Below are positions 1 to 64,000 of a stretch of 64,000 nt of DNA, piece after piece. Under the pieces are notes generated by a model. That model searched no databases. It was given only the letters and a program-made list of their open reading frames with translations, and was not told where the DNA came from. Position 1 is the stretch's first letter; each line of letters starts with the position of its first letter. The translations under genes were made by a program, and so were the position numbers. The stretch comes from Bryobacterales bacterium (GTDB taxonomy: Bacteria; Acidobacteriota; Terriglobia; Bryobacterales; UBA6623): NCBI GenBank assembly GCA_965216215.1, contig CBDCFO010000008.1:534726-598725 (forward strand), in the 5' to 3' direction.

Positions 1-1
1 G

Positions 2-82
2 TTCGTCGCCGCTGGCTTCCGTACCGCAGCCACGGATGTCGCTCTAGCCGCACGAATTCAGGAAACGACCCCAGCCGCATAG
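2..82 (+). CDS. 3' end of a gene entering from the left edge; identity not determinable, position suggests an efflux-pump partner of the next gene
   Basis: Open frame from the window edge (...FVAAGFRTAATDVALAARIQETTPAA) ends at TAG 80-82, 2 nt before the next ATG at 85. Confidence 0.25.
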   Translation, partial: FVAAGFRTAATDVALAARIQETTPAA

Positions 83-84
83 CA

Positions 85-1514
85 ATGAACGTTCGATTCG
101 CAATCCCGGTATCAGCCCTACTGCTGGCAGCCTGCTCGAAGCCCATGCAGCTGCCCGTTCACCAGTTCAATGTCCCGGCACCCGAGGCCTGGCAGGGCGC
201 CGCGACCGAGCCTTTGGCCCCTGGTTCGGACTGGTGGGCCTACTTGAACGACGAAGGCCTGGACGCGGCGATCCAGAAGGCGCTGAACTGCAGCCAGAGC
301 CTGCGGGCCGCAGCCGCCCGGATCGAAGTCGCCACCCAGGAGCGGCTCATCGTGGGCTCGCCGATTGGCCGGAAATCAGCGTGGGCACCAATCGCGTGCG
401 CCAGCGCCAGAACTTTGTCGGGCTGCCTTTCCCTGGCCTTTCCGATCGAGTTCTCTCAAGCACGTATTCGAACGCGGGCCTGACTTTCAACATCGCGTGG
501 GAGGCGGACCTGTGGAACCGGCTGGGTTCTCAAAAGCTCGCCGCCGACGCCGGAATCACCGCTCGCGAGGCTGACCGGCTCGCCGTCCGCCTCTCCCTCA
601 GCGGCCAAGTGGCCAAGGCGTGGTTCGCGGCCGTCGAGGCTCACAGCCAGGTCGAGCTCGCGCGCTCGCTGGTGGAGCATCTGGAGACGGAGGCGGAGTG
701 GACCCAGGAGCATTACCGGTTCGGTTCCCGGTCTCCCGTGGACGTACGGGTCGCCGAAAGCAGCATCGAAAGGGCTAAGTCGACGGTGCGGGAACGAGAG
801 CGGGCGCGCGACTTGTTCGTGCGGCAGGTCGAGGTGCTGGCTTGCGAGTATCCCGCGGGAGAGAAGGCTCTGGGAGCGGAGCTGCCGAGCCTGCCGCCGC
901 AGGTGCCTGCGGGCCTGCCGTCCGAGCTGGTGCAGCGGAGGCCCGACCTGATTGCCGCCGAGCAGGCGCTGCTGGGCGCGGACGCCCGGATCGTGCAGGC
1001 GAAGGCTGCGTTGCGGCCGAGCTTCGCACTGACAACCGCCGCCGGCACCGCCAGCAACAAGCTCCTGGACATCGTGAACCCCAACCTGCAGGCCTGGAGC
1101 TACGCGCTCGGCTTCGCTCAGCCGCTCTTCAACCGCGGGCGCCTGAAGGCAAACGTGCGGGCTACGGAAGCGCGCGCGCATGAAGCGGCCGCCAACTACG
1201 AGAGCCTCATGTGGACGGCGTACCTGGAGGTCGAATCGGCGCTAGCGTCGGAGGATACGCTACGCACCCAGCAGGGTTCCCTGCGCGACTCGCAGGGCAC
1301 CACACGAGAGGCCATCGGACTGGCGGAGCAACGTTTCGGGGCGGGCATGGGAGACATCTTCTCGATCCTCGCCCTGCAGAGGTCCGTGCTGGAGACCGAG
1401 AGCGCCGTGCTGACCCTCCAGCGGGCCAGGATCGCCAATCGCGTTGACCTGCACCTCGCGCTGGGAGGCAGTTTCGACGACCCGCCGCCCGTCCCGCCGG
1501 CTCAGACCCCCTAG
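85..1514 (+). pseudogene. NodT/TolC-family outer-membrane efflux lipoprotein, split by one frameshift near 355-362
   Basis: ORF 85-483 gives a signal peptide plus lipobox (LLLAAC) and the OMF N-terminus (...AARIEVATQERLIVGS). The homology continues in ORF 234-1514 (ADWPEISVGTN...NIAWEADLWNRLG...), the typical OMF repeat architecture. Confidence 0.8.
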
Positions 1515-1824
1515 GGCAACGCACTTGACAAGATCCGTCGTGAGCCGGCGGGCGCGATTCCCGCCGAGCGGACGGGCCTGGCGTTCACGTGCGCGGTGGT
1601 GCTCAAGGGCAGCATAAGAAACTCGCGTGCTGGCGCGTCGCTCCATACGCCATGCGGAGTCACGCGAACCGCGCTTCGGGCCGATGCTTCTACCCCCCTG
1701 AAGACCTTGGCCTGTGACACGCCGCAGTTGTTTCAGGCAAGTTCTGCCGACTCGGTCTTGGTGTTGGCGGCTGGCAGACTTCCGCATCGCGGCAATCGGG
1801 ATCCCCTTCCACGGAAGTGAGGAT

Positions 1825-1965
1825 TTGCAGTCCGGTGTTCATGTAGGCGAACTGCGTGAGGCGGTAGGTAGAATCGATCCCGATCGCGTCGGACACCTCG
1901 TTCCAAATGTCGATGTCGAATCCTTCGAAGCCCCTTCCGTTTCCATCACGAGCGGGAGAAGCTTG
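1825..1965 (-). pseudogene. Short relic of a family-3 (polar amino acid) ABC substrate-binding protein
   Basis: Minus-strand translation reads DGNGRGFEGFDIDIWNEVSDAIGIDSTYRLTQFAYMNTGLQ. This matches the conserved GFDIDL...IPALQ block of SBP_bac_3 proteins. It is preceded by an in-frame stop and lacks the N- and C-terminal parts. Confidence 0.35.
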
Positions 1966-1998
1966 CTACTCCTGCAACTAAGGCCGACTCCTGGGCCG

Positions 1999-2244
1999 CT
2001 AGGACGGCCGGTAGAAGTGCCGGGGTCCGCTGGGCCCGAAGGTGTCGCCCAGCACCCAGCCCAACTGCAGGCCGTTGCGATCGAGCAGCTTCTGGATGCG
2101 GTTGCGCACCCGGCTGCGCTCCTCGACGAGCTTGCGCCGATAGCGGATCATCAGGCGCAGGACGCGGAACTCGCGGATGGGATTGTAGCTGGGCGAGTCG
2201 AGACCGAACTGGCACACGAGCGCCAGCCACGACAAAGCAGCCAC
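1999..2244 (-). pseudogene. IS110-family transposase internal fragment
   Basis: IREFRVLRLMIRYRRKLVEERSRVRNRIQKLLDRNGLQLGWVLGDTFGPSG matches the RELR.LTRYR..LV.ER...NR.QK.L...L..V.SD..G.SG block of DEDD IS110 transposases. Only about 80 codons remain. Confidence 0.65.
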
Positions 2245-2645
2245 GACAATCCCCGCTCGCCCGAACCGCCGAAGAGGATCGGTGCCGCAAACTGTACGGA
2301 CATTCGCAAGATCCCGCTACGATTCCCTGCACCGCCGGGAATAACACTGGACATCAGTCACGGAAAGCTGCGAAATTTAGGATCACCCTGGAATCTGCAG
2401 ATCGTGTGACGATGTGCATGGAAGAGGGGCAATGAGGGACAGACCGTGCTGCAACGCAGACACAGTTGGTTTCCACGTCGGGTATGTACGAGAAGGCGAC
2501 ACAGGGGTGCCGGCGAGCGGAGCAACTGCCGGCAGATCTGGAAACCCGTCGCTCGTGGGTGCAACCCGTTGATCGCGCAAAAACGGAAATCCTGGTCGTT
2601 TCGAAAAAATGACGTGAACCCCGTTTTCAGACAGGAGGTAAAGAC

Positions 2646-4307
2646 ATGACACATCCGGCGCTATTGTTGCTGATTCTGGCTGTACCAGCCTACGCCCAAG
2701 TGGCAGAGGAAGGCTCTTCCAGTGTCGAGGATCCAGCCACCGCCCCCGCGGTGAAGGCATCCGTGGTGGCGAAGACCGCGAAGGCAATCAACTACCAGTA
2801 CCGCAGTGGCGCTACCAGGATCGACTTCGTTGGGACTGCCCTCATGACCGGAGCAGGGGGCGAAGCCAAGGTTGAGAGCAAGAAGGGCTACATGGAGATC
2901 CAGGCCGAATTCGACCGCCTGAAACCACCCATGCAGCTTGGCACTGAGTATCTCACCTACGTTCTGTGGTCCATCTCGCCGGATGGGCGCTCAAGCAACC
3001 TCGGCGAACTTGTTCTCGACAACGCAGGCCGGGCCAAGCTTAACGTTACGTCGGAGCTACAGGTGTTCGGGCTCATCGTCACGGCTGAACCGTATTTCGC
3101 CGTGCGTGTGCCGAGTGATCTAGTCGTCGTGGAGAACAAGATCCGAGACGGGACCAAAGGCCGTATCACGACCACCGACACAAAATACGAGTTGTTCGAC
3201 CGGGGCCAATACGAACAGTTGGCCAACCCCCTTTCGCTTACCGTTGATCTGAAGAAGATACCGCTTGACGTCTACCAGGCTCGCAACGCCCTGGTCATCG
3301 CAAAGTCAAGCGGCGCCCAGGAGTATGCCTCCGACATCCTTGGGAAAGCGATAGCAAGCATGGAGATAGCGGATCGCAATCTCAACCGCAGGTCGATGCG
3401 GAAAACTGTTATCCAACACGCACGGCAGGCCACTCAGTTCGCGGAAGACGCCCGCGAACTGAGTATGAAACGAAAGGAGGCGGAGGCGTTGGAGACGGAA
3501 CGCCGCGAGGCAGCCGCGCGCGAGACGGCCGCGCGGATACAGTCAGCAGAGGCTGAGCAGCGGCGCATAGTCGAGGAAGCAGCGCGCGCCAAAGCCGAGG
3601 CGGCGAAGGCCGTAGCCGAGGCAGCTAGGGCCACAGCCGAGGTCGCCAGGGCCTCAGCCGAAGCCGCGAAAGCGGAAGCCGACCGCAACCGGCTACGGGC
3701 CGAAGTGGCCGCGGCGAAAGCAGCCACCGAACGAGCTCAGGCGGTTGCGCAACGGGCCCAAGCGGAACTGCAGCGGGAAGCCGCCCGGCGAGTCGCGGAG
3801 GATGCCAAGCAGCAGACACAGGCAGCCGAGCGGGCGCGAATAGAGGCGGAGCGAGAAAAAGCGGAATTGCGTGCCAGACTGTTGCGGCAGTTTAACCTTG
3901 TGCTCGATACGAGAGACTCCGAACGCGGCTTGGTGGTCAATATGTCAGACGTCTTGTTCGACACGGGCCAGTACGCCCTGCGTCCGACCGCCCGAGAGAA
4001 GCTCGCCCGCCTGTCCGGCATCGTCCTGGCCTACCCCGGGCTACGCCTGCAGGCGGAAGGGCACACCGACACCACCGGCACTGAGGACTTAAACCAGCGG
4101 CTTTCGGAGCGGCGTGCCGAGGCCGTCCGCGAATACATTGCGAGTCAAGGCGTACCCGAAGAGGCAATCACGTCGACGGGCTTGGGGTTTTCCGTTCCGG
4201 TGGCCTCGAATGACACGCGAGAAGGACGCCAGCAAAACCGGCGTGTTGAGATTATCGTTTCCGGCGAAGTGATTGGCACTGCATTGGCCGGTGCCGCGGC
4301 ACCCTAG
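2646..4307 (+). CDS. OmpA-family protein with signal peptide, Ala/Glu-rich coiled-coil middle region and C-terminal OmpA peptidoglycan-binding domain
   Basis: Signal peptide MTHPALLLLILAVPAYAQ. C-terminus reads NMSDVLFDTGQYALRP...LQAEGHTDTTGTEDLNQRLSERRAEAVREYI...NRRVEIIVSG, the OmpA_C signature. Confidence 0.9.
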   Translation: MTHPALLLLILAVPAYAQVAEEGSSSVEDPATAPAVKASVVAKTAKAINYQYRSGATRIDFVGTALMTGAGGEAKVESKKGYMEIQAEFDRLKPPMQLGTEYLTYVLWSISPDGRSSNLGELVLDNAGRAKLNVTSELQVFGLIVTAEPYFAVRVPSDLVVVENKIRDGTKGRITTTDTKYELFDRGQYEQLANPLSLTVDLKKIPLDVYQARNALVIAKSSGAQEYASDILGKAIASMEIADRNLNRRSMRKTVIQHARQATQFAEDARELSMKRKEAEALETERREAAARETAARIQSAEAEQRRIVEEAARAKAEAAKAVAEAARATAEVARASAEAAKAEADRNRLRAEVAAAKAATERAQAVAQRAQAELQREAARRVAEDAKQQTQAAERARIEAEREKAELRARLLRQFNLVLDTRDSERGLVVNMSDVLFDTGQYALRPTAREKLARLSGIVLAYPGLRLQAEGHTDTTGTEDLNQRLSERRAEAVREYIASQGVPEEAITSTGLGFSVPVASNDTREGRQQNRRVEIIVSGEVIGTALAGAAAP

Positions 4308-4403
4308 CACGTCAACAGTGCGCTGTGCGCTTTGAGGAAAGGGAAGTTCGACCAAGAAGTCCGTGAGCCAAGCTGTTAGGGTTCCACTACCCTGTATCGG
4401 CAA

Positions 4404-4662
4404 GATCTTCGGATACAGGCTTTTCTGCATGAGCCGAACGTCGTGAGTGGTGAACTGCCAATCGACCTTGGCCTGCCGGTTGTTTCGATCCTGATCCCAC
4501 GGTTGCGCTGCGAGCGGCCGCACGGACCGAGGCGAAGCCGTGAAGGGCGGTAGGGGAGCACAGGCGGGAGAGCTCGTCCTCGCACTGCAATCGGGAGCGG
4601 TAGCGGCCGAGGACAGCTGTAAAACTGAGGCTCGTTTCGTACTGGACATTGTTCCTGGGCAT
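4404..4662 (-). pseudogene. IS630-family transposase C-terminal relic
   Basis: AAQPWDQDRNNRQAKVDWQFTTHDVRLMQKSLYPKI (4404-4511) matches the conserved IS630 tail (AW...RN....V.WQFTT.DAR.KL..LYP). The upstream part is recognisable only weakly and in another frame. Confidence 0.5.
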
Positions 4663-4968
4663 GCGGGCACGACCTGGGCGTTTGGATTTGCGCTGGTGTG
4701 ATTCTTGTCATCGCATCGACTTCGTGATGTATCAAGCACTTAGCACAATCAATGCGAATACTTGACGGTGATCGGGAGCGGGCCCAGGCACTACCTGGCT
4801 ACCGACCGGGACCGCAATCGTAGCTGGCCGGCCGCGGCACTCTGGTGGGGAAATCCCCTGGCCTCGATGCGGAACTCGCCTTGGCGCGAACACCACTGCT
4901 TTAAATGTAAAGTTTTCTTGACCCTCTCAGGGTGGCAGGGTTACAATAGACGAAATGAGGAGGTTCCT

Positions 4969-5469
4969 GTGTCAATTCGCATAGTCCTTGCCGCTTCGGC
5001 AATCGCAGTTCTTTGGGTTTCAGCACCGCTGGCCCGTGCAGACGAGGCATCGAAGGAAAAAGTCCTCTCTGAGCTGATCGAAGTCATGCAGTACGGCAAG
5101 ATGGCCGATCAAATGAGCGATTTGACTGGCAATCAAATAATCAGCCAATTGAAGACCAGGCATCCGGATTTGGAGGCCGAAACGGAATCCAAGCTTCGCG
5201 AAATGGCGCGGAACTACATGTCTGACCTCATGGCCGAGATGAATCCCATGGTGTCTGGAATCCTGTCAAAGCACTTCACCGAAGAAGAGCTTGGCGAGAT
5301 GCTTGCCTATCAGAAATCAGCTGTCGGGCAGAAATCCCTTGAAAAAATGCCGCTGATCATGCAGGAAATTATGACTTGGAGCCAACAGAAAGTAATGACA
5401 TCGATCCCCGGGATGACGGCAAGGATGGAGGAACTGATAGAGGAAATGAAGGCCAAATCCGGCCAATGA
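4969..5469 (+). CDS. DUF2059-domain secreted protein
   Basis: GTG at 4969 lies 5 nt after GAGGAGG. Signal peptide VSIRIVLAASAIAVLWVSAPLARA. The motif HFTEEELGEMLAYQKSAVGQKSLEKMP is typical of DUF2059. The upstream part of ORF 4762-5469 looks non-coding. Confidence 0.7.
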   Translation: MSIRIVLAASAIAVLWVSAPLARADEASKEKVLSELIEVMQYGKMADQMSDLTGNQIISQLKTRHPDLEAETESKLREMARNYMSDLMAEMNPMVSGILSKHFTEEELGEMLAYQKSAVGQKSLEKMPLIMQEIMTWSQQKVMTSIPGMTARMEELIEEMKAKSGQ

Positions 5470-5756
5470 GTGGACGCTCCCGAGCCGCGCTCGGCCGACT
5501 CGCCGTCAACTGGCGCAGACGCATTGGGCCCCCGCTTGGCATCAGAGTGGCGCGGATCCGGCTCCGCCCGCTCCAAGGTGCTTCATCGAGACCGCTGTGT
5601 CGAGCTAGGCCGCGACGGAGGAGATTCGGTCGCGCCAGGTAGAAACGCTGCCAACTGCCTCGGCTTGTTCGAATCGGTGCCTCAGAGCTTGCTGGAGGCT
5701 GTGTCCACACGGTCCCGAGCCCGGTCGCGGTGTACCCTGAATCGGGACCTGCCAAG

Positions 5757-6827
5757 ATGAAACCGTTTCCGTGTCTGCTCGCGTTGCTCGGCACCTGCGC
5801 CATCGCACAGGACCTGAGCGTCGAAGAATGGGACCCGCGCTCGACACTGGTGGTCGACCAGCACGAAGTCCCGCGCGCCAAATTCCCCGTAATTGATGTC
5901 CACAGCCACCACCGGGGCTCGACCAGCCAGGAACGCCTGGATGCCATCGTCGGCGAGATGGACGAGCTGAATCTCGCTGTCCTCGTCAACCTCAGCGGCG
6001 GCTACGGGCAACGGCTCCGCGCTACGGTTCAGAACTTCCGACAGCGGCATCCGGGCCGGTTCGCGGTGTTCGCCAATCCCAATTTCAATGGCATCGGGAC
6101 TGCCGCCTGGCCCGAGCGAGCGGCCCGCCAGTTGGAGGAAGACGTGGAGGCAGGGGCTCAGGGACTCAAGATCTTCAAGAGCTTCGGAATGAGTGTCCGC
6201 GATCCGCAGGGCGGGCGCGTGCCCGTCGACGATCCGGCAATGGACCCTCTGTTCCAGACCTGCGCCCGCTTGAAGATTCCCGTTCTGATCCATGTCGCGG
6301 ACCCTGCCGAGTTCTGGGCACCTCGGGATTCCCGCAACGAGAGGTGGCTCGAACTCAAGCTCCGATCCCGAAGGAAACAAGAAGCGCCGCCAAGCTTCGA
6401 GGATCTGATCGCAGAGCGGGACCGGATGCTGAAACGGCATCCGGATGTGAACTTCATCCTGGCCCACATGGGCTGGCAGGGCAACGATCTGCGCAAGCTC
6501 GGGGCGCTGCTGGACGAGCATCCGAACGTCCACGTCGATATCGCGGCGGTGCTTTACGAGTTGGGTCGAGTCCCGTTCAGCGGGCCGGAGTTCCTCAACC
6601 GCTACAAGGAGCGCATTCTGTTCGGGAAGGACTCCTACGTGCCCAGCGAGTTCCCGAACTACTGGCGCGTGCTCGAGACCCGCGACGAGTATTTCAAATA
6701 CTACCGGCGCTACCATGCCCACTGGCAGCTCTACGGTCTGGGCCTGCCCGATGACACCCTGAAGCACATCTACTGGAAGAACGCCCTGCGGCTGATTCCC
6801 GGCATCGACGCCTCCTTGTTCGAATGA
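5757..6827 (+). CDS. Amidohydrolase-family (TIM-barrel metal-dependent hydrolase) secreted protein
   Basis: Signal peptide MKPFPCLLALLGTCAIAQ. Motifs VIDVHSHH, IPVLIHVADP and ILAHMG follow the Amidohydrolase_2 pattern. Confidence 0.8.
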   Translation: MKPFPCLLALLGTCAIAQDLSVEEWDPRSTLVVDQHEVPRAKFPVIDVHSHHRGSTSQERLDAIVGEMDELNLAVLVNLSGGYGQRLRATVQNFRQRHPGRFAVFANPNFNGIGTAAWPERAARQLEEDVEAGAQGLKIFKSFGMSVRDPQGGRVPVDDPAMDPLFQTCARLKIPVLIHVADPAEFWAPRDSRNERWLELKLRSRRKQEAPPSFEDLIAERDRMLKRHPDVNFILAHMGWQGNDLRKLGALLDEHPNVHVDIAAVLYELGRVPFSGPEFLNRYKERILFGKDSYVPSEFPNYWRVLETRDEYFKYYRRYHAHWQLYGLGLPDDTLKHIYWKNALRLIPGIDASLFE

Positions 6828-7031
6828 CGCGCGACCCGCGTCATGCAGTCGAGTGCTGGATCGAGTCCACCGGCCCGGCGCCGACCGAGGCACGGCCGGT
6901 TCACCGGGCGGACGCATCCATGACGGGCTGCTTGCCGGCCCCCTCGGCACCGAGACCCGTCGTGCCGAGACAGACCCTGACCGATCCGCTCCTTTCGAGC
7001 AGTGTTCGGCTGGGATTCAGGTCAAATCGAC

Positions 7032-7541
7032 CTAACGGCCTTCGCTGGACGGAGGCACGAGTCCGTTAGCGCGCATGTGGACTGCCATCTGCGCGTACTC
7101 GTGCTCGATGTGGATCGTGTTGCCGTAGAGTGTTCCAAGCCGCGACCGACTGCGACGCCGGCCTTCGACCATCTCGGAGACCTTGGCGTCGGTGAGCGAA
7201 CGGTAGGCACTGTCGCACTCTGCCCCGGCGGCCTCAAGGGCGGCAACCAAGTCCGCCTTGGAAGAAGAGCCATTGACACCGGCCCGCTTCCTCTGGCCCA
7301 TATAGCCGGAGCAGGCCCCCATCGCCGAATTCGCGGTGTGAGCCACCAAGTCCCCGAAGCTCTGGCTCTCGGGAGCGGGCTTGTAGCTGTAGTGCTCCTC
7401 GGGCATCTTGTTGGCGGCGGCAACGACCAGGTTCTTCGTGCGGTTCCATGCCTGCCGGGCCTCGGTGCTCAGCGGGTTCTCTTGCGCCAGCAGCGGGCAC
7501 GTGAGCCCGGCACCGAGCATCAACATCAATAAGGTTTTCAT
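7032..7541 (-). CDS. DinB-family protein with signal peptide
   Basis: Start at MKTLLMLMLGAGL with GGAGGG upstream. Motifs FGDLVAHTANS and NTIHIEHEYAQMAVHMRANG (His triad) are DinB-like. Confidence 0.8.
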   Translation of the reverse strand: MKTLLMLMLGAGLTCPLLAQENPLSTEARQAWNRTKNLVVAAANKMPEEHYSYKPAPESQSFGDLVAHTANSAMGACSGYMGQRKRAGVNGSSSKADLVAALEAAGAECDSAYRSLTDAKVSEMVEGRRRSRSRLGTLYGNTIHIEHEYAQMAVHMRANGLVPPSSEGR

Positions 7542-7862
7542 TCTTAGTCCCTCCAACTTGCGCGATTTGAAAACTGACTCGAGTCGAGCGGCCTGTCTGG
7601 CCTTGCGCGCACGGCCAGTGTAGCGTGGAAACCGGTCCTCATCAACTCGAATCCTCAGGTCCACGGCCGGTTAAATCACTGGAATGGCCCTTGCTGCCAG
7701 CCGGCCAGGTTTCCCATTCCGGCCCGGACGGCAGGGGCCCGGTCCGCCACCAGAAGCTCGGCCCGCGGTCCCGCCGTGCCCCGTGCATTGGGAGCCGCAG
7801 CGGCAGAGAAGCTGGGAATGTGCGGCAAAGCCCGGGCGAAATCGTTTGCCGATGGCACCCTG

Positions 7863-7913
7863 TGTCTCCTAACCTAAACCTCAATGGCCCTTGTCTCCTA
7901 ACCTAAACCTCAA
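7863..7913. repeat. Tandem direct repeat, 2 x 22 bp (TGTCTCCTAACCTAAACCTCAA), period 29 bp
   Basis: Identical copies at 7863-7884 and 7892-7913. The second copy ends 2 nt before ORF 7916-8914 and 17 nt before the preferred ATG at 7931; the GGAGGG Shine-Dalgarno (7917-7922) lies between. Confidence 0.9.
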
Positions 7914-7930
7914 GGTTGGAGGGTTCCGCA

Positions 7931-8914
7931 ATGTTGAGCCGCCGTGAACTCCTAGCGCTGCTGGCTGCCCAGGCATTGGCACAGGGGGCTCCGCCGTTTC
8001 CGGCTGGGGCCGAGCCAACCAGCCACGGAAACATCAATGCCGGAGAAGGACCCGTATGGCACCCTCGCGGCATGCTGTACTTCTCCGGCCGCAATCGCAT
8101 CACGCAGCGTGACGTGGCAGGCAACGTCGAGGTCTATCGCGAGAATGCGGGTTCCAACGGCCTGCTGATCGACCGCCAGGGTCGGTTGACAGTCTGCGAA
8201 GCCCGCAACCGTCGCGTGACACGGACGGAACCCGATAGCGGGACGACCGTTCTGGCAGACGGGTTCGAGGGGATGCAGTTCAATTCCCCCAACGACCTGA
8301 CGATCGATTCGCAGGGTCGCATCTATTTCAGCGATCCGCGCTACGGCTCGCGCAGCGGCATGGAGATACGTGACTCGGCGGGCCGCCTCGTGGAAGGGGT
8401 GTATCGAATCGACAGTCCTGGCCAGGTCGCCCGGGTCATCACCCACGAGGTCGACCGTCCGAACGGGCTGCTGGTCTCGCCAGGGGACGAATACCTGTAT
8501 GTCGCCGACAACAACAATGACACCGTAGGAGCGGCGCGGAAGCTGTGGCGATTTCCCCTGCACGACGACGGTTCGATCGACCCTGCCGGCCGAGCACTGG
8601 TCTTCGACTGGCTGGACGGTCGCGGTCCGGACGGCCTCGAAATGGACCTCGATGGCAGGCTGTTCGTGGCAGCGGGCCGGAACCGCGCCAATCCCCCGTA
8701 CGAATCAGCAGATCGATTCAAGGGCGGCGTGTACGTCCTCTCAACGACGGGCGAACTGCTTGACTACGTCGCCATCCCCGTGGATGAAGTCACCAATTGC
8801 GCGTTCGGCGGCTCCGACTGGAGGACGCTCTTCATTACCGCAGGCGGCGAGCTGTGGAGCATGCCAACGACTTCCCCCGGCTGGGTCCCCTTCCCTCGCG
8901 ACCAACCGAACTAG
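7931..8914 (+). CDS. SMP-30/gluconolactonase/LRE-family protein (Tat/Sec-type signal)
   Basis: N-terminus MLSRRELLALLAAQALAQG. Motifs NSPNDLTIDSQGRIYFSDP, RPNGLLVSP, PDGLEMDLDGRLFVA and TNCAFGG mark the six-bladed propeller signature. Confidence 0.85.
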   Translation: MLSRRELLALLAAQALAQGAPPFPAGAEPTSHGNINAGEGPVWHPRGMLYFSGRNRITQRDVAGNVEVYRENAGSNGLLIDRQGRLTVCEARNRRVTRTEPDSGTTVLADGFEGMQFNSPNDLTIDSQGRIYFSDPRYGSRSGMEIRDSAGRLVEGVYRIDSPGQVARVITHEVDRPNGLLVSPGDEYLYVADNNNDTVGAARKLWRFPLHDDGSIDPAGRALVFDWLDGRGPDGLEMDLDGRLFVAAGRNRANPPYESADRFKGGVYVLSTTGELLDYVAIPVDEVTNCAFGGSDWRTLFITAGGELWSMPTTSPGWVPFPRDQPN

Positions 8915-9524
8915 GGTTTGGTTTCATTCCTGGAGGCAGGGCACAGGGGCTGGATCGGAGCGTCACAGTGGCCTGTCTCGTGCTGCCGACCTCTTGGCAC
9001 CTTCGGGCTGGGCCAACGCAAACATCCAGCGCAACGGAAGCTGCCGTATCCACTCGGAGCAACCGCCGAAGCGCCGAACGAATCCCTGAGCCACCACGCA
9101 CACCAGACTATCCCGGGGCGGATCGGTTGGGAAGGTGGGGCAATCCGACTCGGGGCGGCGGCCTTGTAACCGCGCTGCGCCCGGTCCGGATGTGAAGAGG
9201 CTAAGCCTCGAACCGCTCCATCGATGACCGTTCGGTTGCGTAGAGTCCGTCCGCCGTGCACGCTCAGCATTCAGGCTGGACCGGCCCCGCCGATTTTACG
9301 TTAGGCAACGCCGGCCGGTGGAATAGGGGGGGACCGGCGCGGCGTTCTGGCAGACCAGGCCAGCCACCCGCTCGGCGGTGCCGAGGTAGGTTTGACCGAC
9401 CATGCGGGGCTTGCTGGTGACGATGCAATGGATCGGGCTGGTTGCCCTTTCTTGGCGACGGTGGACAGCATACAGGCTAATCCAATCGGGATAGGGGGAA
9501 GCCTCACGGCTCCACCCCTCCCAC

Positions 9525-9556
9525 ACCACCGTACATACGGGTCCGTATACGGCGGT
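9525..9556 (-). ncRNA. Group II intron domain V
   Basis: ACCGCCGUAUACGGACCCGUAUGUACGGUGGU folds by hand into a 9-bp lower stem, a 2-nt 3'-side bulge (UG) and a 4-bp upper stem plus loop. It starts 14 nt after the IEP stop. Confidence 0.7.
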
Positions 9557-9569
9557 TCGAACGGTGATG

Positions 9570-10949
9570 CTACTTCCGGATCTGGAGTCGCGGCAGGCCG
9601 AGCGAGGCGAAGTAGGCGTTAGGCAGTGCATAAGAAAGAGCGGGGCTTGCGGCCAAGCGCCAAGGGCCGTGGGCGCTGCCAGCAGTTCGAGCCGCCAGCC
9701 CTACACGCACATCCCTGCGACGCAGTTCCACGTATCTCCGCCTCCCACGTTTCCACTGTTTCCAGATCGCCGACCGCAACCTTCGCCGGGTCCACCCCTC
9801 TAAGCTTGCCAGCACGTATGGCGTTTCGCACTTCCCGAAATAGCCGAGCCATCCCCGCCAATAGCGGGCTATGTCCTCGACCATCCGTTCGTGGCTCACG
9901 CCCCGAGTCCGTCGCGTCAGCTCGCGCACCCGCCGCCGAAACCGCTGCACCGCTTGCGGTGCAATCCGCCGCTTCGGTTGTGGGTCCGATGACAGGCTGA
10001 AGCCCAGGAACTTCCGCTCCCATGGCCGCGCCACCGCGCTCTTGCTCTGATTCACCCGCAAGCGGAGCGTCCCGGTGATGAAACGCGTCACGCTTTCCAT
10101 CACGCGTTCCCCGGCCCGGCGACTGCCCACATAAATGTTGCAGTCGTCCGCGTACCGTGCGAACCGCAGCCCGCGTCGCTCCAGCTCCCGGTCCAGCTCG
10201 TCGAGCACGATGTTCGACAGCATGGGTGAGAGCGGACCCCCTTGCGGGGTCCCCTCATCCACCGGGCTCACCAGCCCGTCCTCCATCACACCGGCCGTCA
10301 GGAATGCCCGGACCAGCTTCAGCATCCGCTTGTCACCGATCCGTCGGGCCATCCGGGCCATCAAACGGTCGTGGTTCACTCGATCGAAGAATTTCTCCAA
10401 ATCAAGATCTATCACCCATCGCCGACCCGCAGCCATTTGCCGCTGGGCCGCCTCGACCGCCTGATGCGCCGAACGCCTCGGGCGAAACCCGTAGCTGTGT
10501 TCGGAGAACGTCCGGTCCCAGTGCTCCTGCAGGACCTGGGCCACCAACTGCTGGACGAATCGATCCAGCACCGTCGGTATGCCCAGCTTGCGCCTGCCTC
10601 CGCCCGGCTTCGGGATGTACACCCGTCTCACCGGCTGCGGTCGGTAGGTCCCGCTCAGCAGCTGTTCCCGGATGGCCGGCCAGTGCTCGCGCAGGTGCCC
10701 GGGCAGATCGTCGACGGTCATCCCGTCCACCCCCGGACTCCCCCGGTTTCCCCGGACTCGTGCCAGCGCCCGCTTGCAGTTGCTCCGCTCGCAGGCTCGC
10801 TCCATCCACTGTTCGTCTCTAGCCGGGCTTTCGTCCCGACGCCTCGCCGCGCTCGATTCGGTCCCTTCCCCGGCCACTTCCGGGGCTTCACCCCTTCCAT
10901 CGACCGGGAAGGCCAGCACTAGCTGGATGTTCTGCCGCTTTCCGCTCAC
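9570..10949 (-). CDS. Group II intron reverse transcriptase/maturase (no obvious HNH endonuclease domain)
   Basis: Motifs GSPGVDGMTV, RRVYIPKPGGGRRKLGIPTVLDRFVQQ, SYGFRPRRSAHQA, GTPQGGPLSP, FARYADDCNIYV and the maturase X region RYWRGWLGYF. Confidence 0.95.
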   Translation of the reverse strand: MSGKRQNIQLVLAFPVDGRGEAPEVAGEGTESSAARRRDESPARDEQWMERACERSNCKRALARVRGNRGSPGVDGMTVDDLPGHLREHWPAIREQLLSGTYRPQPVRRVYIPKPGGGRRKLGIPTVLDRFVQQLVAQVLQEHWDRTFSEHSYGFRPRRSAHQAVEAAQRQMAAGRRWVIDLDLEKFFDRVNHDRLMARMARRIGDKRMLKLVRAFLTAGVMEDGLVSPVDEGTPQGGPLSPMLSNIVLDELDRELERRGLRFARYADDCNIYVGSRRAGERVMESVTRFITGTLRLRVNQSKSAVARPWERKFLGFSLSSDPQPKRRIAPQAVQRFRRRVRELTRRTRGVSHERMVEDIARYWRGWLGYFGKCETPYVLASLEGWTRRRLRSAIWKQWKRGRRRYVELRRRDVRVGLAARTAGSAHGPWRLAASPALSYALPNAYFASLGLPRLQIRK

Positions 10950-11523
10950 GAGAAACGCCGTCCTACTTGCCTCTCCGTTCGTTCAGGCCTTCGGCCCTTG
11001 CGGGCCTACTATGCCGTCTGCTGACTTCTGCCGTCCGGTCAGGTCGGATTACTCCTCCCTCAGTCCGGAATCCCGGACGGACGGCAGACCTCCCGAGGTA
11101 AGTTCGACAGCCTTCAGCGCACAACCGCCGGATTTACAACCAGCGCCCTTGATGGAACTGGACTTCGTCGTCATCGGCCGACTCGTCCGACGCTGTATGC
11201 CTCGTATCCGGTTCTTGTCCATCGGCTCGCGCCTTTGTTCCACGCTTCCTTCAGACCCCGCCTCGCGACGACGCCCTTGCGCTTCGCTAGGACTTCACCT
11301 CCATCAGGTTGTCCAAGGGACTTCCACCCTCAAGCTGCCGAACATGCTCGGCACACCGAAAACGGCTTGTCTGCAAGCCCTAAGCGCAATCGCACCAAGG
11401 GCTTACCTGCTGCAGTGGGCCTTCCGGGGCCCACAACTCTGTAATGTCCCGCTAGTGGCCGCCTATAATGTCGCGCACCCGAGTTGCAATCAGTTCGGTA
11501 CCGCGTATCGTGCTATCCTCGGA

Positions 11524-11583
11524 CTGCGACAGGATTGGCGGTCGGACAAAGTCCGATGGCAATATATGAGATACCTGTCGCAG
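11524..11583 (+). promoter_or_regulatory. Nested inverted repeats in the leader/promoter of the TonB-dependent receptor gene
   Basis: Perfect 10-bp inverted repeat CTGCGACAGG (11524-11533) / CCTGTCGCAG (11574-11583). It encloses a 6-bp hairpin TCGGAC-AAA-GTCCGA (11542-11556) and an AT-rich AATATATGAGATA. It ends 20 nt before GTG 11604. Confidence 0.4.
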
Positions 11584-11603
11584 GAAAGTGAGGTAATTCC
11601 TTC

Positions 11604-14600
11604 GTGCCAAATGCAAAATACGCGCTGTTGATCGCCTGCGCGATCATGGCGTTCGTCCCGGTAGATGCGGGAGCGCAGTCACAGGCGACTCTCGTGGGCA
11701 CCGTTATGGACCCAACGGGTGCGGCCGTTCCGGGGGCGGAAGTCACCGTGTCAAACCTGGACACGGGTTTGGAACGCGTCGTCGAGACCAACGAGGTGGG
11801 CAATTTTAGGGTGTTCCCCCTGAATCCCGGTGATTATACCGTCATGGCCGCCACTTCAGGCTTCAAGACGCAGATTCGCGACGGCATCGTGCTGCAGGTG
11901 TCGGATGTGGTGGAAATGGACTTTGTCATGGAACTGGGTGAAGTTACGGAAACCATCGAGGTCACCGGGGCCGCGCCGATCATGCAGACGCAGGAGGCGT
12001 CTGTCGGTGACGTGGTCAACACGCGGCAACTCGAGAGGCTTCCCGTCAATCAGCGCAATTTCACGCGCTTGATTCTGTTGATGCCAGGAACGAGTTCGCG
12101 CAAGCGCAGCCAGTCTCGCGGAACTCGCGAATCCGGCACTCAGTTGTATTCGGTCAACGGCAGTCGGCCACAGGACAACAACTACATCCTCGACAACATC
12201 GACTCGAACATGCAAATGATGAACTCGCCCGGCATCTCGCCACCAATGGATGCAATCCAGGAGTTCAAGATCGCCACGAACACTGGTTCCGAGTTCGCCC
12301 GCTCCGCGGGTGCGAACGTGAACATGGTCATCAAGTCCGGCTCCAGGGAAGTGCACGGCACTGTCTACGAGTACTTCCGCAACGCCGAGCTGGACGCCAA
12401 TGAGTTCTTCTTCAACAGAAACAGAACTGCCACTTCGCCAACAAAAGTACCCTTCAATTTGAATCAGTACGGCGCCTCTGTCGGGGGGCCGATTCCCGGC
12501 CTCTCGGATAATATGTTCTGGTTCGTTTCGTGGGAAGGCTTCCGCCGTCGCAGAGGCAGCACGCAGACGTTTTCCACGCCGCCTGCGGACTTCCGCTCCG
12601 GCGACTTCTCCCGCGTGGCATCGGGCGTGTCGCGCCCGGTGGCGGGAGCGATCATCGATCCTCTGACCGGGAATCCCTTCCCGGACGCCGAGATCCCGCT
12701 GTCCCGCCAGAACCCGTCGATCCCGACCGCCATCCAATTGACGCACCCGTCCGGGCCGAACCGGCCGGGCGACACGAATAACTTCATCGGAAACCAAAGT
12801 CAGGCGAACGATCGCGACCAACTGCACTGGAGGTGGGACTACAACCTGAGTTCCAAGGACACTGTGTACTTCCGGTTCAGCAACCAGAACGCCGACCTGG
12901 TCGCTCCCAACTCCAATCCGAATTTCAGCGCGGATCGCGAATTCGACGTCTTCAACTATGGCGGCACTTGGAATCACATTTTCGGACCGACGACCGTCTT
13001 GCAGCTGACCTTCGGGACGAATCAGCCAAACAATCCCGGCATCGGCAGGCATCTGGGCGGACTCACTCGCCCCGACTTCATCGACCAGACTGGCTTGGAG
13101 ATGTACCAGCGGGACGTCTTCGGCGACCCCTTGGTCAGCATGGGCTTCGGCTCGTACAACGCCGGAGGCGGAGCCGGAGGGACCGTGACGGGGGACGAGG
13201 TCTACCAAGGATCCGGAAACCTGTCCATGGTGTTTGGCCGACACAGTCTCAAGTTCGGCGGCCAGTACCACCGGAGGCGCTTCTACACGAACACGTCGAA
13301 TCCCATGAACGGCAACGGATCATTCAACGGACAGCTGAGCGGATTCCCCATGGCCGACGCCCTGTTGGGATACCCATCCGAGATCCGCCGCGGCCAGGGG
13401 AACACCCTGACCAACGGCATCGGGCATTTCCTGATCGGTTTCGTCCAGGATGACTGGAGGATTTCCCAGAAGCTCACGGTCAACCTTGGAATGATGTACC
13501 AGTTCGGAAGCCGTCCATACGACACGACAGATCGTCTCGGCAACCTTTGGGTGCGTCGGGACGAGACCACCGGGGAGTACTTCGGCACGCTGCTTTGGGC
13601 CGAGAAGAACCCGCAGCCGGCGCCTGCGGGTGGCCGTGTCCCGACCGATGCCGAATTCGTCACCGGTCTGGATCCCAATATGGCGGGCTGGGGGCGGGCC
13701 TTGGTCGGTTCCGACTACAACGATGTTGCCCCGCGCCTAGGCGTGGCCTATCAGATGAATGACAAGACCGTCATTCGCACAGGCTTCGGCATCTTCTACA
13801 ACTCCACTTTCGTCCAGGAACTGCAGGACCTCCGCAAATTCTGGCCATTCACTGTTCAGCAGGTGTTCAGTCCCAACCGCGGAGGCATCGACCTGAGCAT
13901 CACCGACCAGGGCCCGCCCTTCTCTTCCACGGCCGCTATCGGCGGATGGCCGCAGCAGCCGACGAACCGCTCTCCGTACTCGATGCAGTGGAACTTCTTC
14001 ATCCAGCGGCAAGTGATGGACGACATGACGCTGGACGTGGGGTACGTGGGCTCCGGAACCCGGAAGCAGATTGGCTATTCCCCGTTCAACAATGCATTGA
14101 GCCCGGGACCTGGCGCAGTGCAGCCGAGGCGACTAATACCTTCGTTCGGGGATCTCGACGGCGGTTCCAACCAGTACAACGGGTCGTACAACGGCTTGCA
14201 GGTGAAGGTGCAGAAACGCTTCTCGGACGGACTGCAGTTCAACCTGAACTACACGTGGCAGAAAGCGCTTGACGGCCAGTCCTCCCTGGCCGAAGTCAAG
14301 GTACAGGACCCGTTCAACCGTCATTTGGACTACTCCCGGTCCAGTTGGGACACCCGCCAGGTGTTTAACTTCTCCTACGTCTACGAATTGCCGTTCGGCA
14401 AGGGTCGGAGGTTTGGCGGCAGCATGAGCAGCGCGGCCGATGCGATCGTTGGCGGCTGGGCGGTCGAGGGCATCACGCGTCTGGAAACCGGTCCCCCGCT
14501 CAATATCCAGCTCGGCCAGGACATTGCCAACACGGGTCGCTCGCGACAGCGACCGAATCTTGTGGGCAATCCAAACAACGGGCCCAAGACGCCAGATGCG

Positions 14601-14888
14601 TGGATCAATGCCAACGCCTTCGAAGTGCCGGCCGAGTACACGTTCGGCACAGCAGGGGCCTACATCACAGATGCGGACGGGATTGTTTCGTTCGATGTCA
14701 CATTGGCGAAGTCGTTCCGGTTGACAGAGAGCCAGAGAGTGGAAATGCGCGTGGAGTTCTTCAACCTACCGAATCACGTGAACTTCAACCTTCCCCAGGA
14801 GAGGATGAATCGGGGCAACTTCAACAAGATCACGAGTCAGAGCACCAACCCTCGCCAGATCCAATTGGCGTTGCGTTACGCATTCTGA
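11604..14888 (+). CDS. TonB-dependent receptor with N-terminal carboxypeptidase-regulatory-like domain (Acidobacteria-type)
   Basis: Signal peptide, then TLVGTVMDPTGAAVPGAEVTVSNLDTGLERVVETNEVGNFRVFPLNPGDYTV (CarboxypepD_reg), a plug region, and the C-terminal barrel ending ...NPRQIQLALRYAF. Confidence 0.9.
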   Translation: MPNAKYALLIACAIMAFVPVDAGAQSQATLVGTVMDPTGAAVPGAEVTVSNLDTGLERVVETNEVGNFRVFPLNPGDYTVMAATSGFKTQIRDGIVLQVSDVVEMDFVMELGEVTETIEVTGAAPIMQTQEASVGDVVNTRQLERLPVNQRNFTRLILLMPGTSSRKRSQSRGTRESGTQLYSVNGSRPQDNNYILDNIDSNMQMMNSPGISPPMDAIQEFKIATNTGSEFARSAGANVNMVIKSGSREVHGTVYEYFRNAELDANEFFFNRNRTATSPTKVPFNLNQYGASVGGPIPGLSDNMFWFVSWEGFRRRRGSTQTFSTPPADFRSGDFSRVASGVSRPVAGAIIDPLTGNPFPDAEIPLSRQNPSIPTAIQLTHPSGPNRPGDTNNFIGNQSQANDRDQLHWRWDYNLSSKDTVYFRFSNQNADLVAPNSNPNFSADREFDVFNYGGTWNHIFGPTTVLQLTFGTNQPNNPGIGRHLGGLTRPDFIDQTGLEMYQRDVFGDPLVSMGFGSYNAGGGAGGTVTGDEVYQGSGNLSMVFGRHSLKFGGQYHRRRFYTNTSNPMNGNGSFNGQLSGFPMADALLGYPSEIRRGQGNTLTNGIGHFLIGFVQDDWRISQKLTVNLGMMYQFGSRPYDTTDRLGNLWVRRDETTGEYFGTLLWAEKNPQPAPAGGRVPTDAEFVTGLDPNMAGWGRALVGSDYNDVAPRLGVAYQMNDKTVIRTGFGIFYNSTFVQELQDLRKFWPFTVQQVFSPNRGGIDLSITDQGPPFSSTAAIGGWPQQPTNRSPYSMQWNFFIQRQVMDDMTLDVGYVGSGTRKQIGYSPFNNALSPGPGAVQPRRLIPSFGDLDGGSNQYNGSYNGLQVKVQKRFSDGLQFNLNYTWQKALDGQSSLAEVKVQDPFNRHLDYSRSSWDTRQVFNFSYVYELPFGKGRRFGGSMSSAADAIVGGWAVEGITRLETGPPLNIQLGQDIANTGRSRQRPNLVGNPNNGPKTPDAWINANAFEVPAEYTFGTAGAYITDADGIVSFDVTLAKSFRLTESQRVEMRVEFFNLPNHVNFNLPQERMNRGNFNKITSQSTNPRQIQLALRYAF

Positions 14889-14931
14889 TCTAACTTGGCC
14901 AGGGGACCATTCAAGGTCCCGCACAAACATC

Positions 14932-14963
14932 AAGGCCCGCCGGGATCCCGGCGGGCCTTTTCT
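14932..14963 (+). terminator. Rho-independent terminator
   Basis: AAGGCCCGCCGGGATCCCGGCGGGCCTTTTC: a perfect GC-rich stem of about 12 bp followed by a T-run, 44 nt after the receptor stop. Confidence 0.75.
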
Positions 14964-15268
14964 GATGCAGGCTGCCACGGGGGCAAGCGGCCGCCCTCAA
15001 CTCCCAAGCAAGCGCTCCTAGACCGCAATGGGTCGAGATCGGGCGGGTGATCGCAGAGCGAGTGAATCACCTCGCGCAGAGCCCATCGCTCCTAGAGCCG
15101 ATTACGAAGCGGAACCGATTGATGCAGAAGCACTTCGTGACGCAGGCTCGCCTCGGCACCCGGCCTAGTGCAAGAGTCGCAGTCGGCCTATCCCGGTCGC
15201 GTTTCCTCTGGAACTCTTTGCATTCCGCGGAGCTAGACGCTGTTCGGGTATGGCCTTACACTCTTGAT

Positions 15269-15298
15269 ATGGCCGTAACCCAGCAGTTCTCAATTTGG
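15269..15298. repeat. Left terminal inverted repeat of the IS
   Basis: See the alignment in the IS feature (15269-17004). Confidence 0.6.
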
Positions 15299-15391
15299 CC
15301 TTTTTCTATCTCGCGAGCCGCTGAGGGGCCGGCAGCAAGGGGCCAGTTTCTGGGGGCTTAACTTTGCGGACACCGCTTTCAAACATAAAAT

Positions 15392-16762
15392 GTGCCCTCC
15401 GTTCCCAATTCCCGGGTGCTCGATGCCCTTCTGGACCGCTTCCAACAAGCCGCCTGCGCCCTGCCCGACCCCCGGACCGGCTCCAACAAGCGCTACGCCG
15501 TCTCCGATGCCGCTGCCTGCGCCCTCTCCACGTTCTTCTTCCAGTCCCCCTCCTTCCTCGACTTCCAGCGCCGCATGCACGAGGAGTCCGCCCGCTCCAA
15601 CTGCCACTCGCTCTTCGGAGTCAGCAAGATTCCGAGTGACAATCAGATCAGGAATCTGCTGGACGCTCTCGACCCCTCCCTCTTCGCCGACCTGTTCCCC
15701 CTCTGCCTCGACACCGTCCGCGACCAAGGGGGCCTCGACCCCTTCCTGCGCCTCGACGGCCGCCTCCTCATCGCCCTCGACGGGATCCAGTTCCATGGCT
15801 CGGACTCCATCCATTGCGAGCAGTGCTCGACCCGCCATGTCGGCAAGCACAAAACCAAGCAGTTCTTCCACACCATGCTCTCGGCCACTGTCGTCGCCGA
15901 CGGCCACAACCGCGTCCTCCCGCTCATGCCGCTGTTCGTCCAGCCCCAGCACGACCCCGCCGCCAACCGGCCCGACCTGACCGAAAACCAGCGCAAGCAG
16001 GATTGCGAGCGCAACGCTGCCAAGCGCTGGCTGCCCGCCCACATCCCCGCTCTGCGCCCCTACCGGCCGGTCCTGCTCGGCGACGATCTGTACTGCTGCC
16101 AGCCCCTCTGCAAACTCGTCGCCGACCTCGGCGCGGACTTCCTCTTCATCTGTAAGCCCAGCAGCCACAAGACGGTATACAAACAGCTCCCCAACCGCCG
16201 CATCTGGTCCACTGGCTGGATCCGCACCCGCAACCAGCGCCAGCAGGTCGAGTCCCATCGCTACCAGTGGAGAAACAACGTGCCGCTGCGCGCCGGCGAC
16301 GACCCCCTGCAGGGCACCTGGATCGACTTCGAGATCTGCCGCAACGGCGCGCGCACCTACCACAATTCGTTCTTCACCAGCCTCAAGGTCACCGCTGACA
16401 ACGTGGCCGCGATCGCCCGGGCGGGCCGCGCCAGATGGAAAATCGAGAACGAGCAGTTCAACTGCTTGGCGCGGCAGGGCTACAACCTCAAGCACAACTG
16501 CGGGCACGGCCGCCAGGGCCTGGCCAATCTGCTCGCCACGCTGAACCTGTTCGCCTTCGCGCTGCATGCGGTCCTGGACTGCGTCTCCGACCTGTGGCGG
16601 CAATGCCGGGCGCGCGTCGGCACCCGCCGCAAATTCTTCGCGACCCTGGGCTTCCTCACGGAGTGGTTCTGCTTCCGCAGTTGGACCGCCCTGTTCGAGA
16701 CCGTGTTGAGGAAGCGCCCGCCACCGCCCGCTCCCGGGGCGGCCGCGTGCGCCCCCTCATAA
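15392..16762 (+). CDS. DDE transposase, IS4-superfamily (the type RefSeq labels ISNCY-like)
   Basis: Contains LIALDGIQFH, LLGDDLYCCQP and the C-terminal block GRARWKIENEQFNCLARQGYNLKHNCGHGRQGLANLLATLNLFAF. Start codon (GTG 15392) is uncertain. Confidence 0.85.
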   Translation: MPSVPNSRVLDALLDRFQQAACALPDPRTGSNKRYAVSDAAACALSTFFFQSPSFLDFQRRMHEESARSNCHSLFGVSKIPSDNQIRNLLDALDPSLFADLFPLCLDTVRDQGGLDPFLRLDGRLLIALDGIQFHGSDSIHCEQCSTRHVGKHKTKQFFHTMLSATVVADGHNRVLPLMPLFVQPQHDPAANRPDLTENQRKQDCERNAAKRWLPAHIPALRPYRPVLLGDDLYCCQPLCKLVADLGADFLFICKPSSHKTVYKQLPNRRIWSTGWIRTRNQRQQVESHRYQWRNNVPLRAGDDPLQGTWIDFEICRNGARTYHNSFFTSLKVTADNVAAIARAGRARWKIENEQFNCLARQGYNLKHNCGHGRQGLANLLATLNLFAFALHAVLDCVSDLWRQCRARVGTRRKFFATLGFLTEWFCFRSWTALFETVLRKRPPPPAPGAAACAPS

Positions 16763-16972
16763 CGCAACCGGCCCGCCATCCTGCCAGCGACAGGCTCCTC
16801 TTCCAGTGGCCCTCAGTGGGGGGGCGTTGCGGCCAGTCCATGACCGCGTCATTGCCGCTGCCAGACGCCTCGACCCCCCGGATACCGAGTCAACAGCCGT
16901 CCGATCACCCCGCAACGGGTTCCAACGGCGCACACAAACGCTCGCAGATTCCACCCCACACGAGTCAGACCC

Positions 16973-17004
16973 CCATTCTGAGAATCGCTGGCCGTAACCG
17001 CCAT
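16973..17004. repeat. Right terminal inverted repeat of the IS
   Basis: See the alignment in the IS feature (15269-17004). Confidence 0.6.
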
Positions 17005-17020
17005 CAAATCGACGTACTCA

Positions 17021-17272
17021 TTGGACGTCGAGTCTGTGCGTGAACTGGAGGCGTTGGCGAGCAAGTGGAAGGTGCCGAAGTCCGAAGCGCTACGACGTGC
17101 CATCCGATTGGCAGCAGGGCAAGAGAACCTCGATGACAGCTCGAAACTTGCTGCACTCGGTCGGTTGCAGGCTTCGGTGCGCGATCGCAAGGTGGATTTA
17201 CTGCGGTGGGCGCGCGATTCGCGTACCGAGCGTCACGCGGGCGCTCGGCGGCTGCACGCCGAGCCCGAATGA
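17021..17272 (+). CDS. Ribbon-helix-helix (VapB/CopG-like) antitoxin; N-terminus abuts the IS end
   Basis: LDVESVRELEALASKWKVPKSEALRRAIRLAA is an RHH motif. The only start is TTG 17021 (or CTG 16988 inside the IS inverted repeat). Its stop overlaps the ATG of the downstream PIN gene. Confidence 0.6.
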   Translation: MDVESVRELEALASKWKVPKSEALRRAIRLAAGQENLDDSSKLAALGRLQASVRDRKVDLLRWARDSRTERHAGARRLHAEPE

Positions 17273-17525
17273 TTCACCTGGATACGAGCTTTTTGATCCG
17301 GGTGCTGGCCCCAGGGTCACAGGAAAATCGGAAGTTGCGGGCGTGGAATCGAGAGGGCGAAGCGCTCCCCATGAGTACGATTGCGTGGACGGAGTTCCAA
17401 TGCGGTCCTCTGGACCGATCCGACATCGAGGCGACTGCGTGATCGCGGCGATCGCGATTGCTGGCGGTGCCCCGCTCTCGACCGCCAATGCAGGGGACTT
17501 CCGCCGCCTCCAGGGTTTCGGCTGA
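17269..17525 (+). pseudogene. VapC (PIN-domain) toxin with an internal out-of-frame deletion
   Basis: The N-part MIHLDTSFLIRVLAPGSQENRKLRAWNREGEALPMSTIAWTEFQCGPLDRSDIEATA ends at TGA 17440-17442. The C-part DCVIAAIAIAGGAPLSTANAGDFRRLQGFG is in another frame. About 35 central codons expected in this family are absent. Confidence 0.7.
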
Positions 17526-17813
17526 CGCTGGCCTGAGAGGGCTTTCTGCAGGCGGCGAGGTTGCCGAGACTGCTCCCCCATTACCCGGGTCGAGGCATCG
17601 CGCTTAGTGCCGAAGCGCGCGAACTGGTGTGTCGTTGGTAGCCGAGGCTGGTCCCTGCTGTCAAGCTCATCCGTGAGTCGGGGACGTGGACCTCATGAAT
17701 CACTCCCAGGTAGCTTCGCGCTTGGTCGGCGAATGTCGATAGCGAGACCATCGCGCCCCTCTGCGACAGATTCTCGTGTTGATGCTTGCTGGGGCGTTGC
17801 GTGACTACTTCGC

Positions 17814-18321
17814 GTGATGACGTGGGGATCCACGGAGGCCAATGCACTGGTCTGGACATCTCTCCCATATGGACCCAAGCAGGTGGTGGCAAGCCTAACC
17901 GCTGCAGTTCTAGAATTGGCCGAGATGCCGGACCGGGTCATCACTATCGATACCGCGGCAGCCGAGGGCATGCCAAGGACCGTCCAGAAGGAAACTGCAA
18001 CCGCCGAGGAGTTGCTGAAAATAGTGAGCGTCACGTCGGACGACACGATCTTCGGTGAAGACAGACGATGCGAAGCTGCTGGCGCACATCTGGGCTGAAC
18101 CTCTGACTGACAGCCTCCGGCTGCTGACCTTCGGCCAGCCGCCCGAATTTTCCCGGGACACGCAGTTCGGCGCGGCCCTCGACACCTGGCACGAGAGGGG
18201 CGCGTTCGATCGGCTTCCCGTCGAGCTGAGGGAGGCGCTCACGTCCTTCCCTTCGCTGCCGCCCCGGGTCGTGCCGCGGTCCATCGCTTCGCCAGGCAAT
18301 CCGCGTGCTGGCACCAGTTAG
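17814..18321 (+). pseudogene. Unknown protein in two overlapping frames (apparent frameshift near 18060)
   Basis: ORF 17814-18098 (...VTSDDTIFGED) and ORF 18055-18321 (DDAKLLAHIWAEPLTD...) join plausibly. I recognise no family. Weak call. Confidence 0.25.
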
Positions 18322-19958
18322 GTCTCCTGCCCCCTCCGCTTGCCGATGCGGGCCAGGAAAACTTGCCGAGCGAGTTCCAGTTCGGGCAGCCGCATGAGGC
18401 GGCAAAGCGCGTACAGCACAGCCACGCCGGAGGGCACGGCGACGGCAAGCACCGCGAGCCGGCCGACAAACGTACCCGGTCCGATCCACGACTCGACTAT
18501 CTGGGCGAGACCCCAGCAGCTAGCGCCCATGACGGCAGAGGCAAGCCCTATTTTTCCTCCGGCCGCCAGCAACCGCCTTCCTCCCGCGCCGTGGACCCGT
18601 GCCCTCATGAAGGCGAATAGAAGCACGAAGTTCAGAATCGCCACGAGCGATGTCGAGAGTGCAAGCGCCCAGTGGCCCAGACCGAGGGTGTCAATGAAGA
18701 ACTTGTTCAGGCTGAAGTTCAGCACGACGGCCAGGACCGACACGTACACCGGGATTCGCACGTTGCCGAGGGCGTAGAACGCAGGAGCCAGCACCTTCGT
18801 CGAAGCGTATCCTACGAGTCCCAGGCAATAAGACGACAAGGCCAGGGCCGTCTGCTCGGTATCAAATGGCGTGAACGCCCCGCGCTCGTAGACCACGCCG
18901 ATGAGGGGTCGGCTCAGAACGAAGAGCCCGATCGCCGACGGGATCGTCAGCAGGAACACCAAACCAAGGGATTTGGACAGCGTATCCCGGAAATCGTTGA
19001 TCCTGCCCTCGCTGGCGTCTCGGGAAATCAGAGGCAGGGTTGCCGACGCGACGGCGACCCCGAACATGCCCAGGGGCAGCTGCATGAAGCGGAACGAGAA
19101 CGCGAGCCATGACATCGGGCCGTTAATGGCATGCTCGGCCGAGCCCGCAATTTGGGAAGCGAACATGCTGTTGACCATCACGTTGACCTGCACGGCCGAC
19201 GCCCCGATCGTGGCCGGGCCCATGAGGCGCAGCACTTGGCGGACGCCGGGATCAAAGATCCCCGCCATCGGACGGAAGCGAAGCCCTGTACGTCGAAGGG
19301 CGGGTATCTGGCAGATGTATTGCACGCCGCCGCCTAGCAGGGTACCGATGGCCATGCCGACGATCGGCTCGATGCCCAGTCCGGACCCGACAGCAAACCC
19401 GAGCAGGAGTCCGGCAACGACAGACGTGATGTTGAAAAAGCCGGAAGACAGGGCCGGAATACCGAACTTGCCGTGCGAATTGAGCACACCCATTGCCTTG
19501 GCGGCAAGCGCTATGAGCAGGAGGAACGGCATCATCACACGCGTCATCAGAACAGTGAGCTCGAGTTTTCCCTCGATCTCGGCGTACCCACTGAACATGA
19601 AATTCACCAACGTCAGCGCGAACACTGATCCTAGAACGCAGATCGCGATCAAGACTGGCACGAGCAGGGTCGTGAGACGATTGGAAAGCGCGTAGGCCTC
19701 TTCCCTGCCTTTGGCCGAGAGCGTCTGGGAGTAGGTGGTTACGAACGCAGCCGACAGCGCACCTTCCGCGAGGAGATCACGCAACAGGTTCGGGATGCGG
19801 TACGCGGCGACGAACGCGTCTTGTTGCATGCCAGCGCCGAACAGTCCGGCGAAGACCATCTCTCGGATCAGCCCGGTGACCCTACTGAAAGCGACCGCCA
19901 AGCCCGCAACGCTCGCCTTGCGCACTACCTGGGCGTGGGCGGAATCCGCGTCGGGCAC
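18318..19958 (-). CDS. murJ: Lipid II flippase MurJ (MviN)
   Basis: GLIREMVFAGLFGAGMQQDAFVAAYRIPNLLRDLLAEGALSAAFVTTYS, followed by about 14 hydrophobic segments. Typical MurJ N-terminal signature and length. Confidence 0.9.
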   Translation of the reverse strand: MPDADSAHAQVVRKASVAGLAVAFSRVTGLIREMVFAGLFGAGMQQDAFVAAYRIPNLLRDLLAEGALSAAFVTTYSQTLSAKGREEAYALSNRLTTLLVPVLIAICVLGSVFALTLVNFMFSGYAEIEGKLELTVLMTRVMMPFLLLIALAAKAMGVLNSHGKFGIPALSSGFFNITSVVAGLLLGFAVGSGLGIEPIVGMAIGTLLGGGVQYICQIPALRRTGLRFRPMAGIFDPGVRQVLRLMGPATIGASAVQVNVMVNSMFASQIAGSAEHAINGPMSWLAFSFRFMQLPLGMFGVAVASATLPLISRDASEGRINDFRDTLSKSLGLVFLLTIPSAIGLFVLSRPLIGVVYERGAFTPFDTEQTALALSSYCLGLVGYASTKVLAPAFYALGNVRIPVYVSVLAVVLNFSLNKFFIDTLGLGHWALALSTSLVAILNFVLLFAFMRARVHGAGGRRLLAAGGKIGLASAVMGASCWGLAQIVESWIGPGTFVGRLAVLAVAVPSGVAVLYALCRLMRLPELELARQVFLARIGKRRGQET

Positions 19959-20066
19959 AGTACCTGGATGGCGAACTCAGACGGCCCCTCTTGACGGTCA
20001 TTCAGGGGAAACGTTCGTCCGGCTATTGGGTAGCTTATCACCCTCCCGGGCGGTTGGTTCCCGCAT

Positions 20067-20645
20067 CTAGATCTGGGCCAGGACGAAGCTCCAGATGTCC
20101 GCCTGTTCGTCGACAACCTTGTGCAGAGGCTTGCCGCGTCCATGGCCCGCCGACTGCTCGTATCACGGGCGGATCGGCTCGCCGCTTGCAACCGGGCGAC
20201 CATCTTGCGGGCATGCATTGGGGCGACTCGGGAATCGGAATCCGCCGTGTAGATCAGGGTGGCGGGATGATCGGTGCGGTCTTCGACACGGCGATATGGC
20301 GAATAGACACGGAGCCGCGGGAAATCCTCGGCCCGCTCGGCAATGCCGTACTCGGGCACCCAGAGATTCGCCATGCGGAACTTGTCGTGTCGCAGCATGT
20401 CCAGCAGCGGAACGCCCGAAACGGCTGCCCGCTTCGATCAACGGGAATATCCAGGTCGAATAGCTCGGAGTCAGGGCGATGTTGAACCCGCCACACCCGT
20501 AGGGCAGTCCCGGAACGCTCCCGTCGGCCGGCGGGCCGTGCTTGGCGATGAGGTACATCGGAGTCCGTGTGCCGTCCGTGTTGGCGAGGCGTGCTCTCGT
20601 CAGTGGCGAGACTCCGCAGTGCCTGTGGCATACTCAGGGTTCAAG
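20067..20645 (-). pseudogene. Relic of the catalytic domain of an S9A prolyl oligopeptidase
   Basis: DGTRTPMYLIAKHG...LPYGCGGFNIALTPSYS jumps directly to PLLDMLRHDKFRMANLWVPEYG...YSPY...HPATLIYTADSDSRVAPMHARKMVARLQAAS. It then reads GEPIRP*YEQSAGHGRGKPLHKVVDEQADIWSFVLAQI*. The beta-propeller and the GGSNGG nucleophile region are missing, there are two frame changes, and there is an in-frame TGA at 20163-20165. Confidence 0.75.
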
Positions 20646-20662
20646 TGGCGCCGACTCTTGTC

Positions 20663-22411
20663 ATGCGCATTCAGCTGCTGCTGCTCTGCCTGTCGGCCCT
20701 GGCTCCCTGCTCGCTCCTGGCGCAAGGAGTCGCGAGCCCGAACGCCCAGCCCGTCAAGGCCCTGGAGGCCTCGGGACTCCCCTGGGAAGCGGAATTCGTC
20801 GACACCGCCCGAGAGGCCGGCCTCGATCTTGAATTCACGTACGGCGGACGGGACACGAAGAGCTACATCATCGAGTCCAACGGCTCGGGTGTCGCATTCC
20901 TCGACTATGACGGCGACTCCCGGCTCGACGTGTTCCTGGTCAATGGATCGACGCTTGAAGGATTCCCCGAGGGAGACGCGCCGACCAACCGCCTGTTTCG
21001 CAATGTCGGGGGCGGCAGATTCGAGGACGAGACCGGAAGCAGCGGCCTAGGGCGGTCCGGATGGGGCAGCGCGGTCTGCGGCGGCGACTACGACAACGAC
21101 GGCAGCCTGGACCTGTTCGTGGCGTACTGGGGCGCGGACTCCCTGTATCGAAACAGCGGCGACGGCAGCTTCACCGATTCCGCAGCCATGGCCGGGGTCG
21201 CGGGGGATGCGAAGCAGTGGAGTTCCGGTTGCACGTTCGTCGATTACGACCGGGACGGACTGCTCGACCTGCTCGTCACGCAGTACCAGCAGTTCGATCC
21301 GGAGACGGCTCCGCCCCCGGGCAAGACATCCAATTGCGAGTGGAAGGGCATGCCTGTCTACTGCGGCCCGCGAGGTCTCCCGTTTGGCGGGGTGACGCTG
21401 TACCGCAATCTCGGCGACGGCACGTTCGAGGACGTGAGCGAGAAGGCGGGCGTGCGCGACGTGCGCGACTACTACGCGTTCACGGCAGCAGCGGCGGACT
21501 TCGACGGGGACGGCTGGCAGGACATCTACATCGCTTGCGACTCCACGCCCAGCATCCTGTTCGTGAACAACGGCGACGGGACGTTCACCGACTACGCGAC
21601 GGAGACAGGCGTCGCTTTCAACGAGCACGGCTTCGAGCAAGGCGGGATGGGCGTGGGGGTCGGCGATTTCGACGGGGACGGCTGGCTTGACCTGGTCAAG
21701 ACGAACTTCGCGGACGACTACCCGAATTTGTATCACAACACCGACGGCGTGTTCTTCGAGGACATCTGCGTGCGCGCCGGGCTGGCTTCGAATCCCAAAT
21801 ACGTTGGCTGGGGCGTGGAATTCGTCGATCTTGACAACGATGGCTGGCAAGACATTTTCCAGGTGAACGGGCATGTGTACCCGGAACTGGAACGGCAGTC
21901 GAAGCTAGAGGAGACTTATGCGCAGTCGAATCTCGTGTACCGAAACCTAGCCGGCAAGCGTTTCGAGGACGTCACCGCCCTGTCCGGTGCCGGACTCCGT
22001 CAGACCAGGTCGAGCCGCGGGGCGGCATTCGGCGACTACGACGATGACGGCGATATCGATGTCGTGGTCATGAACATGGCGGAGCAGGTGTCGTTACTGC
22101 GGAACGACTTGCCCGCGGGCAGCAACTGGATTCGGCTGAGCCTGCGCGGCACTGGATCCAACAAGGCAGCGATCGGTTCCATTGTGACCATCGAGGCGGG
22201 CGGCACGCGGCAGACCCGCGCCGTGATGAGCCAGTCGAGCTACGTGTCTCACAGCGATTTGAGAGTCCACTTCGGACTCGAGGACTCGGACGCTGTCGAC
22301 AGCATCAAGGTGCGCTGGCCCAGCGGCGAGAAAGAGGAATTCCCCGGCACGGCCGGAGGTACCACCTGGCTGCTGGTAGAGGGCTCGGGCGAAGTCGAGA
22401 CTGTCCCGTGA
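20663..22411 (+). CDS. CRTAC1-family protein (FG-GAP/VCBS repeats + ASPIC/UnbV C-terminal domain), secreted
   Basis: Signal peptide MRIQLLLLCLSALAPCSLLAQG. Repeated DYDGD/DYDNDG/DFDGDGW FG-GAP motifs. C-terminus reads NAAIGSIVTIEAGGTRQTRAVMSQSSYVSHSDLRVHFGL...VRWPSG (UnbV_ASPIC). Confidence 0.85.
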   Translation: MRIQLLLLCLSALAPCSLLAQGVASPNAQPVKALEASGLPWEAEFVDTAREAGLDLEFTYGGRDTKSYIIESNGSGVAFLDYDGDSRLDVFLVNGSTLEGFPEGDAPTNRLFRNVGGGRFEDETGSSGLGRSGWGSAVCGGDYDNDGSLDLFVAYWGADSLYRNSGDGSFTDSAAMAGVAGDAKQWSSGCTFVDYDRDGLLDLLVTQYQQFDPETAPPPGKTSNCEWKGMPVYCGPRGLPFGGVTLYRNLGDGTFEDVSEKAGVRDVRDYYAFTAAAADFDGDGWQDIYIACDSTPSILFVNNGDGTFTDYATETGVAFNEHGFEQGGMGVGVGDFDGDGWLDLVKTNFADDYPNLYHNTDGVFFEDICVRAGLASNPKYVGWGVEFVDLDNDGWQDIFQVNGHVYPELERQSKLEETYAQSNLVYRNLAGKRFEDVTALSGAGLRQTRSSRGAAFGDYDDDGDIDVVVMNMAEQVSLLRNDLPAGSNWIRLSLRGTGSNKAAIGSIVTIEAGGTRQTRAVMSQSSYVSHSDLRVHFGLEDSDAVDSIKVRWPSGEKEEFPGTAGGTTWLLVEGSGEVETVP

Positions 22412-23478
22412 CCGGCAGGTGGATCCGATTCGTGTCGAGACGAGCCACATGGGCCTTGGTGGTCACGGTTTGTCTTTTCCGGCCGCCCGCAATCCAGAGT
22501 CACCAAGCCTCGGATCCTGCGGCCCTCACTGACCGGGGACTGGAACTGGCGCAGAGCGGCCAGACTGCGGCGGCGGCCGATCTTTGGCAACAGGCCCTCA
22601 AGCTTGCGCCAGACTACTTCCCCGCCCTTTTCAATCTCGCCTACTTCCGGTTTTCGTCGGGGCAGCTAGAAGCCGCCGAACCCCTGCTGCTGCGGGCAGT
22701 CGCGGCATCGCCGTCGGACTTCAACGCGCACTACCTCCTCGGTGTGACAAGCCAGAAGCTCGGCCGCGGCGGCGAGGCGTTGAAGGCGTGGCGGCGGGCG
22801 CTGGAAATTCGTCCCGATCAATTCCAGCTGATGCAGGTGATGGCTGTTGAGTACGGCAAGGGCAGATACCATCGCGAGGCGGCGGATATCGCCATGCGAG
22901 CGCTCCGGCTCAGGCCAGAGGTCGAGGATCTCTACTACCTGGCAATCCATGCCTGCAGGGAGGCGGGAGACTTGAGCGCCGGCCTCGAAATCGCGTCCCG
23001 GGCGGCGAATCGCTATCCGGACTCGTCGCGGAGCAATTTCGAGTATGCCTGGCACCTCCAGAAGGATGGGCGCTTCGACGAGGCACTCCCTTTCCTGCGC
23101 AAGGCCATCGAACTCGATCCCAAGTACGAGGAGCCGCACTTCTTCTACGGGGACTGGCTGCTCAAGCAAGGCCGCCACGAAGAGGCCCTCGATCCGCTCG
23201 GCATCGCCGTCACGTTGCGAACAGACTACATGCCGGCTCGGATCGCGATGGCCCGCGCCCTGATGGGCGTCAAGAAATGGACGGAGGCCGTCGATGCGCT
23301 CGAAGCGGCTGTGCGGATCGAGCCCCGGCACCCCCAGCCGCACTTGCTCCTGTCACAGGTCTACTTCCGCCTCCGGGATCGCGAAAAGGCGCGCGAGGCC
23401 AAGGAACTCTCGCTTCGGCTTCGACGGCAGAACCCGGCGTTTCTCGAGGCCGTTCAATCTCGTCCCTTCCCGGACTGA
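22408..23478 (+). CDS. Tetratricopeptide-repeat protein (start overlaps the upstream stop, GTGA)
   Basis: About 8 TPR-like units (e.g. ALFNLAYFRFSSGQLEAAEPLLLRAV, AHYLLGVTSQKLGRGGEALKAWRRALEIRP). Commonly paired with ASPIC/UnbV genes. Confidence 0.8.
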   Translation: MTGRWIRFVSRRATWALVVTVCLFRPPAIQSHQASDPAALTDRGLELAQSGQTAAAADLWQQALKLAPDYFPALFNLAYFRFSSGQLEAAEPLLLRAVAASPSDFNAHYLLGVTSQKLGRGGEALKAWRRALEIRPDQFQLMQVMAVEYGKGRYHREAADIAMRALRLRPEVEDLYYLAIHACREAGDLSAGLEIASRAANRYPDSSRSNFEYAWHLQKDGRFDEALPFLRKAIELDPKYEEPHFFYGDWLLKQGRHEEALDPLGIAVTLRTDYMPARIAMARALMGVKKWTEAVDALEAAVRIEPRHPQPHLLLSQVYFRLRDREKAREAKELSLRLRRQNPAFLEAVQSRPFPD

Positions 23479-23717
23479 ACATCCTGCGCGGAATTGGGCA
23501 GCAGCGCAGTGCAGCCCTCCACTGCCATCCGGTATCCCCGTGGCCACCCACCCCGAGGCAATCAAGTCAAGGCCGCGAAACTGGCGTTTCCGCCCCTTGA
23601 CTGGGGCGACGCACTCAGGCACTATTGGCTCCGCTTGGTCACTGCGCTTCGATCGGGCCGCCCCCGGCGGACCGGCCGCCACGCTCGCCAAGACAGTCGC
23701 AGATACAGGACGCGCCC

Positions 23718-25295
23718 ATGAAACTCATGCATCCTTCGCTGACCGGCACGCTCGCGCTGGCAGTCGCTCTCGGCTCCTGCGGGACCGCGCCGGAACTCGA
23801 ATACAGGCAAATCTCTCTTCCAGATCTGCGAGACAAGATCGCCGGGGGCTGGGCGGGCCAGATGATCGGAGTCAGTTACGGCGCCCCGACCGAGTTCCGC
23901 CACCGGGAGACGATCATCCCCGAAGACAAGCTGCCTGAATGGAATCCGGACAAGGTCGCGAACTCGATCCGCCAGGACGACCTCTACGTGGACATGACCT
24001 TCGCTCAGGTACTTGACGACAAGGGGCTTGATGCAACCACCGAAGACTTCGGAATCATGTTCAGGGACTCCGAGTACCATCTCTGGCATGCGAACCTGGC
24101 CGCGCGCCGGGCCCTGAAACGCGGCGTTCCCGCGACGCTCAGCGGTACGCCCGAATACAACGCCCACGCCAACGATATCGATTTTCAGATCGAGGCGGAC
24201 TTCGTGGGGCTGATGACGCCCGGGCTTCCGCAGGCCTCAAACGACCTTTGCTTCCGGGCCGGGCGTGTCATGAACCACGGTGACGGAATCTACGGCGGCA
24301 TGTTCGTGAGTTGCATGTACGCCGCGGCTTTCTTCGAGAGCGATCCCCGGAAGCTGGTGCAGGCCGGTCTGGCCTGCCTTCCGCCCCAAAGCCCCTACGC
24401 GATGCTGATCTCGGACGTGATCGAGTGGTCTGATCAGCACCCCGAAGACTGGATCACGGCTTGGAACCTCGTCGAGGAGAAGTGGAACAAGCGCGAACCC
24501 TGCCCGGAAGGCGCGGCAAACGCTTTCAATATTGACGCCAAGCTGAACGGGGCCTATATCGCCTTGGGCATGCTCTACGGAGCAGGGGGTTTCGGCACGA
24601 CAATGAGGATTTCCACGCGTTGCGGCCAGGACTCTGACTGCAACCCCGCCAGTGCTGTCGGCATCCTCGGCGTGGTGCTCGGACTGGAGGGCATTCCCGA
24701 CGAGTACAAGAGCGGCATCGAAGAGATCGCCGACGAGAAGTTCAGCTACACGAACTACTCGTTTCGGACCATCGTGGACAGCACGGAGAAGCGCGCCATC
24801 GCGATGGCCGAACGACACGGGGGAAGAGTCGAAGCAGACCAGTTGATCGTCAAGACCCAGGAGGCGGTCCCCGCCAAGCTCGAGGTCTGGGACGACTATG
24901 GATCCCCGGTCGAGCGGATCCCCGTCACCGACGAGCGATGGTCCTGGAAGGGCGACTGGTCAGAGAGAAGCTCCAACTGGGGCCCTCGGCACACCGTCAA
25001 GACCAGCGGCACCAAGGGTGCCGAGGCAACGATCGCATTCGCGGGAACCGGTGCGATTATCTCGGGTTTCTACTTGCCGACGGGAGGCACGGCGGACATC
25101 TATCTCGACGGCGAGTTGGATCGCACAGTCGATGTCTATCCGGATGAGAACCGACCCAAGGGCTGGGAATCGGTCTGGCACGACTACCGCCTGGATGACG
25201 GCAATCACGCCCTGCGCCTTGTCGTGCGGGGTGAGCCCTACCCGGGCTCGGAGGGAAGCGACATTGCGCTCACTCATCTGGTGGTGTTTCGATAG
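23718..25295 (+). CDS. ADP-ribosylglycohydrolase-family protein, probable lipoprotein, with extra C-terminal beta-rich domain
   Basis: MKLMHPSLTGTLALAVALGSC signal. Motifs GGWAGQMIGVSYGAPTEF, DDLYVDMTF and RCGQDSDCNPASAVGILG match ARH metal-site motifs. About 130 further residues follow the catalytic fold. Confidence 0.8.
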   Translation: MKLMHPSLTGTLALAVALGSCGTAPELEYRQISLPDLRDKIAGGWAGQMIGVSYGAPTEFRHRETIIPEDKLPEWNPDKVANSIRQDDLYVDMTFAQVLDDKGLDATTEDFGIMFRDSEYHLWHANLAARRALKRGVPATLSGTPEYNAHANDIDFQIEADFVGLMTPGLPQASNDLCFRAGRVMNHGDGIYGGMFVSCMYAAAFFESDPRKLVQAGLACLPPQSPYAMLISDVIEWSDQHPEDWITAWNLVEEKWNKREPCPEGAANAFNIDAKLNGAYIALGMLYGAGGFGTTMRISTRCGQDSDCNPASAVGILGVVLGLEGIPDEYKSGIEEIADEKFSYTNYSFRTIVDSTEKRAIAMAERHGGRVEADQLIVKTQEAVPAKLEVWDDYGSPVERIPVTDERWSWKGDWSERSSNWGPRHTVKTSGTKGAEATIAFAGTGAIISGFYLPTGGTADIYLDGELDRTVDVYPDENRPKGWESVWHDYRLDDGNHALRLVVRGEPYPGSEGSDIALTHLVVFR

Positions 25296-25374
25296 CCGTT
25301 CCGTAACTGCGCGCAGCTCATGGGGTACGATGGCCGGACCGGAGCCGATGGCGGCGCCTCGAAAGTGAACAGCC

Positions 25375-26313
25375 ATGGGAGAACATCCTGAGATCGTTGT
25401 GATTGGCAGCCTGAACGCCGACCTCGTTCAGAACGTCGACCGCCTGCCCAAGCCGGGCGAAACCATCGTAGGCGGCAGCCTCGAAACCTTCAGCGGAGGC
25501 AAGGGAGCCAACCAGGCATATGCCGCGGGCCGGATGGGAGCCAGCGTGTGCATGATCGGTCAGGTGGGCAGCGATGGCCTCGCCTCCCTCTTGCTTGAGA
25601 GCCTGCGAGCCGCTGGGGTCAGCACCGACCTGGTCGGCGAATCCAGCTTGCCGACCGGCGCGGCCATCATCCTCGTGCTGCCTGACGGGGAGAACGTGAT
25701 CGTCATCGCGCCGGGGGCGAATGCCACTGTTACGCCTGAAGTTGCCACCGAGAGACTGGGCGTTCTCCGGGAAGGCGGCTACTTGCTGTCACAGTTGGAG
25801 ATTCCCATCGAATCGGTCGAGAAGTCACTGGCAGTTGCCAGAGAGCGGGGAGCGACCACCATTCTCGATCCCGCCCCGGCCCGGCCGCTCCCTCCAGAGC
25901 TCCTGGCCAATGTCGACTTTCTGACGCCGAACGAAACCGAAACCGTGACCCTCTTGGGCGAGCCCGGCTTCGCGATGGACGACAATGCCGACATCGAACT
26001 CGCGGCCAGGAAGCTTCTCGCCCTCGGGCCAAGCACTGTCGTGCTCAAGCTGGGAGCCCGGGGCTGTATGATCGCCACCGAGCAGGACAGCTATCGAGTG
26101 TCTGGATTCAAGGTGACCGCGGTTGACACAACCGCCGCCGGGGATGTGTTCAACGCCGCCTTCGCCACAGCCTTGGCCGAGGGTCAGGCAGTCCCAGCCG
26201 CGGCGAGATTCGCAAACGCCGCGGCCGCCCTGTCCGTCACCTGCCCCGGCGCGCAGAATTCGGTCCCGTCACGGCGTGAGGTCAATCGGTTTCTGAGCGA
26301 GGCAGGTGCTTGA
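25375..26313 (+). CDS. rbsK: Ribokinase
   Basis: VVIGSLNADLVQNVDRLPKPGETIVGGSLETFSGGKGANQAYAA...TAAGDVFNAAFA...AAALSVTCPGAQNSVP: PfkB/ribokinase signatures. Confidence 0.9.
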   Translation: MGEHPEIVVIGSLNADLVQNVDRLPKPGETIVGGSLETFSGGKGANQAYAAGRMGASVCMIGQVGSDGLASLLLESLRAAGVSTDLVGESSLPTGAAIILVLPDGENVIVIAPGANATVTPEVATERLGVLREGGYLLSQLEIPIESVEKSLAVARERGATTILDPAPARPLPPELLANVDFLTPNETETVTLLGEPGFAMDDNADIELAARKLLALGPSTVVLKLGARGCMIATEQDSYRVSGFKVTAVDTTAAGDVFNAAFATALAEGQAVPAAARFANAAAALSVTCPGAQNSVPSRREVNRFLSEAGA

Positions 26314-26343
26314 GTTCGAGGGCTGCAACTCCGGGAGGTTGAA

Positions 26344-27339
26344 ATGTTTGTTGTAGAAAGCTTGGGACTGGCTATCGCCCTGTGCATAGCCACCATGATG
26401 GGCTGGGGCTCGTGGGCCAATACGCAGAAGCTGGCCGGCAAGGAGGATTGGCCCTTCGAACTCTACTACTGGGACTACGCGATAGGCGTGTTCCTGACCG
26501 GGATTGTGTTCGCCTTGACGCTGGGCAGCTTCGGGCCGGCCGGCATGGGCGCGATGACCAACCTCGGCCAGGCGGAGGGCGGGCCGATCACGGACGCGCT
26601 GCTCAGCGGAGCGCTGTTCAACCTCGCGAACATACTCCTGGTCGTGGCAATTGACGCCGCCGGGATGTCGCTGGCGTTCCCGGTCGGGGTCGGACTGGCG
26701 CTGGTGATCGGCACGGTGCGGAGCTACATCCAGACACCCCAGGGAGACCCGACGCTGCTCACCGCCGGTGTCATCCTGATCGTCGTCGCTATGGTCATGT
26801 CCGCTCTTGCGTACAGCAAGTTGCCGCCCGTAGCCGGTCGGCGCCTCGGGCGGGGCCTCCTCTTCGCCGTGATAGCGGGCTGCCTGATGGGATCGTTCTA
26901 TCCCATGCTGGTCCGATCCATCTCACCGGACTTCCGCACGGCGGCAATCGAGTCCGGATACCTTACCCCCTACACGGCCCTGCTCTACTTCGGCATCGGC
27001 CTCTTGCTGAGCAACTTTGTCATCAATACGGTCTTCATGAAAGCGGGTGGCAAGACGTATTCGGGGTACTTCGGCGGAGGCCCGAGGCTCCATTCTCTGG
27101 GAGTCCTCGGAGGCCTGATATGGATGGTGGCTCTCGGCCTTAACGTCGTTGCGTCTGGAGTGGCCGGGCCGGCGATTTCCTATGCCTTGGGCCAAGGCGC
27201 TACTTTGATAGCAGCGGTCTGGGGCGTCCTTATCTGGAGAGAATTCAAGGGGGCGCCCAAGAGCGCCAACCCCTTCATTGTGTTGATGTTCCTGGGCTAC
27301 ACGTGCGGCCTGACTCTGATCGGAGTGGCCACCCTATGA
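26344..27339 (+). CDS. 10-TM DMT-superfamily permease, probably a GRP/RbsU-type sugar (ribose) transporter
   Basis: The protein is hydrophobic throughout. The N-terminal MMGWGSWANTQK resembles the FWGS motif of GlcU/RbsU. Genomic context is next to rbsK. Confidence 0.55.
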   Translation: MFVVESLGLAIALCIATMMGWGSWANTQKLAGKEDWPFELYYWDYAIGVFLTGIVFALTLGSFGPAGMGAMTNLGQAEGGPITDALLSGALFNLANILLVVAIDAAGMSLAFPVGVGLALVIGTVRSYIQTPQGDPTLLTAGVILIVVAMVMSALAYSKLPPVAGRRLGRGLLFAVIAGCLMGSFYPMLVRSISPDFRTAAIESGYLTPYTALLYFGIGLLLSNFVINTVFMKAGGKTYSGYFGGGPRLHSLGVLGGLIWMVALGLNVVASGVAGPAISYALGQGATLIAAVWGVLIWREFKGAPKSANPFIVLMFLGYTCGLTLIGVATL

Positions 27340-27461
27340 GCATCGGAAGCAATGATGGGGCTGGCACGGGCAGGAACGATCCAAAGCACCCTCGCAAGCC
27401 CGTCGGCAAGGTGAGAGCGTTCCAGTTCTCGCAACGCACGAAGCAAAGAAAGGAACCGAAT

Positions 27462-28733
27462 ATGAAGCGAGTGATTCACTGGATGACCGTCGCGGCGCTA
27501 GCGCTGCTATCGCTGGCAATCGGCAACGGCCTGAAGGCAGAGGAACGTGAGATCAGCCACGACGAACTGGTGGACCGGCTGTCCGGGTTCTGGATCGGCC
27601 AGCTTCTGGGCAACTACATCGGCTTTCCGTTCGAAAACAAGTATGTCGAGGAGCCCATCCCGATCCTGGTGGACCGGGTCTATACCGCCGACTACGACGG
27701 GGACCCCGAGCTGATGATCAACGCGAGGGACCGGAGGGGGCACATTCCAATCCTGGCCAGCGCATTGCGGGGCGCTTTTAGCGACGACGATACCGATATC
27801 GAATTCATTACCTTGCACGCGGTAGAGAAATACGGTTTGGATATCACCTATCCCGAGATCACCCAGATGTGGAAAACCCACATCAACGACTTCATCTGGG
27901 TCGCGAACCGAGAAGCCCGCAACTTGATGGACAGAGGCCTTGTCGCACCCGACACCGGCCGCAAGGAGAACAACCGGCATTGGTTCCAAATCGATCCGCA
28001 GCTGGTCAACGAGATTTGGAGCGCCTTCTATCCCGGCATGACCAAGCACGCGGCGAAGCGTGCGCTGTGGGGAGCCCGCATCACCAACGACGACTGGGGC
28101 ACGCACCCGACCATCGCCTACGGGGCAATGATCAGCGCGGCGTTCTTCGAGAAGGACGTGCGGAAGCTGGTCGAAATCGGCATCCAGGCCGTGCCCGACG
28201 AGGGACCCTTCGCCGAGGGCATTCGCGACGTCGTCAAATGGCATGCCGAACACGACAACTGGCGTGACACGCGCGAGAAGATCCACGCCAAGTACTACGC
28301 GTACAAGAAGGGATCGTACGAAGCGCCAGTGAGCGTGGTCTCCTCGCTGGTCAACGGGCTGACCGGGGTCATGGCCGTGCTATACGGCGAGGGCGACTAC
28401 ATGAAGACTGTGGGCATCGCCACCTCGGCTGGCTACGACTGCGACAACCAGGCAGCAACCACCGGCGGCCTGATCGGTGTTCTCAACGGCTTGAGCGGCA
28501 TGGGCGAAGCTGCGGTCGAGCACACCTTGAGCCTCCCTGCATGGAGGAGGTGGGACAAACCCTTCAACAACCAGTACGTCAACATCTCGCGTGACGACGT
28601 GAAGTTGCGGACCCCGATCAGCGAAATCGTTGAGCGCATCGCCGCCGTTGCCAAAACCGCCATCCTTGAGAACGGCGGGCGCATGGAAATGCGCGATCGC
28701 GAAGTCGTCTACGTCATCAATTCCGATTTCTGA
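27462..28733 (+). CDS. ADP-ribosylglycohydrolase-family protein, secreted (second copy)
   Basis: Signal peptide MKRVIHWMTVAALALLSLAIGNGLKA. Motifs GFWIGQLLGNYIGFPFE, DDDTDIEF and SAGYDCDNQAATTGGLIGVLNG. Confidence 0.8.
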   Translation: MKRVIHWMTVAALALLSLAIGNGLKAEEREISHDELVDRLSGFWIGQLLGNYIGFPFENKYVEEPIPILVDRVYTADYDGDPELMINARDRRGHIPILASALRGAFSDDDTDIEFITLHAVEKYGLDITYPEITQMWKTHINDFIWVANREARNLMDRGLVAPDTGRKENNRHWFQIDPQLVNEIWSAFYPGMTKHAAKRALWGARITNDDWGTHPTIAYGAMISAAFFEKDVRKLVEIGIQAVPDEGPFAEGIRDVVKWHAEHDNWRDTREKIHAKYYAYKKGSYEAPVSVVSSLVNGLTGVMAVLYGEGDYMKTVGIATSAGYDCDNQAATTGGLIGVLNGLSGMGEAAVEHTLSLPAWRRWDKPFNNQYVNISRDDVKLRTPISEIVERIAAVAKTAILENGGRMEMRDREVVYVINSDF

Positions 28734-28983
28734 GTCGCGAGGGGCGAAATGGGGCCGAACCTCAGGCCCGAGGCACTTGCCGTAGGCGGTGATCGCAGCG
28801 TGGGGTGGGCCGCCGTGACAGGCATTCCCCGCGGAGGCTGGGGTCGATTGTTCTGGACGGAAAACCGGGCGGCTCGATCAAAGGCTCAGCTCTATGGACG
28901 GTGAGGGACAGGAGACATGAGCGGGGATCGACGAACCCAGGGACTGCCTTATCGAGTGCAAGCCGTCGTCATACCGTAGTGGG

Positions 28984-30243
28984 TCACGAGCGAGCACCTG
29001 CCGTGATCCTCCGGGCGATGCGGGTTTCCTCGTGGTCAAAGGCCGGTTGGTAGAGCGTGATCTCCTCGGCTGTCATGCCCGCTGCGAGGCATTGCGGCCG
29101 CCATTGCTCGTTGATGGCCGAGGTCATCCGGGACAGCTCTCGTGCCGCTGCGTCTGGTGCCATGCCGAAAATCAAACTCGCCTCAAGGGCGGCCTCGATG
29201 GAGGCTGCGTTGCCGCTGAGCTCGCTGATGCCTGTCTCCATTTGGCGCCGGCGGAATGGCTGCGGATTGATGTCGAAAGCCGGGCAGAGAACCCAGCGGC
29301 CTTCGCCGACATGGATCAGTCCGTGGTTCTTCAGGTGGTCGTCTGTATTCGAGACCAGAATCGAGAACAGGATGCGGCGATAGAGTTCGGCCATCTGCCG
29401 CCTCGGATCGAAGGCGTGAGCGCGCAAGCTGTCTGCAATGTCTGAATAGAAAGCGCCGGTGGCGGCTTCGGTTCCCAGGAACGACTGGGCGGAAAGGTAA
29501 CTCAAGCGTTCCCCCCTGCGGCGGTCGAACCGCTTGATCAAAGCGACCGGCCGATTCGTGTCGTTGAGCTCCAGGCGCGCCGAGGCGGCATTGATGCCCG
29601 CCGCTCGAGCGAGCTTCAGTGTTGCGACTTCAGCTCGTTCGACCGGCATGGAGTCCTCGTCGGACGTGAACTTCGCGATGGACAAGTCGCCATTCTCGTC
29701 GCGAATGCTCGCCTTGGGCCTGGCGCCACCAAGGGAACCTGCGCTGCCCAAGAGCTGATTCCTGTCCGATGCGGTCATTGCCTCACCCTTACCGCCGGCG
29801 CTCGCCAGGCTCCTGAGTCTCGCGAGTTCATTCAGGCGGGGTACCGGAGGATACGAATGGGCAAGCGGCATTCCGTCTTCGTCGAGGTACCGTAGCGAAC
29901 CCTGCCTGGTCAGGTCGTCCACAGCGAGCAGATAGTCGAGTTCCGTCAGAGCGCCGCCACGTGCTCTCCGGACGAGGCCGCGCCCCCAGGAATCTGGTGA
30001 GCCATCACTGACTGGCCCAGGGAGCGCGTTCCGGGGATTGACGCGTAACGCGGCCGTGTAGAACGGGGATTCACCAAGCGGCATCAAGGGCGCGATGGCG
30101 AATCCCTGGGGATTCTCGAGCCATTCGACGGCGTAACGGAACATGCTTGCCTGGCGCCTGCCGTCAGTCTCAAACACAATCTCGCCGACAGATTGGAGCC
30201 GTTCCCCACACGCGACTCGCACGCGCTTGGTTCTCTTGCTCAT
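28984..30243 (-). CDS. hipA: HipA-family type II toxin (Ser/Thr kinase)
   Basis: The N-terminal coupling domain and the HipA_C motifs LGSAGSLGGARPKASI and SNTDDHLKNHGLI are present. Confidence 0.9.
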   Translation of the reverse strand: MSKRTKRVRVACGERLQSVGEIVFETDGRRQASMFRYAVEWLENPQGFAIAPLMPLGESPFYTAALRVNPRNALPGPVSDGSPDSWGRGLVRRARGGALTELDYLLAVDDLTRQGSLRYLDEDGMPLAHSYPPVPRLNELARLRSLASAGGKGEAMTASDRNQLLGSAGSLGGARPKASIRDENGDLSIAKFTSDEDSMPVERAEVATLKLARAAGINAASARLELNDTNRPVALIKRFDRRRGERLSYLSAQSFLGTEAATGAFYSDIADSLRAHAFDPRRQMAELYRRILFSILVSNTDDHLKNHGLIHVGEGRWVLCPAFDINPQPFRRRQMETGISELSGNAASIEAALEASLIFGMAPDAAARELSRMTSAINEQWRPQCLAAGMTAEEITLYQPAFDHEETRIARRITAGARS

Positions 30244-30590
30244 TCGTTCTCTTCCGGCGCGCCCTCGCGCGCAAAGACCAAGGCCTTAGGCCTACGAATG
30301 CGTTGCGGCAGGCTGCCGACATCGAGCATCAATCCGGTGTCATCGGTCGAGACGTCGATGATCGTCCCAAGGCGATGTAGTTCGCCGAGAGCTAGGAGCG
30401 CCATCGCCACGGCCCCGACGGCGACACCGGGATCCCCTTTCTCGAGCCGAACGAGCGTTCCTTGGGACACGCCCATGCGCACAGCGAAATCCGCCACTGG
30501 CAGGCGTCGCTTCTTACGCGCGATCCGAATGTCTCGACCGAGCTCTCGCAATGCACGCTGGACGGACGGTGGATAAAGCCGCTGCCTCAT
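30240..30590 (-). CDS. hipB: XRE-family HTH antitoxin (HipB-like), stop overlaps hipA start
   Basis: IRIARKKRRLPVADFAVRMGVSQGTLVRLEKGDPGVAVG is an HTH_3 motif. Start taken at MRQRL (ATG 30590); upstream ATGs at 30596 and 30629 are possible. Confidence 0.8.
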   Translation of the reverse strand: MRQRLYPPSVQRALRELGRDIRIARKKRRLPVADFAVRMGVSQGTLVRLEKGDPGVAVGAVAMALLALGELHRLGTIIDVSTDDTGLMLDVGSLPQRIRRPKALVFAREGAPEENE

Positions 30591-30660
30591 AATCATTAGT
30601 ATATCGACAGCTATATTGCGATTACACATGATATTTAGATATTTAAATGTAGAAATCCGG
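30591..30660 (-). promoter_or_regulatory. AT-rich hipBA upstream region with tandem GATATTTA repeat
   Basis: A 70-nt AT-rich stretch in a GC-rich genome. GATATTTAGATATTTA lies at 30630-30645. On the minus strand a TATACT box sits 7-12 nt upstream of ATG 30590. Confidence 0.4.
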
Positions 30661-30894
30661 TCTGCGCAGCCCTAGTCTGACCGGTCGCGTAGAATACGAC
30701 GCAGAAGCGAGTACCTGACTCGAACCCGAAGCGCGCTCGAAGGCCAGCAAGTGCTAACCGACCCTCAAGTCTCCACCTGGAATCCCGAATCGTGTTTAGC
30801 GCGACAATGCAATCCGACTGAACGGGCGAAGACTGACAACTGCCCCCTCCGGGCGACTGTTGCAGGCAACTTCGGAATGCCCGGCGAGCTGCGT

Positions 30895-31403
30895 TCAGCC
30901 CGATAGTCGGTGCTCCCGGTCGAGTTCCGCCAAGCGCTCGATCGGCTCAGAGTACCCGGTCACATGGAAGATGTAGCGCGGCACATTCAGGCCAACGTGG
31001 CGAGCCATGAAGGGGTCGCCCCAAAAGCTGAGTAGGCATTGGGTGGCACCGGTAGCGAGGGTGTCAGCGAGAATGAACGACACGTCCTGCTCCAGACTGG
31101 TCCATTCGGGGCGGAGACGTTCTCGGTGCCATTGCACGCCACCACATTCGGCCAGACGTCGCGTTCCCACTGCGGGCGCTGTTGCTCGTCAAGGACAAAT
31201 TTGATCGCGGCTACCGACAGATTCTCGATCGCGGGGCGCAACAACGCGTCGAAGAGCGGTTGCCTCTCGAACATCGAAAGGCAGACGTTAATCCAGACCA
31301 GCTCACCGGGTGCGTCCCGCGCGTACCGCTCCAGGCTGAACACCCGCCACGCCGTGACCGGGTCGAACGCCAGGCACTTCACCAGCGCGTCCGCCTCCCG
31401 CAA
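30895..31403 (-). pseudogene. Unknown protein immediately downstream of the mazF-like gene, split over two frames near 31140
   Basis: ORF 30987-31403 (...QWERDVWPNVV) and ORF 30895-31170 (...VQWHRERLRPEWTSLEQDVSFILADTL...WGDPFMARHVGLNVPRYIFHVTGY) join plausibly. I recognise no family. Confidence 0.3.
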
Positions 31404-31418
31404 CCGCGGGCCAGGAGA

Positions 31419-31764
31419 CTACAGAGCCAGCACTCGCTTGAGCCCGGCATCGACTCGCGCCATCAGTCTGGGGGAGACCTGCCCGGCCTGGCGGGAAAGA
31501 TAGTCTTCGTCAAGGGGCACGATTTGCGTGACGTTGGCGACGGAGTCCTTCGGAAGGCAGGTGCTCCTCGCTGGCAGCAGGACGTTCCCGGGCATGTCGA
31601 CGAGCCGCGCGTTCGACCTGAGGACCACGCCGAAAATAGTTCTGAGCCTAGTCCTGTTGAAGGCATCGGCCTGAACGATGAGGATTGGGGCGAGGAAATC
31701 CGGGCTCGGAGCCACGTGGTTCTTCGAGGCTTGGCCACCACACATCGCGCCGCGAGACTACCAT
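31419..31764 (-). pseudogene. MazF/PemK-family toxin with a +1 frameshift near 31685
   Basis: MVVSRRDVWWPSLEEPRGSEPGFPRP is in one frame and ILIVQADAFNRTRLRTIFGVVLRSNARLVDMPGNVLLPARSTCLPKDSVANVTQIVPLD in the next. Removing one A from CCCAATCC restores RPILIVQ. Confidence 0.75.
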
Positions 31765-31994
31765 TCTCCGGGACCGACGCTTCGGGCCTGAGCTGTCCGC
31801 AACGCAGGACCGACGCCGGTCGACTCATCCGCGAGCACCTCGTTCAGCTTGGATGTGATTTCCTCGTCCCGGTGCTTGGCCATATACTCGGCGAGCGCCA
31901 CGGCGCACAGTTCGCTTCGCGACATCCCCTGTCATTGCGCCAGATCGTTGGCCGACCTGAAGAGCTCGTCCGGCAGCGAGATGGCTGTTTTCAT
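31758..31994 (-). pseudogene. RHH (MazE/CopG-like) antitoxin with an in-frame TGA at codon 21
   Basis: MKTAISLPDELFRSANDLAQ*QGMSRSELCAVALAEYMAKHRDEEITSKLNEVLADES...GEW*. The stop at 31932-31934 replaces the Arg expected in AQR.GMSRSEL (CGA to TGA). The ATGGTAG overlap links it to the toxin start. Confidence 0.7.
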
Positions 31995-32243
31995 ACCGTG
32001 ATCGTACAAACGCTATACCTCCGCAGTCCGCCGCGAGGATGCAGGCAAAGGGGTCAGGCATACTTTGGCTAGACTCGTAGTCAGCTCGTTCTCGAAGCGC
32101 GCAATGATTGCCATATGGGATTGCGCTCGAAGATCGAGGAGCTGGAAGCGAAGATAGTAGCGGGACTGGCGTCAACTACGCGGCACCGGGAAAAACAGCT
32201 GTCCGCCCTGCCTCTCTCCCTGCCCTGCTACGCAAATGAGTCA

Positions 32244-32275
32244 GTGAGGTGTCCCTCGTAAGGCACCGCTGATTC
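32244..32275. repeat. Inverted repeat copy A
   Basis: See the composite mobile region feature (32244-35043). Confidence 0.5.
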
Positions 32276-32491
32276 GTAATCGGTTGGATGGGGGATATGG
32301 TGGAAAATCTGACGTTGGGACACGGAAACTGTGGCGGATTGCCGCAGAGAATCGGATCTTGTTGCGGTGCTGAAAGCGCTGGGAGGGGGGCAACGCCGAG
32401 CAGGGAGCACCGCCAGCCGCAATTAGGCGCAGGGGGGCCGTCCGCCATGCCGTGACGGACCTGACTCCGGGGCTGCGGAGCGGAATCCGCG

Positions 32492-33712
32492 CTAACCGGG
32501 ATGCAACAGCAGTTGCAGCGCCTCGTCACGGTTGCCCGCGTAGTAGGTTTGCGCGTTCGGCACCGTGTCGTCTGGCCGTTGCGACAACAGCAGCGCCAGC
32601 GCCAGATTGTTCAGCGCCGCGGCGTTGGATGGACCGTGACCCGTGCGGATGCGGCTAGCGTCCTCTCCCAGGGAGACATCGCGGCGATAGTGGTTGGCGC
32701 TCTCCACCTGCCAGTGACCGCGCTGCAACGCCAGCAGGTCCTGAGCCGATGCGGCCTGCTCCGCCAGCGAGGTGATGCCGTAGCTGTAGCTGATCGACAC
32801 CGGGCTGCCCGGCCGTTGGCAGGTCTCGTGCTGGATGCGGTACGCCTGCTTGGCATGCGGGTACGGCAGCAGTTTTGGATGGGGCTTGAACACCTTGATC
32901 GAGCGCCGCTCCCAGTGTTTGTTGCGCGAGCGCTGCCAGCGCTTTTCCTGCCAACTCCGCTCCGCGCCCAGTTCCCAGTTCAGCTCCGTCAGCGTGGCCC
33001 AGGTTTGCGGGCAGTTGCCCTTGATGCGCACCAGCACCTGCCCGCCGTGCTGCTCGATGATCGCCCGCTGGATCTCCTGCCCCGCATGTCCGGCGTCCAG
33101 CGTCACCGTCCGTCCGCGCAGATCCACCTCCTCCAGCAACGCCCGCAAGGCACCCTGCTCGCCGCCTTCCTCGCGGTAGCTGCGGCTCGCCAGCGGCAGG
33201 CCCGTGACATGCTCCACCAGCGTCACTGTCTCCCAGTGCAGCCCCTCCGCCGTCAGCCGGTTCGCCCCGCGGATGCGCTTGCCGTCCGCCGCCAACGCCT
33301 GCGGCTGCGGCACCAGGGGCTGCGTCCAGCGCTGGATCACGCGCTCCAGCGAGGCCGGGTCGGTCCGCTCCATGACCCGCTGGAAGGTTGTGTCCGAGGG
33401 CGTCACATACTGCCGATCGCGCTCGTCCCAGCGGCACCCCAGCGCCCGTAACTCGTACTGCTTCAATGTCTTCGAGTACGCTTCCGCCGCCCTCCCGCCG
33501 TGCTTGCCCGCCAGCTTTGCCAGCACCAGCAGCGCCAGCACCACGCCCAGTTCATGCCGCCTCCCGTGGCGACTCCGACTGTCCTCCACCGCCTGCAACT
33601 GCGCCCGCAGCGACCGCAGTTCCGGTTCCCCGTAGCGCACCTCCACCGGCCGACAACCCCACTCCTCCCGGTTCTCCGGATCCGCCAGCCGCTCCCGCGC
33701 CCCCGCCTGCAA
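32492..33712 (-). CDS. ISAs1-family (H-repeat-associated) DDE transposase, apparently full length
   Basis: VEDSRSRHGRRHELGVVLALLVLAKLAG (DDE_Tnp_1_assoc). Also ALAADGKRIRGAN, VTLDAGHAGQEIQRAIIEQHGGQVLVRIKGN and LQRGHWQVESANHYRRDVSLGEDASRIRTGHG. Confidence 0.9.
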   Translation of the reverse strand: MQAGARERLADPENREEWGCRPVEVRYGEPELRSLRAQLQAVEDSRSRHGRRHELGVVLALLVLAKLAGKHGGRAAEAYSKTLKQYELRALGCRWDERDRQYVTPSDTTFQRVMERTDPASLERVIQRWTQPLVPQPQALAADGKRIRGANRLTAEGLHWETVTLVEHVTGLPLASRSYREEGGEQGALRALLEEVDLRGRTVTLDAGHAGQEIQRAIIEQHGGQVLVRIKGNCPQTWATLTELNWELGAERSWQEKRWQRSRNKHWERRSIKVFKPHPKLLPYPHAKQAYRIQHETCQRPGSPVSISYSYGITSLAEQAASAQDLLALQRGHWQVESANHYRRDVSLGEDASRIRTGHGPSNAAALNNLALALLLSQRPDDTVPNAQTYYAGNRDEALQLLLHPG

Positions 33713-33729
33713 CTCATAGTCGCGGTAGC

Positions 33730-34375
33730 CCGCCGGTTACCCGACGGGCCCCGCCCAGATCCGGACGTGCGCGCTAACGCATCCGGCTCCTCGCTCCGGT
33801 TATGACGGCACCCCTCTGGAACTGCCGTGCCGCTCCGTTCCGGTCCAGCATCTAACCCACCTAGGGGCTTCCCGACTCTGTGTTCGGAGCCTGGCCTTTC
33901 CTTCGCGTCTCCCGTTGCGCCCGGCCCTTCGCTCCGCCAACTCCGCCACGTGGCACTCCACGCTTTGTTCGCTGGTTTCATCACTACTATGGCCGAGTCC
34001 GACTCCTCCCCGCCGTTCATCCTCCGATCGGCTCCTGCCTTCGCTTCGGCGACCACGGCGCAACGCGCCGTGGTAACGGGGAGGGATCCCAAGTCCCGGG
34101 TTTGTACATACATGCGTGCCTGGGTTCTCTGACACCGCGGAGCCCTCCCGGACCTCACCGAATCGGTCCGAGCAGTATTGCCTTCGACCCTGATGACGGC
34201 CTCGGCACTCCGAATTAAGTGTATTTCGTTGCTCATTAGCCCTGCCCACATGCGCCCCTGCCGACGCTTCGCCCGTTCCCTCGCGGGAACGACCGCACGG
34301 CTCGGGGAGCGGTATGGATTGGTTACTTCCTTTACCACAGAGGACTTGCACCTCCCGTACGCGCCCAGGGCGCAC
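33730..34375 (-). other. Fragment resembling the DIII/DIV region and degenerate N-terminal leader of a second group II intron RT
   Basis: Across three frames: MNGGEESDSAIVVMKPANKA / VAELAERRAGRNG...RLRTQSRE / MLDRNGAARQ. This resembles the KSDSAIV..KP.NKA..AAELVE.R...KGN...RTQSR...LDRVRQAAR leaders of high-GC intron RTs. RNA-like motifs (GGTGCAAGTCC) occur upstream. There is no RT body and no domain V. Confidence 0.4.
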
Positions 34376-34945
34376 CACCAGCATCACCTTCCGCTGCCCG
34401 TGCTTGTCGGTGTACTTCCCGTTCGACCGCGCGTAGCCCTTGCTCAACCCCAGCTTGATCCAGTTCGACGCCAGATACACCGTGCCCCGATACTTCTGCG
34501 GCTCGACGAACGTCTCCGCCAACTCCAGCGGATGCCCCCAGTGCGCCTGCCAGTCCGCGCTCAGCCGCCGCAGATTCAACCCCAGCAGGCGCGAGGCCAG
34601 ATTCTTTACGCCCGTACCCTCCGGTAACATGACGAAGCGCGTGTTGTTGGCGATCAGGTGCAAGCGCTGGAACTGCACGGCCTTGTGCCAGCCCAGCCAC
34701 TGCTCACGCGGCCGGCACTGGAACACCCCCGTTTGCCAGCCCAGCAGCGCCAGCCACTCGCCCTGCCATATCGCGACATAGCGCAGCCCGCGCCCCGCGA
34801 ACTGCTTGAACCCCAACGGGTGATGCTGGTCCATCAGCGCATCCCAGCGCCGGCGCTCGTCTGGCCGTGCCAGTCGCAACGTGACCTCCTTGACCACCGG
34901 CACGGTTGCGGAACCCCTCTGCGTGTCCATACTCCATGCATACAC
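33800..34945 (-). CDS. DUF4338-domain protein; homology confined to about the first 205 codons (34331-34945), and the rest of the ORF is Arg/Gly-rich and probably not native coding
   Basis: RRRWDALMDQHHPLGFKQFAGRGLRYVAIWQGEWLALLGWQTGVFQCRPREQWLGW...RLHLIANNTRFVMLP...NLASRLLGLNLRRLSADW...LAETFVEP..YRGTVYLASNW is the DUF4338 signature. Confidence 0.7.
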   Translation of the reverse strand: MYAWSMDTQRGSATVPVVKEVTLRLARPDERRRWDALMDQHHPLGFKQFAGRGLRYVAIWQGEWLALLGWQTGVFQCRPREQWLGWHKAVQFQRLHLIANNTRFVMLPEGTGVKNLASRLLGLNLRRLSADWQAHWGHPLELAETFVEPQKYRGTVYLASNWIKLGLSKGYARSNGKYTDKHGQRKVMLVVRPGRVREVQVLCGKGSNQSIPLPEPCGRSREGTGEASAGAHVGRANEQRNTLNSECRGRHQGRRQYCSDRFGEVREGSAVSENPGTHVCTNPGLGIPPRYHGALRRGRRSEGRSRSEDERRGGVGLGHSSDETSEQSVECHVAELAERRAGRNGRREGKARLRTQSREAPRWVRCWTGTERHGSSRGVPS

Positions 34946-35011
34946 GAATGCGCGGAAAATAGCCAGTCCCGCGGCTAACTGCTTGGGCCTGAGGTTACGC
35001 CGTCGAATAAA

Positions 35012-35043
35012 GAATCAGCCGTGCCTCGTAAGGTGTCCCTCGC
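35012..35043. repeat. Inverted repeat copy B
   Basis: See the composite mobile region feature (32244-35043). Confidence 0.5.
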
Positions 35044-35083
35044 CACGATGGAAGGCTATGATTGAGGGCATTCAAGTCTCGCG

Positions 35084-35251
35084 ATGGCAGCAAGACTGAA
35101 ACTGATACTGGCAGCGCTGGCGCTCGGACTGACCCTCGGGTGTGTCGCTTCCGTCCAGGTTCCCGTTCCGACTCCGGACCCAGTCCCAGCGCCCCGGCTT
35201 CCGCCTACACTGCCTGGCTTCCAAGACGCAGGGAACGCGGGCCGGACCTAG
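35084..35251 (+). CDS. Small putative lipoprotein ORF (55 aa), possibly only the 5' stump of a gene
   Basis: MAARLKLILAALALGLTLGC (lipobox) followed by a Pro-rich tail. Below the ORF-track size cutoff, and starts 41 nt after inverted-repeat copy B. Confidence 0.3.
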   Translation: MAARLKLILAALALGLTLGCVASVQVPVPTPDPVPAPRLPPTLPGFQDAGNAGRT

Positions 35252-35944
35252 GCCAAAGTACTCGGAACCGCTGAAGCTTGGCGTGCGGGCTTCCCTGTGT
35301 TCGCATAGGCGGTGAGGGGTACTGACCCTCCGAAGCCAGTGTTGATGTCGTTGGTGGGACCGCAACTGTGCGCGATCGGCGATGCCGTGTTGGTTGTCAG
35401 GGTGAGGGGCGATCAGCTCTCGATCTCGTCAGCCGGCCTATTTCGGCATCGAGTTTCGACTCCCTGGCAGTCTGCACGAGCGTCACATGCAGCTCTTCCC
35501 GCGGGTCTGACAGCAAACGGGGGTGGCAGGGAATGACCTCTCCAGAGTCGCCGGAGCGCAGGGGGACGTCCCGGGCCGGGGGAGGAGGAGCCCCTGGGAG
35601 GCGCACATCCGCGGGCCCGCCCCACCGCTCGACACCCGGGTAGTGCGACGCCGGCACACCGACCACCAAGTACACACCAATGGCAGTTACGAAGATTCTC
35701 CCGTCTCTATTTGATGGCATTGTCCGCATCGCACTTCCACGCCTTTCTCTCTCGCGCCTCCTAATCCTCCTCCTCTCCACGTTCCCCGCCTACGACATCC
35801 CCGCATGGTCTCGCACTTGGCTGTCCACACAACCTCGCTGCGGGGGCCACTTGGACTCACGAATTCCAGGGAGGGCGGTGATCATGCTGGAAACACCATG
35901 CCTGATCCTTGACAGCAAGGAATAGCTCGCATTCGGATGTAGGC

Positions 35945-36214
35945 ATGCGCACGACAGTCACGCTAGTCCCAGATGCCGAACGCCTGATCCGGAACGCGAT
36001 GAAGCACTCGGGCCAGTCGTTCAAAGAGGTCCTGAACGAAGCGATTCCAGGAGGACTTGCGAACGAACGCATGACTCCGGAACGCCGATCATTTTCGATC
36101 GGACCGGGTGTTTGCTTGCCCCTGGATGCGGTGATCCCATGGCCTCGCAATACGCAGCCGGGTTCCACTCAGCTTCAGCCACAGCCGCGAGCTCGGTGTG
36201 AAGTGCTTGGGTAA
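35945..36214 (+). CDS. VapB-type antitoxin-like protein without a recognisable toxin partner
   Basis: MRTTVTLVPDAERLIRNAMKHSGQSFKEVLNEAI matches the MRTT..LD.D...L.R.A....G.S..E.LN.AI N-terminus of PIN-associated antitoxins. No PIN ORF appears in any frame over the next 350 nt. Confidence 0.5.
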   Translation: MRTTVTLVPDAERLIRNAMKHSGQSFKEVLNEAIPGGLANERMTPERRSFSIGPGVCLPLDAVIPWPRNTQPGSTQLQPQPRARCEVLG

Positions 36215-36571
36215 CTGATGGCATCCCCCAGTCCCGGCCTTCACATTCGCTTGCTGGTGCGTGCAGTCGTTGTCCGCGACCCAGTGGGTTTCGAGATCCG
36301 TCGCTACTTCACCGTCGAGTCGGCTGTTGCGCCGACCCCCTCGATCCGGACGATGGGGCGCAGCGCAAGCGGGCCCAGTTCCCGAGCCATTCCGTGCAAT
36401 CTGGACACGCCTCCGTGGTCGGCAGCCAGGGCAGGAATTTACATAATATCAAACATTTCCGGTGGTCCGGAAAGACACCGAAATATCATCTGATATAACT
36501 GATACTAAATGACTTAAAGAAAAATACCAAAGCCGTTTGCATTCCGATTTTCGAGTGTTATTGTAAATGAT

Positions 36572-37306
36572 ATGAAACGCACAATTACAAATTCAGTACT
36601 CATCGGAGCCGCAGTGCTGGCAACCGCCGGCCACGCGGCCACACACGCAACACCCAGTCACGAAGGGACCCACCCAATCGCCGGCCAGGCGGTCGGACGG
36701 ATCTCCATCACCAACCTGAGCAATCAGACGCTCGCTCCAATCGTAGTGGCAACGCACCGCCCGGGTGTGACGCCGATCTTCGTGCCCGGCCACGCTGCCA
36801 GCAATGAATTGGCGACGCTGGCCGAGACGGGCAGCCCCCAGGCCCTTGAAGTCCTGCTGAACACCGATCCCAGCGTGCTCTTCGCAACGCATCTGGCTGG
36901 CATGGCCACGGTCATCCGGCCCGGTGAGACGGTCAGCGGCGACTTCGTGTTCGATTTCGGCCATACGGCCGTGTCGGTCGCGGGCATGCTCGTGTCGACC
37001 AACGACGCATTCGTCGCCTACAACGGAGCCGCGATTCCGACGATCGGGACCAACACCTACTTGGCACATGCCTGGGACGCGGGCAGTGAGGCCAACACCG
37101 AGGCCTGTACGGATCTTCCAGGACCGCCCTGCTCTGAGGACAGCGGTAACGCCCGCGTGACCGAAGACGCCGAGGGTCTCGTGTTTATCCACCGTGGAAT
37201 CCACGGCACGGGAGACGTGACCCCGTCCCGGTACGACTGGCGCGGTCCGGTTGCGAGGATCACGGTCTCCGGTGTCGATCACGGCATTCCCAACCACTAC
37301 CACTAG
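36572..37306 (+). CDS. Spondin_N-domain secreted protein
   Basis: Signal peptide, then ISITNLSNQTLAPIVVATHRPGVTPIFVPGHAASNELATLAETGSPQALEVLL...IRPGETVSGDF...STNDAFV matches the bacterial spondin-domain pattern. An AT-rich upstream region precedes it. Confidence 0.65.
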   Translation: MKRTITNSVLIGAAVLATAGHAATHATPSHEGTHPIAGQAVGRISITNLSNQTLAPIVVATHRPGVTPIFVPGHAASNELATLAETGSPQALEVLLNTDPSVLFATHLAGMATVIRPGETVSGDFVFDFGHTAVSVAGMLVSTNDAFVAYNGAAIPTIGTNTYLAHAWDAGSEANTEACTDLPGPPCSEDSGNARVTEDAEGLVFIHRGIHGTGDVTPSRYDWRGPVARITVSGVDHGIPNHYH

Positions 37307-37773
37307 GAGTGGCAACGCAGGCAGGGATCCAGCCCTAGATGGTGCAAGGAATTGCAAGGAATCACGCGAAGGAGATGTCACCGTAGGCATCAAGGGCGGC
37401 GCGACCGGAGACTTCCTGCCTGGTGTCAGACCCAATCCGACCGCGCCGCCGACTATCTCGCAGAGCAACCTGCGCGGCCCCAGGACGGGAGCGGCAGCGA
37501 ACCGCTTCTCCTCGGTGGTCCGGACACCGACGGAACGGCCGTCAGGAGGTTTTCTATCCGTCCTGTCCCCTTCAAGTCAGGTGCCACAGCCCTGTTCGCC
37601 GTGACGGGCCTGATGGACGGCCCCGGACAGGCCGACCGGCCTTCAGCGACTGGCGGATGACTTGGCCCAAGGCGCGAGAAATGGCAGCAGTGAGAGCTCT
37701 CGGCGCAACCGTCGTCCGGGAGTGTCGTTGCTATCGGAATCGGTCACGGCATGGCGAACTCACTGGGGTCGCG

Positions 37774-37995
37774 TCAAGTCCACTCCGCAAGCCAGTTCTC
37801 CGCTCGAAAAGCCCCGATGTACTGCTCATTGACGGCGTTGACTACACCCTTGTTGAGAGCAGGGTAGCCGACCTTCGGGCGCAGGTCGGGGTTGGCCTCC
37901 CAACGGGCGTTAAGCAACGCCGGGTCCGCGCCCTCGAAGTCGACACCGGTGGAGATGGTGCCGCGGAGTTGATCCCCGTCTCCTGCTGGATCGCG
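37774..37995 (-). pseudogene. Start-less 73-codon open frame directly downstream of virB8-like (C-terminal stump of an unknown protein?)
   Basis: ...GTISTGVDFEGADPALLNARWEANPDLRPKVGYPALNKGVVNAVNEQYIGAFRAENWLAEWT* has protein-like composition. It is bounded upstream by an in-frame TGA (37996-37998). The only start is an internal TTG. Confidence 0.25.
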
Positions 37996-38038
37996 TCAGC
38001 AGCTTACCGCGGTTGCGCTGGCACGTGCATCCTGGTCG

Positions 38039-38689
38039 TCACTCCGCGATCCGGTCGCTGCGAAAGTACGTGACCGACAGACCGATCGGGTTGACCCCCA
38101 GCAGGTCCTGCGGCGGTTCCGGCAGGAACCGGAACTCGAACTCCGACGTCCACCGACTTCTGTCCAGTTCCCGGCCCGTCAAGTCGCGCCGGACCTCCGT
38201 GAAGTCCATGCGCGCGAGGAAGGGCTCCTCGCGCGAAGGCTGCACCTGCACTGCGCCGAGTTCCACCTCGATCTCGGGCCCTTCCCCGCTCATAAAGCGC
38301 GCCAGTTCCTTGCTGGTCTCCTGCTCAGACAGCAAGCGTCGCGCCAGCGTCCCGTCCAGAAACAACAGCGACCGCTTCCAGGCTTCCAGGGCCACTCCCC
38401 GGCGGCGCTCCCGGTGCAGCAGCAGGAAGCGCCGGAGGAAGTACTTCACCTCCGGCTTGGCCACGTCCGGGCGATAGGCCGCCGTGTCGTAGTCCACCAC
38501 TTCGGCCCTGCCAACTTCATCGATCCGCAGCACCAGCGGCGCCAGGTGCTCGAAGCGGTCAAACGTGCGCCAGCACAGCAGGAGCAGTCCGACGCACACC
38601 AAGGCCAGCGCGCCCAGAGCGAGCTTCAAATAGCGGTTCGTGGCCAGCACCTCTGCCCAGATTTCGGCATACGCCTCTTGTGCTTTCAT
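38039..38689 (-). CDS. virB8: VirB8/TrbF-family T4SS protein
   Basis: Start MKAQEAY with GGAGG upstream. One N-terminal TM (LALGALALVCVGLLLLCW) followed by an NTF2-like domain ending ...NPIGLSVTYFRSD. The longer ORF 38039-39181 overlaps virB6 and is rejected. Confidence 0.75.
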   Translation of the reverse strand: MKAQEAYAEIWAEVLATNRYLKLALGALALVCVGLLLLCWRTFDRFEHLAPLVLRIDEVGRAEVVDYDTAAYRPDVAKPEVKYFLRRFLLLHRERRRGVALEAWKRSLLFLDGTLARRLLSEQETSKELARFMSGEGPEIEVELGAVQVQPSREEPFLARMDFTEVRRDLTGRELDRSRWTSEFEFRFLPEPPQDLLGVNPIGLSVTYFRSDRIAE

Positions 38690-38703
38690 GCCTTCGCCTC
38701 CTC

Positions 38704-39591
38704 TCAGGAACCGAAGCGGCGCACGGCGGCCGTTGCGACCGCCCCCGCCCCGGAAGTGAAGCTGCCTCCGCCCTGGAACAGGGCGTTCGTCAGCGCATGG
38801 ACCTTGCCCATCGCCAGCACCGCCACGAGCAGCACGACGGCGGAGTAGAAAAACCAAGTGACCTGCGCGGCGAGCCCCGCGGGCACGGCGCGCCAGACGC
38901 CGTCGAGCATGAACGAGGTCAAAGCCAAGAACGTCCAGCCAACAGCCGTGTAAAACGAGAACTGCAAGTACGAACGCAGCCAGCCCCAGAACAGGAAGTC
39001 CATGCGCGGCACGAACAGCCATGGAATGAACAGCGGCCCGAGCACGGCGCAGGCGCCGGCCGCGACGCGGCCGGCTGCGATCGTGGCAATCAGCAACGCC
39101 GTGCAGGCCGTGTTGAACAGCAGGATCACGAACGTCCACACCAGCGATGCCGCGCCGCTCAAGAAGTCGAAGAAGCTCCATGACGTCAGATCCGTCCAGC
39201 CGTCGTGAAATGCCCGCGCGAAGTTCCAGTTGATGAATCCGTCGATCTGCCGGGCGTAGAAATCGGCCGCGCGAATCGGAAGCGTCGAGAAGGGCATGCC
39301 GAGTCCCGGCACGTCAACCACGTAGAACCGCAGCATCGCCAGGCTGAACGACATCGCTAGGACCAGCGGCAGGAATCGCGACCACGGCAAGCCCTGGCCC
39401 CCGAAAGCGGTCTGGATCCCGAACCAAGCCACGGTAAGCGCTGCCAGCGCCTGGAACAGCAGCAGGCCTTCGCCGACAAAGACCGGGACCATGCCGTTGA
39501 TCGCGGTGTCGATCGCGGCGAACGCCCAGGTCAGCGGGAACTCGGTCGGGTCCGTGGGCGGGACTGCTGGCGGGGTAGGCAGGAATTGCAC
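38704..39591 (-). CDS. virB6: VirB6/TrbL-family polytopic T4SS protein
   Basis: Multiple TM segments, Trp-rich (WFGIQTAF, FIPWLFVPRMDFLFWGWLRSYLQFSFYTAVGW) and a Gly-rich tail. GTG start. Confidence 0.7.
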   Translation of the reverse strand: MQFLPTPPAVPPTDPTEFPLTWAFAAIDTAINGMVPVFVGEGLLLFQALAALTVAWFGIQTAFGGQGLPWSRFLPLVLAMSFSLAMLRFYVVDVPGLGMPFSTLPIRAADFYARQIDGFINWNFARAFHDGWTDLTSWSFFDFLSGAASLVWTFVILLFNTACTALLIATIAAGRVAAGACAVLGPLFIPWLFVPRMDFLFWGWLRSYLQFSFYTAVGWTFLALTSFMLDGVWRAVPAGLAAQVTWFFYSAVVLLVAVLAMGKVHALTNALFQGGGSFTSGAGAVATAAVRRFGS

Positions 39592-39615
39592 GATGGTCGC
39601 TCCTGGTCAGCCCCG

Positions 39616-40476
39616 TTACGGCATCCGCCAGTTCGGCACCGGCACGGCGACCGCTTGAGCGCGGTAGTCGGCCGCCGCCTGCATCGATCGGGCCATGCGG
39701 TCGCGATCGCGCTTCAGCCCGGCGAACTCGGCTTCGAGCAGGGCGTCGAGGATCTGGTTTGTCTGCTCGGTGCCGTGCACTTGGCGCACCTGGCCCACGG
39801 CCACCTTGCCGAGCAGGGCCGGCATGGCCTGGGCGGCATTAGCCGGATCCAGGGCGGACGCCTCGAGTTCGCCGTGTGCCCGCCGCCGCTCCGGGGCGAG
39901 GCGACGCAGCTCCCCGAGGACCGCCAGAGAGCGGACCGAGGCGGCGTCCGCCAGTTCCAGCGTGGCGTGCTCTCGCCGGACTTGATCCTGCCAAGGTCCC
40001 GGCAGACTCGGGAGCGCCCCGCTCCAGTTCGGCACCGAAACCCCGGCGGATCCGTAAGCAGCCACGGCCGCGGCAGGACTCGATTGGCCGTTCAAGGCGC
40101 GCGCCCACGCCCCGCTCGTCCCGAATCGGTTCGCGGCGGTGGTACGCAGCCAGTCGCTCGCGTCGGCCCGGAAGCGCCCGAGGCTGCCGAGATCGCGCAG
40201 CGTGCCGGCAATGCCGGAGTAGTGGTCCAGCGTGCTGCTGGCCATCGACTGGATGCGCTGCAACTCCGCCAGGCGCTCCTTGGCCGCGTCAACCACCGGC
40301 TTGGCCGCCTTGATCGTCACGGGCATCAGCCCGGAAGCGCTCAGCCCGCCCGACGAGAACCCGAAGGCGCTGCCAACCGCGTTGCCGAGGCTGGAGAAGA
40401 ACGCGCCCCAGAACGGGGTCGCGGGTGCTGCGATCAGCAGCGTCAAGATGCAAAGTGCGACGAGTTTCCTATTCAT
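39616..40476 (-). CDS. Secreted coiled-coil protein in the VirB5/TrbJ position
   Basis: Signal peptide MNRKLVALCILTLLIAAPA. An alpha-helical Ala/Leu-rich protein of about 285 aa. Assignment is by position and size only. Confidence 0.4.
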   Translation of the reverse strand: MNRKLVALCILTLLIAAPATPFWGAFFSSLGNAVGSAFGFSSGGLSASGLMPVTIKAAKPVVDAAKERLAELQRIQSMASSTLDHYSGIAGTLRDLGSLGRFRADASDWLRTTAANRFGTSGAWARALNGQSSPAAAVAAYGSAGVSVPNWSGALPSLPGPWQDQVRREHATLELADAASVRSLAVLGELRRLAPERRRAHGELEASALDPANAAQAMPALLGKVAVGQVRQVHGTEQTNQILDALLEAEFAGLKRDRDRMARSMQAAADYRAQAVAVPVPNWRMP

Positions 40477-41698
40477 GATTTTCTCCTTCAATGGGGATTG
40501 CCGCGGCCGGGCCGCGCCAGGTTCGGTAGGCCGGGAGTTGTAGGTCCGCAGTCAGGTAGATGCGAAGCCTGTGCCCTTCCCGGACGGTCAGCTTGGGCAT
40601 GCGGTTGAGATAGCGGTCCAGAATGCGCTCTGCCGCCCCGGCGAGACCCGAGCCGGCTGCGAGGCGAGCCGACCCGAAGCCCGACGTGTAGGCGTCGTGC
40701 GGACTGGCTGCTTGCGTTAGCCCGGCCAGCGCGCCGACCGCGCCTGCAGCCGCGATCGCCGATGCGTAGCGGCGGTTCACGATGTCCTTCAGACCCGTCT
40801 CGCCCATCTGGTTAAGGCCCGGACTCCGGTCGAGGTGCACGGAACTGCCGTCCGGCAGAACCAGCCTGTGAAACACGACGGCCAGCCGGGACTGGTCGCG
40901 TTCCTCGATCTGGTGTGCCATGCCAAGCGCCCGGGTGCCGCGCGGCACAAGCAGGCGCTGCCGCGTACGGTCATGTTGATCGGCCGAGACCATTGCGTTG
41001 ACCGGTCCCGCGAAGTCTCCGCTCAGGCGGTTTGTCAGGACCGCCTCCAGGAACTCGCCTTCGGACAGTGTGTGCAATTCCTCTTCCGGGCTAGGGGATT
41101 CGGCCTCGCGAGGCTCCTCGCCTGTGGAAACGAGAACCGGAGCTACAGCCGCGGTTGGGGGCAGGGCCTCCGGGACGGGGTTCCCGCCGTCTTCCGACGA
41201 ACTGCTAGGATTCGGTTCTGGCCTTGGCCCTCCCTCGCTCCTGCGGCTCTGGACAAGCGGCGGCGTTCGCAGCGATTCGTACTGTCGCAGGCGCTCCTGA
41301 CGCGCGATTTGCTCCTCCGGTCCGAGCGCATGAGCAGCGTCCGCAGCTGCCGGGTCATACCCGCCGGCAGTCCGGGTCAGGGGCGTGGGTGGATGCGGCA
41401 GTCCGTCCGGACGCGGCTCCGGCACGTCCGTGTCCGCCTCGAAGCGCCGCGCGGACACTCGCGCGGCTTCTTCCTCGATGCGTTGCGCGGCGCTCTCCAC
41501 CAACCCCGGGCCGACGACCGACCCTCCCGGCATTGAAGGCGGGGCGGCGGGTTCGCCCGCCGACGGCGTCGGTGGTTCTCCCGGAAATGTCAGTAACGCG
41601 GTCACGATCGCGGCCGTCACTCCGAGCAGCAGCCACGTCCGCGCCCGCGCCGGCAGAGCGCCGGCCGGCTTCGGAATACGGTCCAGGATACGCTTCAT
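40469..41698 (-). CDS. virB10: VirB10/TrbI-family T4SS protein
   Basis: N-terminal TM, a Pro-rich linker and a C-terminal TrbI barrel: LLVPRGTRALGMAHQIEERDQSRLAVVFHRLVLPDGSSVHLDRSPGLNQMGETGLKDIVNRRY...TVREGHRLRIYL. Confidence 0.85.
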   Translation of the reverse strand: MKRILDRIPKPAGALPARARTWLLLGVTAAIVTALLTFPGEPPTPSAGEPAAPPSMPGGSVVGPGLVESAAQRIEEEAARVSARRFEADTDVPEPRPDGLPHPPTPLTRTAGGYDPAAADAAHALGPEEQIARQERLRQYESLRTPPLVQSRRSEGGPRPEPNPSSSSEDGGNPVPEALPPTAAVAPVLVSTGEEPREAESPSPEEELHTLSEGEFLEAVLTNRLSGDFAGPVNAMVSADQHDRTRQRLLVPRGTRALGMAHQIEERDQSRLAVVFHRLVLPDGSSVHLDRSPGLNQMGETGLKDIVNRRYASAIAAAGAVGALAGLTQAASPHDAYTSGFGSARLAAGSGLAGAAERILDRYLNRMPKLTVREGHRLRIYLTADLQLPAYRTWRGPAAAIPIEGENHE

Positions 41699-42516
41699 CG
41701 GAGGCCGCCCCGCCCGTCCCGCAACCTCCTGAAACGCAGCTGGCGCTTGCCGATCTGCAGCCAGCCGTCCCCCAGCGGGCGTCGGGTCACGTACAAACCG
41801 TCGGCGAAGTCATAGGGCACCAGCGAAGGCTTTCCGTCCCGCGATTCGTACAGTGCGGGGGCCTCCTCGGGATCCGCCGCGATGTAGGTGAAGCGATCGT
41901 CCCGCCACATCGCCCGAACCCCGAAAGGGGCCGTCGCAGCCCGCTCGTCAAGCTCGTAGTCGAATCGCAGGGTGGCCGGATAGGCCGCCCGGAACGCCGC
42001 CACTCCCTCCTCGATTTCGCGTTCGGCCCGTTGAACGGCGTCACGGGCCTGCTTCCGTGCCTCGGCCGCGTCCCGCTCGAGCGCCGCCGCTTCCCCGCGC
42101 GGCTCGAAACCCAACGGTTCCAGATCGGCCAGTAACTCCTCGCCGGTCCCTGCCGGCCGCAGGAACAGCTTCAGGTCGGGCTCGCCCTCCCCGCCGGTTT
42201 CGCGAAACAGCAGCGTGTAGACGTTGCCGCGATCGGTCACCAGGGTCACGTTCGTGCTGACACCCTCGGCGGTCGGTTTCACAAAGGCCAGGTTGGCCGC
42301 GCCCTGGACGCTCCAGTACTCGGCGTCGCCGCAGACCCAGTCCAGGATCCGCTCTCCGGGCGGCAGCGCCACCACGGTCGCGAAGCGCACGCGGGCGCGC
42401 GCCTCGATGACGTCTTCGGGCCCGGCCTCCACGGTGCGCGCATCCAAACGCACGCCCGCCAGCAGCATTGCTGCCAGTGCCGCCGCCGAGGCGGTTCGCA
42501 AGTGTGGGATTCGCAT
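41695..42516 (-). CDS. virB9: VirB9/TrbG-family T4SS protein
   Basis: Signal peptide. VRFATVVALPPGERILDWVCGDAEYWSVQGAANLAFVKPTAEGVSTNVTLVTDRGNVYTLLF, and C-terminal VRAMWRDDRFTYIAADPEEAPALYESRDGKPSLVPYDFADGLYV. Confidence 0.8.
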   Translation of the reverse strand: MRIPHLRTASAAALAAMLLAGVRLDARTVEAGPEDVIEARARVRFATVVALPPGERILDWVCGDAEYWSVQGAANLAFVKPTAEGVSTNVTLVTDRGNVYTLLFRETGGEGEPDLKLFLRPAGTGEELLADLEPLGFEPRGEAAALERDAAEARKQARDAVQRAEREIEEGVAAFRAAYPATLRFDYELDERAATAPFGVRAMWRDDRFTYIAADPEEAPALYESRDGKPSLVPYDFADGLYVTRRPLGDGWLQIGKRQLRFRRLRDGRGGLR

Positions 42517-42522
42517 TGTTTT

Positions 42523-44937
42523 TCAGTCCTCCGTCAGCGAGTCGAGGCCGCGCTCGAATCCGAGTTCGCGAATGGCGTCACGGCGGCGGGCGGCCTCGAG
42601 GGGGTTGGTTGTGTAGAGCCAGTAGCTGCGCCGGTCGACTCCGAGTTCCAGCACCTGAGCCGCGCCCGGCCTGTGCAGCAGCAACTGGCGTTTCGGTACG
42701 AGCGTCCGGACGGCCTGCGCTTCGGCAGGCCGCAGCCCGAACGCCTCGGCGTACTCAGAGGCATCCGCCTCGGGGTTCGCCAGGAAGATTTTCGTCAGGC
42801 AGCTCTCCGCCACCGTGCGGCACAGGCCGGCGTCGCGCACGGCGTCTCCCGGGGATTGCGTCGCCAGGACCACCCCGGCGTTGCACTTGCGCCAAGTCTT
42901 GAGACCCTCGGAAAGGTACGCCCCGATGCGCGGATCGGCCAGGAAACGCCAGGCCTCGTCGACCACGAGCAGCTTCCAACGCTCCAGTTCGGCTGGCGCG
43001 GCGACCGCCGCGCCAAGGCGGTGCAGCAAGTAGTACAGCAGCGCCCGGGCGAGGTCCGGCTTGCCGGCCGCCCCTGCTAGGTCAAGCGCCTGCCAGTCGG
43101 CCAGTGTCAGCGTGTCCTCGGCATTGTCGAAGACGGCGCCGCGAACGCCGTCGGACGTCCACGCCCCGAGCGGGGCACGCAGCGTCGACGGCAGCAGTTC
43201 GCGTAGCGAGGAGAGCGTGCGCGCGCCCGGCTCGAGCTCATACAGCGCCAGCACCTGCGAGCGGACCTCGGCGCGTTCTCGCGAGTCGCAGGTCTTGCCC
43301 TCGATGTCCAGCAGGAGGCGCACGAATGATTCCAGGAACTGCAGGTTGTCCGGCGTGGGAGCCAACGCCCGGAACGGATTGAGGCGGCACGATGGCTCGC
43401 CATCTCCGGGCGCCAGGTCGAGGTAGGCCCCGCCGACCAGTTCAGTGAGCTGGCGGTACGAGCCGCCCAGATCGAGGATGCACACCCGCGGCGAGTACTT
43501 GCGCGCCTGCGCCAAGAGGAAGTTGAGCAGGAAGCTCTTGCCCGATCCCGTCGCACCCACCACCAGCGCGTGCGAGATGTCGCCGGAGTGTGCGGTGAAG
43601 TAGTACGGCGTCCGGCGGCGGGTCTCGAAGACCGCCCAGTGCTCGTCCCCGAGATGATCGTCCCGGACACTGCCCTCCGGCACCGCCCATAGCGGCGCGA
43701 GATCGGCTGCCACGGCCGCAGACAGGTAGTTGCAGCGCAATTGTCGGGCATGACCTCCCGGCGCCATCGCAAACCACGCGTTGAGACCGTTGTACGTCTC
43801 GCGGTGAAAGCGCGCGTCGGCCGCGGCGGCGATGCGCAGCAATTCCGGGCGAACCGCATCCAGTTCACCGGGTCTCCCGCCCCGCAGGGCGACACCGAGG
43901 CTGTGATCGCCAAAGGGCAGGCCCTCGACCTCGAGTTCGCGAAGGGCCTCGCCCAACTGGTCTGCCTCGGCTTCCGCCGCGCGGTCCTCGAGCGCACCAC
44001 GGGCCTGCGGAGATGCCGAATCCCCGGATGCATGCGCCATCATGCTGTAGCGTTTCTGGTGGTAGTGGCGCCGCGCGCCCCGGATGCGGCGCCCCGACGA
44101 CGCTGTGTCCTCCCTGCGCCATTCGGCCGCTAGATCGAGTTCGGCGTCGAGATCGAGAATCCCGCCAAACAGATGCGCCCGGGTGACTGACGGCGGGTCC
44201 AGCAAGGCGTAAGTCTCGACTCGCTCGTCGTCGACCAGCAGGTGGTCGCGGTAAGCCTCGAGATCGCTGAGTGCGAGCTGGCGGTCCAGCCCGTCCGCTC
44301 CCAGCGATCGCGCCGTTTCCGCTGCCTTCCGCGAGTTCGCTGACAGTGCGAGATCACGGAACAGGTCCTCGCAGCGCAGCGGCTCGAGGGGGGTAACGTC
44401 GTCCACCAGTCCGCGAAACGCCGCCACGGCGCTTTCGAAGCGCTCGCAGGCGTCGGCGACCTGTCCAGCCAGAAGCCTACGCGTGCGGTCCGGCGAGAGC
44501 CACAGGCCGGCTGCCGCGACCAGCGACCGCGCCCAGCCAGCCCCCGCCTCGCGCGGTGGTTGCGGCGACAGGCGCGGGTCCCACAGCCAGAACACGGACG
44601 CTTCGATCGAGTACAAGCCCTTCCCGATCAGGGCGGCATTGCGAGTGTTCTGCGCGCGCGCGGAGAGGGCATCGCCAGCTACTCGCTGCGGCAGCGCCGC
44701 GAGCCGCCGCTTGCGTGCGTGCCATCGGATCCGCCACCCCGGCGCGAGGCTCTTCAGTGCCAGCGTCCACCGCAGCGCCACGCTGTCCAGGTCGTCCGCC
44801 GCCCGGCATTCGAACGGCGCGCCCTGCAACCGAGCCCCGGCAAGCAGTTCGCCGCGCTTGGTTAGCACGGCACCTTCACTGGCGTAGCCGAACCAAGGCA
44901 GTTCCGCGTGTAGCGGAAACGCTCCCTCGCGGCTCAT
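42523..44937 (-). CDS. virB4: VirB4/TrbE-family T4SS ATPase
   Basis: 804 aa. Walker A is VVGATGSGKSFLLNFLL and Walker B is LLVVDEAWRFL. C-terminal TQSPGD motif. Confidence 0.95.
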   Translation of the reverse strand: MSREGAFPLHAELPWFGYASEGAVLTKRGELLAGARLQGAPFECRAADDLDSVALRWTLALKSLAPGWRIRWHARKRRLAALPQRVAGDALSARAQNTRNAALIGKGLYSIEASVFWLWDPRLSPQPPREAGAGWARSLVAAAGLWLSPDRTRRLLAGQVADACERFESAVAAFRGLVDDVTPLEPLRCEDLFRDLALSANSRKAAETARSLGADGLDRQLALSDLEAYRDHLLVDDERVETYALLDPPSVTRAHLFGGILDLDAELDLAAEWRREDTASSGRRIRGARRHYHQKRYSMMAHASGDSASPQARGALEDRAAEAEADQLGEALRELEVEGLPFGDHSLGVALRGGRPGELDAVRPELLRIAAAADARFHRETYNGLNAWFAMAPGGHARQLRCNYLSAAVAADLAPLWAVPEGSVRDDHLGDEHWAVFETRRRTPYYFTAHSGDISHALVVGATGSGKSFLLNFLLAQARKYSPRVCILDLGGSYRQLTELVGGAYLDLAPGDGEPSCRLNPFRALAPTPDNLQFLESFVRLLLDIEGKTCDSRERAEVRSQVLALYELEPGARTLSSLRELLPSTLRAPLGAWTSDGVRGAVFDNAEDTLTLADWQALDLAGAAGKPDLARALLYYLLHRLGAAVAAPAELERWKLLVVDEAWRFLADPRIGAYLSEGLKTWRKCNAGVVLATQSPGDAVRDAGLCRTVAESCLTKIFLANPEADASEYAEAFGLRPAEAQAVRTLVPKRQLLLHRPGAAQVLELGVDRRSYWLYTTNPLEAARRRDAIRELGFERGLDSLTED

Positions 44938-45254
44938 GACGTTTCCCCCGTGACAATCTCAGCTGCCCCGGGACCGTCCGATCGCAGCGCCGGGTCGTAG
45001 CGCTGACCGCATGCGGCCGAGCGCAGCAGCACCATTGGCAGGGCGGGGTCGCCCCTAGTCGCCAGCAGGCCCGCACCGTAGCCGAAGGCGAACAGCACAA
45101 TGCCGGCCACGGGCGCGTTGAATGAAGAGAAGGCCGCCGCCCCGGCACAGGCGGCCCCCAGGAACAGCCGCCGCTCGCAGCCCATCACGGTCAGCGGACG
45201 GCTCAAGGCCGGGTAGGCGAGGTGCCTCGCGGGCGTGCCCGAGGACGTGCTCAT
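44934..45254 (-). CDS. virB3: VirB3/TrbD-like small membrane protein
   Basis: LSRPLTVMGCERRLFLGAACAGAAAF...GIVLFAFGYGAGLLA. ATGA overlaps with both neighbours. Size and position are typical of VirB3. Confidence 0.6.
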   Translation of the reverse strand: MSTSSGTPARHLAYPALSRPLTVMGCERRLFLGAACAGAAAFSSFNAPVAGIVLFAFGYGAGLLATRGDPALPMVLLRSAACGQRYDPALRSDGPGAAEIVTGETS

Positions 45255-45550
45255 GGAAACAGCCACTGCATGAAATTGACAGCGCCGATCGCCATGCCGA
45301 CACCGAAGATCAGACCGGCCAGGGCGCGCTTGCTGCCGCCCTCACCAAACGCGAACATCAGGCCGCCGACGACAATCGCGATCAGGCTGAGGCCGCGCGC
45401 GATCGGGCCGGTAAACGCGGTCTGCAGGACTGTCACGGCCTGCAGCCAGGGACTGACAGCCTGGGCGAGCAACGCTTGGGGAAGCGCCGCGAGCACGGCC
45501 AGCAAGCAGCTGGCGCGCCTGGCGGCGCGGAAAGAAAGGGAACGGGGCAT
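45251..45550 (-). CDS. virB2: VirB2/TrbC-family pilin
   Basis: Start MPRSLSF 7 nt after AAGGAGG. A long signal peptide and two hydrophobic helices: IARGLSLIAIVVGGLMFAFGEGG...LAGLIFGVGMAIGAVNFMQWLF. Confidence 0.7.
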   Translation of the reverse strand: MPRSLSFRAARRASCLLAVLAALPQALLAQAVSPWLQAVTVLQTAFTGPIARGLSLIAIVVGGLMFAFGEGGSKRALAGLIFGVGMAIGAVNFMQWLFP

Positions 45551-45692
45551 GATGGAGCCTCCTTGTTTGGAAATGGGATGGTCGAGAGTTCCGCGAGGGA
45601 CGGAATGCGGGGCCGATCGGAGCCTGCAATGAATCAAACGGTGTCGCTTCGCGCCTCCGCTCCGTGCCTCCGCAGAACTAATCTACGAGTAG

Positions 45693-45720
45693 AGTATAGT
45701 ATCTATATATAGATTGTCAA
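45693..45720 (-). promoter_or_regulatory. Near-consensus sigma70-type promoter for the T4SS operon with a palindromic spacer
   Basis: Minus strand reads TTGACA (45715-45720), a 16-nt spacer, then TATACT (45693-45698). The spacer contains the perfect 14-nt palindrome ATCTATATATAGAT (45701-45714). Confidence 0.5.
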
Positions 45721-45978
45721 GGGAAAAGCGAAAAAAATTCGAAACCCGTGATCGGAGGGACTCCCCGCCGGGCAATTTTCTGAAGTGCGGCCCCTGGCTG
45801 TGCACGCCTCGCGTGATCTGCCCTTAGCCAGTGCCAACCGCTTCCCGGACCTAGGCACGGATGCAACCAAGCGCAATTGCGGCGTTGCTGTCTGTAACGA
45901 GGGCGAGTACGATAACCATGTGCTGGATTTACTCTGGGAGCGTTCCGGCTGCTCGTCAAAGGGTTCTAATCAGAAGGA

Positions 45979-48573
45979 ATGACAACCCTCTTGCTACCAA
46001 GACTCGCGCGGTGCCTCGCTGTCCTGCTTGCATCGCTGCTGGCGCAGGCAGGATCAGGCCAGCAGTCGCAGCCCGAAAACGCGAATGCGGTACGCGTCGA
46101 CTTCGCGAAGCAAATCGCGCCGATCCTGGAGAATCGCTGCCTGGCGTGCCACGGTGCGGCGCAGCAGCTGAGCGGGTTGCGCCTTGACAATGGCGGGGCG
46201 GCCCTCAAGGGTGGCTATTCCGGACCCGTTATCGTGCCGGGCGACAGCGGGGCGAGCCGGCTCGTCCGGCTTGTGTCCGGTCGCGAAGAGCCCCTGGTCA
46301 TGCCACCGGCTGGGGAGCGCTTGCCTCCCGAGGAGATCGACCTGCTTCGTGCATGGATCGATCAAGGAGCCGACTGGCCCGTGACTGCGGCAGTTGCAGA
46401 GGCGGATGCGACGGACGTCGCCCACTGGGCGTTCCAACCGATCTCCAAACCGTCGCCTCGCGCCGTCCGGCGCGAATCATGGGTACGCAACCCGATCGAT
46501 ACGTTCGTCCTGGCTAGGCTGGAGCAGGAAGGAATCGACCCTGCCCCGCCCGCAAGCGACGTTACGCTCATCCGGCGTGTAAGCCTTGACCTCACCGGCC
46601 TGCCGCCGTCCGTCCGGGACGTCGATGCCTTCGTGCGAGATCCAAGCCCGAAGGCTTACGAGCGCTTCGTGGACAACCTGCTGGAATCGCCTCACTACGG
46701 CGAGCGCTGGGCGATCCAGTGGCTCGATCTCGCCCGCTACGCTGACACGGACGGATACGAGAAGGACAGCGAGAGGCCGTACGCGTGGCGCTGGCGCCAA
46801 TGGGTGATTGACGCGCTCAACAACGACATGCCCTTCGACCGGTTCACGATCGAGCAAATCGCGGGGGACGCGCTTCCGGGAGCGAGCGTGGACCAGCAGG
46901 TTGCGACAGGATTCCATCGCAACGGGCTCAAGAACCGCGAAGGCGGCGTGAAGATAGAGCAGTTCCGGTTCGAGGAGACCGTGGACAGGGCGAACACGGT
47001 CGGTACCGTCTGGCTCGGCCTGACGGTCGGCTGCGCGCAGTGCCACGACCACAAGTACGATTCGATCTCGCAAGAAGACTACTACCGCCTCTTCGCCTTC
47101 TTCAACACGGTCGACGAAGCGGAGATAGCCGCTCCGATGGCGGGCGAGACGGGGCCGTACCTGAAGGCGCTTCCGGGGTACCTGGCGCGCCGTCGCCAGC
47201 TGCTCGAAGAAAACCGCGTCTACGAACTGCAGCCGGCTTGGGAAGCCAAGATGGTCGAGGCCGCTGACAACCCGGGGAAATGGACCGACTGGGACCACGC
47301 GCTGGACGCACTGCAGAAGTATCTGGACAACGGCGAAGGCATCGCCAGGAAACCGCGATCCGAGCGCGCTGACAGAGAGCAGCGGAAGCTCGAGGACCAC
47401 TTCATCAAGAATTATCACCGCGTAATCTCGAAGGACTTGTGGAAGGAATTGGATTGGGTCAGCTTGCGCGCGGAACTCCTGCAATTACGCGCGGAAACCC
47501 CGGATATAACCTACGCGCGGACGGTCTCTGACTCGGCCCGTCTCACCCATGTCCATCTCCGAGGCGGGTGGAACACCCCCGGCGTCCCGGTCGAGCCGGG
47601 CACTCCACGCATTCTGCCTGCGATGGAGCAGCAGGGTAAGCACCCTAGGCTCGCACTCGCCGAGTGGCTCGTCTCGCGCAACAATCCGCTGACTGCCCGC
47701 GTCACCGTCAACCGCGTTTGGCAGGAGTATTTCGAGCGCGGGATCGTGCCGACCGCAGACGATTTCGGCACACGCAGTCCCGGCCCCTCCCACCCCGCCC
47801 TGCTCGACTGGCTCGCATCCGAGTTCATGGACAGCGGATGGAGCTTGAAGAAGCTGCACAAGTCCATCGTGACGTCCGCCACGTACCGGCAATCGTCCGC
47901 GAGTCGACCGGAGACCGAAGGGATGGACCCGGAGAACGTGCTCCTCGCCAGGCAGCGGCGCATGCGCCTTCCCGCCGAGATGGTGCGCGACGCGGCCCTG
48001 GCGGTCAGCGGCCTACTGAATCCCGAGATTGGGGGCCCGAGCGTTCGGCCTCCGCAGCCGGAAGGTGTCGCTGACCTAGCCTACGCGGGGTCGGTCAAGT
48101 GGGAAGCGAGCCACGGCATGGACCGCTACAGGCGCGGGCTATACACCTTCCTGCAGCGCACCGTGCCCTATCCGCAGCTCGTCAACTTCGACATGCCGGA
48201 CAGGACGGCAGCGCGCTGCACGCGGGAGCGATCCAACACCCCGCTGCAGGCATTGAACCTGCTCAATGACGCCACGTTCGTGGAGGCGGCGCGAGCGCTG
48301 GCGCTTCGGAGCCTGGAAGCGAGCGGAGGAGAGTTCGAAGGCACGCTCCACGAGGCTTTCCGCCTGTGCGTCGCCAGGGAACCGACCGCAGCCGAGCTGC
48401 GGCACCTGAAGGACTACTACTCCCACCAGGAGGCTATCTTCGATTCGGAACGAGAACTCGCCAAGGATTTCATGCCGCTCGCAATACCCGGATTGGAGCC
48501 GGCAGAAGCAGCGGCTTGGACGGGTGTGGCAAGCGTCCTGCTGAACCTGGACGAGTTCATCACCCGCGAGTAG
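45979..48573 (+). CDS. PSCyt1/DUF1549/DUF1553 (planctomycete cytochrome-c domain) protein
   Basis: FAKQIAPILENRCLACHG (CxxCH). NPIDTFVLARLEQEGIDPAPPA...LIRRVSLDLTGLPPS (DUF1549). TVGCAQCHDHKYDSISQEDYYRLFAFFN. C-terminal DUF1553. Confidence 0.9.
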   Translation: MTTLLLPRLARCLAVLLASLLAQAGSGQQSQPENANAVRVDFAKQIAPILENRCLACHGAAQQLSGLRLDNGGAALKGGYSGPVIVPGDSGASRLVRLVSGREEPLVMPPAGERLPPEEIDLLRAWIDQGADWPVTAAVAEADATDVAHWAFQPISKPSPRAVRRESWVRNPIDTFVLARLEQEGIDPAPPASDVTLIRRVSLDLTGLPPSVRDVDAFVRDPSPKAYERFVDNLLESPHYGERWAIQWLDLARYADTDGYEKDSERPYAWRWRQWVIDALNNDMPFDRFTIEQIAGDALPGASVDQQVATGFHRNGLKNREGGVKIEQFRFEETVDRANTVGTVWLGLTVGCAQCHDHKYDSISQEDYYRLFAFFNTVDEAEIAAPMAGETGPYLKALPGYLARRRQLLEENRVYELQPAWEAKMVEAADNPGKWTDWDHALDALQKYLDNGEGIARKPRSERADREQRKLEDHFIKNYHRVISKDLWKELDWVSLRAELLQLRAETPDITYARTVSDSARLTHVHLRGGWNTPGVPVEPGTPRILPAMEQQGKHPRLALAEWLVSRNNPLTARVTVNRVWQEYFERGIVPTADDFGTRSPGPSHPALLDWLASEFMDSGWSLKKLHKSIVTSATYRQSSASRPETEGMDPENVLLARQRRMRLPAEMVRDAALAVSGLLNPEIGGPSVRPPQPEGVADLAYAGSVKWEASHGMDRYRRGLYTFLQRTVPYPQLVNFDMPDRTAARCTRERSNTPLQALNLLNDATFVEAARALALRSLEASGGEFEGTLHEAFRLCVAREPTAAELRHLKDYYSHQEAIFDSERELAKDFMPLAIPGLEPAEAAAWTGVASVLLNLDEFITRE

Positions 48574-48577
48574 TCGG

Positions 48578-50029
48578 ATGCAAACAGAGACAAGCATGGA
48601 TCATTCCGACTACCGCGACATTTCGACGAGGCGCCATTTCTTCCGGTACTGCGCCGGTGGGCTCGACACGGCCGCCTTGGCGTACCTCGTCGGCAGCCAT
48701 GCCAGCGCTGTCGCCGCGGACGTTCCGCCCAATCCCCTAGCACCGAGGCCATCGCATTTCGCGCCGAAGGCAAAGAATGTGATTTTCCTGCTCATGGCCG
48801 GGGCGCCCAGCCAGATCGACCTCTACGACCCCAAGCCCGCTCTGCAGCGCTGGCACGGCCAACCGCTGCCCGAGTCGATGACGAAGGATCTCAGCTTGGC
48901 GTTCGTCAAGCCGAGCGCGAAAGTGCTTGCCAGCCCCCGGGTGTTCCGTCCCTATGGCGAGAGCGGCACCGAGTTCTCGGACTACATTCCGCATATCGCT
49001 TCTCGCGCCGACGACATCTGCCTCGTGCGCTCGATGCATACCGAGGCGTTCAACCACCATCCCGGTCAATCGCTGCTGATGAGCGGCAGCGTGCAGCTTG
49101 GGCGCCCAACCGTGGGGGCATGGGTTTCCTACGGTTTGGGCAGCGAGTCCGAGAACCTTCCCGCATTCGTCGTGCTGAGTTCCGGACGCGGGTCGAGCGG
49201 CGGGTCAAGCAATTGGTCCAACGGGTTCCTGGACTCAACCTACCAGGGAGTCGTCTTCCGCAATACCGGAGAGCCGATCCTCTTCCTGAAGAATCCCCCC
49301 GGCGTCAGCGAGCGCACACAGCGAGCCCGTCTCGATGCCATCCGCAAGCTGAACGAAGAGCGGCATGCGCAGACAGGTGACGCCGAGATCGCTTCGCGGA
49401 TCCAGTCGTATGAACTGGCGTTCCGCATGCAATCGGCGGCCCCGGAACTGCTCGACTTCACCGAGGAGTCCCAAGCGACGCTGGACATGTACGGCGTCGG
49501 CAAAGAGCCCACGCATCCGTACGCCACGAACTGCCTGCTGGCGCGGCGAATGGTCGAGAAAGGCGTTCGCTTCGTGATGCTGGCGCACGCCAGCTGGGAC
49601 GATCACCAGGAAATCGACAGGAAGCTCGGCAAGAACTGCGCGATCACGGATCAACCGGCGGGCGCACTGCTGAAAGACCTAAAGCAACGCGGTCTGCTGG
49701 ACTCGACACTAGTCGTCTGGGGCGGCGAATTCGGCCGCACGCCCATGGGGCAATTGGAGCGAGTCGACGAAGCAGCGGGAAGGGATCACCACGCCAAGTG
49801 CTTCAGCGTCTGGATGGCCGGCGGCGGTATTCGAGGCGGACAGGTCATCGGCAAGACTGACGAACTCGGTTTGGGCATCGAGGAGGATCCCGTTCATGTG
49901 CACGACCTGCAGGCGACAATCCTGCACACGCTGGGGCTGGACCACGAGCGCCTCACCTATCGACATATGGGCCGGGATTTTCGGCTGACCGACGTAGCCG
50001 GGACGGTCTTGTCCCAAGCACTGTCGTAG
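48578..50029 (+). CDS. DUF1501 (sulfatase-fold) protein with Tat signal
   Basis: STRRHFFRYCAGG twin-arginine region. Motifs NVIFLLMAGAPSQIDLYDPKP, GGEFGRTP and GRDHH. Confidence 0.9.
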   Translation: MQTETSMDHSDYRDISTRRHFFRYCAGGLDTAALAYLVGSHASAVAADVPPNPLAPRPSHFAPKAKNVIFLLMAGAPSQIDLYDPKPALQRWHGQPLPESMTKDLSLAFVKPSAKVLASPRVFRPYGESGTEFSDYIPHIASRADDICLVRSMHTEAFNHHPGQSLLMSGSVQLGRPTVGAWVSYGLGSESENLPAFVVLSSGRGSSGGSSNWSNGFLDSTYQGVVFRNTGEPILFLKNPPGVSERTQRARLDAIRKLNEERHAQTGDAEIASRIQSYELAFRMQSAAPELLDFTEESQATLDMYGVGKEPTHPYATNCLLARRMVEKGVRFVMLAHASWDDHQEIDRKLGKNCAITDQPAGALLKDLKQRGLLDSTLVVWGGEFGRTPMGQLERVDEAAGRDHHAKCFSVWMAGGGIRGGQVIGKTDELGLGIEEDPVHVHDLQATILHTLGLDHERLTYRHMGRDFRLTDVAGTVLSQALS

Positions 50030-50043
50030 ACGTCCGATTCGAC

Positions 50044-50883
50044 GTGCGCCGCTTCCCTCGACTCGGTGCTCTTGGCGTCGCCACCGTCGCAGCTGCCTTG
50101 GCACAGGGCGTTGTCAGGCCACCCGGCGTTGACTCCGAACCCGCCGGAATCACGTCGGTTGCGAATGACACCGAGATTATCGAGCGAACCCGCCGCATCG
50201 CGCTGGCGTACACCGACAACCTGCCAAATTTCATTTGCACGCAGGTCAGCCGCAGTTTCGGTGATCCCTCCGCCGACGGCTCCGCCTGGGAGCAGTACAG
50301 GGAGGTTGTCGCCGAGGTCCGTTACGTCGGCAAGCAAGACTCCTACCGCACGCTCACTGTCAACGGCCATCCGTCCAACGTAGAGTTCAAACTTGTCTCG
50401 CCATTCATCGGCGCGTTCGGAACCGCTCTTCGGCAGATGTTCCGGCCGGAAAGCAAGGCCGAGTTCGAGCGCACCGTCGACGCCGTCATAGACGGGCGCG
50501 GGGCGTACGTCTTTGACGTGGTGCTGCCGAAGCGTCACCGCGGCGGCGGGGCACTCTGGCTTGGGCACGACAGGTCCGGCGCGCGAATACGGGAAATCCA
50601 TGTCGGCAGCAGGGGTCAGGTCGCAATCGAGATGGAAACGGGCCGTGTGCTGTGGATTGAGAGCAGCGAAGCGCTGGGTATCCCACCCGACTATCCTGTC
50701 CGTCAATCCGGCTTCCGAATCGCCTACGGCTACGTGACAATCGGTGACGGCACCTACTTAGTGCCCGTGCGGGGGTGGAATGCCACCCGCACGACCCGGC
50801 CCTCTTCCTTTCGAGACGACATCGAGTGGCGCGACTGCCGCAGGTTCGATGTCGAATCGGAGCTTACCTTCGAGTCCAAGTAG
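50044..50883 (+). CDS. Secreted hypothetical protein
   Basis: GTG start 15 nt after the DUF1501 stop. Signal-like RRFPRLGALGVATVAAALAQG. Coding-like composition. I recognise no family. Confidence 0.5.
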   Translation: MRRFPRLGALGVATVAAALAQGVVRPPGVDSEPAGITSVANDTEIIERTRRIALAYTDNLPNFICTQVSRSFGDPSADGSAWEQYREVVAEVRYVGKQDSYRTLTVNGHPSNVEFKLVSPFIGAFGTALRQMFRPESKAEFERTVDAVIDGRGAYVFDVVLPKRHRGGGALWLGHDRSGARIREIHVGSRGQVAIEMETGRVLWIESSEALGIPPDYPVRQSGFRIAYGYVTIGDGTYLVPVRGWNATRTTRPSSFRDDIEWRDCRRFDVESELTFESK

Positions 50884-51332
50884 GCGAACCAATGCTGATC
50901 CCCGATCCGGAAAGCCGAGCAAATGATCGGGATCTCGAGTCACGGACCTGAAGTGAGGAAATCCGCCGGAGTCGGTCCTCGTATCTTGTGGATCGCATTT
51001 GGACATAGCCATCAACCGGCCGAAGTAAGTCGACGAGTCCGAAGGCCGGGGCAACCAGGCCAAGCGATTCAATGCAGGGAAGGCCGACGCCAGCGTTCGC
51101 GACCGGCAACTGAGTTGGATGACGGCCCAGCTCAACTTCGGGGTTCCGCGGCATCCCGCTCCGATCCTCGATCCGTAGGCAACGATCCCGAATGTCTTCG
51201 GGCTTGACCGCGAGCAACTCACCGATCGGCTCTTGGCACCGGTCTGGCGCAACCGGGGTTGGCGAGGCTCTCACGCGAGATCACTTCAGTGCCGTCTGCA
51301 ACTCCACCGACGCTGTAGGTGGGGGCTGGGTA

Positions 51333-53150
51333 TCATTCGCGCCGGAGCGGATCGATTGCAGCCGCGGACTTGGCCAGCCGGACAAGATTCGTGAATTCGG
51401 CGCGATAACCAAAGTTGTCCTCACCCCTCGTGCTCATGGCCAGTCCAATCACGTCGTCATAGCTCAAGTCCCCGGTGTAGCGGCCCCCGCGCAGAAGTTG
51501 CCCGAAGCCGGCGACGGCGGCGGAGAATCGGGCTTCCTGCGAGACAATGCCGGATTCGGCGATTTCGTCGGCCTGGGTGACCGGTCGAGTGATGACTTCG
51601 CTGGTATCGCTGCCTGGAGCCTTGAAACGGATCTTGAGAAACGCATACTCCCCCGAGAAGGCACTGTCAGGCAAGGCGGGCTCGCGCTGGTAGCGAAGGT
51701 CTCCTACGAGCGCTGCTCCCGACCCCGTCGGCGTCAGTTCGTAGATTGCGGTCACTGTGTGGCCGGATCCTATCTCCCCTGCATCGACTTTGTCGTTGCG
51801 GAAGTCCTCGCGTGCCAGCATTCGGGACTCGTAGCCGATCAACCGATACTCCTGGATCAGCTCGGGATTGAACTCGATCTGAATCTTGACGTCGTTAGCG
51901 ATTGGGAACAATGTCGAGGTGACTTCCTCGACCATTACCTTGCGCGCTTCCATCAGGTTGTCGATATAGGCGGCATGGCCGTTGCCGTTCTGGGCAAGGG
52001 CCTGCATCAGGGCGTCGTTGTAATTGCCCCTGCCAAAGCCGAGCACTGACAGGTACACTCCTTTCTCGCGCTTCCGCTCGACGAAACTCTTTAGTTCTTC
52101 CGTGTCAGTGATGCCGACATTGAAATCACCGTCAGTGGCGAGGATCACGCGATTGACGCCGTCCTCGGCAAGGTTTTGATCAGCGAGCAGATAGGCTTGG
52201 CGGATCCCTTCCGCTCCGGCCGTCGACCCGCCCGCGCGGACGCGTTCGAGGGTGGCAAGGATCGTGCCCCGCTCTACGGCCTTAGTCGGTTCGAGGGCGA
52301 CGCCTGCCGAACCTGCGTAGGTGACAATCGCCACCGTGTCATCCGGAGCGAGCGAATCGAGCAGGAGCTTGAATGAGTTGACCAGCAACGGCAGCTTGTT
52401 TGGAGCCCTCATGGATCCGGAAGTGTCGATCAGGAAAACCAGATTCGCAGGCGGCGGACTGGCCTGATCCAACTCATAGCCCTTGATGCCGATGTGCAAG
52501 AGCCGGGTGCCGGTGTTCCACGGCGTCGGCATCAGCGAAGCGGTAACTGAAAACGGCGAGCCGCGATCTTCGGGGACTGGGTAGTCATAGGGAAAGTAGT
52601 TGATCAGCTCCTCCACCCGCACTGCGTTCTTTTGGGGCAAGACGCCCTGTTCCAGTGAGGCGCGCACGAAGCTGTACGAAGCAGTGTCAACGTCGATCGA
52701 AAAGGTCGATACCGAGTTTTCGGCTACAACGCTGACTGGACTCTCTGGGAAGTCGGTGAAGCGATCTCTTCCCTGTTCTCGAATCCACGCGGGTCGGATC
52801 TCCAGCCTACGTGCGCTAGGCTGTGGGCTCACAAAGGAGCCTAGGGTACCCCCAACGACTCCAGACGGCCTAGGACGGTTGGCAGTACGGAGCGGCGGGG
52901 CGGGTGGCGCAGCGGCTGCTGGTCTCGCAACAGCTGCAGCCTTCGAATCGGCTGTTGGTGTCGCGACCACTGCGGGCTTCGCATCTGCTGCCGGCTGTGC
53001 GGCAGCTGCTGGCTCCGCCGCAGTTTTTTCAGTGGTTGCTTCTTCTTTCGGCCCCGGTGGAGTTTGGACAGCCGAAGGCTGATTCATGGAACTACATGCA
53101 GCGGCCCAGAGCAGCGCAACACAGCACAACGAAAGCAGCCCCCATTGCAT
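51333..53150 (-). CDS. von Willebrand factor type A protein (YfbK-like: vWF_A N-terminal + vWA + DUF3520), lipoprotein
   Basis: Start at MQWGLLSLCCVALLWAAAC (lipobox), then an Ala/Pro-rich linker. Motifs STFSIDVDTASYSFVR, RVEELINYF and the MIDAS NLVFLIDTSGSM. Confidence 0.85.
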   Translation of the reverse strand: MQWGLLSLCCVALLWAAACSSMNQPSAVQTPPGPKEEATTEKTAAEPAAAAQPAADAKPAVVATPTADSKAAAVARPAAAAPPAPPLRTANRPRPSGVVGGTLGSFVSPQPSARRLEIRPAWIREQGRDRFTDFPESPVSVVAENSVSTFSIDVDTASYSFVRASLEQGVLPQKNAVRVEELINYFPYDYPVPEDRGSPFSVTASLMPTPWNTGTRLLHIGIKGYELDQASPPPANLVFLIDTSGSMRAPNKLPLLVNSFKLLLDSLAPDDTVAIVTYAGSAGVALEPTKAVERGTILATLERVRAGGSTAGAEGIRQAYLLADQNLAEDGVNRVILATDGDFNVGITDTEELKSFVERKREKGVYLSVLGFGRGNYNDALMQALAQNGNGHAAYIDNLMEARKVMVEEVTSTLFPIANDVKIQIEFNPELIQEYRLIGYESRMLAREDFRNDKVDAGEIGSGHTVTAIYELTPTGSGAALVGDLRYQREPALPDSAFSGEYAFLKIRFKAPGSDTSEVITRPVTQADEIAESGIVSQEARFSAAVAGFGQLLRGGRYTGDLSYDDVIGLAMSTRGEDNFGYRAEFTNLVRLAKSAAAIDPLRRE

Positions 53151-54028
53151 GCCTCTGGGCAGCTTCCCGGTGCTCCGGCTGGATGGGAGCGGCGAGGCTG
53201 GTGTACCCGAGCACAGCTGAGATGATTTGGCAGACTCGCCCGCGACGACGGCCTGGAACCAATTGAGAAGAGTCGGCGCTGCCGACTGGCGTGATGCGCG
53301 GAAACGTGCCCCCCAACGCGGCATTGAGTGTCTCATGCCGTAGTAGACACCCTAAGACTGCAAAACGTTCCAAGGGTGAACGTTGCCCTCGTGCGGCGGC
53401 TCCGTCGTATCCCCGCACCATTCTGGATGGGGTCTGCTACCCGGATCAGACGAGCATTTGGGTAATCACAATGCAGGATGCTCGGTATCGCCCGGTCAAG
53501 GCTGCGAAGATCTCGCCGTGCTCCGCCGCCGCAAATGGTTGCAACTGCGATTGCGCGCTGCCATGCCGTGTTGTTCGCTGCATGCACCTTTTTGTGAGCC
53601 AGTCCCTGTGACGACATTGAACCTCGAGTCCCCCTGAGTGCCCGCTCTTCGCCGGAGTGGTCTTAGGCATCGTGCGTGAATATGATGGCCGCTTAGATAC
53701 CGATGGAGCGGCCACAGCAATCGAGGATCGTGTCCCGGGAGGGGTGCGTGTTACCCAATATCCCCGCGAACTGGCTTGTCGTCATCTCAGTCGAACTTCG
53801 AATCGAATACAATCACAGATTCCAATTCCGAGCCACGGGTGGCCTCTATCACTCGGGGTGACCGACGAGATATGCGAGGTTGCAAGTGCCCGTCAATCCT
53901 TGTCACTACGCAGTCGGAAGACCGTCCCAGACGCCTCCAACCCGTCTTCGTCCCGGACAGGCATCCAAATCACGTGGCTGCTGTTCCCGGCAGCGCCAAG
54001 GATGAGGAATCATATGATCGAAATATTA

Positions 54029-54058
54029 TTGACACACGACATTCGTAGACCATATGAT
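54029..54058 (+). promoter_or_regulatory. Sigma70-like promoter of the three-gene operon with flanking CATATGAT motifs
   Basis: TTGACA (54029-54034), 18 nt, TATGAT (54053-54058). The perfect palindrome ATCATATGAT lies at 54009-18, and a second CATATGAT (54051-58) overlaps the -10. Confidence 0.4.
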
Positions 54059-54072
54059 AGACGGAGGGAGGA

Positions 54073-54459
54073 ATGAGCGCCTCCGGGAACATTCGGAAGC
54101 GCTGCCCCGGAATCGATGCGGCTACAAGGAGCCAGTTGGTTCTCCGCGCTCGCCATTCGAGGACTCGGACTGCGACGTTCACTATACAGCGGCTCACGCA
54201 TTGGCGCCCGACCGAGGTCTATAACCCAGACGGTGTGCTCGACACCCACTTCACGGACGCAACAGCTTGGGAGTTCATCGCCTCTAGGCTGGAGGCTGGC
54301 GAGGACGTGGAGGTCATGACACTCCAAAGACCGAAGGGTGCGAAGGGCTATGTCATGAAGATCGATCTGGGACCGGGTAGACCCGAACTGTACGTGAAGC
54401 TCCAGATGGGGCCGAAGAAAGTTATCGGGAGGAGCTTCCACTACTCCGAACAACGGTGA
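54073..54459 (+). CDS. Small basic protein, putative MqsR-like toxin
   Basis: GGAGGGAGG Shine-Dalgarno. The C-terminus GYVMKIDLGPGRPELYVKLQMGPKKVIGRSFHYSE resembles the terminal beta-strands of MqsR (YLKITVI..VLIVSFKE). It lies directly upstream of and overlapping an MqsA-type gene. The family call is tentative. Confidence 0.45.
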   Translation: MSASGNIRKRCPGIDAATRSQLVLRARHSRTRTATFTIQRLTHWRPTEVYNPDGVLDTHFTDATAWEFIASRLEAGEDVEVMTLQRPKGAKGYVMKIDLGPGRPELYVKLQMGPKKVIGRSFHYSEQR

Positions 54460-55037
54460 AGGGACGACGCATCATGGTACAGAACGACACGAATTGGCAT
54501 TCAGTTCACGGTGTTCCGGGTGACCTCGTCTGCCCACTGTGCGAAGGAGAGTCAATTGTCACACTACAGCATCCCGATACCTTCAACTACGGTTCCGGCG
54601 ATTCCGCCGTCACCCTGGAGGTTGACCTACCCGTTCGCCGTTGCACGGCATGCGACTTCGAGTTTGTAGACCATGAGGGAGAGCGCCTCCGGCACGAAGC
54701 AGTGTGCCGGCACCTAAGAATCCTGTCCCCAGCTGAAGTGCGTGACGTCCGGCAGCAGCACGGGATGACCAAGGCCGCGTTCGCCCAGGTCACCGGTCTC
54801 GGCGAGGCTACCCTGAGCCGCTGGGAGAATGGCGCGGTGGTACAGAACAGGGCGAACGACCTCTACCTTCGACTGCTCACCACCCCTTGGATTATGACCA
54901 AACTGCAAGACCTGTCCGCTCCCGAGCCCGCGCCCTCTGAGGGAACCGTTGTCACTGGCCAGCGATTCCGCGAGTTGGAAGTGTCCCAGAGCATGCGTCG
55001 GAAGCAGGCAGGTTTCCAGCTCCGACTTGCGAGCTGA
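54456..55037 (+). CDS. MqsA-like antitoxin: N-terminal zinc ribbon + HTH (XRE) domain + about 55-aa C-terminal extension
   Basis: CPLC...(32 aa)...CTAC four-Cys ribbon. HTH MTKAAFAQVTGLGEATLSRWENGAVVQNRA. GTGA overlap with the upstream stop (alternative ATG at 54474). Confidence 0.7.
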   Translation: MKGRRIMVQNDTNWHSVHGVPGDLVCPLCEGESIVTLQHPDTFNYGSGDSAVTLEVDLPVRRCTACDFEFVDHEGERLRHEAVCRHLRILSPAEVRDVRQQHGMTKAAFAQVTGLGEATLSRWENGAVVQNRANDLYLRLLTTPWIMTKLQDLSAPEPAPSEGTVVTGQRFRELEVSQSMRRKQAGFQLRLAS

Positions 55038-55042
55038 TCCCG

Positions 55043-56902
55043 ATGTACGTGACGACGTTCTACTCCTTCAAGGGAGGGGTAGGGAGAACTATGGCCCTCG
55101 TCAACGTCGCCGTGGAGCTTGCGCAACGCGGCCGTTGCGTGCTAGCGGTGGATTTCGATCTAGAAGCACCCGGCCTAGACACGTTCGACCTTCCCCGCCC
55201 CCCTAGCCCGGTCCCCGGCATAGTCGACTTCGTCAGCGAGTACCTCGATACAGGCCAAGCACCAGATGTCGGCAAATTCGTGTTTGAGTCGTCAGGCGTC
55301 GGAAGCAACAGCGGCGGGCTCTGGATTATGCCATCAGGGGCACACCTAGACAGCTACGCAAGCACGTTCGCGAAGATCGACTGGGGCGCGCTCTATGAGC
55401 GCCACGACGGCTACTTGCTCTTTGAAGACCTGAAAGAACAGTGGAAGGCTTATCTCAAACCGGACTATGTGTTAGTCGATTCTCGCACCGGCCATACCGA
55501 CGTCGGGGGAATCTGCACGCGACAGTTGCCCGATGCCGTCGCGATCCTGTTCTTCCCCAATACACAAAACCTGCGCGGACTGACCAAGGTCGTCCGGGAT
55601 ATCCGATCGGAAAGAAGTGAGCCCGGGAATCAAGAGATCTCGCTCCACTTCATCATGTCGAACGTGCCAGACCTAGACGACGAGGACAGGATTCTCGAGG
55701 AGAGCATTGCTTCGTTCGAGAAAGACCTAGGGTTTCGGGATCCCTTGAAAATCCATAGGTGCGACAGTCTCTCCCTCCTCAATCAGGTGATCTTCACGAA
55801 GGATCGCCCGAGAAGCCGGCTTGCCAAGGAATACCACGCCGTCACAGCGGAAATCATGCGGCATAATCCACTGGACCGTGACGGCGTCCTCGATTTCCTA
55901 GACAACGTAGCACCAACTCGACGGTTCCCTCGCTCTGGCAGACGTCGGATCCAACAGTGGAAGGAGATCGGAGATCACCTAGAGGCAGTCAAGGCAAGCC
56001 ACCGGGATGACGGACAGGTGCTCTACCGACTCGGATCTCTTCGCAACAGGTCTGGTCGTTTCAAGGAAGCCTTCGAATTGTTCGACAGGGCGATTGAGAC
56101 CGGATACCGGGAGCCAAATGTCTATCTCGAGCGCGCGCACATTCGGAGGCGCGAACTCGACGACGAGGACGGCGCCCGGCAGGATGCTGTACAGGTCATC
56201 GAATCCTCCAAGGCGTCAACAGACCAAGTGCTCCAGGCACTCAGTATCATCGGATCGGATCACCTGAAGAGCGTCGCTGGCTCGCCCGCACTGTTGGCCA
56301 AACCACCCGAGGAACTGGTGTGGATTGCCGAACAGCTCAATACATCTAAGGCCGAGGCTGAAGTCGCGATAGCCATGCTGCAACCTCTCCTGACCGCCGC
56401 TGGACTGGCAACTGAAGTGGTCAGTCAGGCCAGGCAATTGCTGGCGCTTTCATCCATCGCCGTAGGAAGATTCTCGGACGGCGTCGAGGCTATTCTGGGC
56501 GAGGGTCCAAATGTCAGCGAGATGAGGATCAATCACGCTTTCGACTACGGGATGGCTCTATGGGGCAAGAGCGGCGAGGTCACTCAAGAGCCCTTCGAGC
56601 GTGTGTTGGAGTGCAACCGGATAGAGCCTAGGGAGTCTCCGGCACCCAATTACCTGCAATGCATGGCGGTCGCTCATTGGGCCGTCGGGGAAAAGAATGT
56701 GGCGCGAGAGCTTGCAAAGAGCGCGCTCCTGGAAATTCGGCTACAAGGGGGGCGGGAGTTTAGTTGCTGGCGGTACCTTAGGGCATCAAGAACTGAATTC
56801 GTGCACGACCTTGACGAACTGTTGAGGTTGATCGGCGACGACGAGAACGCGAAACCGCGTTTTCTTTGCTCAGACCAGGGATTTCTCCCCGGACTCGAAT
56901 AG
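55043..56902 (+). CDS. ParA/MinD-type (SIMIBI) ATPase with KGGVGR deviant Walker A, fused to about 330 aa of TPR-like helical repeats
   Basis: FYSFKGGVGRTMALVNVAVELAQRG (Walker A), LAVDFDLEAPGL (A'), DYVLVDSRTGHTD (Walker B). The C-terminal half is helical repeats (e.g. VLYRLGSLRNRSGRFKEAFELFDRAIETGYREPNVYLERAHI). Confidence 0.8.
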   Translation: MYVTTFYSFKGGVGRTMALVNVAVELAQRGRCVLAVDFDLEAPGLDTFDLPRPPSPVPGIVDFVSEYLDTGQAPDVGKFVFESSGVGSNSGGLWIMPSGAHLDSYASTFAKIDWGALYERHDGYLLFEDLKEQWKAYLKPDYVLVDSRTGHTDVGGICTRQLPDAVAILFFPNTQNLRGLTKVVRDIRSERSEPGNQEISLHFIMSNVPDLDDEDRILEESIASFEKDLGFRDPLKIHRCDSLSLLNQVIFTKDRPRSRLAKEYHAVTAEIMRHNPLDRDGVLDFLDNVAPTRRFPRSGRRRIQQWKEIGDHLEAVKASHRDDGQVLYRLGSLRNRSGRFKEAFELFDRAIETGYREPNVYLERAHIRRRELDDEDGARQDAVQVIESSKASTDQVLQALSIIGSDHLKSVAGSPALLAKPPEELVWIAEQLNTSKAEAEVAIAMLQPLLTAAGLATEVVSQARQLLALSSIAVGRFSDGVEAILGEGPNVSEMRINHAFDYGMALWGKSGEVTQEPFERVLECNRIEPRESPAPNYLQCMAVAHWAVGEKNVARELAKSALLEIRLQGGREFSCWRYLRASRTEFVHDLDELLRLIGDDENAKPRFLCSDQGFLPGLE

Positions 56903-57094
56903 GCCTCCTAATCGGACACCCATTTGCTTTCATCGTCCTGCCGTTCCTGCTGGGGAGCGAATGCGCGAAGGCCCAACATCGTCAGGACGCTTCCGGCCAT
57001 GACCATTGCAGCGGTAAAACGAACCCGACCTGCCTCGCAGCACGGGTTGACAGATTTCTCTGCAACCGGACGGAGGAAGAAGCCTGCGGACGGT

Positions 57095-57244
57095 ATCCCG
57101 CTTAACCGGTTCCACGAGCCCTTCCCTCACCTTGCGCTTCCGTTGGCTCGGATTTACCTCATGCCTCGTCGCAATCTGCCACACAGTCTTTTCTCCGCCC
57201 AACGCCTCTTTCGCCACCGGCGCCTTGAAGACAGCTGTGAACTT
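57095..57244 (-). pseudogene. IS3-family OrfA (HTH) relic
   Basis: KFTAVFKAPVAKEALGGEKTVWQIATRHEVNPSQ...REGL matches F.AEFKA.VA.EAL.GEKT..QIA..HEVHP.Q...WK....EG of IS3 OrfA. No OrfB and no ends are detectable. Confidence 0.55.
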
Positions 57245-57519
57245 CCACTCGTGGCCACCGTTGACTCCGTTCAGCACTGGAGATGTCCACCCCACCGCGC
57301 TGAACGAATACCCCAATCCGCTAAGTGGCAGGACAGTCCGCGACAGAGTGCAGAGGCAAGCCGGGCCAAAATCGCCTCTCACGGGGCAATTCCCGGCAGG
57401 AGTTGGTAGTTCGATACCTTCAATGCTCGATCACCGGTTCCCGGAATTCCAGAACGAGACGCGCTCGACAGGTTTGGTCATCCTCGAAGAGGTAGCAACT
57501 ACTTGCTACGTTGAGCAGT

Positions 57520-57813
57520 ATGAGAACGGTCGAGATCAGGGTACTCGGCAGTCGGCTGACCGAGTACATACGGATGGCGTCGGCCGGAGAGACGATCCTG
57601 GTTACCGACCGCGACAGGGTGGTGGCGGAAATCCGCCCTCCCAAGGAATCAATGAGCCCGGTCTTGGGGAATGCATTGCTAGCAGAAGCCGTTCGCGAGG
57701 GTTGGTTGACGCCGCCGTCCCCGCGCCTCGAGGGCCCTCCGCCCAGGCCGAAGCCAGTCCTGCCTCTACAAGATCTCGTCGCGGACCTGGACGGCGACCG
57801 CAGCGATCGGTGA
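57520..57813 (+). CDS. Phd/YefM-type antitoxin
   Basis: MRTVEIRVLGSRLTEYIRMASAGETILVTDRDRVVAEIRPP is a Phd/YefM N-terminal fold motif. Its stop overlaps a GTG (GTGA at 57810-57813). Confidence 0.7.
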   Translation: MRTVEIRVLGSRLTEYIRMASAGETILVTDRDRVVAEIRPPKESMSPVLGNALLAEAVREGWLTPPSPRLEGPPPRPKPVLPLQDLVADLDGDRSDR

Positions 57814-57829
57814 CAGCATATTTACCGCC

Positions 57830-58204
57830 GTGGCCCCTGCGCTCCTCCTCGCCGAGAACCGGAGCACGCCGACCACCCTTTGGGAAGGGACCCTCATCAC
57901 CAGCCAATTGATCGAATTCGAATTCTGGACCCGACTGCACGCATACATGCTCGCGGAGTCCCCAGGCGAAGCGGCACACGGAATCATCGGTCGCATGCCG
58001 TTGGTGCAATTGGTTCCACCAGTGGTTGAACCCGCCTTGGACGAATTCCCTTCTCCCGTGCGCACTCTTGATGCTTTGCATCTGGCGAAGTTCGACTTTT
58101 TGTGGCGCCAAGGACAGCCGATCGAGCTTGCGAGCTACGATCGCCGAATGGCAGACGCGGCCCGCGCCCTGGGAATGCCCGTGCTGGACTTGGAAGCCAA
58201 TTGA
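57830..58204 (+). CDS. PIN-domain (VapC) toxin, N-terminus ambiguous or possibly frameshifted
   Basis: VAPALLLAENRSTPTTLWEGTLITSQLIEFEFWTRLHA...VRTLDALHLAKFDFLWRQGQPIELASYDRRMADAARALGMPV. The coupled start GTG 57810 (VTAYLPP...) is in a different frame, and the first PIN acidic residue is not encoded in the long frame. Confidence 0.6.
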   Translation: MAPALLLAENRSTPTTLWEGTLITSQLIEFEFWTRLHAYMLAESPGEAAHGIIGRMPLVQLVPPVVEPALDEFPSPVRTLDALHLAKFDFLWRQGQPIELASYDRRMADAARALGMPVLDLEAN

Positions 58205-58241
58205 TGGCCAGGACCGCCGTTCCTGGAATCGATGCCCGGAC

Positions 58242-59042
58242 CTACGGCAGGGCAAGCTCGCTGGCCCGCAGGTCCGTCACGAACCCGTGTCCTGGAGAAT
58301 GCGTGATCATGATGTCGATTTTCGCCGCGATGGCCGCCTCCTGAGGCGTTACTCCGCAAGCCCAGAATACCGGCACAACTGACGAAGGGATCTCGTCCAC
58401 GGGAGGACCGAAGTACGGGTCCCGAAGATTGGCGCCGATGGCGCTTGGATCACCGACGTGCAGCGGCGCGCCGTGATTGAACGGAAAGCGAGCGGTCACC
58501 TGAGTCGCGATAATCGCCTGCGCTGGCTGCAGCCAGCGCATGGTCACGACCATGGGGCCGCGGAAGCGCCCCGCCGGCTCCGTGGGCAACTCAGTCCGCA
58601 GCACCCACCGATCCTTCGTAGTGGGTACACCGGCATCCTCGAGCGCTTGGTCGAACGTGATTCCCGAGCCAATCAGAAACGCCACGAAATCCTCCTGCCA
58701 GAGGTCCGCGATATCCGTCGTGTCGGCTTGGCGCATTCCGTTCCTGTATACGGCGTAGCGCGGTAGGTCCGTCCTCAGGTCCGCTCCCGGGGCGAGGCGC
58801 TTGGGTTCAGCGCTGCCTGTGTCCAAGACCTCCAGCACCGGGCACGCACGTTGGTTCCTCTGGCAGTACAGGAGAAAGTCGTAAGCGTGCGCTCGGCGCA
58901 AAACGACCAGATTGCACTGGACGTAGCCCATCGCCACGCCGCGCGTCGTGCCGGAATGGGCCCCCTGGCGGCATGCCAGCCGCGCCTCCGATGGCGACCA
59001 TTGGCGCACGATGGATCCATCAACGCTCATCAGCGAATTCAC
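58242..59042 (-). CDS. DUF1445/UPF0317 putative hydro-lyase (D-glutamate cyclase-like)
   Basis: TTRGVAMGYVQCNLVVLRRAHAYDFLLYCQRNQRACPVLEV...RYAVYRNG...VAFLIGSGITFD...PMVVTMR...HGAPLHVGDP...VPVFWACGVTPQ. Confidence 0.8.
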   Translation of the reverse strand: MNSLMSVDGSIVRQWSPSEARLACRQGAHSGTTRGVAMGYVQCNLVVLRRAHAYDFLLYCQRNQRACPVLEVLDTGSAEPKRLAPGADLRTDLPRYAVYRNGMRQADTTDIADLWQEDFVAFLIGSGITFDQALEDAGVPTTKDRWVLRTELPTEPAGRFRGPMVVTMRWLQPAQAIIATQVTARFPFNHGAPLHVGDPSAIGANLRDPYFGPPVDEIPSSVVPVFWACGVTPQEAAIAAKIDIMITHSPGHGFVTDLRASELALP

Positions 59043-59234
59043 ACCATTTCAAGTATCCCATCCCGCCTTTCCGCACGAGGCGAGCGGGGCCGAAGGAGAC
59101 AGCCGGCAGCCCGGCAGCCCAATGATTGCCGGGGGGCAACGAACCATGCAAAGTGCCGTGCGAGCACAAGCCTCGTGCGGGCGAGAACGCGTTCCTCGCT
59201 CGGTTTGGCAAGCACTGGAAATCAGCTCTTAACT

Positions 59235-61175
59235 CTAGGACTCGCGGCTAGGAACCACGCTTCTAGGCCGCGTAAGCACCAGCCACAGGCCGGCTATTGG
59301 AAGCATGCCGAAGGCCCATGCCCATGGCGCGGATCCGAACGGCAGGCAGATCGCGGCGGCCGCCGCCGATCCCACGCCAAGCCGCTCGAAAACTCGCAGC
59401 GGCCGGAGCCAGTACCCGACGAGGGCTACCGCCCATCCTGCGGTACCAAGCAGCAGAGCCGCGCCGGCAGCCGCGATTTCCAGCGGATTCCCCTGGCCGA
59501 GAAGCCGAGGGTCAAACGCGAACGCGGCCGGAATTAGGAAGCAGACCAGGCCCAGACGAAACGCCTGCATGCTGGTGCGGATCGCACTGCCTCCAGAGAT
59601 TCCAGCTGCGGCATAGGAAGCTAGAGCAACCGGCGGAGTCACCATCGAGAGCACGCAGTAGTACATCACGAAGAAATGCGCGGGCAGTTCCTCAATCCCC
59701 AGATCCTTCAATGCGGGCACGAACAGGATCGCACCGATCAGGTACGCGGCAACCGTCGGCAGGCCCATGCCCATGACGATGCATCCAAGCACGATCAAGG
59801 CCATCGCGCCGATCGATGAACCGCTGCCGGCGATGAGCTGCGTGCTGAACTTCAAGGCGAGATTGGATTGGATCGCCACAGCAATGATGATGCCGATGGC
59901 AGCGATCGGAACAGCCACCTGGCAGGCTTGCCGCGTGGCGCTCTCTATGCACTCCACGAGCGTGCGTCCGACCAGCCGGCCTTCCCTGGTCGCGAAGCTC
60001 ACCGCCACGCAGCCGAGGCTCGCGAGCACGGCCGCGTAGGTGGCGGAGTACCCAGCCACGAGCAATCCGACCAACAGGGCGGGAGGAGCAAGCAGGTGCA
60101 GCCGGGGCATGATCGGCGGCTGGGCCTCGAGCTCGCCCTCCGACAAGGTTCCGATCCCGGTCTTCCTGGATCGCAAGTCCACGGAAAGGAACAGTGCCGC
60201 GTAGAAGGCCAGTGCGGGCAGGAGTCCGGCTAGGGCGATGCGACCGTAGTCAACTTGGATCATCTCGGCCATGACAAACGCCGCCACGCCCATGATCGGC
60301 GGCATTAGTTGCCCGCCCGTGGACGCGATCGCCTCCATTGCGCCGGCCATGTCGGCGGAATACCCCGCGCGGCGCATGAGGGGAATCGTGAAGACGCCGG
60401 TCCCCGCAACGTTGGCCACGGCACTGCCGGTAATGCTCCCCATCAGGCTGCTGGCTACGACTGCAGCCTTGGCAGACCCGCCGCTGTGCACGCCCGTTAA
60501 CCGGAGGCCGATGTCGATGATCAGACGCCCGCCTCCAATCGAGCCGTATACCGCGCCGAAGAGGATGAAGTAGAACACGAACTGCACCGAGGTGCCGGTG
60601 GTGATTCCGAGAATGCCGTTCAGCGACAGCGTCAGGATCTCGATGGCCTCGTCCAGTCGGAATCCCGAGAACTGCAACCAGCCCGGCATCCAGGGGCCCA
60701 GAAAACCGTACGCCAGGAATCCGATCAACACTCCGAGCAGCTGCCATCCGACGGCCCGTCGCACCCCTTCGAACAAAACCGCCAGGCACAGCAGCCCGAA
60801 GAGCATGTCGACGGGAAGGACGGGATCAACCCCTTCCATCCGTTCGGTCAAGCGCGCGGACGAGACCACGTAGTACGCCCCCATGCCCATGGCGCTCACA
60901 ACCAGGGCGGCGTCCGCCACCCTCGGGAAGAGCCCGCCTCGCTTGCCCTTGAGCGGAATCCACAAGATCAAGAGCGTCGCGGCCAGCGCCAGGTGCATGG
61001 GGCGCTCGACCAGCGGAGCCTGCGGGCTGAACAGGATGTAGACCTGGAACGCGATCCAGACCGCCCCAAGCCCGACCCTCAGGGCAGGGACGAAGCTGGA
61101 ACGAGCGGAACCTTGGGGAAGGTACGCGGCACTGTTGGTGGGCAACGGCGAGGCGTCTCGACTCGCTACAGCCAT
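59235..61175 (-). CDS. TRAP transporter fused permease (TAXI-associated, DctQM-like)
   Basis: A hydrophobic protein of about 645 aa. Start taken at MAVASRD (ATG 61175), overlapping the TAXI gene end by 10 nt. The upstream part of ORF 59235-61268 is antisense-like. Confidence 0.85.
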   Translation of the reverse strand: MAVASRDASPLPTNSAAYLPQGSARSSFVPALRVGLGAVWIAFQVYILFSPQAPLVERPMHLALAATLLILWIPLKGKRGGLFPRVADAALVVSAMGMGAYYVVSSARLTERMEGVDPVLPVDMLFGLLCLAVLFEGVRRAVGWQLLGVLIGFLAYGFLGPWMPGWLQFSGFRLDEAIEILTLSLNGILGITTGTSVQFVFYFILFGAVYGSIGGGRLIIDIGLRLTGVHSGGSAKAAVVASSLMGSITGSAVANVAGTGVFTIPLMRRAGYSADMAGAMEAIASTGGQLMPPIMGVAAFVMAEMIQVDYGRIALAGLLPALAFYAALFLSVDLRSRKTGIGTLSEGELEAQPPIMPRLHLLAPPALLVGLLVAGYSATYAAVLASLGCVAVSFATREGRLVGRTLVECIESATRQACQVAVPIAAIGIIIAVAIQSNLALKFSTQLIAGSGSSIGAMALIVLGCIVMGMGLPTVAAYLIGAILFVPALKDLGIEELPAHFFVMYYCVLSMVTPPVALASYAAAGISGGSAIRTSMQAFRLGLVCFLIPAAFAFDPRLLGQGNPLEIAAAGAALLLGTAGWAVALVGYWLRPLRVFERLGVGSAAAAAICLPFGSAPWAWAFGMLPIAGLWLVLTRPRSVVPSRES

Positions 61176-62170
61176 CCGCGTAGACTGTAGTACTCTTCCG
61201 CGCCGGGATGCAGGGGCACGCCGGTCTTCTCCAGCCGGCCCGCTTGCCTCGGATCGAAGTCCTCCCACGCGCCGTGGGCCTCGGCCATCACGTCCTTGTT
61301 CTCGCAGACGGTCTTGGTGATCAGGTGGGCGAGCTCATCCGGAGTGTCCTTGTGCGTGATCAGGACGGTGCCCATGTCCACGGAATCGATCGGACCCGCT
61401 TGCCCGCGGAACCATTCAGGCATGGGGGTGCGCTCGATGCCGGGCCCCGATAGCTTTGCGATTGTCTCTTCCGGATAGTCGAGAAACCTCACGGAAGTCG
61501 TGGTCGCGACTTCCGTAACCGTGGGATGGCCGCGAATCGCAGTCTCCAAGTACAGGTCCGCGCGTCCGTTCCGGAGGATTGCCGAGACTTGGTTCGCCGA
61601 AACCTGGATGATCTCTCCGCCTTCCTCGAGGATCTTCTCGCGGCCGGTATCGAGCGATTCGAAGAGCATGTCCGCCACGACCGGTACCGTGCTGCCCTGT
61701 GGCTTCATGACGATCCGCAAGGGATCCCCGGACTGAAGCGCCTTCTTGAGAGTGTCGTTTCCCGTGCGACCGATGTACTCCTCGGTCATCATCGCGGCCA
61801 TCCAGACGCGGTTCAAGCCGCCCGCCAGGGCCCGGAGATTCGTATGGGCCTGCTCGTAGGCAAGGCGGTTGCCGCTGTAGGCCCAGGCGGCGGTCGCCGC
61901 CTGGGCGATCGCGATGGTTTCTTCTCCCCGGTCAACCAGGATCGGATTCCCGATCCCGCCCCCGCGCGCGACGACCTCGACTCGAGTTCCGTCCGGAAGC
62001 GACTGTTGCAGCAGTTGAGCGAGGGTCGCGGCGAACACATACCACGAAGTTCCCGGCGGCATCGCTCCGATGGTGACCAGTTCGCCGGGAGCAGGCGCGC
62101 ATCCCAAGGCGCCGAGGACGGCGCATTGGGCACCGGCAACGGATAGAAACTGCCTACGATCGAACCTCAC
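61166..62170 (-). CDS. TAXI-family TRAP transporter solute-binding protein (Tat signal)
   Basis: MRFDRRQFLSVAGAQCAVLGALGCA. Also TIGAMPPGTSWYVFAATLAQLL and VVARGGGIGNPILVDRGEETIAIAQAATAAWAYSG. Confidence 0.85.
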   Translation of the reverse strand: MRFDRRQFLSVAGAQCAVLGALGCAPAPGELVTIGAMPPGTSWYVFAATLAQLLQQSLPDGTRVEVVARGGGIGNPILVDRGEETIAIAQAATAAWAYSGNRLAYEQAHTNLRALAGGLNRVWMAAMMTEEYIGRTGNDTLKKALQSGDPLRIVMKPQGSTVPVVADMLFESLDTGREKILEEGGEIIQVSANQVSAILRNGRADLYLETAIRGHPTVTEVATTTSVRFLDYPEETIAKLSGPGIERTPMPEWFRGQAGPIDSVDMGTVLITHKDTPDELAHLITKTVCENKDVMAEAHGAWEDFDPRQAGRLEKTGVPLHPGAEEYYSLRGWL

Positions 62171-62195
62171 TATGATTGCCGGCCCTTTGGAATCC

Positions 62196-63149
62196 CTAGA
62201 CTGCCAGCACCGTAGGCTCGGACAATAGCCCTACCGCCTCCAATGCCTCCCGAATCCTCTCAAGGCGCTCGGGCGAGGGCTGTCTCGTCGGAGGCCTGAC
62301 CACGGAAGACCTCAGGCGGCCCGCCATCACCATCGCTGCTTTCATTCGGGCGTGAGCGTCCCCAGAAGGCTCCTCGTCGGCGTAGACAGCATCCTTCAAG
62401 ATGCTGATTCGGCGCTGAATCTGCTGCGCCGCGTGCAGATCGCCGTCGCAGACTGCCTCGTACAAATCTACTAGGAAATCCGGGATTAGCGACGCGAAGC
62501 CCACGAGCGCACCGTCAACGCCCTGCACCATGGACGCCAAGACGTACTCGTCGTGGCACGTCAGGACGGTGCAGGCAGGGTTTGCCGCCCGGATCGCGCG
62601 GATGTCACGTTCGTACTTCGACATTTCGCGCGTGCCCACCTTGAACGTCGTCACGTTAGGGACTCGAGCCAGTTCGGCCAGCAGACGCGAGGAGTACCGG
62701 GCCTTGGTCCAGGCAGGGTAGACATGCACGATCAGATTCAAGTCCACGGCCTGCGAGATGGCCAGGAAGTGATCGATCACGTGATCGTGGCGCATCCCGA
62801 AACGCAACCAGTAGTGCGGCGGCATGACCAACAGGCCGCTGGCGCCGGCCTCGCTCGCCATCAGGGCGTGCTCGACGGACTCCTGAATCGATTCGCAGCA
62901 GATCCCCGAAACAACCGGCACGCGGCCCGCGACCGCGTCGGCAACGCTTCGGGTGACGTCCGCCCTCTCGTGCGCGCTCAGGGCAAAGACCTCTCCGGTG
63001 TGACCGTTGGTTACGAGCCCTCCGATTCCGGGATGGCTGGAAAGCCAGCTGGAGAACCGCCTGAGTTCGTCCTCGTCGATGGAAAGGTCATCCCGGAACG
63101 GCACCTGCATCGCAGGAAGGATTCCACGGAAAGGCTCGACTCGCGCCAT
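62196..63149 (-). CDS. Dihydrodipicolinate synthase/N-acetylneuraminate lyase-family (DapA-like) aldolase
   Basis: GILPAMQVPF...GGLVTNGHTGEVFALSAHER...VPVVSGI...LLVMPPHYW...TFKVGT (Schiff-base Lys context). Start at MARVEPF. Confidence 0.85.
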   Translation of the reverse strand: MARVEPFRGILPAMQVPFRDDLSIDEDELRRFSSWLSSHPGIGGLVTNGHTGEVFALSAHERADVTRSVADAVAGRVPVVSGICCESIQESVEHALMASEAGASGLLVMPPHYWLRFGMRHDHVIDHFLAISQAVDLNLIVHVYPAWTKARYSSRLLAELARVPNVTTFKVGTREMSKYERDIRAIRAANPACTVLTCHDEYVLASMVQGVDGALVGFASLIPDFLVDLYEAVCDGDLHAAQQIQRRISILKDAVYADEEPSGDAHARMKAAMVMAGRLRSSVVRPPTRQPSPERLERIREALEAVGLLSEPTVLAV

Positions 63150-63278
63150 GGATAGATTGTCCGCCCCCAGAGGGCTACGGAGCAAGGCGCGCCATCAAAT
63201 TTCTAGCGCGACGTTGTAATGTCCTGCCTGGCCGGGACGGCGCGCGGGAAAGCGCTCAAGGCGCGGTCGCTGAGCCGT

Positions 63279-64000
63279 TCAGGGGACGCTGGAACGTGAC
63301 TTCACCCAATCCAAGAGCGTGTCCCGGAGCACCCATTCTGTTGGCTTGAAGGGTATCCCACGCCCGCGCCATTGCCCCGCGACGTAGTCGTTGGTCACGA
63401 ATCGGTAGACCCGGTTCGGATCCACACGGCGTCCGGCCGTGGCTTCCTCCGGCAGATCTTTGCCCAGCACCATGGCGGCGACCAGGGTGTTGTCAAACGG
63501 CAGGATGTTCCACACATGGCGCGCCGTCACCGTTCCACGTCCAAGGGAGTCCCGGACTCCGCCACGGTTCATGTAGGCGAGGTCCGCGCCGGTCACGTCC
63601 CGGATCGCCCGCTCGACAAGCTCTTGAACGGCCGAACGATCCAACGCACGGTCGCAGTAGCCGATGGACACATCCACTCGCTTCGAGACCTGAGACTCCC
63701 AATGTGCGACCCGCTCGGCGGTGGCAGGATCAGCCGGGAAGCCATCGCTCGAAACCGGGATTCGAGTCCATTCGTGCCGGACAATCCGGCTCGTGTCGGT
63801 ATCGAATGCAAGCTCCAGTCGCCCCAGTTCGACGCCGTAGGCGCGCAACTTCACTCCAATACGTCCGTCCACAAGCAGGGGCTCCTGCCTGCCACCGTGA
63901 TCGTGGCCGCTCACGAGGACATCGACATCGGGCAACTCGCGCAACACCAACTCGTCTTCATCGTCAAATAGGTGGCCGAGGACCACCACCATATCCGCGC
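63279..64000 (-). CDS. Bifunctional metallophosphatase/5'-nucleotidase (UshA-like), 3' part; N-terminus lies beyond the window
   Basis: ...VVVLGHLFDDEDELVLRELPDVDVLVSGHDHGG (metallophosphatase motif), followed by the 5'-nucleotidase C-terminal domain (ADLAYMNRGGVRDSL..GTVTARHVWNILPFDNTLV). The frame is open to position 64000. Confidence 0.7.
   Translation of the reverse strand, partial: ADMVVVLGHLFDDEDELVLRELPDVDVLVSGHDHGGRQEPLLVDGRIGVKLRAYGVELGRLELAFDTDTSRIVRHEWTRIPVSSDGFPADPATAERVAHWESQVSKRVDVSIGYCDRALDRSAVQELVERAIRDVTGADLAYMNRGGVRDSLGRGTVTARHVWNILPFDNTLVAAMVLGKDLPEEATAGRRVDPNRVYRFVTNDYVAGQWRGRGIPFKPTEWVLRDTLLDWVKSRSSVP

Follow-up and report, generated by a model that had tools for sequence, protein, structure and literature searches.

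The locus lies on the forward strand of the window (the whole 64,000-nucleotide stretch of Bryobacterales DNA that was analysed) and forms a cassette of three tightly packed same-strand genes, g1, g2 and g3, behind one promoter. Its features are as follows.

54009-54018, no strand assigned: putative distal operator ATCATATGAT, a perfect 10-bp palindrome in the sequence, upstream of the -35
54029-54058, + strand: sigma-70-type promoter TTGACA-18 nt-TATGAT, found by scan, 11/12 positions matching
54051-54058, no strand assigned: putative proximal operator CATATGAT, seen in the sequence, overlapping the -10
54063-54071, + strand: Shine-Dalgarno-like GGAGGGAGG, read from the sequence, ahead of the g1 ATG
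54073-54459, + strand: g1, 128 aa, unannotated family, presumed effector (toxin)
54456-55037, + strand: g2, 193 aa from GTG, MqsA-family antitoxin and putative repressor
54531-54653, + strand: g2 zinc ribbon (C26, C29, C63, C66), matching the YgiT-type finger region of TIGR03830
54723-54881, + strand: g2 XRE-type helix-turn-helix (HTH_3 and HTH_31 over residues 93-130), conserved in 75 loci
54882-55034, + strand: g2 C-terminal tail of about 50 aa, from the conservation profile, proposed g3 contact
55043-56902, + strand: g3, 619 aa, KGGVGR-variant ParA/MinD-fold ATPase with a TPR-like alpha-solenoid
55043-55912, + strand: g3 ATPase domain, residues 1 to about 290, from Foldseek
55070-55090, + strand: g3 deviant Walker A, K10-G-G-V-G-R15-T16, with Arg replacing the canonical P-loop Lys
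55937-56842, + strand: g3 C-terminal alpha-solenoid, residues about 299-600, ending in a conserved FSCWRY hairpin

The ORF coordinates agree with the packing described in the initial annotation, with a GTGA overlap between g1 and g2 (54456-54459) and a 5-nt gap between g2 and g3 (55038-55042), all on one strand. The g2 start is ambiguous, as an alternative ATG at 54474 is preceded by AAGGGA; whichever start applies, the g1-g2 distance is at most 14 nt. A sequence scan of 53300-57600 found no terminator-like sites. GC is locally lower upstream of g1, as reported: it falls to 0.53-0.57 in 53600-54200, compared with about 0.60-0.64 around it.

The -35 hexamer TTGACA begins at 54029 and the -10 TATGAT occupies 54053-54058, with an 18-nt spacer. 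This near-consensus promoter had been proposed before, and its support comes from conservation and not from the scan, in which two promoter-like sites were found against 1.4 expected, so that the match alone is not above chance. The call is convincing because the promoter is conserved in related loci: 34 of 66 upstream regions, spread over phyla, carry TTGnnn-N16-19-TAnnnT at the equivalent offset. The GGAGGGAGG element lies very near the -10, which would make for a short leader.

Two CATATGAT motifs flank the promoter. The motif precedes g1 in 53 of 66 related loci. Related loci totalling 1.03 Mb contain TCA[A/T]ATGA 95 times, and 80 of these sites lie in the 200 nt that precede g1. The longer form ATCA[T/A]ATGAT is usually duplicated at a spacing of about 41-42 bp, with one copy on the -10, again across phyla, and with an equivalent of the distal site at the matching relative position in most related loci. 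By sequence, these motifs behave as conserved putative operators, and the earlier suggestion of an operator role is strengthened by this enrichment at the promoter.

The three genes are conserved together. In genomic loci found through g3, g1 lies upstream in 73/77 and g2 in 75/77, on the same strand and with the same spacing. The reverse search agrees, with metagenome loci found through g1 carrying g2 in 41/41 cases and g3 in 25 of the 30 with room for it. The gap between the g2 stop and the g3 start is 2-7 nt in 58/72 loci. Within 6 kb on either side in related loci, only g1, g2 and g3 are conserved, and no fourth conserved gene, ParB or centromere-binding gene was found. The three proteins have correlated pairwise distance matrices (r = 0.80-0.86), a level that 0/999 permutations reached. 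The genes are inherited and transferred as a tightly coupled unit. The linkage of the ATPase to both upstream genes, on which the initial annotation had made its proposal depend, therefore holds, as does the view of an operon-like unit.

With identities of 36-79%, the trio is found in Acidobacteriota, Spirochaetia, Binatia, Gamma- and Alphaproteobacteria, Latescibacterota and Entotheonella. Its copies are mostly chromosomal and sit on Mb-scale chromosomes or contigs; others lie on Rhizobium, Massilia and Polymorphobacter plasmids and on four IMG/VR contigs, one of which is prophage-like, with tape-measure and tail genes. No match was found in the GenBank phage collection. An island-like context had been suggested for the locus. 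The suggestion does not generalise, since the flanks vary between loci and in related genomes consist mostly of metabolic or housekeeping genes, not defence islands. Downstream, the supposed IS3 relic gave only a weak HTH_Tnp_1 match (E = 0.001), and the neighbouring TA pair had no Pfam match.

The first protein, g1, belongs to an unannotated family with 404 homologs and about 480 sequence clusters (478 at 50% identity, among 1.84 billion representatives); among the 150 matches listed, all members are small and stand-alone. The family shares a conserved region, RPxxWRP...NPDG...FTDxxAW, and a C-terminal GRSFHYS motif. Y107, S121 and F122 are invariant and W44, P46, K109, R120 and H123 are kept in at least 90% of sequences, a pattern that appears enzyme-like. 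The AF2 model (pLDDT 70.5) shows two helices and a four-stranded sheet. No match to g1 was found in Pfam, NCBIfam, PADLOC or the PDB, the last also by profile searches. When 85 family members were compared with Pfam, no consistent family emerged and there were zero matches to MqsR or RelE families. Direct hhalign comparison with MqsR, YoeB and HigB gave probabilities below 1%, and Foldseek returned no significant match and no RNase-toxin fold. The original designation of g1 as an MqsR-like toxin is therefore not supported. Gene order and the existence of a two-gene form are what point to g1 as the presumed effector.

By sequence, g2 is an MqsA-family zinc-ribbon/HTH protein. It scores 70.1 bits against TIGR03830 (cutoff 61.8), matches HTH_3 at E = 2e-7 and falls just below the cutoff for Pfam MqsA_antitoxin (27.9 against 30). 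Its 569 homologs are nearly all 181-194 aa long. Across 75 loci, conservation is at least 90% for C26, C63 and C66 and at least 70% for C29. The tail consists of a variable Pro/Ser-rich linker followed by a conserved terminal motif, RFRxLEVSxxxRRxQxxFQLRLA. The MqsA architecture and the C-terminal extension recognised at the outset are thus real and conserved. In 99 of 106 loci with g3, the distance from the first CxxC of g2 to its stop is 160-179 aa (the long form). One lineage, represented by four contigs that make up the whole g3-less side of this comparison, carries g1 and a g2 of 142-144 aa over the same interval, without the terminal motif and behind the same operator as in trio loci. 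As the one lineage without g3 has a tail-less g2, the tail and the ATPase go together, as in the toxin-antitoxin-chaperone (TAC) systems discussed below. No g2-g3 or g1-g2 fusions, which would have proved contact, were found among the homologs.

The third protein, g3, is the largest and best-conserved component, with more than 6000 homologs, which RefSeq annotates as 'ParA family protein'. It scores 168.6 bits against NF047398 (cutoff 90), and its AF2 model has a pLDDT of 81.9. Foldseek matched the ATPase domain to Soj (8jml), ParA (3ea0 and 8ray), MinD (1hyq) and NifH, with TM-scores to target of 0.66-0.77; at the sequence level, the PDB profile search matched solved ParA or MinD over the first 40 residues only. 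The motifs FKGGVGRT, VDFDLEAPG and VLVDSRTGHTD are essentially invariant in 74 loci, with KGGVGR[TS] in 73/74, and D37, D39 and D146 do not vary in any locus aligned there. The protein is a SIMIBI/ParA-fold P-loop ATPase family member with an Arg-substituted Walker A. With Arg in this position, g3 may lack ATP hydrolysis altogether; related MinD/ParA-like domains were termed inactive by Kaur et al. (PMC7159879).

The solenoid repeats are modelled with pLDDT >90 and match consensus TPR proteins (8chy, 8bu0) by Foldseek and PDB profile search. Pfam TPR_14 scored 22.3, below its cutoff of 23.5, so the C-terminal half is TPR-like on its model, with sub-threshold calls at the sequence level. The initial reading of a SIMIBI-class ATPase joined to helical repeats agrees with these matches. 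Across phyla the solenoid is highly conserved (50-79% identity) and not hypervariable. In six Binatia genomes g3 is truncated to its ATPase domain (284 aa); ATPase-only forms thus persist in some lineages, and the solenoid is therefore not always needed.

Among known systems, the TAC systems (MqsR/MqsA/MqsC, or MqsRAC; M. tuberculosis HigBA1-SecB; PMC5105189, PMC9519451, PMC10783111) are organised in the same order of effector, antitoxin and third protein. The antitoxin may likewise be of the MqsA family, and its C-terminal extension goes with the third gene and is absent from two-gene relatives. The two-gene core can stand alone, with the extension and third protein as an add-on module; ChAD extensions and SecB are indeed graftable modules, including on MqsA antitoxins (PMC5105189). 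In place of the SecB-like chaperone of TAC, the trio has a 619-aa KGGVGR ParA-fold ATPase with a TPR-like solenoid, which is predicted to be nucleotide-dependent, and its upstream protein belongs to an unannotated family rather than to MqsR, HigB or HicA.

E. coli MqsR-MqsA also places a small protein before a zinc-ribbon/XRE-HTH antitoxin, a family whose TIGR03830 cutoff g2 exceeds, and has palindromic operators in its own promoter. The E. coli MqsA palindrome is of the ACCT...AGGT type, whereas that of the trio is ATCA[T/A]ATGAT; g1 has no detectable MqsR similarity, and the trio adds the g2 tail and a third gene.

In HEPN dyads with ParA/Soj-like ATPases, predicted to be TA systems (Anantharaman et al. 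2013, PMC3710099), a small putative RNase-type toxin module is similarly coupled to such an ATPase, which is proposed to control the toxin. The example beside hsdR on a Nostoc plasmid shares the KGGVGR motif. The window has no HEPN gene, and the trio differs in its HTH antitoxin between small protein and ATPase and in the solenoid. STAND/Avs NTPase-TPR sensors and VMAP MinD/ParA-like domains (Kaur et al. 2020, PMC7159879) resemble g3 in joining an NTPase to helical repeats, and the g3 ATPase clade is likewise associated with TIR or HEPN effectors, as in a TIR fusion in Sinorhizobium. Unlike STAND/Avs, the g3 NTPase is of the SIMIBI/ParA class, the copy in the window has no fused effector, and its repeats are conserved rather than diversifying. 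PADLOC matched g3 to component B of its candidate system PDC-M28 (PDC-M28B, E = 2.6e-32) over residues 4-221, the ATPase part only. That model has a different N-terminal region, and neither g1 nor g2 matches any PADLOC model; the trio was therefore rejected as a PDC-M28 system.

We give a slightly better than even chance to the locus being a self-contained, horizontally mobile, autoregulated three-component TA-like cassette in which g3 controls g2 through its tail. Dimers of g2 would bind the two ATCA[T/A]ATGAT operators and repress the operon, while its zinc-ribbon domain would neutralise g1, an effector of a new family, as MqsA does its upstream-encoded toxin. The g3 solenoid would hold the terminal g2 tail, and g2 stability and activity would depend on the nucleotide state of g3, which probably works as an ATP-dependent dimer switch that hydrolyses slowly or not at all. 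If stress, loss of a plasmid or prophage, or a protein of an invading phage removed, titrated or switched g3, then g1 would be set free and growth would stop. By analogy, the logic would be that of TAC, where a C-terminal extension makes the antitoxin depend on the third protein. Against this reading count the failure to link g1 to any toxin fold or family, the lack of fusion proteins, the single g3-less lineage behind the tail-g3 link, the ATPase-only forms of g3, the mostly metabolic flanks, the lack of a match in the GenBank phage collection, the PADLOC match limited to the ATPase domain and the Arg in the Walker A motif.

An anti-phage abortive infection system, a role among those hypothesised initially and one that we consider unlikely, would differ mainly in the trigger and in making g3 an activator rather than a guardian. 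Here g3 would be the direct sensor, its solenoid recognising a phage protein as in STAND/Avs and its ATPase dimerising to remove or inactivate g2 and release g1. The NTPase and repeat-sensor architecture, the PADLOC defence-candidate match, the prophage-like contig and the occurrence of KGGVGR ATPases in TIR fusions or, next to an R-M system, together with HEPN are consistent with this, and MqsRAC is a proven defence system, active against phage T2 (PMC9519451). Against it stand the conservation of the solenoid, unlike typical hypervariable sensor domains, the persistence of ATPase-only g3 and the mostly housekeeping neighbours of the trio.

It is less probable still that the effector is g3 itself, which might, as a ParA-like protein, bind the nucleoid or the membrane and block division or DNA transactions, with g2 as regulator and g1 as accessory adaptor or co-repressor. 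MinD/ParA-like domains occur in conflict systems, where they are listed among effector-region domains (PMC7159879); g1 lacks a recognisable toxin fold, and g3 is the dominant component in size and conservation. The persistence of g1 and tail-less g2 without g3, operator unchanged, is however what a complete two-gene TA would show, and the invariant residues of g1 look enzyme-like. MqsA-type antitoxins, moreover, canonically neutralise the protein encoded upstream of them, as in MqsRA and HigBA-type operons. We regard it as very improbable that g1 and g2 make up an ordinary type II TA pair with which g3 is co-transcribed while serving a separate role as a ParA-like ATPase for positioning or partition, as its ParA/Soj fold, its RefSeq label and the plasmid copies might suggest. 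The strict linkage, 2-7 nt coupling and co-evolution of the genes, the tail that tracks g3, the Arg in the P-loop and the mostly chromosomal copies argue against it. The lack of a parB partner, noted initially, also holds, and a 23-kb Massilia plasmid with the trio has a separate canonical ParA and partition gene.

For the favoured three-component cassette, we found no published description of an unannotated small protein combined with a tailed MqsA-type antitoxin and a ParA-like ATPase. Our best reading is of a compact, autoregulated and mobile cassette.

The cassette, about 2.9 kb long, consists of three closely packed genes on the forward strand. The genes, the promoter motifs and the flanking features lie at the following window coordinates:

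51333-53336, minus strand: YfbK-type vWA protein (vWF_A, VWA, YfbK_C), 667 aa, with a long Ala/Pro-rich N-terminal region; oriented divergently from g1
54009-54018: distal candidate operator motif, ATCATATGAT, read from the sequence
54051-54058: proximal candidate operator motif, CATATGAT, read from the sequence
54073-54459, plus strand: g1, small upstream ORF, 128 aa
54456-55037, plus strand: g2, MqsA-type antitoxin gene, 193 aa counted from GTG
55043-56902, plus strand: g3, ParA-like ATPase with a predicted helical solenoid, 619 aa
56930-57382, minus strand: degenerate transposase-like ORF, weak HTH_Tnp_1 match (E = 0.001)
57511-57813 and 57830-58204, plus strand: two small ORFs, resembling a Phd/VapC-type pair by eye

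The initial annotation had described a GTGA stop/start overlap between g1 and g2 and a 5-nt gap between g2 and g3, and both were confirmed in the sequence. An in-frame ATG at 54474 offers an alternative start for g2. A scan of the region found no terminator-like site within the operon, and Rfam returned no RNA family in 50000-60000. The lower GC content noted 5' of the cassette corresponds to a modest dip just upstream.

The near-consensus promoter proposed earlier corresponds to a promoter-like site at 54029-54058 (TTGACA-18-TATGAT) that matches at 11 of 12 positions. Because two promoter-like sites were found where 1.4 were expected, the promoter call by itself is at chance level, and it was therefore checked by comparing related loci. 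CATATGAT was found 5' of g1 in 53 of 66 loci, and the pattern TTGnnn-N16-19-TAnnnT occurs at the matching offset in 34 of the 66. Across 1.03 Mb of locus DNA, 80 of the 95 occurrences of TCA[A/T]ATGA fall within 200 nt 5' of g1. Paired copies are mostly 41-42 bp apart, the distal one 5' of the -35 element and the proximal one over the -10; divergent loci keep the ATCA...TGAT half-sites and alter the centre. This conservation and promoter enrichment argue for the earlier proposal that the two motifs are candidate antitoxin operators. Conserved paired palindromes are the signature of an autorepressed TA promoter to which an HTH antitoxin probably binds, and here they fit the role predicted for g2 as an MqsA antitoxin, which would bind palindromes at its own promoter and neutralize the putative toxin encoded upstream.

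To follow the cassette across genomes, we scanned one genome per species with g3. This gave 77 loci at 36-79% identity in Acidobacteriota, Spirochaetia, Binatia, Gamma- and Alphaproteobacteria, Latescibacterota, Entotheonella and other groups. The initial annotation had treated the three genes as one unit, and the linkage of the ATPase to both upstream genes is indeed conserved. By tblastn, g1 is present in 73 of the 77 loci and g2 in 75, directly 5' of g3, in its orientation and at the same spacing, and the gap from g2 stop to g3 start measures 2-7 nt in 58 of 72. All-against-all clustering of ORFs within 6 kb recovered only the three cassette genes (with their shadow ORFs) as conserved. The next-best clusters reach at most 16 loci and are attributable to synteny within Binatia, and no conserved fourth gene was found within 6 kb on either side in the 77 loci. 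The distance matrices of g1, g2 and g3 from 49 complete loci correlate at r = 0.80-0.86, a value reached by none of 999 permutations: the three proteins travel and diverge together. A reverse scan of metagenome contigs through g1 found g2 in all 41 loci with room for it and g3 in 25 of the 30 that offered 900 nt or more, and even a divergent g1 (P0384) is located in a trio. At one locus (L047), an insertion of about 1.4 kb separates g2, which ends at about 4603, from g3, which starts at 6001; another (L057) carries extra MqsA-like copies 3' of the cassette (9313-9858 and 10186-10386).

Judged by profile score, cysteine set and HTH, g2 is a member of the MqsA antitoxin family. It scores 70.1 bits against TIGR03830, above the curated cutoff of 61.8, and 27.9 against Pfam PF15731, slightly below the cutoff of 30; an XRE-type HTH is recognized by HTH_3 (E = 2e-7). 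The four-cysteine ribbon and HTH noted in the initial annotation (C26, C29, C63 and C66) are conserved across 75 related loci. So is the C-terminal extension, in which a variable Pro/Ser-rich linker leads to a conserved terminal motif, RFRxLEVSxxxRRxQxxFQLRLA. Three g2 homologs of about 295 aa (P0399, P0400, P0407) repeat the HTH-plus-tail segment in tandem behind a single zinc ribbon. With the extra length explained by these internal duplications, the long homologs were rejected as Rosetta-stone fusions with g1 or g3.

With respect to g1, the label 'MqsR-like' proposed from the sequence found no support. Scans against Pfam, NCBIfam and PADLOC gave no match. A word-index search returned 404 homologs, and an exhaustive HMM search of 1.84 billion representatives delimited a family of 478 clusters at E <= 1e-3 and reached no annotated family; the best 150 of the 478 clusters are all small stand-alone proteins. 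In a diverse 85-sequence alignment, Y107, S121 and F122 are invariant, W44, P46, W66, P87, G89, K109, G119, R120 and H123 are conserved in at least 90%, and the C-terminal motif reads GRSFHYS. The structural model (pLDDT 70.5) predicts two helices followed by a four-stranded antiparallel sheet, topologically compatible with a RelE-like alpha/beta fold, and models badly the most conserved loop (residues 28-61).

Membership of g1 in MqsR (PF15723) or the RelE-ParE superfamily was weighed and found no support, although a RelE-like fold may still apply, the model being mediocre. None of the 85 family members matched MqsR, RelE, YoeB or HigB in Pfam at E <= 1, one giving a stray PBECR3 match (E = 0.057). 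Profile searches of the PDB were empty, and hhalign against MqsR, YoeB and HigB, with template sequences entered by hand, gave probabilities below 1%. Foldseek with the g1 model against the PDB and BFVD found no RNase-toxin structure, the best hits being weak NTF2-like or curved-sheet matches (E >= 0.07). g1 would represent a new family of small effectors of some 480 clusters, now listed as 'hypothetical' and often left without annotation.

The third gene encodes a ParA/MinD-type (SIMIBI) ATPase with a deviant Walker A motif, as its fold, signature lysine, switch aspartates and Walker B motif indicate. g3 scores 168.6 bits over residues 2-187 against NF047398 ('KGGVGR-motif variant AAA ATPase'; cutoff 90), and its AlphaFold model (pLDDT 81.9) predicts a ParA/Soj/MinD fold for residues 1 to about 290; both bear out the earlier reading of a SIMIBI-class ATPase with FKGGVGRT. 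Foldseek with the N-terminal part of the model retrieved Soj, ParA, MinD and NifH, with TM-scores to the target of 0.73-0.77 for Soj and ParA. At the sequence level only the first 40 residues match solved ParA or MinD proteins, so the KGGVGR clade is without a close relative of solved structure. KGGVGR[TS] is found in 73 of 74 loci, where Arg15 takes the place of the canonical P-loop lysine (KGGxGK[ST]) of ParA/MinD ATPases. The signature lysine K10, together with D37, D39 and D146, is unchanged in all loci aligned at those positions; the site is thus under strong constraint. From what is generally known of Walker A Lys-to-Arg substitutions, hydrolysis by g3 is likely to be slow or absent.

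Of the TPR-like repeats assigned earlier to the C-terminal part, the helical architecture stood in the predicted structure. The model predicts an all-helical solenoid at about residues 300-600, and Foldseek placed it on a consensus TPR superhelix (8chy, E = 4.5e-6). The TPR identity itself is less secure, however, with a TM-score of just 0.44 and a Pfam TPR_14 score of 22.3 against a cutoff of 23.5, covering a single repeat.

The length of this region varies among loci. At L061-L066 (Binatia and others) and at L053, L055, L057, L058 and L070, g3 is cut either to the ATPase domain (284 aa) or to 409-456 aa. Housekeeping genes (acyl-CoA carboxylase, RuvB) lie directly 3' of short g3 genes, so these forms are C-terminal truncations, and 'sensor swapping' was rejected. 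Six related Binatia genomes retain an ATPase-only g3, 63-68% identical to the window's ATPase domain, and this form may be functional without the solenoid. Conversely, four metagenome loci (L083-L086; P0050, P0109, P0020, P0064) encode longer g3 proteins, about 790-800 aa, whose additional C-terminal domain of roughly 180 aa bears an R/H-N-x-L-x-H-G motif. A HEPN assignment for this domain was not accepted, as HEPN_Apea matches below threshold (E = 0.07) and the PDB gave no match; it remains a lead. At L083 the upstream g1 is reduced to its N-terminal half (75 aa), and the other three loci have a full g1; with truncation in one of four, 'effector replacement' was likewise discarded.

To relate the g2 tail to g3, we compared 115 loci with room for the third gene, in 106 of which g3 follows the g2 stop within 150 nt. 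The length from the first CxxC of g2 to its stop is 160-179 aa in 99 of these 106. In one lineage (L118, L122-L124), a full g1 and the paired predicted operator are present and g3 is missing; its g2 ends some 25 residues early, lacks the terminal motif and measures 142-144 aa over the same interval. The g1-g2 pair can thus exist as a two-gene module of its own, and the tail accompanies g3, a co-occurrence seen in this single g3-less lineage. At L122 an AbiEi/AbiEii-like pair (246 and 305 aa; 2219-3873), judged from its translations, directly follows the cassette.

A comparable arrangement is known from toxin-antitoxin-chaperone (TAC) systems, in which antitoxins of the HigA, HicB or MqsA type come to depend on a SecB-like chaperone through a C-terminal extension, ChAD; extension and chaperone together act as a graftable module (PMC5105189). 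One such system, MqsR/MqsA/MqsC, shields E. coli from phage T2 (PMC9519451, PMC10783111). The trio appears to share with TAC an antitoxin extension that tracks the third gene, a likeness at the level of co-occurrence. The third component differs: a ParA-fold ATPase with a solenoid in the trio, a SecB-like chaperone in TAC.

Complete trios are also found on plasmids of Rhizobium gallicum, R. phaseoli, Massilia forsythiae and Polymorphobacter, where g2 is annotated as 'MqsA family' and g3 as 'ParA family' or 'AAA family ATPase'; on the two plasmids examined, from R. gallicum and Massilia, g1 is present without annotation. A ParA-fold protein on plasmids could serve as a ParABS partition ATPase. 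However, the 77 loci have no conserved partner gene within 6 kb, and the 23-kb Massilia plasmid encodes a separate canonical 235-aa ParA and a partition gene elsewhere, so g3 is not its partition ATPase. The earlier view that a partition role is unlikely, with no parB at hand, thus holds. Four IMG/VR contigs contain the trio together with its predicted operator, and on one of them genes for tape-measure and tail proteins lie a few kb upstream; no trio was found in the GenBank phage collection.

Other assignments were weighed against the same data. The ATPase domain of g3 partially matches PDC-M28B, a component of a PADLOC candidate system, but g1 and g2 match no PDC-M28 model (only the HTH of g2 gives weak matches to other PADLOC models), and the trio was rejected as PDC-M28 since components A and B are not both present. 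A STAND (Avs/NLR-like) NTPase was excluded by the SIMIBI/ParA fold and profiles, the faint nSTAND_NTPase5 match coming from homologs of g3 and being absent from the window protein itself. Nor is the cassette enriched in defence islands: a flank census of the longest ORFs in the 77 loci, biased towards long ORFs, found mostly metabolic genes and one transposase. The cassette usually sits alone, as many TA modules on chromosomes do, and not within a defence island.

In the window, the roughly 740 bp between the YfbK-type vWA gene and g1 hold no convincing ORF. Downstream, the initial annotation had reported an IS3 relic and another TA; the transposase-like ORF, with its weak match, may be such a relic. 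The TA pair is a likeness judged by eye; neither small ORF matches Pfam at E <= 0.01, and the second (57830-58204) may lack its N-terminus. Among the trio-bearing genomes (L001-L077) are many MAGs from groups that are frequently described in marine sponges (such as Binatia, Entotheonella, Poriferihabitaceae, Latescibacterota and Acidobacteriota bins), a pattern that database composition may explain.

Other KGGVGR ATPases are found in conflict contexts. A Sinorhizobium chiapasense plasmid (L081, 3989-6193) encodes a 734-aa KGGVGR-TIR_2 fusion near another TIR protein. On a plasmid of Nostoc sp. UHCC 0870 (L082, 3183-6295), the gene for a HEPN protein of 147 aa runs into the start codon of an 890-aa KGGVGR plus ORC/CDC6-like ATPase, which adjoins a type I R-M hsdR gene. 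This pair matches the dyad of HEPN and ParA/Soj proteins that Anantharaman et al. (PMC3710099) predicted to be a TA system. For VMAP conflict systems, MinD/ParA-like domains described as 'inactive' are listed by Kaur et al. (PMC7159879).

Taken together, the data establish the linkage, the domain identities, the conservation of the operator motif and the co-occurrence of tail and g3. In the best-supported model, g2 would repress its own operon at the paired palindromes and neutralize g1, the putative toxin, through its zinc-ribbon domain. The solenoid of g3 would engage the terminal tail of g2, and the nucleotide or dimer state of g3, or its mere availability, would control antitoxin function; the cassette might then serve in addiction, stress response or abortive infection. 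Several observations speak against this model: g1 is without a recognizable toxin fold, g2 homologs provide no fusion evidence, one g3-less lineage supplies the tail comparison, and ATPase-only g3 persists in the six Binatia genomes. We offer only tentatively, and consider rather doubtful, the fuller proposal of a new class. In it, a KGGVGR ParA-fold ATPase would read an MqsA-type tail through its solenoid and gate a toxin (g1) of an entirely new fold or family, forming a nucleotide-switch TA or abortive-infection system. Such a TAC-like 'third-component addiction', found in many phyla and on plasmids and prophages, would have evolved independently, with the ATPase replacing SecB.

Literature searches (KGGVGR, PDC-M28, ParA-like with MqsA) found no paper on the trio, and none of the defence or TA models covers it. 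Strictly, the trio belongs to none of the MqsRA, TAC, ParABS and STAND systems, and it is best filed among tripartite (TAC-like) TA systems; both its third component and its upstream protein family are new. The cassette is tractable, being compact, with a defined candidate operator, and plasmid-borne in two culturable strains, Massilia forsythiae GN2-R2 (plasmid unnamed2) and Rhizobium gallicum R602sp (pRgalR602b). Should the model hold, the TAC principle would have arisen with a nucleotide-switch ATPase in place of a chaperone, providing a new way to couple toxin release to cell state or infection. The trio also offers a testable role for the widespread, uncharacterized KGGVGR clade of ParA-like proteins, which occurs with TIR and HEPN partners as well.
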